A DNA stretch of 20,000 bases, from IMG/VR virus record IMGVR_UViG_3300042328_001905; one strand, given 5' to 3'. Both the position numbers and the translations under genes were made by a program. The notes beneath the pieces are model-generated. The model did not search any database and was not told where the DNA came from. It saw only the letters and a list, made by a program, of their open reading frames with translations. This stretch comes from an uncultured virus (IMG/VR IMGVR_UViG_3300042328_001905). Lineage: Duplodnaviria; Heunggongvirae; Uroviricota; Caudoviricetes. How positions within the stretch are numbered: position 1 is the first letter of the stretch; every line of letters starts with the position of its first letter. Positions 1 to 20,000 of this stretch are shown one piece after another.

Positions 1-95
1 TAACTAACTATAGCATCAACATATTCAAGTTTATGTACATTCACTTTAGTAAAAATTATATTAGAGAATTCATGCATTTTATCAAAATTTTCCAT
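1..95 (-). CDS. T4 gp33-like late transcription co-activator, 5' part only (runs off the window)
   Basis: Not in the ORF track. ATG at 95-93 overlaps the hydrolase stop (TAATG). It translates MENFDKMHEFSNIIFTKVNVHKLEYVDAIVS..., resembling the gp33 'F...I...V......Y.DAIV' pattern of T4-like phages. Confidence 0.6.
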   Translation of the reverse strand, partial: MENFDKMHEFSNIIFTKVNVHKLEYVDAIVS

Positions 96-589
96 TAAGC
101 ACTCTTTTTTGAATAAAAATTAGATTGACCTAGCTTTGCAGCTAATTTATATTCTCTACTCCATTTATATCTAGAATGAATACTTTTAAAAAATAATACA
201 TCTGGACCAAAATTAGGTAAAGAAACACGTTTATTTAAAATATCATCAGATAAATCTAAACTCTTTTCCCAGGAATCGCTGCCATATTTTATTTTAGTTT
301 TGCGCGAGCAAACCCAAGAAAATTGACACAATTTTTTACCGTCATCATAATTTATTTGATTGACGACACCACAAATTGTTTTTGGAAATTTTTTATGATT
401 AGTTCGATTTAAGACTACTTTGGCCACACCCTTTTTACCAGCAATTGGTTCACCTTTTGCTTCATGATAAATGACTTTAGCCAAGCATATTTTTTCTGAT
501 TCTGTATTTACTTGTTTTGCGAAACTCGCTGTAGGTATTATTAAAATTATAATAGCAAGAATGATCGCCTTTTTCGTAATTGAATACAT
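95..589 (-). CDS. SleB/Hydrolase_2-family cell-wall hydrolase with N-terminal signal/anchor
   Basis: Motifs CLAKVIYHEAKGE, VVLNR, FPKTICGVV and CQFSW; hydrophobic N-terminus. Probable start MYSITKK at 589 behind AAGGAG (the track start is 616). Confidence 0.88.
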   Translation of the reverse strand: MYSITKKAIILAIIILIIPTASFAKQVNTESEKICLAKVIYHEAKGEPIAGKKGVAKVVLNRTNHKKFPKTICGVVNQINYDDGKKLCQFSWVCSRKTKIKYGSDSWEKSLDLSDDILNKRVSLPNFGPDVLFFKSIHSRYKWSREYKLAAKLGQSNFYSKKSA

Positions 590-722
590 CTTTGTTTCTC
601 CTTGAGAAATATTCAAATAAACTGTTGCAGAATATTTCTAATTATGATTAGGACTTTTTCTTTTCCTGAAAAGCTACTAATAGTTGGTTTAAATTAACTC
701 ACAAAAATCATGGTATAAAAAG

Positions 723-730
723 TATTTATA
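723..730 (-). promoter_or_regulatory. T4-type late promoter TATAAATA inside an 11-bp inverted repeat (709-735)
   Basis: The plus strand reads TATTTATA at 723-730; it lies upstream of the hydrolase and gp33. Confidence 0.6.
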
Positions 731-743
731 CCATGCAGTATAT

Positions 744-772
744 AGTCTAACCTAAAACTCTTAAAAAGTCAA
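744..772 (-). promoter_or_regulatory. sigma70-type early promoter
   Basis: TTGACT (772-767), 17-bp spacer, TAGACT (749-744). Confidence 0.65.
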
Positions 773-780
773 GCATTTTT

Positions 781-1419
781 TTAAAACTGTTTTCTACGAT
801 CTACCAAGTCTTTGATATATGGTCTAATTTGTTTAACAAAAACTTGCGATTTGTCGTTTTCGACCGCTATAATTGTTACAATTTGTTTAATCACAGTTCC
901 TGTCATTTCCATATAAGCTAGTGCATAAAATGTTTCTTGGAGAAAATAATCATGTATATTTTCTTCAGTTTTTAATCTTCTAGCATTTTTAAAATCTATT
1001 ACAGATAAAATACCATCAAATTCAGCAATACAATCAACACTACCAGCAATTTTTAATTTATCGCTGTATAGACAAGCTTCTTGAGCATGGATATTATTAA
1101 TTCTATGTAAAATAGGTTTTAGAGAATAAAACATCTCGAGGGCATCTGGCATTCGGCATGATAACTGTTTATTGTTGAGATAGTCTTCGCACATTTGATG
1201 TAAGTTAGTTCCGCGTTTAGCAGAATTGTTAGTGATCTTATCTGCAGCATCATAACCTATTCTGTCACGCCATTCTTTTAGATAAGATTTATCTGATGTA
1301 GAACCAAGTACAGTGGTAATAGATGGATAACACCGATGACCTATTTGATAATGGCGTCGTCCATCTATGTTTACACGTGGATAAGATGTTATTTCAACTG
1401 GTACATGACAAAAATTCAT
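781..1419 (-). CDS. PD-(D/E)XK (Cas4-like) exonuclease of T4-like phages
   Basis: YPSITTVL, RGTNLH, E..LYS, AGSVDCIAE, VIDFKN and Q..FYA motifs. Probable start MNFCH at 1419 with an AGGA SD. Confidence 0.85.
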   Translation of the reverse strand: MNFCHVPVEITSYPRVNIDGRRHYQIGHRCYPSITTVLGSTSDKSYLKEWRDRIGYDAADKITNNSAKRGTNLHQMCEDYLNNKQLSCRMPDALEMFYSLKPILHRINNIHAQEACLYSDKLKIAGSVDCIAEFDGILSVIDFKNARRLKTEENIHDYFLQETFYALAYMEMTGTVIKQIVTIIAVENDKSQVFVKQIRPYIKDLVDRRKQF

Positions 1420-1440
1420 TTTTATAATCCTAAACAATAT

Positions 1441-1448
1441 TATAAATA
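1441..1448 (+). promoter_or_regulatory. T4-type late promoter for the HNH gene
   Basis: Exact TATAAATA, followed by a hairpin (1452-1479), AGGAG (1503-1507) and ATG at 1514. Confidence 0.7.
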
Positions 1449-1527
1449 AAATAGATCGCGGTATCCCCATACCCATCTACTCTAAACATTTTTCACACAA
1501 TCAGGAGACTGTAATGTCCAGCACAGA

Positions 1528-1535
1528 TATTTATA
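1528..1535 (-). promoter_or_regulatory. Antisense T4-type late promoter inside HNH codons 5-8
   Basis: The plus strand reads TATTTATA, which is TATAAATA on the minus strand, pointing at the exonuclease. Confidence 0.55.
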
Positions 1536-1915
1536 TCGAAACCCTCAAACAAATTTCAATACATAATAAATATTTTTTGTGGTATATTAATATAATCAAT
1601 AATGCCATTGCGAGAAAAGAAAAAATAGTTTTTAATTACAAAGAAAAACATCATATATTACCTAAATCATTTAAACTGGGAGGAGAAACTGATAAATCGA
1701 ATATTGTTATCTTAACAGCAAGAGAACATTATATATGCCATTTATTATTAATTAAATTTTCTAAATCTTCGTATAAAACAAAAATGTATAGTGCATTATG
1801 GTGCATGGTTAATGGATCAAATATAAAAAGAAATCCACAAAGAAATTTTAAAATAAATTCTTATGTATATACCGATTTAAAATTAAATTTATCAAAAATT
1901 CGATCAGATAACATT

Positions 1916-1992
1916 AAAGGAGATAAAAACCCAAATAAATCGAAAGAAAGAAGGAAAATTTTATCGACTCTAATGAAAGGAGATAAAAACCC
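1916..1992 (+). repeat. 17-bp exact direct repeat AAAGGAGATAAAAACCC at a 60-bp period (KGDKNP)
   Basis: Copies at 1916-1932 and 1976-1992. Confidence 0.85.
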
Positions 1993-2340
1993 CATGAAAG
2001 GAAAACATCACACTGAATGCAGTAAACGAAAAATATCTATTGCAACATCTGGAGAAAATAATCCATTTTTTGGAAAAAATCATACACAAGAATCTTTAGA
2101 AAAAATGAGAAACGCAAAAAAACCTCCGCAAACCCAAGAACACAAAAATAAATGTAGATCAACTAGGTTAAAAACATTTTATTTTTTATCTCCATTTAAC
2201 GAAATCGTAGAAATAAAAGATTTAAAATTATATTGCAAAGAAAATAATTTACAATATAATTCTATGCTAAAAGTTAACAGAGGAGAACAAAATAATTATA
2301 AAGGGTGGATTAAAGCATCTCACCCGTAATATTAAAACTA

Positions 2341-3042
2341 TTATAACCCCAATTGTTCTTTTATTTGAAGATAATGTTTTACCATAGAAGACCTAACACA
2401 GTCATCCATAGTAAACTCTACTAAACCAAATTCGTCAAGCTTTTTCATGATGTTCAAGAAATCTTTCATACCACTTGTTTCTTTACGTTCATTTAAATCG
2501 CACTGTTTGATATCTCCTGCAAAGATTATTTTAGTACCTTCACCAATCCGAGTAAAAATTGTATTTAATTCATGAAAAGCCATATTTTCCATTTCATCAA
2601 CAAAGATTAAACAATTAGAATATGTTAAACCACGTAGGAATGATGTTGATTCAAATTCAATAATATCTTTTTGTTTTAAGATTTCATAAGCATCATCTCT
2701 ACCAAATAAATCATTTATTATAGATCTATAGGGAGCTTCATATACAGAAATTTTTTCTTTTTCTGATCCAGGTAAAAACCCTAAATCTCTAGAAGCAACT
2801 GCTGAGCGTAGGATAATAATTTTGTTAAAAGTACCTTCATCTAACATTTCTTTTAGACCAAGATATAAACTTAAAAAACTTTTACCTGAACCTGCACTAC
2901 CATATAAAACTAAATTTTTACCTTCATTATAGCAATCAAATACTTTCTCTTGATTATCTGTTTTTGGAGTTATTGTTCTTAACTCAAAATTTAAACAGGT
3001 AACTTTATTTGTTGATTTTTTTGATTTTTTAGGTCTTAACAT
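2341..3042 (-). CDS. phoH: PhoH-like ATPase
   Basis: Walker A GSAGSGKS, LGFLPGS, FLRGLT, VDEMEN, TRIGE and GDIKQCD motifs. Confidence 0.93.
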   Translation of the reverse strand: MLRPKKSKKSTNKVTCLNFELRTITPKTDNQEKVFDCYNEGKNLVLYGSAGSGKSFLSLYLGLKEMLDEGTFNKIIILRSAVASRDLGFLPGSEKEKISVYEAPYRSIINDLFGRDDAYEILKQKDIIEFESTSFLRGLTYSNCLIFVDEMENMAFHELNTIFTRIGEGTKIIFAGDIKQCDLNERKETSGMKDFLNIMKKLDEFGLVEFTMDDCVRSSMVKHYLQIKEQLGL

Positions 3043-3071
3043 AAATTCCCTTTATAGCTCTATTAAAAATG

Positions 3072-3106
3072 AAAAACCCGCATTACCAATTTTTTGGTTA
3101 GCGGGT
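3072..3106 (-). terminator. Intrinsic terminator-like hairpin upstream of phoH
   Basis: The minus strand reads ACCCGC-TA-ACCAA...TTGGT-AAT-GCGGGT followed by TTTT. Confidence 0.6.
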
Positions 3107-3134
3107 CTAGTGATTTTATTCTAAAGTGTACAAC

Positions 3135-3398
3135 TCAAAATTCTCTTGGTATTTGAAATTTTCTGTCACCAAGAGTATTTCCTGGAACAGAATCTTTAAT
3201 CCTTCCTATAATATGTTTTTGAAAATCAGCAGGAGGTTTCATTACCCCTAACCTTACTGGATCCCCGAAAATTGGAACCGAATCAAAATATCGTTCAATA
3301 TTAGAGTTTTCTTTTAAATATTCTTGATATTCAGCAATTTTCATTATTTTTTCGAAAATCTCACCAGTTTCTTTATTTCTTAGTGAATAAATTGGCAT
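3135..3398 (-). CDS. Conserved T4-like small protein of the kind found upstream of phoH (FmdB-like N-terminus, no Cys)
   Basis: MPIYSLRNKETGEIFE start and GDPVRLG motif. Confidence 0.65.
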   Translation of the reverse strand: MPIYSLRNKETGEIFEKIMKIAEYQEYLKENSNIERYFDSVPIFGDPVRLGVMKPPADFQKHIIGRIKDSVPGNTLGDRKFQIPREF

Positions 3399-3437
3399 AA
3401 ATGTATTTTTAAATTGTAATAGAATTATTTATCAATT

Positions 3438-3752
3438 TTATAAATTCGCAACATACTCTTTATAAGCTGTTGTTCGTTTATCAATATTCCCATTCGGTAA
3501 TCTAGGTAGATCTTCTGGATAATCGCTTGTATCTGGTTTAGAAGTTGCTGCAATATAGTGAGAAACTGTTGGCTGTACTTGCGGTTCAAATTTTTGTTTA
3601 AAACTTTCAAATGATTCAGCTAAAACTAAAAACGATTCTTTACTTAGATGAACAATTGTTTCATTATTATAGGAAGCAACAGCATATAAGATATTGTTTT
3701 CATTAATTAAAACTTCTGCTCCGTTGTGATTTTTCGATTTTACTGTTATCAT
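3438..3752 (-). CDS. Hypothetical protein with FlbD-like N-terminal pattern
   Basis: GAGG SD and its own promoter. Pattern MI.....NG....IN..NI........T.V.L......L.ES.E. Confidence 0.6.
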   Translation of the reverse strand: MITVKSKNHNGAEVLINENNILYAVASYNNETIVHLSKESFLVLAESFESFKQKFEPQVQPTVSHYIAATSKPDTSDYPEDLPRLPNGNIDKRTTAYKEYVANL

Positions 3753-3770
3753 AATACCTCGTAATATTTT

Positions 3771-3799
3771 ATTTTACTATATAGAATATAAATAGTCAA
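3771..3799 (-). promoter_or_regulatory. sigma70 promoter driving the left arm
   Basis: TTGACT (3799-3794), 17 bp, TAAAAT (3776-3771). Confidence 0.7.
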
Positions 3800-3842
3800 G
3801 TACAATTTAGTGCTTGACTAAAAATTGTTTTTAGTATATAGT
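3787..3842 (+). promoter_or_regulatory. Late promoter plus sigma70 promoter facing the non-coding structured region
   Basis: TATAAATA at 3787-3794; TTGACT (3814-3819), 17 bp, TATAGT (3837-3842). Confidence 0.7.
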
Positions 3843-3849
3843 AAAGAAA

Positions 3850-4150
3850 ATGTGTCTGTATAAAGGTTGATACGCCGACTGATATCGTATTGATAACCTA
3901 TTCACCATAAAAGTGTGTAGAATAGCTCTGTCTAAGAAAAAAAGAGGTAAAGACACCACCTCGTTACTTCTAGGAAACTAGATGAAATTATCAATCACTC
4001 CAAACAAGAGATGATCCAATTAGGCGCAGGATCTTTAAAATCGCTACAGGTGTGGAAAGCAGCAGAACCAATCTTGGGTTGATAATGATAAAATACCTGT
4101 CTTATTCTAAAAAAATGAATTTGGGCTCCGGATAGCCTTATTCAACCTTA
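3850..4150 (+). ncRNA. Candidate structured non-coding RNA, family unknown
   Basis: No track ORF, upstream promoters, multiple local stems and an 8-bp end-to-end pairing (3863-3870 with 4142-4149). Confidence 0.45.
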
Positions 4151-4171
4151 AAAAAGATAAATATAAAAATG

Positions 4172-4241
4172 CGCTTCCGAAGGAAGCGATGCGAGCGAAG
4201 CGAAGCATTAAATTAGTTCCCTTCGGGAACCCGCTTCGCGG
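4172..4241. repeat. Cluster of GC-rich hairpins with GAA triloops on both strands
   Basis: CGCTTCC-GAA-GGAAGCG, overlapping GCGAAGC x2, GTTCCC-TTC-GGGAAC and CCGC-TTC-GCGG. Confidence 0.85.
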
Positions 4242-4248
4242 AAATCTA

Positions 4249-4277
4249 TTGACGTAAATTGAATTTCATAATACAAT
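4249..4277 (+). promoter_or_regulatory. sigma70 promoter
   Basis: TTGACG (4249-4254), 17 bp, TACAAT (4272-4277). Confidence 0.7.
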
Positions 4278-4302
4278 AAATAAAATTAAAAGGATGTTAA
4301 TT

Positions 4303-4461
4303 ATGGATAGACAAAAAATTATTGTTGCCTTAGAAACTTTAAGGGATTATAATAGATGGAGAAGAGGGCAGCTAAAAGTGATGCCCAACGCAACATTAAT
4401 AGGAGAATCAATTGAATTAGTGATTGATTTAATATCAACAGAAATCTTAAATAAAAAATAA
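4303..4461 (+). CDS. Small phage hypothetical protein (52 aa)
   Basis: Not in the track. AAGGA SD; translates MDRQKIIVALETLRDYNRWRRGQLKVMPNATLIGESIELVIDLISTEILNKK; abuts the next ATG. Confidence 0.7.
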   Translation: MDRQKIIVALETLRDYNRWRRGQLKVMPNATLIGESIELVIDLISTEILNKK

Positions 4462-4462
4462 T

Positions 4463-4885
4463 ATGATCAAGAACGTTTATGAAATTTTAAAAGAATTTGA
4501 AGGTGCTAAAACCGATCAACAACGAAAACAAATTCTTGAACAAAATAATATCTATTACTTTAAACAAGTATTACAATATACATTTAATCCAAATTATCAA
4601 TTCTACATTAAAGAATTTCCAACAGAATATATCAAACCCGATACTTTTCCTGGAATTCGATTAGCTGGTCTTGAGTCAGAACTTCGTAGAGTTTATCTTT
4701 TCTTAAAAGGTGATCCAACAGCGGATACATTAACAGAACAAAAACGTAATGTTCTTCTATTACAACTTTTAGAATCATTTGAACCTGAAGAAGCAGTTGT
4801 TTTCGTCAACATGATGAAAAAAGACCTTCAAATCCCAGGATTAACAGAATCTTTAGTCAAAGAAGTTTTTCCAGAATTATTTTAA
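4463..4885 (+). CDS. Conserved T4-like phage hypothetical protein
   Basis: N-terminal VYEIL, central 'L..E.RR.Y.F' and 'LQLLES..PEEA......KKDL' pattern typical of T4-like genomes. Confidence 0.7.
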   Translation: MIKNVYEILKEFEGAKTDQQRKQILEQNNIYYFKQVLQYTFNPNYQFYIKEFPTEYIKPDTFPGIRLAGLESELRRVYLFLKGDPTADTLTEQKRNVLLLQLLESFEPEEAVVFVNMMKKDLQIPGLTESLVKEVFPELF

Positions 4886-4901
4886 CACTTTTAAATTTTA
4901 T

Positions 4902-5069
4902 ATGAAACAAAATATTAATATTTTTGATGATTTCGGTGAGTTTCAAACAAAAAAACGAAAATCAACTAAAAATTTGAAAACCAAACGAGTCTCATTTTCT
5001 GAATTGGATTATGACGATAATTTTTCTTCAAACAAAAAATACAAAAATGTCGATTATAAAAAATACTAG
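4902..5069 (+). CDS. Small hypothetical protein (55 aa)
   Basis: Not in the track. MKQNINIFDDFGEFQTKKRK...YKKY fills the gap between ORFs. Confidence 0.5.
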   Translation: MKQNINIFDDFGEFQTKKRKSTKNLKTKRVSFSELDYDDNFSSNKKYKNVDYKKY

Positions 5070-5199
5070 AGATATATACAACAATATTTCTAAACCTGAA
5101 CCTGCAAAAAGCCCAGTAATTCCAGCTAATCAAGAATTGTTGGATAAAGTTGTTAGCGATTTAAATAAAAAACCTCAAATTGCTCCAAAAATAAAATAA
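5047..5199 (+). CDS. Small hypothetical protein
   Basis: Track ORF 5011-5199; the internal start MSIIKN reduces the overlap with the upstream ORF. Confidence 0.5.
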   Translation: MSIIKNTRDIYNNISKPEPAKSPVIPANQELLDKVVSDLNKKPQIAPKIK

Positions 5200-5208
5200 G
5201 AGATTAAT

Positions 5209-5421
5209 ATGATACCAGAAGATTCTACTTTACGCAGACATTACCTGACTGAATTGAAATATAAACAGGAATCTCAATTTGAGGATTTTATTTCTGTTGC
5301 TACAGGTAAAGGATCACAAGTTAACCCAATACCACAATTTCCTGCAGCCCAGGAATCAATTCCTTATTCTTCTTATCTAGCAGCATTTGCTTTTGTTTTG
5401 TTGCTGTTGGTTTTATTTTAG
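5209..5421 (+). CDS. Small protein with IPEDSTLRRHY motif and C-terminal transmembrane anchor
   Basis: GAGA SD; hydrophobic tail YLAAFAFVLLLLVLF. Confidence 0.65.
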   Translation: MIPEDSTLRRHYLTELKYKQESQFEDFISVATGKGSQVNPIPQFPAAQESIPYSSYLAAFAFVLLLLVLF

Positions 5422-5424
5422 TGC

Positions 5425-5453
5425 TTGACTTTTTGATGACTTTAGGTTAAGAT
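5425..5453 (+). promoter_or_regulatory. sigma70 early promoter upstream of the topoisomerase cluster
   Basis: TTGACT, 17 bp, TAAGAT. Confidence 0.7.
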
Positions 5454-5485
5454 AAAGTTTCCAATTAACCTGTAAGGATTTTATT

Positions 5486-5743
5486 ATGAGTATTTACACT
5501 AAAGAAGATATTAAACAATTATTGCAAAATAATGTTGGTACTGTAACTTTCACTAAAACTGATGGTACAGAACGAGTTATGAAATGCACTTTACAATCTC
5601 ATGTGTTACCTATTACTGAAATTGTTGAGGGTAAAGTAATTAAAACCGAAAATCCTAATGTGTTATCTGTTTGGGATTTAGATAATAATGGTTGGCGTTC
5701 TTTCAAAATTGATTCTGTACTTTCATTAAATATTAATATTTAA
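5486..5743 (+). CDS. WYL_2/DUF2693-like SH3-fold phage protein
   Basis: VTFTKTDGTERVMKCTL and VWDLDNNGWRSFKID motifs. Confidence 0.8.
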   Translation: MSIYTKEDIKQLLQNNVGTVTFTKTDGTERVMKCTLQSHVLPITEIVEGKVIKTENPNVLSVWDLDNNGWRSFKIDSVLSLNINI

Positions 5744-5744
5744 A

Positions 5745-7613
5745 ATGACAAAACATATTCAACAAACTTATCAAGTTCTTGATGAGATTGAACATATTAG
5801 AAAAAGAACTGGCATGTATGCTGGTTCTACTTCAATCCAAACAAGCCAAGAATGGGTTTATAATACTCAATCTAAAAATATGGAAAAGCGAGATATTTCA
5901 TATATCCCCGCTTTTATTAAAATCTTTTCTGAAATTCTTGATAATTCTATTGACGAAGGAAAAAGAGCGCCTGATGTATTAAATCAAATTAAAGTGGATA
6001 TTACATTTGATGAAATTTCTATTCAGGATAATGGTCGAGGTATTCCCGTAGAAATTCATGATCAAACTGGAACATATATTGCAGAAACAGTTTTTTCTAA
6101 TTTGCGCGCAGGTTCCAATTTTAATGATGATGAAGATCAATCATTAATCGGTACTAATGGTGTTGGTTCAACATTAACTAATGTTCTTTCTACAAATTTT
6201 AAAATTGAATCTTGCGACGGTAAGAAAAAATTAACTCAAGATTTCTGGAATGGGATGCGAGAGCGTTCAGAACCTAAAATTAAAGAATATTCTAAAAATG
6301 GAACTAAAATTACATTCACGCCAGATTATGAATTTTTTAAGTTAACAGGTTTAGATGCAGACCATATTTGTAAAATTCAAAAGAAAGTAATTGATGCTGC
6401 TGCAAATAATTTAAATATTAAATTTTATTTTAATGGTGAATTAATTAAATTTAAATCTTTTGATGATTATATTTCGTTATATTCTACTGAGTATTACACA
6501 GATAATACTGATGATTGGAAAGTTGGTATCAGTTCTTCGGATGGATTTGAGCAAATTTCTTTTATCAATTCGGTAGAAACTTATCAAGGTGGAACTCATG
6601 TCAATTATGTTGTTGATCAAATCACAACTAAACTTCGTGAGCACTTTAAGAAAAAACATAAAGTGGATGTAAAACCTAGTGATATTAAAAATCATTTTAG
6701 AGTTTATATTGCTGGTACAGTAAATCGACCAAGATTTTCTAGTCAAACAAAAGAAAATATGATTAGTTTGCCAACCGAATGGAAAACTTCCTGGAGCGTT
6801 AGCGATAAATTTATTAAAAACATTCTTAAATCCGAGATTATTCAATCTATTTTGGATTGGGTTCAGGCTAAAGAACGTGCTGCTGAAGCTGCTGAATTGC
6901 GTAAAGCTAATAAAAATTTAGATAAAGCAGATCCACGTAGAGTTGAAAAGTTCCATGATGCATCTACCAAACAACGTAATGAAGCAATGTTATTTTTAGC
7001 AGAAGGAGATTCTGCACTTTCAGCATTGTTATCTGGTAGAGATCCAAAAACAATGGCAGCATTTCCGTTACGAGGTAAACCTGTTAATGTACGACCTATG
7101 GAATTAAAAGATATTCTTGATAATAAAGAATTTAAAAGCATCATGACAATTACTGGGCTTCAATTTGGTGTTCCTGTTAATTCTATCGAAGATATTCGGT
7201 TTGGTAAAATTGTCCTGTCTACAGATTCGGATTTAGATGGATTTCACATAAGAGCATTATTATTAAATGCGTTTTATAAATTTTGGCCAGAATTATTTTC
7301 TTTAGGTGTTATTTATATTTTAAATACACCAATTGTAAAAGTTAAGTATAAAAAAGAAATATTAAGTTTTTACACTTTAGATCAATTTAATGATTGGAAA
7401 AAAGATCATATTGGAGAAAAATATGAATCCAAATATTATAAAGGTCTAGGAACCAGTTCTAGTAAAGAATGGAAAATTTATTTGTCCGAATTGGCTAATA
7501 ATTTAGAACAATTAATTTCATTAAAAGACGAGACTGCACTTTTTGATTTACATTTTTCTAAAGAAACTGGTAGTACTGATAAGAGAAAAGTTTGGTTGGG
7601 TATTGAAGGGTAA
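5745..7613 (+). CDS. DNA topoisomerase II large subunit (fused T4 gp39+gp60 equivalent)
   Basis: GHKL motifs EILDNSID, DNGRGIP and GTNGVG; TOPRIM motifs EGDSA, PLRGK, DSDLDG and YKGLG. Confidence 0.95.
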   Translation: MTKHIQQTYQVLDEIEHIRKRTGMYAGSTSIQTSQEWVYNTQSKNMEKRDISYIPAFIKIFSEILDNSIDEGKRAPDVLNQIKVDITFDEISIQDNGRGIPVEIHDQTGTYIAETVFSNLRAGSNFNDDEDQSLIGTNGVGSTLTNVLSTNFKIESCDGKKKLTQDFWNGMRERSEPKIKEYSKNGTKITFTPDYEFFKLTGLDADHICKIQKKVIDAAANNLNIKFYFNGELIKFKSFDDYISLYSTEYYTDNTDDWKVGISSSDGFEQISFINSVETYQGGTHVNYVVDQITTKLREHFKKKHKVDVKPSDIKNHFRVYIAGTVNRPRFSSQTKENMISLPTEWKTSWSVSDKFIKNILKSEIIQSILDWVQAKERAAEAAELRKANKNLDKADPRRVEKFHDASTKQRNEAMLFLAEGDSALSALLSGRDPKTMAAFPLRGKPVNVRPMELKDILDNKEFKSIMTITGLQFGVPVNSIEDIRFGKIVLSTDSDLDGFHIRALLLNAFYKFWPELFSLGVIYILNTPIVKVKYKKEILSFYTLDQFNDWKKDHIGEKYESKYYKGLGTSSSKEWKIYLSELANNLEQLISLKDETALFDLHFSKETGSTDKRKVWLGIEG

Positions 7614-7615
7614 AT

Positions 7616-7900
7616 ATGATAAAATATTGTTTTCCATTTTCTACCTTAGATGGATTAGAATTGATTCCGTTTTTGTGGATGTTTGATGAAACTTTTATTA
7701 GAAGTATGGGTAAACGATTTAAAAATCTTAATAAAGATTTATTATATCAAAAAAATTATATTTCTGATGTTTTATTAGAGAAATTAGATGGAGTTGTATT
7801 TTCTGGGTATGTAGGTAAAATCCAATACAATTATAATTTTTCTGAAAATACTAGAACAATTAGATTTTCTATTGATACTGAAATTTTATTTGACTTATGA
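7616..7900 (+). CDS. Hypothetical protein
   Basis: Tightly packed ORF with an ATGA overlap to the next gene. Confidence 0.55.
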   Translation: MIKYCFPFSTLDGLELIPFLWMFDETFIRSMGKRFKNLNKDLLYQKNYISDVLLEKLDGVVFSGYVGKIQYNYNFSENTRTIRFSIDTEILFDL

Positions 7901-8184
7901 ATATAAAATTAACTGAAAATGATATAATTAATTTATTATTCAGATTTGAATATTTACAAGAATCAGTATTTGATCAAATAAATTCTTCAATCTTAAATTT
8001 AACAGAATTTAAATGTAAATTTAAACTTAAATTTTATTCTAAACCATTTATATCATATGGTGTATTATCATTTAATAAATGTTTAAATAATAGATCTATT
8101 ATTTTAGAATTTTCTGATACCGAATTAACATATTTAAAAATTATGGATATACAAACAAATAAAATTTTATTGGAGATAAAATGA
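7897..8184 (+). CDS. Hypothetical protein
   Basis: ATGA-coupled on both sides. Confidence 0.55.
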   Translation: MNIKLTENDIINLLFRFEYLQESVFDQINSSILNLTEFKCKFKLKFYSKPFISYGVLSFNKCLNNRSIILEFSDTELTYLKIMDIQTNKILLEIK

Positions 8185-8798
8185 AATCTTTTAAATTATT
8201 TCATGAAATGTCTATAAATGTTGGTGATGTTAAAATGGATTTAGCCACAAAACATGATCAACAAATTCATTTTAAAAAAAGTCGAAATTATCCTATTATG
8301 GATAATTTAAATAATAATGTTAAAAAACATGTTTTTAAAAATAAAAATATAACAAAATATTATACTAATGATCATGATTCAGGAAAAACTTTATATAAAA
8401 GCGAATTTCATGAACATAATCCCACAAAATTTATTCCATTCAAACATCAAGAACAGACATCTGTTGAAAGAATATCTACAAAATTATTACCGAAAAATTA
8501 TGCATTGCATGAAACATTAAATCATCTACATAATTCTAATTTACCTTTAATTTCTTCAACTTACCAAACCCCATCAGGTCATAATATGTGGAAGAAATTA
8601 TCTCATAAAGCATTGGAAACTGGTCATCATGTTTATTATCACGATGGATCTAAGTTACATAAAACTACATCTGAGAATATAGAAAATCATCTACATTCAT
8701 ATTTTGACCCAGGAACTAATTTTGATTCTTCTGGTAATTTGATTGATCCATTAGATTTCGAACATAAACATATAATTATATCTAAACATAAACTATGA
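8181..8798 (+). CDS. His-rich protein, paralogue of 10612-11238; possible internal head protein
   Basis: GGAG SD; MKSFKLFHE N-terminus; shares PFKHQEQT, GHNMW.KL.HKAL and VYYHDGS with the paralogue. Confidence 0.7.
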   Translation: MKSFKLFHEMSINVGDVKMDLATKHDQQIHFKKSRNYPIMDNLNNNVKKHVFKNKNITKYYTNDHDSGKTLYKSEFHEHNPTKFIPFKHQEQTSVERISTKLLPKNYALHETLNHLHNSNLPLISSTYQTPSGHNMWKKLSHKALETGHHVYYHDGSKLHKTTSENIENHLHSYFDPGTNFDSSGNLIDPLDFEHKHIIISKHKL

Positions 8799-10102
8799 AA
8801 CAAATTACAATCGATAGATTATTTCAGGAACAATATCGTCCGTACGCCAACTACGATAATGAGCGTTCATTACCAAATTTAATTGATGGTTTGAAAATTA
8901 CTCAGCGTAAAGTTTTATATACTTGTTTATTGAAAAATACAACAAGTGAAATGAAAGTCGCTCAATTAGCGTCTTCCGTGGCATACGAAACCCAGTATCA
9001 CCACGGTGAAGCAGGTATTGGTGGCGTAATTTGTAACCTTGCGCAGGATTTTGTAGGCTCTAATAATTTAAATTGGTTGGATCCTATTGGTCAGTTTGGT
9101 TCTAGATTAAGCCCAATTCCAGCAGCTCATCGTTATATTTTTACAAAATTATCAAAAAACTTTAGACAATATTTCCGTAAAGAAGATGATATTATCCTAG
9201 AGCATTTATATGAAGACGAATATAAGATTGAGCCAAATTTCTTTGTGCCACTCTTGCCAGGAGTGCTTTTAAACAGTACCCAGGGTATTGGTACTGGTTT
9301 TGCTTCTACGATCCTCTCTCGTGATCCTCGAGAGCTCTCGTCCTACATTAAGAACAAGATGTCAGGTGGTATTCGATATTATGATTTACTGCCGTATTTT
9401 GACGGATTCAAAGGTACAGTTGAACGTGTAGAGGAAAATAAATATAAAATTAGTGGTTGTATTGAGCGAGTTAGTGCTACTCAAATTAAAATTACTGAAT
9501 TGCCTGTTGGTATGTATCTTGATGACATTAAAAAACAATTAAATAAATTAATAGAAAATGATTCCATCAAAGATTATGAGGATAATTCGACCGAAGAAAG
9601 TTTTGATATTGATGTGTACTATCAAAGAGGAATTTTAAATAATTTACTTGACGAAACCCTACTTGATAGGTTAAAATTGACTACAACGGTTACTGAAAAT
9701 TTAACGTGCTGGTTGCCCACTGGTAAGTTAAGAAAATTCAGTTCTGTTAATGATATTATTGATTACTTTGTTGATTGGCGTTTGTGTAAATATACTGAAC
9801 GTATCATTAAGTTAATTGATATTTTAAACGATGATATTAAAATTTCTAATGAGCGAATTAGATTTATTTATTTTTATTTAGATAATGTTAATTTATTTAA
9901 AAATGCATCAAAACTTGAGTTAATTTCAATTTTAGATGAAAATGACTTTACTGATAAATTATTAGATATGAAAATTTGGAATTTAACTGGTTCTAGAATA
10001 AAAGAATTGGAAACTCAGGTTAAAGAATTAAATACTAAGAAAAAACAATTAGAAAAAACAACTAATATACAATTATATTCAAAAGAATTGGAGGAATTAT
10101 GA
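8795..10102 (+). CDS. DNA topoisomerase II medium subunit (T4 gp52 equivalent)
   Basis: DGLKITQRK, YHHGE, GQFGSR, catalytic AAHRY, GIGTGF and ITELPVG motifs. Confidence 0.95.
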   Translation: MKQITIDRLFQEQYRPYANYDNERSLPNLIDGLKITQRKVLYTCLLKNTTSEMKVAQLASSVAYETQYHHGEAGIGGVICNLAQDFVGSNNLNWLDPIGQFGSRLSPIPAAHRYIFTKLSKNFRQYFRKEDDIILEHLYEDEYKIEPNFFVPLLPGVLLNSTQGIGTGFASTILSRDPRELSSYIKNKMSGGIRYYDLLPYFDGFKGTVERVEENKYKISGCIERVSATQIKITELPVGMYLDDIKKQLNKLIENDSIKDYEDNSTEESFDIDVYYQRGILNNLLDETLLDRLKLTTTVTENLTCWLPTGKLRKFSSVNDIIDYFVDWRLCKYTERIIKLIDILNDDIKISNERIRFIYFYLDNVNLFKNASKLELISILDENDFTDKLLDMKIWNLTGSRIKELETQVKELNTKKKQLEKTTNIQLYSKELEEL

Positions 10103-10287
10103 TCCCAGAATTTACAGCTCAAGAATTACAAGAATTGAAATCTAGATTTAATAGCATCGTTGTTAATGAAAGTGTAGAAAATGAAGTTATTGTTCATACA
10201 TTATCATCTGGTAGAATTGTCAAAGGTGTAGTTACAATGGAAGGTGTATTACAAGTTAAATCTGTATCTAACTTTTTGTGCGGATAA
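10099..10287 (+). CDS. Small hypothetical protein
   Basis: GGAGG SD and ATGA overlap with gp52. Confidence 0.65.
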   Translation: MIPEFTAQELQELKSRFNSIVVNESVENEVIVHTLSSGRIVKGVVTMEGVLQVKSVSNFLCG

Positions 10288-10288
10288 A

Positions 10289-10615
10289 ATGCAACAACAA
10301 TATACAGTATCTACAGGGATGGATACATATCAAGCAGCAAGTTTAATTCCTTGGTATGATATCCTAACTGATGAATTTATTGAATTTATGCAAAATTGTG
10401 TATTTGAAGATATTTCTTTAGATTTAGATGACAATTTAGGTTATTATTTATGGGATTTATTTCAGCATAGAATGTGGATAAAATCTCAAATATCTGGTTG
10501 GATATGTAATAATGGTAGAAGATTAGAATGGGATAGTAAATCTAAAAAAATGACTAATATAAAAATCTATAATATTATAGATAACCAAAAATATCTTTTA
10601 TTGGAGTTAAAATGA
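10289..10615 (+). CDS. Hypothetical protein
   Basis: Track ORF 10244-10615; the likely start MQQQY lies just after the upstream stop. Confidence 0.55.
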   Translation: MQQQYTVSTGMDTYQAASLIPWYDILTDEFIEFMQNCVFEDISLDLDDNLGYYLWDLFQHRMWIKSQISGWICNNGRRLEWDSKSKKMTNIKIYNIIDNQKYLLLELK

Positions 10616-11238
10616 AATCTTATTGGGATTTTATTGAAGAAATGGCTCGAAATATAGGAAATCACCCTTATTCGAGATTAAATAATGATAGAGAATTTCG
10701 GTTTGAGAAGTATAAAACTAATTCAAGTTATCCTATTTATCAATATGATACAGGCGATCAAAATGTTAATGTGACTAAACATATTGATAATAATGGTACT
10801 ATTTATTATTCAACCAATGATAATTCATCAAAAGAAATTATACATTATTCAAATATTGAAACGCATAAACCTACAGCTAAATTACCGTTTAAACATCAAG
10901 AACAAACAATGGTTGAACGAATAAAAGATAATAGATTACCGAAAGAATATGCTACAAATTTTATCTATAACCATTTTAAATCAAGTAATTTACCTTTAAG
11001 AAGTTCTGATACACAATATAGAACTGGGCATAATATGTGGAGAAAATTAGCTCATAAAGCTTTAGATGATGGTTATCGTGTTTATTATCACGACGGATCG
11101 CAATTACATAAATCTAATAAAATGAATGTTGATAAACATTTAGATTCTTCTTTTGGTGTAGAAACTAGAATTAGAGGTAACGCATTACCTCCAGATTATG
11201 AACAACGACATATTATTTTATCAAAAAAGGAATTATAG
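10612..11238 (+). CDS. Paralogue of 8181-8798; possible internal head protein
   Basis: GGAG SD; MKSYWDFIEE N-terminus; shared motifs with 8181-8798. Confidence 0.7.
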   Translation: MKSYWDFIEEMARNIGNHPYSRLNNDREFRFEKYKTNSSYPIYQYDTGDQNVNVTKHIDNNGTIYYSTNDNSSKEIIHYSNIETHKPTAKLPFKHQEQTMVERIKDNRLPKEYATNFIYNHFKSSNLPLRSSDTQYRTGHNMWRKLAHKALDDGYRVYYHDGSQLHKSNKMNVDKHLDSSFGVETRIRGNALPPDYEQRHIILSKKEL

Positions 11239-11239
11239 A

Positions 11240-12091
11240 ATGAATTATTTAATTATAGATTTAAATCAGGTTGTGATTAGTGGATTACAATCTCAAGTTA
11301 AATCTAACAAAATAAATGTTTTGAATAAAGATTTATGTAGACATTTAGTTCTTAATTCAATTAGAGCTATTGTCTACAAATTTAAACGAGATTATCCTAA
11401 CGTAATTATCGCAGCAGATTCTAGAAAATATTGGAGAAAAGAAGTATTTCCTTTCTACAAAGCAGGTAGAAAAAAAGCTCGCGAAAAATCAACACTAGAT
11501 TGGACTTTAATTTTTGAAGTTTTGGATGAAGTTCGTACTGATTTAATTAATATTTTTCCATATAAAGTTATTTTAGTTGATAGAGCTGAGGCTGACGATA
11601 TTATTGGTACTCTTGTTCCTAGATTATCTGCTCACGGTAATGTTTTGATTGCTAGTTCTGATGGAGACTTTAAGCAATTACACAAATATGGTAATGTTAA
11701 ACAGTATAATCCTATGTTGGGAATATATGTTACTTCGCCTAATCCAGAATTAGAATTAAAAGAAAAAATCTTAACAGGTGATAGTGGAGATGGTATCCCT
11801 TCTTGTTTGTCTAATGATAATGTTTTGGTGGAAGGTATCAGGCAAAAGCCATTAACGGCTAAGAAAAAAGCTGAATTGTTATCGCAAGATTTTAATAATC
11901 CTGATATTGAGTTTTATAGAAACATTCAACGCAATAAATTGTTAATTGATTTGACTATGACCCCACAGGATATTAAAGATAAAATTGTTGAGGAATTGGA
12001 ATCTGACCAAACTGGTTCTAAACAATTGGTAATGAAGTATTTTATTGAAAAAAGGTTAAATAGATTATTGGAGTGTATTGATGAATTTTAA
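11240..12091 (+). CDS. rnh: T4-type RNase H (5'-3' flap exonuclease)
   Basis: IIDLNQ, YWRK..FPFYKAGRK, EADDIIG, SSDGDFKQL and GDSGDGIP motifs; AAGGA SD before MNYLIID. Confidence 0.92.
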   Translation: MNYLIIDLNQVVISGLQSQVKSNKINVLNKDLCRHLVLNSIRAIVYKFKRDYPNVIIAADSRKYWRKEVFPFYKAGRKKAREKSTLDWTLIFEVLDEVRTDLINIFPYKVILVDRAEADDIIGTLVPRLSAHGNVLIASSDGDFKQLHKYGNVKQYNPMLGIYVTSPNPELELKEKILTGDSGDGIPSCLSNDNVLVEGIRQKPLTAKKKAELLSQDFNNPDIEFYRNIQRNKLLIDLTMTPQDIKDKIVEELESDQTGSKQLVMKYFIEKRLNRLLECIDEF

Positions 12092-12233
12092 TGACATTGA
12101 ATTAGAAGAAACAATTGGTGATATTATAGATAATGTTGCTGATATATTTGGTACTGTAGATGATTCTTTAGTGGAAAAACTGCGCGATATTGCTCTTGAA
12201 TTTGCGTCCGATTTTGATCGCGATTATTATTAA
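12081..12233 (+). CDS. Very acidic 50-aa protein
   Basis: Not in the track. GGAG SD; translates MNFNDIELEETIGDIIDNVADIFGTVDDSLVEKLRDIALEFASDFDRDYY. Confidence 0.65.
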   Translation: MNFNDIELEETIGDIIDNVADIFGTVDDSLVEKLRDIALEFASDFDRDYY

Positions 12234-12553
12234 TTTTTATAATAATTACAAAATAATTGTATCTCTTTATCTGTGAGATCATTTTTAGCTCGATTGGCTT
12301 TGACTGAAATAATTTCTATGTTATCTATTTCATATCCTTTCGAGCTATCTATTCTATCGAAACTATAACTATCGTCTTGTGCTGCTCCACGATGCCATTT
12401 TAAAGGTATTCCCAACACAGGACATGTTATAGGAAAACTTAAATTATTTAACTCTGGAATTGTTAACGTAAATTCTATTTTTCTACGTTTAGCTGACTGT
12501 TTAAGTCGTTGATAAATTTCCCGAGTTTCTGGTGGTTTTATTCTACAATTCAT
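12230..12553 (-). CDS. Small HNH-like (His-Me finger) endonuclease-fold protein
   Basis: AKRRKIEF.L, CPVLG and SFDRIDSSKGY..DN...IS..AN.AK motifs. Confidence 0.75.
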   Translation of the reverse strand: MNCRIKPPETREIYQRLKQSAKRRKIEFTLTIPELNNLSFPITCPVLGIPLKWHRGAAQDDSYSFDRIDSSKGYEIDNIEIISVKANRAKNDLTDKEIQLFCNYYKN

Positions 12554-12565
12554 ATATTATTTTTT

Positions 12566-12754
12566 ATGTACATATTAGTATTAATTATATCCCTTAAATC
12601 GCAATTTAATCATGCATTAGATGTTAAAATTCAAGATAAGATTGAAACTGAACACGTTTGTCAGGCAATAGCAGAAGAAACTATTGCAGGGCTAAAATAT
12701 TATGACAAAGATGTTAATACTAAATATTTTTGTAAATTGAATACAGCTCGATAA
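12566..12754 (+). CDS. Small hypothetical protein with hydrophobic N-terminus and two Cys
   Basis: MYILVLIISL...C..........C; this start avoids overlap with the HNH-like gene. Confidence 0.5.
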   Translation: MYILVLIISLKSQFNHALDVKIQDKIETEHVCQAIAEETIAGLKYYDKDVNTKYFCKLNTAR

Positions 12755-12763
12755 GGAAAAGAA

Positions 12764-13141
12764 TTGATAAATTATTTAAAAGACATTTATAAAGAAGAAG
12801 AGCATGATGGATTTATTTTTTTATTGGATAATGACGAAATGTTAGATATTTCTGCCTTTACCTATAAAGATCCTTCTCCTCCAGTTGAGATGCATGAATC
12901 TCTTGGTTATAAGTATCATATTATAACATATAGAGAAACTGTTGATGGTGATATTGTTGAACCTGATATGTTTGAAGCTATTTTAGGTAATCCTTGGCAT
13001 TATTCATCTAATTTAATTAAAATGGGTTTTTTTGGTACTATATGTAAAAAGACTGCAACATCATTTCAAACTGTAAATGCTATGTTTCAAGATTTAGTTA
13101 AAACTGTACATGATCAGGAAATCGATGAACAAACAAATTGA
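12764..13141 (+). CDS. Acidic hypothetical protein
   Basis: TTG start with AAGGA SD. Confidence 0.6.
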   Translation: MINYLKDIYKEEEHDGFIFLLDNDEMLDISAFTYKDPSPPVEMHESLGYKYHIITYRETVDGDIVEPDMFEAILGNPWHYSSNLIKMGFFGTICKKTATSFQTVNAMFQDLVKTVHDQEIDEQTN

Positions 13142-13367
13142 TAAGTTAATAGAAGAATATATTCCATCAGATAAAATTAAAGCGGAAAGTTTAATTCGAG
13201 CATTTGCTGCTGGGTTAACAAAAGAAATGGAACGGTATGCTGAGAGTCAGTATAGAAAATATAAATCCAGTACGAGTCAAACTGTACGTGATGATCCTTG
13301 GGTGTTAGGTACAAGCGAAGGCGCTGATCATTGTGTAGAAATTATTAAAAAAATGCTTGACGAATAG
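13125..13367 (+). CDS. Hypothetical protein
   Basis: AGGA SD before MNKQID. Confidence 0.6.
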   Translation: MNKQIDKLIEEYIPSDKIKAESLIRAFAAGLTKEMERYAESQYRKYKSSTSQTVRDDPWVLGTSEGADHCVEIIKKMLDE

Positions 13368-13385
13368 TACGAATTAGGTTAAACT
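13357..13385 (+). promoter_or_regulatory. sigma70 early promoter
   Basis: TTGACG, 17 bp, TAAACT. Confidence 0.65.
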
Positions 13386-13416
13386 ATTGTTATGTTAATA
13401 AAAAAGGTGAAAACTG

Positions 13417-13785
13417 ATGTGTAAAATTAAATTTGTAGAAGTATCGCAAATTATGGAAGATGGTCGCGCAATTGGTATGAAATATCTGGATAATTGGATG
13501 GTTATTACTAATTATAAAGATGTTGATGAAGCATTTTTAAATTTTAAATTTGTAATTAATACGGTTGTAACAGATAACCAATCAATTATTTTATGTCGAG
13601 ATGATGTAAAACGTTTTTGTAAAGCTATCCAAACAAATGTTGGTGATTGCGGTTCCAAAAAAACTATTTTTGGTAAATTAAAAGAATTTTTGCATGATAA
13701 TTATGAAGTAAAACGTATTATTATGAATCCAAGAACTCTAGAATATTATCCGCAAAATAAAGCATTTATTGTTAATAAATTATGA
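13417..13785 (+). CDS. Hypothetical protein
   Basis: AAGGTG SD; downstream of a promoter. Confidence 0.65.
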   Translation: MCKIKFVEVSQIMEDGRAIGMKYLDNWMVITNYKDVDEAFLNFKFVINTVVTDNQSIILCRDDVKRFCKAIQTNVGDCGSKKTIFGKLKEFLHDNYEVKRIIMNPRTLEYYPQNKAFIVNKL

Positions 13786-14045
13786 AACCGATTTATTGGG
13801 TAGAAGTATTAGAACGGGAATATGGTACTTTAAATTCACATAAAGTTATCCAGGAATATCCATTTCCTGATGTTGAATTTGAACCCTTTGGATTCGATTT
13901 AGCATTATTTGAGCAACAAATATATAAAATTGAAGATAAATTAACTAGATTTGCTACGCATAGGAGATTTAGGTTTATCGTTGACATATGGCACCCTAAA
14001 AATTATTTTAGGGTAGTTATTAAACCATGGAAATATAAAAAGTGA
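13782..14045 (+). CDS. Hypothetical protein
   Basis: ATGA overlap with the upstream ORF. Confidence 0.6.
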   Translation: MKPIYWVEVLEREYGTLNSHKVIQEYPFPDVEFEPFGFDLALFEQQIYKIEDKLTRFATHRRFRFIVDIWHPKNYFRVVIKPWKYKK

Positions 14046-14048
14046 GGA

Positions 14049-14231
14049 ATGATGGCAACAATTTCAAAAGCAAGTAGAAAAGCAAATCCAATGAAAACCA
14101 AGAATGAGCGACCAAGATTAGGTAATTATTCTACTGCAACATTGCGTGAAATGGCTGAAAAAGCTAGTTCAAAAAAGCAAAAACATAAAATTGAAAATCG
14201 TATTAAATACAATGTTAAAAGAGGTGTATAA
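14049..14231 (+). CDS. Small basic protein
   Basis: GAGG SD; K/R-rich. Confidence 0.6.
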   Translation: MMATISKASRKANPMKTKNERPRLGNYSTATLREMAEKASSKKQKHKIENRIKYNVKRGV

Positions 14232-14380
14232 TGAGTGGTGTTGAAGTTAAAAAATGTAGTTGTTCAGGAACTCCTGCTGCTGAATTCCAGGATAAACAGT
14301 ATGGAAAAGGTATGAGAGTAATGAATCAAGACGCTAAAAAAGGTTATTCTTGTACTGTTTGTGGAACTAAACACAAATAA
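14231..14380 (+). CDS. 49-aa zinc-finger-like protein (CxC...CxxC)
   Basis: Not in the track. GAGG SD and TAATG coupling; translates MSGVEVKKCSCSGTPAAEFQDKQYGKGMRVMNQDAKKGYSCTVCGTKHK. Confidence 0.75.
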   Translation: MSGVEVKKCSCSGTPAAEFQDKQYGKGMRVMNQDAKKGYSCTVCGTKHK

Positions 14381-14581
14381 TTAATTAAAGATATATCCTA
14401 ATCCTAATATAAGAAGCCAGAAAAGAAACTGATTTACAGTTATTTCTACTGGCTTCTCTTTTCTTGTTGATCGAGTTGTGCTCGATTTTGTTCTTTGTTT
14501 TCTTGGGTTAAATGCAGAATATCGATCTCGATAAAATTTCTTTGTAGGATTTTTTCTGTATTTTTTCCCAAAATTACTCAT
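14381..14581 (-). CDS. Basic protein with C-terminal transmembrane helix
   Basis: TAATG coupling; FLFWLLILGLGYIF tail. Confidence 0.6.
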   Translation of the reverse strand: MSNFGKKYRKNPTKKFYRDRYSAFNPRKQRTKSSTTRSTRKEKPVEITVNQFLFWLLILGLGYIFN

Positions 14582-14877
14582 TATTTTTTCGCAGCTTTTG
14601 CAACGTTTTTAGCAACTTTTGCAACTGATGTGGATCCTTCAGATTCTGCTACTTCACCTAATGCTTCAGCTACAACTCCAACAACATTATCTGTGTCAGC
14701 TAATTCTTGTCCTATTTTAGCCGCTGCAGCTCCAGCTTTTTCAGTTAAAGGAACTAATTCTTCATTTCCTGTTATAATTTCTACAGTTGTTGCGGCTTTT
14801 GTTAAAAATGGCGCAAATTTACCGAGTCCAACAAATCCCATTTTAATTTTTGATAAAATATTTGTTAAAAAATTCAT
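14581..14877 (-). CDS. Ala-rich hypothetical protein
   Basis: AAGGAG SD. Confidence 0.7.
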   Translation of the reverse strand: MNFLTNILSKIKMGFVGLGKFAPFLTKAATTVEIITGNEELVPLTEKAGAAAAKIGQELADTDNVVGVVAEALGEVAESEGSTSVAKVAKNVAKAAKK

Positions 14878-14897
14878 TTCATACTCCTTTTGGTTAT

Positions 14898-15107
14898 TTA
14901 AAATTTAATATCAGTTTCTGGTGCAGTTTCTTTAAAAAATACTCCAAGGATACCGAATACAACAGCAGCACCGTTCATTGCTGTATTCCATTGTTCATCA
15001 GGGATTTGTTGACCTGCTAAAGCAAATAATGCAGCTAGAGATGCATGTGTACTTGGTTCTCTTAACCTTTTAAATACATATAACAATTTTCCTATTATGT
15101 TCCCCAT
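14898..15107 (-). CDS. Holin-like two-TM small protein
   Basis: AGGAG SD; RLREPST..L motif with two hydrophobic segments; CTAAATA late-promoter variant at 15136-15130. Confidence 0.55.
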   Translation of the reverse strand: MGNIIGKLLYVFKRLREPSTHASLAALFALAGQQIPDEQWNTAMNGAAVVFGILGVFFKETAPETDIKF

Positions 15108-15146
15108 AAAAATCTCCTATTTTTATTTGTATTTAGTAAAAATAGC

Positions 15147-15180
15147 TTGACTACATCGAACTTATACGGTATAATAAATA
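15147..15180 (+). promoter_or_regulatory. sigma70 promoter with overlapping late-type ATAAATA, heading the run of genes that ends in pmoC
   Basis: TTGACT (15147-15152), 17 bp, TATAAT (15170-15175); ATAAATA at 15174-15180. Confidence 0.7.
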
Positions 15181-15207
15181 AGAGGAAACTAAAATTTGAG
15201 GCATAAT

Positions 15208-15435
15208 ATGATACAATCAGTTGAAGATTACCATGAAGGGGTTGCAGTGTTTAATACCAATGAAGTGAAACTCGTTCATGAGTTTAAGCAAGGATCTAAC
15301 CATTCTATGGTTAGAGAAAAAAACGGAATTTATATCGTTGATTTATTTAGTCAACGTGGTATTGAAGCTAGAACTAGATATGATAATTTAGAATCAGCAA
15401 AAAAAGTAGCTGAAGATTGGGTGTTAAATAAGTAA
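15208..15435 (+). CDS. Hypothetical protein
   Basis: GAGG SD before ATG 15208; C-terminal AKKVAEDWV. Confidence 0.65.
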   Translation: MIQSVEDYHEGVAVFNTNEVKLVHEFKQGSNHSMVREKNGIYIVDLFSQRGIEARTRYDNLESAKKVAEDWVLNK

Positions 15436-15650
15436 TGTTAAATTGGATCGGAACTGTTAATTTTTTGGTTGCAGGAACTTTGATTGCAACAAATGTTGAA
15501 CCTTATAGTAAATATGCATTTATATTTTTTATGTTGGGGCATGGTTCTTGTCTATTAAATGCGTTTAATAAAAATATATATTCGTTAAAAGTGCGATATA
15601 TTTTCTTTTGTATTATAGATGCAGTTGGTATCTATAATTGGTTTAGTTAA
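15435..15650 (+). CDS. Small 3-TM membrane protein
   Basis: WIGT.......L.A.N...GIYNWF pattern common in phage small membrane proteins. Confidence 0.65.
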   Translation: MLNWIGTVNFLVAGTLIATNVEPYSKYAFIFFMLGHGSCLLNAFNKNIYSLKVRYIFFCIIDAVGIYNWFS

Positions 15651-15659
15651 GGAGTATTA

Positions 15660-16121
15660 ATGAAATCGTTTAAACAATTTATGGATGATATTGTTGAAGA
15701 TAAATCACCATGCTGGAAAAATTATAAAATGTTAGGTATGAAGAAAAAAGGGTCAAAAATGGTTCCTAATTGCATACCTGAAGAAGTTGAAGAAATTTTT
15801 GAAGTTACTGGCACTGAATTGTATGAAGATTGGCAAGAACTTGACGAAGAAGCTGAAAAAAATGGTAAACGAGTTAAATTAAATAAACCATTTTTAACTC
15901 CAGGTGGTCCAAAGAAACGTTCAGTGTATGTAAAAAATGGCTCAGGTAATGTCGTTAAAGTAAATTTTGGTGATCCAAATATGGAAATTAAACGAGATAG
16001 TCCTGAGCGTAGAAAAAGTTATAGAGCTAGACATCATTGTTCCGATCCAGGTCCAAAATGGAAAGCTAATTATTGGAGTTGTAAATATTGGAGTAATACT
16101 CCCGTATCAAAACTAGATTAA
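15660..16121 (+). CDS. Conserved T4-like phage protein (DUF6321-like) with capsid-targeting-like N-terminus
   Basis: AAGGAG SD; MKSFKQF; PCWKNY...VPNC; VNFGDPNM.IKRD.PERRKSYRARH.C; YWSC. Confidence 0.75.
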   Translation: MKSFKQFMDDIVEDKSPCWKNYKMLGMKKKGSKMVPNCIPEEVEEIFEVTGTELYEDWQELDEEAEKNGKRVKLNKPFLTPGGPKKRSVYVKNGSGNVVKVNFGDPNMEIKRDSPERRKSYRARHHCSDPGPKWKANYWSCKYWSNTPVSKLD

Positions 16122-16206
16122 TACAGAATCTCCCCGCTGCCTAGACGGTTCTAGGTAAAACCGATGCATGTGCATCAAACTTTAATCTGAAACAAAGGAG
16201 TCTTAC

Positions 16207-16959
16207 ATGGCTGCTACATCTAATACTATTAAAGAAACTGTTACAGAAACACCATTGTTAAATAAAAGAAATTTAACATTAGGTATGTTGTTATATTTAA
16301 CATTTTATTCATTTATTCGTTGGTACGAAGGGGTTTATGGTTGGTCAGCTGGTCTCGACTCATTCGCTCCAGAATTCGAAACATACTGGATGAACATGTT
16401 GTATATTGAAATTGTTGCAGAAGTGTTATTGTTCGCGGGTATTAATGGTTATATTTGGAAAACTCGTGATCGTAAAATGATGTCAATTATTCCGCGTGAA
16501 GAGTTGCGTAGACATTTTACTCATTGGACATGGTTGGTTTGCTACGGCTGGGCTATCTACTGGGGTGCTAGTTACTTCACAGAGCAAGACGGTACATGGC
16601 ACCAAACTATTGTTCGTGATACTGACTTTACTCCAAGTCATATTATTGAATTCTATTTGAGTTACCCAATCTATATCATCACTGGTACAGCTAGTTTTAT
16701 GTATGCAAAAACAAGATTGCCTACTTATCAACAAGGTTTACATTTAATGTATCTTATTGCTGTAATTGGTCCTTTCATGATCTTACCAAATGTTGGTTTA
16801 AATGAATGGGGTCACACATTCTGGTTTATGGAAGAGTTGTTTGTTGCTCCATTACACTATGGATTTGTGTTCTTTGGTTGGGCTGCTCTAGCTGTAATGG
16901 GTGTTGTGAACACCGAAGTAATGGCAATTTCTAAATTATTGAAAAATGATTTAGCATAA
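16207..16959 (+). CDS. pmoC: Particulate methane monooxygenase subunit C (phage auxiliary metabolic gene)
   Basis: RWYEGVYGWSAGLDSFAPEFETYWMN, YFTEQDGTWHQT, DFTPSHIIEFYLSYP and GLNEWGHTFWFMEELFVAPLHYGFV; 250 aa; AAGGAG SD. Confidence 0.97.
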   Translation: MAATSNTIKETVTETPLLNKRNLTLGMLLYLTFYSFIRWYEGVYGWSAGLDSFAPEFETYWMNMLYIEIVAEVLLFAGINGYIWKTRDRKMMSIIPREELRRHFTHWTWLVCYGWAIYWGASYFTEQDGTWHQTIVRDTDFTPSHIIEFYLSYPIYIITGTASFMYAKTRLPTYQQGLHLMYLIAVIGPFMILPNVGLNEWGHTFWFMEELFVAPLHYGFVFFGWAALAVMGVVNTEVMAISKLLKNDLA

Positions 16960-16978
16960 GTTAAGTCAACTGTTAAAC

Positions 16979-17005
16979 AAAAAGGGAGCTTCGGCTCCCT
17001 TTTTT
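16979..17005 (+). terminator. Intrinsic terminator with C(UUCG)G tetraloop
   Basis: AAAAA-GGGAGC-TTCG-GCTCCC-TTTTTT. Confidence 0.92.
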
Positions 17006-17043
17006 ATTACCTAAATATGTTTGTACACAATTTAGGTAGAAGT

Positions 17044-18048
17044 ATGAACGAATTAAACGATTTTTTAAACCTTATAGCAGAAGCAAAAAAAGAAGCTAAA
17101 ATACTAGGGAATACTACAGTCGAAAATCCAATAGAAATTGTTGAAGAAAAATCTAAATTAAAAATTCCAAAAATAGATATATCTTCTAAATTAAAAGATA
17201 CTTCTTTCTTATCTCTACTTGAATCAGAAATGGTTAAATCAAAAGAAGTAGAAGCTAACGAAAAGAAAACAACCGATATATTTACATCATTCTTTGAATC
17301 TATTCCTGTAACATTTAATAAACCTGTTGAACCAGAAATAACTAACCCATTAGAAATTTTTTCTCCTGAACAAGACATAGAATTAATAGAAGAAATTTTA
17401 GTTGAGCAAGAACAAAAGATTCAGCCAGAAATTTTAGTTGACACGCCAATTATTCCTGAAGTTATTGTAGAAGAACCAAAGAAACTAGATTTAACTGATC
17501 CATCTCATTACGATAAATTATTCAAAACCAATACAGATCATTTTGCTCAACCTGATCTACCAAAATCAGATCCAAATATAAAAGCATTAACTGATAAGAT
17601 CAAGTATATGGAAGATTGGTTAACCAAAATCGCCATGGCTGGTCCAGGATCTGGTGAGGTTAATCTTAGATATCTTGATGACGTTGATCGTTCAAGTATC
17701 TATGATATGAGATATATGAGGTACAATAATACCTCAAGAAAATTTGAATTTGCTGAAATTAATCCTCATGATGTAATATATACAACACATTTAGTAACTT
17801 CAGCAACATACACAATCGATAATGATGATTATTATGTTGGTGTTGATTATAATAATACCGTTGATATAACATTACCTGCAACCCCAAATTCAGGCAGGAT
17901 GTTAATTATTAAAGATGAGTCTGGTAATTGCTCAACAAACCCTATAACAGTTCATGGAACAGTAGATAATGATCCAGGTGGATTTATACTACAAATAGAT
18001 AACGGAGCAATACAATTGCTCTATAGAAACGGATGGAGAATAGTATGA
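17044..18048 (+). CDS. Probable virion structural protein
   Basis: CTAAATA late-promoter variant at 17011-17017; acidic Pro-rich N-terminal half; GSGEVNLRYLDDV motif; C-terminal DYYVGV...ITLP...GR.LIIKDESG domain seen in phage tail-associated proteins. Confidence 0.65.
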   Translation: MNELNDFLNLIAEAKKEAKILGNTTVENPIEIVEEKSKLKIPKIDISSKLKDTSFLSLLESEMVKSKEVEANEKKTTDIFTSFFESIPVTFNKPVEPEITNPLEIFSPEQDIELIEEILVEQEQKIQPEILVDTPIIPEVIVEEPKKLDLTDPSHYDKLFKTNTDHFAQPDLPKSDPNIKALTDKIKYMEDWLTKIAMAGPGSGEVNLRYLDDVDRSSIYDMRYMRYNNTSRKFEFAEINPHDVIYTTHLVTSATYTIDNDDYYVGVDYNNTVDITLPATPNSGRMLIIKDESGNCSTNPITVHGTVDNDPGGFILQIDNGAIQLLYRNGWRIV

Positions 18049-19874
18049 CTTATTTGTTTACAAATAATCAAGAAATTAAAAATACACAAGATGGGCCAAT
18101 TTCAATTGCTGTTTATGACACAACAGGCAATACAGCTAATTTAAATTCTGTTCAACATCCGCTCTATGTCGCAGGTAATGTTGGTTTTACCAATAATCAA
18201 GTTGTAGTAAGTAACGATCTACGAATCAGCGGTAATGTTGCTATTGTAGATCAATATGGACATTTTAATTCTACTGACTATCCAGTATATGTTGTATCTC
18301 ATGTATCTAATGTAGAAAATGATCCAGTATTAGTAAAATATGCTGATAAAACAAATCCCCAATTAGATGCTCAAGAAAGACTACGTGTAACTATACCATC
18401 ACAACAATGGTGGTATGTTCCAGCTATTGATAAAGATGGAGATTTGCGATTCGTGGAATCGTTTGCTGGTGCTAATGCAAATAGTTATTTTATACAAAAT
18501 TTAGCCTCAGTTTATTTGACAAGTGGAACAACATACAACTCAAATACTGCTTTAACTGGTCAAGCAATTCGTGGTTCAAGACGCAGACATAAAATTCGCC
18601 CAGGTGTTTCTCATGAATTTTTCTCTATCCATAATTGGGATGGAGCTCAACCAAATGTAGTAAAACGTCGTGGGATGTTTACCAATTATAATGGTATTTT
18701 CTATGAAGTAACTGATAAATTATATGCAGTTGTTCGTCGAAGATTACTAGATGGAACTCTAGTAGAAAACAGTATTCCATTCGATCAATTCTCTGAAGAT
18801 AAATTAAATGGAACAGGTAAATCTGGATTAGATTTTAGGGAATCTGCTAATACAAAATTAACCCTAACAGGATATGTAGCAAATAGTACTGTTAAAAAAT
18901 CTATAACAGGTTCTACAGAAGATGTTTATAATGTTACCTATACAACATCAGGTAATACAAGCACTTTAAATATTGGATCAAAAGTGACTGTAACAGGTGT
19001 AACTCCTACAACATATAATGGAGTTGCAATGGTACAATCAACTACAGTTAACACAATAACTGTTTCTTATACTAGAAATCCAGGGGTTTATTCTAGTATG
19101 AGTTCCGGATTATTAACGCATACTGCATACCACAATATGCATAATTGGTGGTTTGATTTTAATGGCGGTAGAACATCTAAAGTTCGTTTTGGAGTAAATG
19201 GTGTCTCTGGTCCAGTTGTGCTTCATGTAGAAGATTTTGTTGGTAATTATGCTACTCAATACGAAAATGCTCCAGCATTAATGGATAGAACTGAAATTAT
19301 TAATACTGGTGTACCTGATTATATGCCAAGTTTTACAACTGCTGGATCAACCTATAACGTAGAAGCAGAAGTAGAATTAAATCCTGGATTTGGTGTAGCT
19401 CAATCAACAAATACCGTTGCTCTTGTTAAATCTTCCGGTCACGAATATGCTGTTCTTGGTCTAGGGTTAAGAGCTGGAGAACCATACCAACGTGCTGATA
19501 TGCAAATACAAGGTCTACAATTAATAGATCTTGGTAATGCTAATCAAAATAACTATGGCGTGTATCAATGGAGATTAGTGCTTAACCCAACTTTAGGTGG
19601 GACAGCAATCCCAACTCCTATTAATGTAGGTAAAGCTTCAAGAATGTGGGATTATACTACTGGAACAACCTTGAGCGGCGGAATAGATTTAACAGGTGGA
19701 TATTTTACATCAACTCAAACCATTGATATCAAAAACGCTCTAAATTTCTTGAACATGGGATCAAATCTTGACTATACAGATGCAGATAAACTTGTTCTTG
19801 CTGTAAAAATTATTGCAAATGGTACAGCTGATGGTTCAATTCTTTCATCAATGACATTTATCGAAGATTTATAG
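18045..19874 (+). CDS. Probable virion structural or tail-associated protein
   Basis: GGAG SD before MTYLF; G/T/N/S-rich, beta-strand-like composition; coupled to the previous late gene. Confidence 0.6.
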   Translation: MTYLFTNNQEIKNTQDGPISIAVYDTTGNTANLNSVQHPLYVAGNVGFTNNQVVVSNDLRISGNVAIVDQYGHFNSTDYPVYVVSHVSNVENDPVLVKYADKTNPQLDAQERLRVTIPSQQWWYVPAIDKDGDLRFVESFAGANANSYFIQNLASVYLTSGTTYNSNTALTGQAIRGSRRRHKIRPGVSHEFFSIHNWDGAQPNVVKRRGMFTNYNGIFYEVTDKLYAVVRRRLLDGTLVENSIPFDQFSEDKLNGTGKSGLDFRESANTKLTLTGYVANSTVKKSITGSTEDVYNVTYTTSGNTSTLNIGSKVTVTGVTPTTYNGVAMVQSTTVNTITVSYTRNPGVYSSMSSGLLTHTAYHNMHNWWFDFNGGRTSKVRFGVNGVSGPVVLHVEDFVGNYATQYENAPALMDRTEIINTGVPDYMPSFTTAGSTYNVEAEVELNPGFGVAQSTNTVALVKSSGHEYAVLGLGLRAGEPYQRADMQIQGLQLIDLGNANQNNYGVYQWRLVLNPTLGGTAIPTPINVGKASRMWDYTTGTTLSGGIDLTGGYFTSTQTIDIKNALNFLNMGSNLDYTDADKLVLAVKIIANGTADGSILSSMTFIEDL

Positions 19875-20000
19875 ATTTTGAATTAGCAACAGTTTCTAGA
19901 ATAGAGCAGTGGAATAGTAAAAATTATAAACGGTTAAGATATCAAACAGATACAAAATGGAACAAAGGTCATCTCCCAGCAATGTTTGAGTCCTATCAAA

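What the first reader, a model, noticed from the sequence alone, without database searches (positions are those of the whole stretch)
3850..4150. Promoter-driven ~300-nt structured non-coding RNA candidate
Seen: in an otherwise gene-dense window, this ORF-free stretch sits behind both a late and a sigma70 promoter, while the next gene has its own promoter (4249). Pairings: AAGGTTGA/TCAACCTT closing the ends (3863-3870/4142-4149); ATTGATAA/TTATCAAT (3889-3896/3988-3995); CTATTC/GAATAG (3898-3903/3920-3925); GAGGT/ACCTC (3944-3948/3958-3962), whose loop AGACAC (3951-3956) complements GTGTCT (3852-3857) as a possible pseudoknot; TCTAG-GAAA-CTAGA (3969-3982); GATCC/GGATC (4013-4033); ACAGGT/ACCTGT (4046-4100); GGCT/AGCC within TGAAT/ATTCA (4116-4144). 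GGTTGATA occurs twice (3865, 4077), allowing alternative folds. I cannot match it to tRNA, tmRNA, RNase P or group I/II intron cores. Inference: an uncharacterised phage ncRNA or a replication primer RNA.
Basis: partly seen in the sequence, partly recalled or inferred. Interest (0 to 1): 0.75.

Follow-up and report, generated by a model that had tools for sequence, protein, structure and literature searches.

The report
Phage structured RNA, likely replication origin
This stretch of a methane-oxidiser phage is a real, conserved folded RNA gene from a wide family in large freshwater phages and small integrated elements, and because it often sits in front of DNA hairpins it may be the RNA that starts their DNA replication.

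Summary
One reader stem (3889/3988) is wrong. The RNA (about 3850-4150, + strand, behind a conserved sigma70-type promoter) is a compact member of a 300-450-nt family found at 59 loci of viral contigs up to 354 kb. A model built without the window's lineage scores best exactly here (24.7 bits, next 9). The orphan Rfam motif Polynucleobacter-1 turns out to be the 5' domain of a related longer RNA, carried by small integrase and clamp-loader elements in Polynucleobacter chromosomes. The window, its syntenic relatives and these elements share one layout: promoter, RNA ending in a covarying direct repeat with switchable pairing, A-rich tract, then GA-GC-GNA-GC-GA DNA mini-hairpins. The hairpin motif is found at only 9 of 42 wide-family loci. 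Neighbouring genes vary and no reverse transcriptase was found. Best reading (about 0.45): a structured primer/R-loop RNA at a replication origin, working like ColE1 RNA II or T4 oriF. GC-skew tests were mixed and expression is untested. Rivals: trans-acting scaffold RNA, self-processing ribozyme, packaging signal.

The parts
3814..3842 (+). sigma70-type promoter (-35 TTGACT, -10 TATAGT); predicted start near 3849-3850
   Evidence: same boxes at the same distance in L100 and L168; transcription start inferred
3793..3820 (.). inverted repeat formed by back-to-back -35 boxes of the two divergent promoters; not part of the RNA
   Evidence: minus-strand promoter 3799-3771; similar repeat in L100
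3850..4150 (+). structured non-coding RNA, compact member of the family
3852..3956 (+). pseudoknot PK1: 3852-3857 pairs with the H3 loop 3951-3956
   Evidence: 6 of 6 pairs kept in 3 lineages, two G-U-compatible one-sided changes, none two-sided
3863..3891 (+). family 5' motif AAGGTTG..GCCG and hairpin H1 (3869-3874/3886-3891)
   Evidence: 2 pairs with two-sided change; same motif opens the wide-family RNAs
3898..3925 (+). helix H2, likely the counterpart of the CUAYC/GAYG helix of Polynucleobacter-1
   Evidence: 2 pairs with two-sided change; correspondence judged by eye
3944..3982 (+). hairpins H3 (3944-3962) and H4 (3969-3982)
   Evidence: H3: 2 two-sided and 1 one-sided change; H4 stem invariant with variable loop
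4000..4103 (+). near-invariant core: H5 (4013-4033), AAAATCG linker, H6 (4046-4100) with inner helix 4053-4055/4068-4070 around a 12-nt purine-rich loop
   Evidence: 93% identical to L100 against 66-76% for flanking genes; aligned helix by helix by model R1
4099..4143 (+). 3' direct repeat (4099-4107 and 4135-4143) around hairpin 4124-4137; the H5 loop can pair with either copy
   Evidence: both copies change together in L100; same three-way covariation in the wide family
4149..4169 (+). A-rich tract, candidate unwinding element
   Evidence: aligned to the A-rich tract of the Polynucleobacter elements by model R2; function inferred
4172..4241 (.). cluster of DNA mini-hairpins with GNA loops, two on + then two on - around an AT-rich centre
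   Evidence: GCGAAGC 3 times against 0.34 expected; 5 mini-hairpins here, at most 1 in any other 91-nt window; kept in L100, L143, L149, L154
4249..4277 (+). separate sigma70-type promoter of the downstream genes
   Evidence: a second TTGAC promoter also follows the cluster in L143 and L149

Best explanation
Promoter, RNA, A-rich tract and mini-hairpins form one cis-acting replication-origin module. Shown: the + strand folds into a conserved multi-helix structure with a pseudoknot and a switchable 3' end, and the module occurs in many gene contexts. Inferred: host RNA polymerase transcribes the RNA early. Its fold, through the H5 loop pairing with repeat 1 or repeat 2, sets whether the 3' end stays hybridised to the template in the A-rich tract as an R-loop. 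The displaced strand folds into stable GNA mini-hairpins that hold the bubble open and may load helicase or primase. Phage RNase H (encoded at 11198-12091) trims the RNA to a primer. Small integrated elements carry the same module to borrow a helper phage's replisome.
For: Layout promoter-RNA-A tract-GNA hairpins is kept at the syntenic slot of four phage lineages, and both RNA and hairpins are missing together in L011/L157. A second unit lies just past uvsY-uvsW-like genes in G003 (names from my reading of the proteins). The same layout recurs in chromosomal Polynucleobacter-1 loci, whose conserved core holds a tyrosine recombinase (13 of 13), a phage clamp-loader-like ATPase (12 of 13) and an integrase (10 of 13). 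The hairpin motif lies downstream on the RNA strand in 9 of 42 wide-family loci against 0 of 42 control stretches. One exact core copy per contig in 16 of 16. No fixed neighbour gene. Cumulative GC-skew minimum is 0.9 kb and 1.1 kb from the unit in G002 and G004. T4 oriF/oriG are promoter plus AT-rich unwinding element with an R-loop primer, near strand switches (PMC3016281, passages).
Against: No transcript, R-loop or replication data. Nine jumbo contigs show no skew inflection at the RNA. The orientation-corrected test supported an origin at the unit in 4 of 12 contigs at 32 of 1000 permutations or fewer (G003, G019, G012, G010), was borderline in G002 and G004 (81 and 106) and null or opposite in 6. 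Raw skew follows gene direction. The strict hairpin motif was not found at 33 of 42 wide-family loci. GAGCGAAGCGA repeats are common in unrelated repeat elements. T4 R-loop origins need no RNA structure (PMC3016281). Two conserved element proteins remain unannotated and could be a replication initiator of their own.
Confidence: 0.45

Rival explanations
1. A trans-acting, abundant phage RNA that scaffolds or sequesters a protein (host RNA polymerase, a ribosomal or defence factor), like other orphan large ornate RNAs; the hairpins are only a boundary.
For: Own promoter, one copy, variable neighbours; near-invariant unpaired loops; RNA points with the majority of genes in 9 of 9 jumbo contigs.
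Against: The A-rich tract and 3-nt-loop hairpins, a DNA-type fold, travel with it into unrelated chromosomal elements; hairpins point both ways around an AT-rich centre.
Confidence: 0.25
2. A self-processing ribozyme: one catalytic core docks two copies of a substrate (the covarying repeats) in turn, to cut out or circularise the piece between them.
For: H5 loop pairs with either copy; repeats covary letter for letter; invariant core typical of catalytic RNAs.
Against: No match to any Rfam ribozyme, intron or RNase P model; the unit is intergenic, with no interrupted gene.
Confidence: 0.12
3. A packaging or concatemer-processing signal shared by helper phage and satellite, with the RNA acting like a packaging RNA.
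For: Satellite-like elements need helper capsids as well as replication; inverted hairpin cluster.
Against: Early-type promoter; no terminase among the annotated neighbours; the conserved satellite gene is a clamp-loader-like ATPase.
Confidence: 0.1
4. A cis-regulatory leader or riboswitch for the downstream gene, or a template RNA for a reverse transcriptase.
For: Switchable 3' pairing; Weinberg 2010 marked Polynucleobacter-1 as possibly cis-regulatory (table passage).
Against: Downstream genes are unrelated and often on the opposite strand; the window's next gene has its own promoter; RVT_1 found in 0 of 18 contigs, 0 of 3 near-complete.
Confidence: 0.08

Closest known systems
Polynucleobacter-1 RNA motif (Rfam RF01718; Weinberg et al. 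2010, PMC2864571)
   Same: Wide-family RNAs carry its CACUAYC/GAYG helix and score weakly against it (22-25 bits at 4 loci). Genuine RF01718 loci continue into the same 3' repeat module, A-rich tract and mini-hairpins.
   Different: RF01718 models 141 nt only. The window gives no RF01718 hit. The window has a different 5' end and a shorter, roughly 300-nt RNA.
T4 R-loop origins oriF (ori uvsY) and oriG
   Same: Promoter followed by an AT-rich tract; near a switch of gene direction; phage RNase H present.
   Different: T4 origins are about 100 bp, use middle-mode promoters and need no specific RNA sequence (PMC3016281 passages); here the RNA is 300-450 nt with conserved fold.
ColE1 RNA II preprimer (recalled, not tested)
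   Same: Long promoter-driven RNA with alternative pairings, ending next to hairpins on the displaced strand.
   Different: No sequence or Rfam match; no antisense RNA I seen; phage and integrated elements, not a plasmid.
Orphan large ornate RNAs GOLLD, ROOL, OLE, raiA (search listings only)
   Same: Long, highly paired, pseudoknotted, function open.
   Different: No Rfam hit to any of them; fixed link to a DNA hairpin cluster.
d(GCGNAGC) mini-hairpins (PMC13037366, search listing only)
   Same: Same GCGAAGC core, three times in the cluster.
   Different: Here tied to an upstream RNA gene; the motif is also common in unrelated repeat elements.

Membership tests
Polynucleobacter-1 (RF01718) | Score at or above gathering threshold 37 bits | tested here: not met
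   No hit in the window at E<=5 or in 3800-4300 at E<=10; wide-family loci 22-25 bits
Polynucleobacter-1 (RF01718) | CACUAYC/GAYG helix | tested here: inconclusive
   Clear in the wide family; window H2 is similar by eye only
Wide phage RNA family defined here (model R1) | 3' core H5-linker-H6 with inner helix | tested here: met
   Best hit in 20 kb at 4011-4177, 24.7 bits, rough E 1.6e-4, next 9 bits; a coding stretch of L011 reached 17.4 bits, so scores under about 18 do not discriminate
Wide phage RNA family defined here (model R1) | 5' AAGG..GCC hairpin about 220-360 nt before the core | tested here: met
   Window 3863-3891, at a shorter distance (about 190 nt); motif invariant in alignment A5; not part of model R1
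Wide phage RNA family defined here (model R1) | 3' direct repeat with three-way pairing to the H5 loop | tested here: met
   in the window one pair of the loop helix is a T-T mismatch, perfect in L100
T4-type R-loop origin | Promoter plus downstream AT-rich unwinding element | tested here: met
   (sequence only)
T4-type R-loop origin | Persistent R-loop that primes leading-strand synthesis | not testable with these tools
   needs experiment
T4-type R-loop origin | Strand-bias switch at the site | tested here: inconclusive
   support in some contigs, none in six
tRNA, tmRNA, RNase P, SRP, 6S, group I/II introns, small ribozymes | Covariance-model or ARAGORN match | tested here: not met
Retron or DRT template RNA | Reverse transcriptase gene beside or in the same genome | tested here: not met
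   PF00078 in 0 of 18 contigs, most incomplete

The most novel reading that the evidence does not exclude
Large freshwater T4-like and jumbo phages start replication from an ornate 300-450-nt primer RNA whose repeat switch hands pairing from RNA to DNA, and a class of tiny chromosomal satellites carries the same RNA origin plus a clamp-loader subunit to hijack the helper replisome. This would give the orphan Polynucleobacter-1 motif its function.
Probability: 0.35. Interest if true: 0.9.

Novelty: new variant of a known kind. Interest (0 to 1): 0.74.

Why it matters
Most large structured bacterial and phage RNAs have no known job, and origins of jumbo phages are largely unmapped. This family comes with a direct test: Polynucleobacter genomes, several as single long contigs, carry the whole unit in a small element. 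If it is an origin, it is a ColE1-like RNA-folding origin in tailed phages and a marker for an undescribed satellite class. If not, it is still a wide, strongly covarying RNA family that Rfam models only in part.

Tried and rejected
Fold energy alone: not significant. Rfam on the window and 7 syntenic loci: only chance-level hits. blastn against 50,697 GenBank phages: only short chance matches for the window, none for a wide-family member. Loci of the flanking genes: of 15 DUF6433 loci and 79 FmdB-like loci only the near-identical ones held the RNA by nhmmer. 16-mer scan: 34 of 38 hits were chance. Metagenome 18-mer scan: 3 of 42 real. Sequencing runs: no RNA holder listed. Contigs of 4 DNA runs: no substitution in 3850-4150, one 1-nt deletion in the A run, 8 substitutions elsewhere in 3400-4500; too few to count. 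Pseudogene reading: stops in all six frames. SRP, RNase P, hairpin-ribozyme and tmRNA likenesses recalled from memory were dropped for lack of any model match. The RNAs of the L143 and L149 types fill the same slot and have the hairpin cluster, but R1 does not hit them; their membership is open. Earlier scan notes: nothing found. Atlas on two conserved element proteins: hypothetical only. The G002 co-orientation row used an unverified strand and is not used. Literature: 'Polynucleobacter-1' occurs in 1 paper, 'DUF6641' in 0; searches listed nothing describing this unit. The Fremin 2023 phage RNA catalogue (PMC10690425) had 0 hits for four core strings in 6 supplements, but its two large files and one further file could not be searched, so fragments may be catalogued there. 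Additional file 1 and the gene-context PDF of Weinberg 2010 could not be read.

Full report
Setting. The window is a T4-like phage segment: PhoH-like, exonuclease, topoisomerase II, RNase H and a PmoC/AmoC gene. The finding lies in a 540-bp gap between divergent genes, 3753-4293. No whole genome is held. The pmoC-phage paper (PMC7674155; I saw passages only) mentions no such RNA in the passages returned for six terms.

Observation. All quoted motifs are at the stated places. Folding energy alone is unremarkable (z -0.74), Rfam and ARAGORN are blank, and the late-promoter box is at chance level. The case therefore rests on homologues.

Close homologues. An 18-mer scan of viral contigs gave 7 loci: 3 near-identical, 3 chance, and L100. 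A metagenome scan gave 42 loci: 2 near-identical and L168, cut at its 3' end. Against L100 the core 4000-4103 is 93% identical, the RNA 80%, flanking genes 66-76% and spacers 62-64%. On the three-way alignment, 41 pairs in H1-H6 and the pseudoknot are canonical in 123 of 123 cells, 7 pairs change on both sides, 1 of 500 shuffles matches this and slid registers pair 32-43%. My own null gave 0 of 20,000. One-sided changes are G-U compatible on the + strand, which fits the promoter direction.

Syntenic slot. A scan with the upstream gene gave 18 loci. The L143, L149 and L154 lineages, about 40% identical in that protein, all show promoter, an ORF-poor stretch of several hundred bases, then GAGCGAAGCG motifs on + and their inverse on - around an AT-rich centre. 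L011/L157 lacks both RNA and cluster. G003 holds a second unit on the minus strand after genes I read as uvsY and uvsW, opening with the window's 5' motif.

Wide family. A scan for that 5' motif gave 37 loci; L343/L358 and L361 came from other phages. Their shared 16-mer gave 62 loci; I dropped 3 as chance and 1 as too short, leaving 43 distinct cores, 42 aligned after removing one near-duplicate. Contigs reach 354 kb. On 29 full-length members, 36 of 61 predicted pairs have two-sided changes. The H5 loop covaries with two different 3' segments, one right after H6 and one in the 3' hairpin, and a flanking direct repeat changes letter for letter in both copies. Model R1, built from the 3' core without the window's lineage, scores best at 4011-4177 (24.7 bits, next 9) and aligns H5, H6 and the inner helix. 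L154 scores 23.3 and L100 17.8, but a coding stretch reached 17.4, and the L143 and L149 types were missed. Membership rests on this hit plus the independent 5' motif and the repeat. Members were collected by an exact 16-mer, so its invariance is built in.

Link to a known motif. Four wide-family loci hit Polynucleobacter-1 below threshold. RF01718 passes its cut-off in 17 of 151 genomes of that genus. In 11 of 12 such loci R1 gives a weak same-strand hit just downstream (10.7-21.1 bits). The alignment shows the RNA continuing to about 420 nt with the same direct repeat, an A-rich tract and a GAGCG..AAGCGA hairpin. Model R2 from these loci scores best in the window at 4113-4229, on the tract and hairpin only (17.7 bits, next 13.3). 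All 13 neighbourhoods examined share DUF6641, a tyrosine recombinase and two unannotated proteins; 12 have a phage clamp-loader-like ATPase and 10 an integrase (29 of 105 protein clusters were scanned). I read these as satellite-like elements; that is inference. From Weinberg 2010 I saw table passages and the alignment file; some of its rows already run on to about 300 nt.

Mechanism. Neighbours vary in identity and strand, which argues against a leader. There is one exact core per contig in 16 of 16, with 4 two-mismatch extras not examined, and no RVT_1. What travels with the RNA is a DNA-type feature: 3-nt GNA loops, found on the RNA strand 146-162 nt past the core in 9 of 42 loci against 0 of 42 controls, and 18 against 7 of 42 by a looser rule. 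T4 oriF and oriG are a promoter plus AT-rich element where the transcript forms an R-loop primer trimmed by RNase H, and need the clamp loader in vitro (PMC3016281, passages). ColE1 RNA II, recalled, adds fold-dependent switching. I therefore put an RNA-primed origin first at about 0.45. Against it, skew is mixed: minima within about 1 kb of the unit in G002 and G004, monotonic curves in nine jumbo contigs, and an orientation-corrected test that favours the site in 4 of 12 contigs, is borderline in 2 and null or opposite in 6. Nothing here shows transcription or priming.

Verdict. Real structured RNA: about 0.95. Member of the wide family: about 0.85. Not a member of RF01718 by score, but the same superfamily. 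Function open, origin most likely. No description of the full unit was found in the searches named under Tried and rejected; supplements that I could not read may list fragments.

Noticed in passing
L556-L568 (genomes G034-G175), within 6 kb of the RF01718 match: A conserved small integrated element: DUF6641, the RNA unit, tyrosine recombinase, two unknown proteins, clamp-loader-like ATPase, integrase; candidate satellite of T4-like phages.
   Followed up: partly
L143, L144, L151, L153 (between the 104-aa gene and DUF6433): A different 450-490-nt structured RNA in the same slot, with its own covarying 5'-to-loop pseudoknot and a Polynucleobacter-1-like helix seen by eye; not hit by model R1.
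   Followed up: partly
L325:5580-6260 (G003): Second RNA unit in one contig, with a tandem duplication inside its mini-hairpin cluster.
   Followed up: partly
L024:5499-5832, L377:2365-2811, L401:2577-2906: Permuted (two-piece) tmRNA genes in phage contigs, two of them about 1 kb from the family RNA.
   Followed up: no
L005:617-673 and 3072-3123: Short stem-closed elements among phage tRNA genes, only sub-threshold Rfam matches.
   Followed up: no
window 16207-16959: Intact PmoC/AmoC gene, marking a pmoC-phage.
   Followed up: partly
window 1514-2329 and 12230-12553: Homing or HNH-type endonuclease genes on the strand opposite their neighbours.
   Followed up: no
window 8181-8798 and 10612-11238: Two similar-looking histidine-rich proteins without PHROG match, flanking the topoisomerase genes.
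   Followed up: no
G009-G020 contigs: Genes co-oriented with the RNA have lower fourfold-site GC skew than opposite genes in 9 of 9 jumbo contigs, a one-directional bias of unexplained sign.
   Followed up: partly
L542, L543: The family core also sits on short contigs of two bacterial MAGs, probably binned phage DNA.
   Followed up: partly

Follow-up and report, generated by a model that had tools for sequence, protein, structure and literature searches.

Does the cluster of DNA hairpins between two divergent gene blocks of an uncultured freshwater phage serve to start replication, or does it have some other function? The window, a stretch of 20,000 nucleotides (IMG/VR record IMGVR_UViG_3300042328_001905), is a segment of a T4-like phage and encodes topoisomerase II subunits, PhoH, an exonuclease, homing endonucleases, RNase H (11198-12091), a DUF6433 protein and PmoC/AmoC (16207-16959, plus strand; PF04896, E 1e-127). 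The last of these fits the pmoC phages of PMC7674155, the main text of which mentions neither skew nor intergenic regions, promoters or hairpins. An ORF similar to the window's pmoC/amoC gene is also carried by contig G007 (contigs are labelled G and loci L). The genes for the exonuclease and PhoH are separated by an inserted HNH/NUMOD3 homing endonuclease gene (1514-2329, plus strand) that runs opposite to the gene flow, L002/L003 differ beside phoH, and two mutually similar proteins of ~205 amino acids (8181-8798 and 10612-11238) have no PHROG family. The hairpin cluster (4172-4241) sits in a 540-bp non-coding gap (3753-4293) flanked by the divergent gene blocks, and the cumulative GC skew of the window reaches its minimum at this gap.

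On the left, the gap borders the last gene of the leftward block, a conserved gene encoding a 104-aa protein (3438-3752, minus strand) that matched no PHROG or Pfam family and served as the left synteny anchor; the right-hand anchor is the DUF6433 gene (4463-4885, plus strand; PF20025). Sigma70-like promoters are predicted for the leftward genes (3771-3799, minus strand; 10/12 in a consensus scan), with a -35 box that forms one arm of a palindrome (3793-3820), upstream of a putative RNA (3814-3842, plus strand; likewise 10/12) and for the rightward block (4249-4277, plus strand), the last being also present after the cluster in the L142 and L150 types. The RNA, a predicted structured non-coding transcript of type I with inferred ends (3852-4150, plus strand, ~300 nt), is supported by covariation and helix swaps and is a candidate primer RNA. 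As the sequence-only reading had observed, the cluster is preceded by an A-rich tract (4148-4170), which is a candidate unwinding element and on the minus strand constitutes the T tail of a terminator-like site. Among contigs of four DNA runs, 10 substitution sites were found over 3400-4900 and none in 3796-4385, too few to count as evidence, and the A run at 3937 has lost 1 nt.

All hairpin motifs reported for the cluster were recovered at their positions, namely CGCTTCC-GAA-GGAAGCG (4172-4188) and two copies of GCGAAGC (4195-4201 and 4200-4206) on the top strand, and GTTCCC-GAA-GGGAAC (4230-4216) and CCGC-GAA-GCGG (4241-4231) on the bottom strand, and the reported GC island has 57% GC compared to 30% in the window. 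The claim of hairpins on both strands was upheld, whereas that of two separate GCGAAGC hairpins was not: the two copies overlap, cannot fold together and are better taken as a single top-strand hairpin (4189-4208), ATGC.GA.GC-GAA-GC.GAA.GCAT, which is read in the same way across relatives. This tandem-GA module consists of a 4-bp outer stem, a GA/GAA internal loop, a 2-bp inner stem and a GAA triloop. The cluster thus contains four modules in the order ++--, two on the top strand followed by two on the bottom strand in mirror order around an AT-only spacer of 7 nt (4209-4215) that forms the symmetry axis. In addition to the tandem-GA module, these are plain C-GAA-G triloop hairpins of 7 bp (4172-4188, plus strand; counterparts with other stems occur in L158 and L142), 6 bp (4216-4230, minus strand) and 4 bp (4231-4241, minus strand). 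When the window was shuffled 300 times with its dinucleotide composition kept, in no case did three C-GNA-G hairpins fall within 70 nt, and 5000 shuffles of the island produced two such hairpins in three cases and three in none; the hairpin cluster is real and beyond chance. A register corresponding to a cUUCGg terminator was considered and rejected, as the stems are in the triloop register by sequence.

ViennaRNA with DNA parameters assigned equal energies to both strands of the plain hairpins; folding energy is therefore no test of strand preference, which rests on conservation. As GNA loops and G·A pairs are present on one strand only, the signal is strand-specific. The stability of the GNA/tandem-GA fold in DNA, which is not modelled by the folds used here, was taken from PMC13037366. 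No G·T or A·C pair prolongs any of the 20 modules, whereas the RNA helix P2 makes frequent use of G·U. Furthermore, the arms of the cluster can pair with each other, and the cluster contains hairpins of the N4-type form, a stem of at least 5 bp with a C-GNA-G loop.

Whether this arrangement is maintained was examined by aligning the 104-aa left-neighbour protein, which retrieved 21 viral loci. Seventeen of these were read; three loci belong to this phage and one is without upstream DNA. The cluster is present in 14 of the 17; among the rest, one contig stops short of the site, one locus is a spurious match and one, L157/L011, on a contig of only 7.6 kb, has neither RNA nor cluster. Counting the window, the loci represent six lineages, five of which keep the element at the syntenic site, with anchor protein identities of 38-49% among syntenic loci. 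The order is constant, comprising a sigma70-like promoter, 320-490 nt of non-coding DNA, a purine-rich tract (58-73% purine in the 45 nt preceding the cluster in seven loci), top-strand modules, an AT spacer (17-99 nt in relatives compared to 7 nt in the window) and bottom-strand modules. All top-strand modules precede the bottom-strand ones in the five syntenic clusters with both strands called, as well as in the second cluster of contig G008 (G008-B). Related ORFs of 132 and 98 amino acids immediately follow the cluster in L158 and L155, respectively, and are missing from the window.

Stem covariation in related phages, which the sequence-only reading had named as a check, was confirmed, the stem sequence varying while local pairing stays. 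Plain hairpins include TCTGC-GTA-GCAGA and TCCTGC-GTA-GCAGGA in L158, GATTCC-GAA-GGAATC in L142 and GATTTAC-GAA-GTAAATC in L150. Tandem-GA modules keep their core and vary the outer stem (ATGC/GCAT, ATCCCC/GGGGAT, AATGT/ACATT, GTTCC/GGAAC, CTTT/AAAG), with outer stems that differ yet pair in L158, L142, L150, L155 and G008-B and an inner pair that is swapped in L155. The stems of the two arms vary independently of each other and remain locally paired. Invariance of the GAA loops was found in a relaxed form, as C-GNA-G is kept in the versions GAA, GTA and GCA, with the exception of AAA in both arms of L143. The simultaneous change from GAA to AAA in both arms of L143/L144 fits arm-to-arm pairing or template switching.

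Other searches contributed less. DUF6433 as an anchor returned 15 loci, mostly with other gene orders, pattern scans yielded mostly chance matches (26 of 32 and 8 of 16 were discarded on reading), and a metagenome scan (11 loci) added only a partial RNA, L205. Against a collection of cultured phages that does not include a pmoC phage, blastn of the window region produced nothing beyond short chance matches, with one such match for L245 and none for L142 or L048.

The element is present in low copy number. Clusters, counted as groups of at least three modules, occur once per contig in seven contigs from three phage types (G001, G002 and G003 of this phage, G007, G009 and G011 of one other type, and G010) and twice in G008, all clade contigs being incomplete (G001 30 kb, G007 126 kb). 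No such group was found in G006, T4, Cr30, S-PM2 or HTVC008M. The sequence-only reading had named recurrence as a dispersed repeat as a ground for abandoning its proposal; the cluster is not dispersed in this clade, with one or two copies per contig, whereas a related element occurs three times in Cr30.

The second cassette of G008 (65581-65811 and 66206-66243; L282) contains a type I RNA, has one arm duplicated in tandem over 85 nt and is preceded by a gene that we label uvsW-like from its sequence. The arms of G008-B form a long inverted repeat, and a small ORF at this cassette resembles the ORF before the first G008 cassette. G007 additionally carries a small hairpin group (84593-84670; near 10140 in G009) in the opposite order, bottom-strand modules first, with no RNA match and upstream of a gene that is presumably gp55-like. 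A dense array of GCGAAGC hairpins in AT-rich non-coding DNA, also with bottom-strand modules first, is found in L033 (~2150-2570).

The RNA upstream of the cluster is predicted to comprise a 5' module (3863-3893), a long helix (4046-4052/4094-4100) and a closing helix (3863-3870/4142-4149). Eight aligned 5' modules have 92.9% of cells paired and 3 of 7 pairs changed on both sides, a covariation score that was reached by 0 of 500 shuffles and that is inflated by kinship, with L238 two columns out of register. The 3' helix swaps between ACAGGT/ACCTGT, AGCGG/CCGCT and AGTAAGT/ACTTACT, as read by script and with an alternative helix chosen for L158; with the alignment shifted out of register, RNAalifold found just three base pairs in the 3' module. 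The RNAs have modest MFE z-scores, between -1.3 and -4.4, and no Rfam family matched in the window region or in seven related loci. A promoter similar to that of the window precedes the RNA in L158, L155, L142, L143, L150 and G008-B.

The proposed link of promoter and structured RNA to the cluster held and was predictive once. A model built from the 5' module (R1) produced a new match in G008 (66206-66243, E 1e-6) ~400 nt from the second cluster of this contig and pointing into it, the remaining matches falling in six records that contain training sequences. R1 detected nothing below E 0.1 in eight cultured phages; among 87 loci, of which 80 had been picked by hairpin motif, no match fell below E 0.5, and 13 further loci gave none. 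Two pattern scans identified relatives of the RNA in this clade and in the jumbo-type phages L179, L196, L238/L244 and L245; where jumbo-phage loci have the type I RNA, the modules called are confined to the top strand (L179, L196, L245) or no module was called (L238). The same slot is occupied by three or more RNA types that have no end modules in common, with other types in the L142 and L150 lineages. The pairing of RNA and hairpins thus recurs but the RNA types differ, which indicates that the RNA is exchangeable. Matches to Rfam family RF01718 (Polynucleobacter-1) were obtained upstream of similar hairpins in the jumbo-type loci L020 (121 bits) and L048 (88 bits), both of which had been picked by hairpin motif alone. 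In these loci (L020 2790-2925, L048 2098-2234), Polynucleobacter-1, a motif named in one paper of the literature covered, makes up the 5' portion of a more extended non-coding stretch that is followed by tandem-GA and GNA hairpins. The window RNA scored below the gathering threshold of RF01718, and one short Polynucleobacter-1 core common to L238, L245 and L142 is absent from the window RNA as searched.

A known replicon contains the same fold. The core GA-GC-GWA-GC-GA, present at window position 4193, occurs once in the 6.6 kb of ColE1. This copy (1332), whose strand is the opposite of that of RNAI (645-749), lies ~135 nt past the origin region with a G run and A run (1175-1197), at which RNA II presumably ends. 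We take position 1332 to lie inside n'-pas. This ColE1 segment is the part common to weaker matches sampled from at least 5000 plasmid records, and the exact core is intact in three of five plasmid copies examined, the other two having a wobble pair or a 4-nt loop. According to PMC3167613, primer extension exposes n'-pas/ssiA for PriA. The F-G gap of phiX174 contains GCGAAGC and lacks the tandem-GA core.

With its constant layout, conservation, strand polarity and low copy number, the element is probably a replication signal. The best reading in our analysis, which we consider somewhat likelier to be right than wrong, is a replication origin that is opened by transcription and has signals for single-strand priming on each strand. 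Host RNA polymerase would transcribe the folded RNA from the promoter at 3814-3842, and the purine-rich 3' part of this RNA would, as in ColE1 and T4 oriF, remain annealed along the A-rich tract. The hybridised RNA could then be trimmed to a primer, for which a phage RNase H is available, and its end would prime one strand. On the displaced top strand, both C-GNA-G hairpins would fold, with the bottom-strand pair folding once the bubble has passed the AT spacer. These hairpins would resist coating by SSB and mark the loading of helicase-primase, by phage proteins or host PriA, on each strand, so that two forks could depart from the main gene-orientation switch. Every step of this scheme is modelled on ColE1, T4 oriF/oriG (PMC3016281) and mini-hairpin origins. 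PMC13037366 describes mini-hairpins in the G4/St-1 origins and RSF1010 ssiA that SSB binds poorly, and PMC3016281 places the major T4 origins near transcription-strand switches.

Strand composition gives a mixed picture. At pooled four-fold sites (G001, G007, G008, G010), genes pointing away from the element are T-rich and those pointing toward it less so, with values of +0.064 versus -0.091 on the left and +0.182 versus -0.012 on the right, which are confounded by early and late gene classes and come from incomplete contigs in which the toward-pointing genes are largely orthologous. The best origin-type change point lies within 1.5 kb of the element in two of the four contigs (G001 and G010), with the same gene-class confound; in G007 the best change point is at ~50 kb (LR 75) and the element is the second peak (LR 41), and in G008 it lies elsewhere, with a weak signal at the element. 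Further points that speak against the origin reading are L157/L011 without the element, the varied RNA types, the three Cr30 elements without a long RNA, the incomplete retention of the exact core among plasmids and its absence from phiX174, the joint loop change in L143, the jumbo-phage loci with modules called on one strand or none, and the multi-copy bacterial repeats that have the same fold and no known replication role.

These repeats are the basis of an alternative that we consider unlikely, in which the element is a cassette boundary similar to REP or PeSL repeats, its inverted hairpins being targets of a single-strand nuclease, transposase or recombination system that moves promoter-RNA cassettes, with no role in replication. 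At least 121 bacterial matches to the bipolar pattern were found; among the matches listed, 95 of 121 carry a (C/T)GTCA tag, and the tagged dimers share the GA-GC-GWA-GC-GAA fold with covarying outer stems and are arranged head-to-head as in the CGTC-tagged repeats described in PMC3733652. Such tagged dimers are widespread, among the matches listed, in bacterial and archaeal genomes (L313-L433). Cr30 (NC_025422), a cultured Caulobacter phage, contains three near-identical copies of ~170 bp (~25.0-25.1, 75.3-75.4 and 118.8-118.9 kb), each with a promoter, GA-GC-GTA-GC-GA on one strand and GA-AC-GAA-GT-GA on the other in the strand order of the window. One is located upstream of a primase gene, another near a helicase gene at a distance of 3 kb from the minimum of cumulative GC skew, and the third under a doubtful ORF among baseplate genes. 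The different RNAs in one slot, the two cassettes in G008 and the jumbo-phage copies following a SegE GIY-YIG gene also suit a mobile cassette, as does the endonuclease-like ORF upstream in L149/L152, which we assign to an endonuclease family by its motifs. However, a CGTC/TGTC (GTCA) tag is present in 0 of 6 phage clusters, PF01541 (GIY-YIG) was unmatched in four incomplete records, and this clade has only one or two copies per contig. Furthermore, stem divergence with persisting structure and position suggests an element that has long been maintained by selection and has not spread recently. Pattern searches for GIY-YIG and HUH motifs near 80 bacterial matches and 80 controls found nothing, and the SRM motif of the Ssn system matched neither the phage DNA nor the 121 listed bacterial matches, both searches having been run without a positive control.

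The Cr30 copies, which contain no long RNA and no R1 match, indicate that the RNA is not always needed, and the occurrence of the fold in ColE1, bacterial repeats and Cr30 points to a general single-strand DNA module that alone is no proof of an origin. Among 105 distinct matches to GAGCGAAGCGA, the flank-pairing test was positive in 4 of 10 non-coding, 5 of 20 ambiguous and 8 of 75 coding matches (p 0.03), a weak result that is blurred by REP-like copies.

A function at the RNA level, with the hairpins acting as an RNA 3' tail, a processing site or a two-way terminator and insulator before the next promoter, appears distinctly improbable. The hairpin at 4172-4188 together with a T run scores as a minus-strand terminator and the T-rich minus-strand tail recurs in relatives, the jumbo-phage modules are mostly on the RNA strand, and tandem G·A pairs are stable in RNA too. 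However, in the right-hand modules it is the untranscribed strand alone that has GNA loops and G·A pairs, and the RNA would read UUC or UAC loops and pyrimidine mismatches; in addition, the RNA strand has no U tract, the 20 stems contain no wobble pairs, and no long minus-strand gene nearby on the right requires a transcript stop. Very unlikely is a site of two-fold symmetry, bound by a protein or forming a cruciform, that has another task (packaging start, anchor or N4-type outward hairpin promoters), for which pairing between the arms, the long inverted repeat of G008-B, the joint alteration of both arms in L143 and the 5-bp stems with GGA or GAA loops read by the N4 virion polymerase (PMC13037366) could be cited, but the arms of the window, L158 and L142 are mutually different and each self-complementary, ordinary sigma70-like promoters already flank the cluster, and no single-subunit RNA polymerase was found among the 24 window proteins scanned.

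The sequence-only reading had proposed an RNA-primed origin of undescribed architecture. Its link of the cluster to a promoter and structured RNA stands, whereas the closest working analogue found for the putative transcription-opened origin is ColE1 and not the T4 oriF/oriG or N4 promoters that it had invoked. ColE1 likewise has a promoter, a long folded RNA and then a hairpin signal on the RNA-sense strand, as well as an AT-rich start region; in contrast, the phage modules occupy both strands of a 70-nt stretch directly at the end of the RNA, and the phage has its own replication genes. The phage element has no plasmid sequence match and no RNAI match in Rfam. With T4 oriF/oriG, as described in PMC3016281, it shares a T4-like phage background, a promoter with an AT-rich tract, a location near the strand switch and an encoded RNase H, but the AT-rich tract of the window is 300 nt from the promoter, not adjacent. 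T4 origins, which share no sequence motif (PMC3016281), require a MotA middle promoter and ~100 bp, whereas the window promoter is sigma70-like with a -35 box. T4 contains no module group, no core and no R1 RNA match. In the absence of RNA II homology and of a MotA-type promoter, the element would work like the RNA-primed origins of ColE1 and T4 and be a member of neither group. Complementary-strand origins of the RSF1010/G4 type work with a dedicated primase and are not known to involve a long primer RNA. The CCGAAGG and GCGNAGC mini-hairpins of RSF1010 ssiA/ssiB and of G4/St-1/alpha3 (PMC13037366) resemble the phage modules, for RSF1010 by motif, and CCGAAGG occurs once per strand in the window.

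With the CGTC-tagged REP dimers, compared by tag and layout as given in PMC3733652, the element shares the tandem-GA and GWA-triloop fold and head-to-head pairs around a spacer; it differs in having no tag, one or two copies instead of tens to thousands, and a fixed site after promoter and RNA. PeSLs similarly consist of a stem-loop adjoining a sigma70 promoter (here 4249-4277), with content swapped among relatives (PMC2839356 and PMC4122927). PeSLs have a terminator role and recur throughout hypervariable regions, whereas the phage element is near single-copy and strand-polar and has GNA loops; the three copies of Cr30 are the most PeSL-like. The element is neither a CGTC REP, having no tag and a low copy number, nor a typical PeSL. 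We take the origin of lactococcal phage c2 to be another possible analogue, on which the literature search found no paper. Within the literature covered, which excludes most subscription journals and with them the original pas studies, no published description of the element or of an origin in environmental T4-like phages was found. Novel points are the interpretation of the cluster as four modules in this clade, the RNA link that proved predictive, the matches to ColE1 and to the CGTC repeats, and the availability of a cultured phage for tests of the hairpins.

The origins of T4 itself share no sequence motif (PMC3016281); a recognisable strand-polar signature would allow origins to be called from sequence. 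The origin reading would furthermore give a job to large phage RNAs without known function. The ColE1 match predicts single-strand priming activity, and the hairpin part could be tested in a laboratory host, as a related element occurs in the cultured Caulobacter phage Cr30. A more far-reaching proposal, which we advance tentatively as a possibility, is that swappable plasmid-style replicon cassettes start replication in T4-like methanotroph phages, combining one of several folded primer RNA types with two opposed ColE1-type primosome assembly hairpins that would load helicases on both strands. If this were true, the tandem-GA/GNA hairpin would be one recognition fold common to the ColE1 pas, phage origins, Cr30 and the CGTC repeats.

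Follow-up and report, generated by a model that had tools for sequence, protein, structure and literature searches.

A stand-alone Methylomonas-type pmoC gene in a T4-like phage, and probable group I introns in pmoC of related phages

Introduction

Stand-alone pmoC genes of freshwater phages have been in the literature since 2020, when Chen et al. described 22 pmoC-phages (PMC7674155). In a 20-year lake series (Zhou 2024, bioRxiv 10.1101/2024.02.06.579183), pmoC is a persistent auxiliary gene of lake viruses and Methylomonas is one of four host genera. Freshwater amoC-phages (bioRxiv 10.64898/2026.06.18.733297) likewise carry a single damage-prone catalytic subunit in large phages, and late amoC expression is reported for them, but both the enzyme and the hosts are different. 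The pmoC gene analysed here belongs to this known kind, and the earlier note on this DNA, made from the letters alone, was right to call it not new in kind. Another counterpart is psbA of cyanophages, again a gene in large phages whose product is one catalytic, damage-prone subunit of a membrane complex in the host.

The stretch of DNA that was analysed, called the window, is 20,000 nt long and represents the end of a linear virus record (IMG/VR IMGVR_UViG_3300042328_001905; 75,552 bp, 30.6% GC, 43% complete). It resembles the gamma type of Chen et al. (PMC7674155), with a myovirus-type genome, a lone pmoC, conserved CuC ligands, more than 90% identity to methanotroph PmoC, and divergent termini. 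The GC content is low in both (30.6% compared to 32-44%), and the implied size of the window phage, about 175 kb (75.5 kb at 43%), is within the published range of 159-527 kb. The hosts named in Chen et al. (PMC7674155) are Methyloparacoccus, Methylocystis and Methylobacter, while the window copy is of Methylomonas type. The viruses of Zhou 2024 are likened by description, and the window phage may or may not be among them. The nearest cellular counterparts (L081-L097) are operon copies in Methylomonas and in allied genomes from lakes and rivers; they have the same length and the same ligands and, for the best matches, 91-92% amino acid identity. The window copy differs from these by being without pmoA and pmoB, by a DNA identity of 82-86% to the closest ones, by a phage leader and terminator, and in residues 5-15. 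No pmoC was found in 50,697 GenBank phage records.

We consider it likely that this intact and probably late-transcribed phage gene would supply a fresh active-site subunit to the particulate methane monooxygenase (pMMO) of the host.

Results and Discussion

The pmoC gene and its product

The gene is an uninterrupted, intron-free ORF on the forward strand (16207-16959) that codes for 250 residues. Its product matches PF04896 with 424.9 bits (cut-off 26.7; profile positions 6-244 of 245) and, as a full-length family member, TIGR03078 with 357.5 against 280.6. It aligns without gaps to PDB 1yew_C, which we take to be PmoC from Methylococcus capsulatus Bath (query 11-235 to chain 39-263, offset +28). 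By this offset, D128, H132 and H145 correspond to CuC ligands 156, 160 and 173, and N199, H203 and H217 to CuD ligands 227, 231 and 245. Both the CuC set (Asp/His/His) and the CuD set (Asn/His/His) are thus complete, and the claim of a full-length pmoC with intact ligands is borne out, with each ligand mapping as the earlier note had it. The ligand numbering follows PMC7674155 for CuC and PMC11194816 for CuD; according to PMC11725843, the active site is considered to be the pocket with CuC and CuD. In the window protein, F149, F212 and F220 are the counterparts of pocket phenylalanines 177, 240 and 248, R137 is also at the pocket, and every pocket residue that was checked is retained.

The six ligands are invariant in all 137 distinct sequences compared (53 phage, 78 host, 6 PxmC). 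As PxmC also keeps all six, they are not diagnostic of methane use, and we read their presence as retention of the fold, not of methane specificity. This leads to the question whether the phage protein adds to methane oxidation at all, or whether it holds membrane arrays, binds copper, or unbalances pMMO assembly and thereby redirects host metabolism. We infer that activity does not have to rise when one subunit is in excess, and a low-expressed orphan pmoC has been suggested to be regulatory (PMC3615186). However, a decoy would tolerate more change than is seen in a protein with a fully retained set of checked pocket residues and a near-invariant core, so that a role without gain in methane oxidation is considered improbable and the supply of a working subunit is preferred.

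Genome context

The contig carries T4-like genes (capsid, tail tube, sheath, wedge, topoisomerase, RNase H), and these, together with the bridged gene borders described below, place pmoC in a myovirus genome like those of the pmoC-phages. Neither pmoA (PF02461) nor pmoB (PF04744) gave a match in the 75,552-bp contig, which is 43% complete; PF02461 matched in a Methylomonas genome used as positive control, while PF04744 was run without such a control. The pmoA profile was also without match in four other pmoC-phage records, one of them complete. The next ORF belongs to phrog_30742, in agreement with the description of the gene as stand-alone and flanked by phage genes.

Also as described, pmoC ends a run downstream of the promoter at 15147, being the last of four tightly packed ORFs, whereas in many viral relatives it follows a promoter of its own. 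The run starts with a 75-aa ORF (15208-15435, forward strand) that gave no family match and is 80-100% identical in close relatives. It is followed by a hydrophobic 71-aa ORF (15435-15650, forward strand), for which an automatic cluster name alone suggests PnuC (feature score 0.92, no common Pfam), and which we treat as a lead; its homologues (72-75%) occur in related phages without an adjoining pmoC. The third gene (15660-16121, forward strand) codes for a 153-aa phage protein of the widespread family phrog_7595. A link of this gene to pmoC was considered and rejected, as it adjoins pmoC in 4 of 80 viral loci, all of them close relatives of the window.

Several observations were made on other genes. 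The 153-aa protein directly before pmoC has a Cys-Trp-Lys motif, and a similar-looking protein is encoded directly after pmoC in L008 (5868-6377), even though the captures are separate. Three ORFs of the window (8181-8798, 10612-11238, 15660-16121) share a similar MKS(F/Y) start, reminiscent of the sequence that targets internal proteins of T4 to the capsid. A 107-aa ORF on the reverse strand (12230-12553) matches endonuclease families and, more weakly, the Srd anti-sigma factor (phrog_1400, E 1e-11). Downstream of pmoC, the adjoining gene (17017-18048) is a variable module, 44-55% identical in phages with near-identical upstream DNA (L002, L004) and replaced altogether in run X18. A search for pmoC via this downstream gene was negative in five records that are 9-50% complete, and the control gave no match either. 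Rfam families and tRNAs were not found in the window, nor HSP20 among the neighbouring ORFs scanned, nor pqqA beside pmoC in the contig. Short pqqA-like peptides occur near pmoC in 4 of the 80 viral loci (L018:2731, L021:5858, L025:7846, and L033:4314, the last a reverse-strand position).

Assembly integrity

Words from positions 15100-17600 are listed for 24 sequencing runs, 18 of which hold at least half of them; 16 are labelled lake, freshwater or aquatic. The gene borders were checked in contigs from four runs that are not flagged as a possible source of the record. Single contigs bridge the pmoC start in all four runs and the stop in three; in run X18, pmoC continues into a different downstream sequence. 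Two IMG/VR loci cross both borders (L001, 100% over 8,794 bp; L002, 99% over 5,811 bp) and L007, which may be from the same population as L001, crosses the left one.

The earlier note had named a chimeric assembly at the gene borders as a possible flaw. A host pmoC misassembled into a phage contig might be suspected since contigs break inside pmoC in all four runs, and none spans the full stretch. However, the borders are bridged in runs not flagged as source, L001 and L002 cross both of them, and no host copy is closer than 86% at the DNA level among the matches listed. A chimera is therefore very unlikely, and we give it next to no weight; at contig level, the pmoC gene passes as a genuine part of the phage genome.

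Ancestry of the gene and the probable host

The search for bacterial PmoC gave at least 590 matches, 80 of which were kept as host loci. Among these, the best matches are from Methylomonas and allied genomes with 91-92% amino acid identity, while PmoC from Methylobacter tundripaludum is 82% and PxmC 44-47% identical among the matches listed. In an IQ-TREE phylogeny of 48 rows, the window copy, L002 and L004 form a clade (bootstrap 99); the next grouping, also at 99, adds M. subterranea, M. lenta and four others and is itself nested in a larger clade (95). A FastTree phylogeny of 137 rows has a 20-row clade with support 0.982, the named members of which are all Methylomonas, but its nearest group to the window differs from that of IQ-TREE and is weakly supported. 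As the trees disagree on the nearest group, the gene is placed in a Methylomonas-type clade and not with a species. It lies within methanotroph PmoC and apart from the PxmC rows, which were labelled by 44-52% identity and by the A-before-C order in G006. Solved AmoC chains score 227-235 bits compared to 466 for the closest PmoC, and the window protein is accordingly set apart from AmoC by score and nesting, the trees holding no AmoC rows. The top NCBIfam model is AmoC_BACT (388 bits), which counts against the proposed role; profile names, however, fail to separate AmoC from PmoC, this being the best NCBIfam model for the protein. The phylogenetic check put forward in the earlier note thus came out in favour of a Methylomonas-type operon PmoC and not PxmC, with AmoC set apart by bit score and nesting.

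In 77 of the 80 host loci kept (80 of at least 590), pmoC is followed by pmoA, and ten host genomes were found to contain 10 pmoC, 6 PxmC and no orphan pmoC. As host copies are operonic and orphans absent from these ten genomes, an operon copy is the evident source, and the window pmoC is taken to descend from an operon copy of Methylomonas type. The M. lenta family, with 346 genomes, was searched for CRISPR spacers to positions 1-16150 of the window (16 of 75.5 kb). There were weak matches in 83 genomes (best E 7e-5, two candidates scored per genome), and none of the 15 loci fetched held an array. No spacer was found in this search, and gene ancestry points to a probable Methylomonas-type host. 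The earlier note had named a Methylobacter/Methylomonas-like host; the ancestry of the gene favours the Methylomonas part and not the Methylobacter part (82% identity).

Selection and divergence from host copies

The dN and dS values are 0.050 and 0.566 relative to phage locus L004, and 0.067 and 0.596 relative to host locus L082, the nearest host among the matches listed (86% DNA identity). With dN/dS at about 0.1, the window pmoC is judged to be under purifying selection. Its GC3 of 0.295 is between the usual values of the phage and the 0.43-0.52 of nine Methylomonas-clade hosts. Eleven positions differ from all 78 host sequences, with eight of them in residues 5-15, followed by M91, I95 and N247; residues 96-246 contain none. 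To judge from this pattern, the residence of pmoC in phages has been long enough for drift, and the gene has stayed intact. One of the eleven is Ile95 (16489-16491), where all 78 hosts have Thr; this substitution counts against the proposed role. L002 and runs X14 and X18 read Thr here, however, which makes Ile95 a variant within the population. Codon bias was considered as proof of high expression and rejected. The NNC share of 0.36 is second among 58 ORFs, but that of the hosts is higher (0.46-0.80) and the codon bias of the phage gene may therefore be inherited.

The distribution of these changes is relevant to another possibility, namely that the phage PmoC joins the host pMMO and alters its copper or zinc use, its stability, or its resistance to proteolysis via the N-terminus, much like a stress-type extra C subunit. 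The clustering in residues 5-15, with M91, I95 and N247 in addition, would fit, as would the variable termini among phage copies; terminus-based tuning was proposed by Chen et al. (PMC7674155), and amoC3 is described as a stress copy. Yet the core is host-like, the gene comes from an operon copy and not from a divergent orphan, and the N-terminal drift fits A+T amelioration, given the GC3 difference to the nine hosts. We therefore consider such retuning unlikely and continue to favour the supply of an ordinary, fresh subunit.

Evolution of the site in related phages

For comparison, 80 of 116 viral relatives were kept. Three loci (L243, L244, L251; RNase H 70% identical) have a 69-aa gene followed by a homologue of the 343-aa gene and are without the pmoC cassette, which counts against the proposed role. 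In six others (L008-L011, L035, L037; RNase H 79%), a pmoC that is 79-82% identical is located directly behind the RNase H gene, about 4 kb away; in this group, pmoC starts at 5001 and is under the motif TATAAATA. A topology that unites the window group with that of L008 in one clade is rejected at p-AU 2e-5 on 26 rows, the groups having been chosen once earlier trees had been seen. Taken together, the history of the site is pictured as one of repeated capture and patchwise exchange of pmoC.

Patchwise exchange is evident in L004, which is 96-100% identical to the window over 14250-15999 but 88% in pmoC. There are also dips in identity at 12500 and 13250, so that mosaicism is not unique to pmoC. 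The pmoC copies from L016 and L006 are identical in three windows of 25 codons and only 76-77% identical in three others. Both have host-like codon use (NNC 0.61-0.64), which suggests recent capture.

Such mosaics, and the drop of L004 within pmoC, would also be expected of a neutral passenger, a recently acquired gene that looks intact only through recombination with host or phage copies. We consider this highly improbable, because the best host copy among the matches listed has just 86% DNA identity, codon use is half-way to that of the phage, dN/dS between phage copies is about 0.09, and phage signals have replaced the host promoter and leader. A gene retained for its product, as the supply of PmoC would have it, remains our preferred reading.

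Transcription signals

A composite promoter-like site is predicted at 15147-15180 on the forward strand. It consists of a sigma70-type element (TTGACT-17-TATAAT, 15147-15175, 11 of 12 matching), overlapped by an ATAAATA late-type motif (15174-15180). The sigma70-type element is among the two best matches in the window, where promoter-like matches overall are at chance level (113 compared to 122.7 +/- 12.3). Both hexamers and the ATAAATA motif are kept in all five close loci (L001, L002, L004, L005, L007), with changes confined to the spacer or to positions after the motif, and it is this conservation, not the match score, that supports the promoter. ATAAATA, which we take to resemble the T4 late promoter, is found 20-65 nt upstream of 11 of 77 ORFs compared to 1.6% of random 45-nt windows, a background not matched for intergenic A+T. 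Among these ORFs are the ones for capsid, tail tube, sheath and wedge. The pmoC gene itself is 1 kb from the promoter and has no late motif of its own, which counts against the proposed role.

The pmoC leader (16122-16206, forward strand; 85 nt) has two hairpins and a GGAG ribosome-binding site (z -2.05, 9 of 200 shuffles) and, as it is without a U-run, is probably not a terminator. Matches to host pmoC by blastn begin at 16207, and the leader does not align to host pmoC DNA. Since host similarity begins at the start codon, promoter and leader are attributed to the phage. The leader was also considered as a conserved RNA motif, which was rejected; hairpins are common, but the sequences are not shared across phage groups, nor can they be aligned to the leaders of hosts. 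In the leader comparison, similarity to the host pmoC-pmoA spacer was seen in a CUAUCUCC-like stretch, which is too short to call. Within the host pmoC-pmoA spacers themselves (L081-L100, L137, L142, L154, L156), which are about 110-135 nt long, a CTATCTCC stretch is conserved together with a long hairpin of -24 to -46 kcal/mol. Such an arrangement could yield excess pmoC mRNA or couple the translation of pmoA.

Behind pmoC, an intrinsic terminator with a C(UUCG)G loop is predicted at 16975-17005 (forward strand; hairpin 16984-16999 and U-run, z -3.95, 0 of 200 shuffles). The UUCG terminator noticed at first sight of the sequence is thereby substantiated, although a simple terminator scan did not list the hairpin at 16984-16999. 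Its first 29 nt (16975-17003) recur without change in the terminator that follows the gene for the major capsid protein (minus strand of G000:C1, about 16305-16333), and these are the only two C(UUCG)G hairpins of at least 5 pairs in the contig. The terminator string is, however, also present in other contigs of the compared runs (loose contig ends at 16971-17005), which counts against the proposed role, and it may therefore be a stock terminator of these phages. A CTAAATA motif (17011-17017, forward strand), conserved in L002, in L004 and, ahead of the same gene, in the pmoC-less L244, is a candidate for a separate promoter of the downstream phage gene. None of the 24 runs listed for 15100-17600 is given as an RNA library.

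Probable group I introns in pmoC of related phages

While the window pmoC is uninterrupted, inserts of about 250 nt were found in pmoC of 9 of the 80 viral relatives. The ten inserts, two of them in L059, are spread over six sites, which in window residues are behind 45, within 205, within 207, behind 214, within 220, and behind 224. Five of these six are in the CuD segment. The Rfam model RF00028 matched five inserts in four of the six loci scanned, with 69-94 bits (cut-off 50), and gave no match in L026 and L035. The L035 insert is nevertheless 95% identical to the matched insert in L038, and the L026 insert is 77-79% identical to those in L035 and L038. We infer that these inserts, 249-258 nt in length, are probable group I introns (L019:5659-5916, L020, L026:5643-5893, L035/L037/L038/L039:5615-5863, L041:5130-5382, L059:5614-5862 and 5916-6167).

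When the inserts are removed at a U/G boundary (the exon ending in U, the intron in G), all nine loci give products of 250-258 residues with the six ligands. Only in L019 is the U/G junction the sole best score; in four loci a neighbouring junction scores equally well, for L059 the choice was made by eye, and in three loci the junction was taken over from twins. The longest ATG frame in any insert codes for 74 aa, which means that there is no homing endonuclease. Such introns would explain the published 'fragmented' phage pmoC copies. Among the papers listed in the literature searches, none was by its title an account of group I introns in phage methane monooxygenase genes; the word 'intron' is absent from the main text of PMC7674155 and from the amoC preprint (10.64898/2026.06.18.733297) as available, and the supplements of Chen et al. 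may bear on the point.

Proposed role and significance

For the supply of a fresh subunit, we envisage a single transcript that would extend from 15147/15174 to 17005, be about 1.8 kb long, and be made by host sigma70 and then by the phage late factor. The phage PmoC would enter the membrane and join PmoA and PmoB from the host. PmoC would be the subunit that is both in highest demand and most prone to damage, and topping it up after host transcription falls could sustain methane oxidation, and with it energy and carbon, while virions are built. In Lake Rotsee, phage pmoC was co-expressed with structural genes and was among the top genes (PMC7674155). Host pmoC mRNA is 3-4 times as abundant as pmoA mRNA in M. 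trichosporium OB3b (PMC3615186). For the C subunit of AMO, oxidative damage and replacement have been proposed, with exchange in the assembled enzyme not validated (PMC13058606).

A more far-reaching joint reading is offered tentatively, as something that may well not hold in full: pmoC would be the psbA of methanotroph phages, a damage-prone, replaceable subunit captured at least twice from different hosts by one phage lineage, placed on late, capsid-grade signals, and exchanged in patches. The CuD segment would be so constrained that self-splicing introns settled at five sites, the 'fragmented' copies would work, and pMMO would have an unrecognised PmoC repair cycle.

The window copy adds little in kind, but it is a test case, since the likely host genus has cultured members, and there are natural controls among its close phage relatives, namely an unoccupied site, an exchanged allele and a separate capture. 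Of greater consequence than the window copy are the introns in relatives, which suggest that broken phage pmoC genes have been miscounted. Methanotrophs in lakes limit the release of methane, at a rate that phage pmoC may or may not change.
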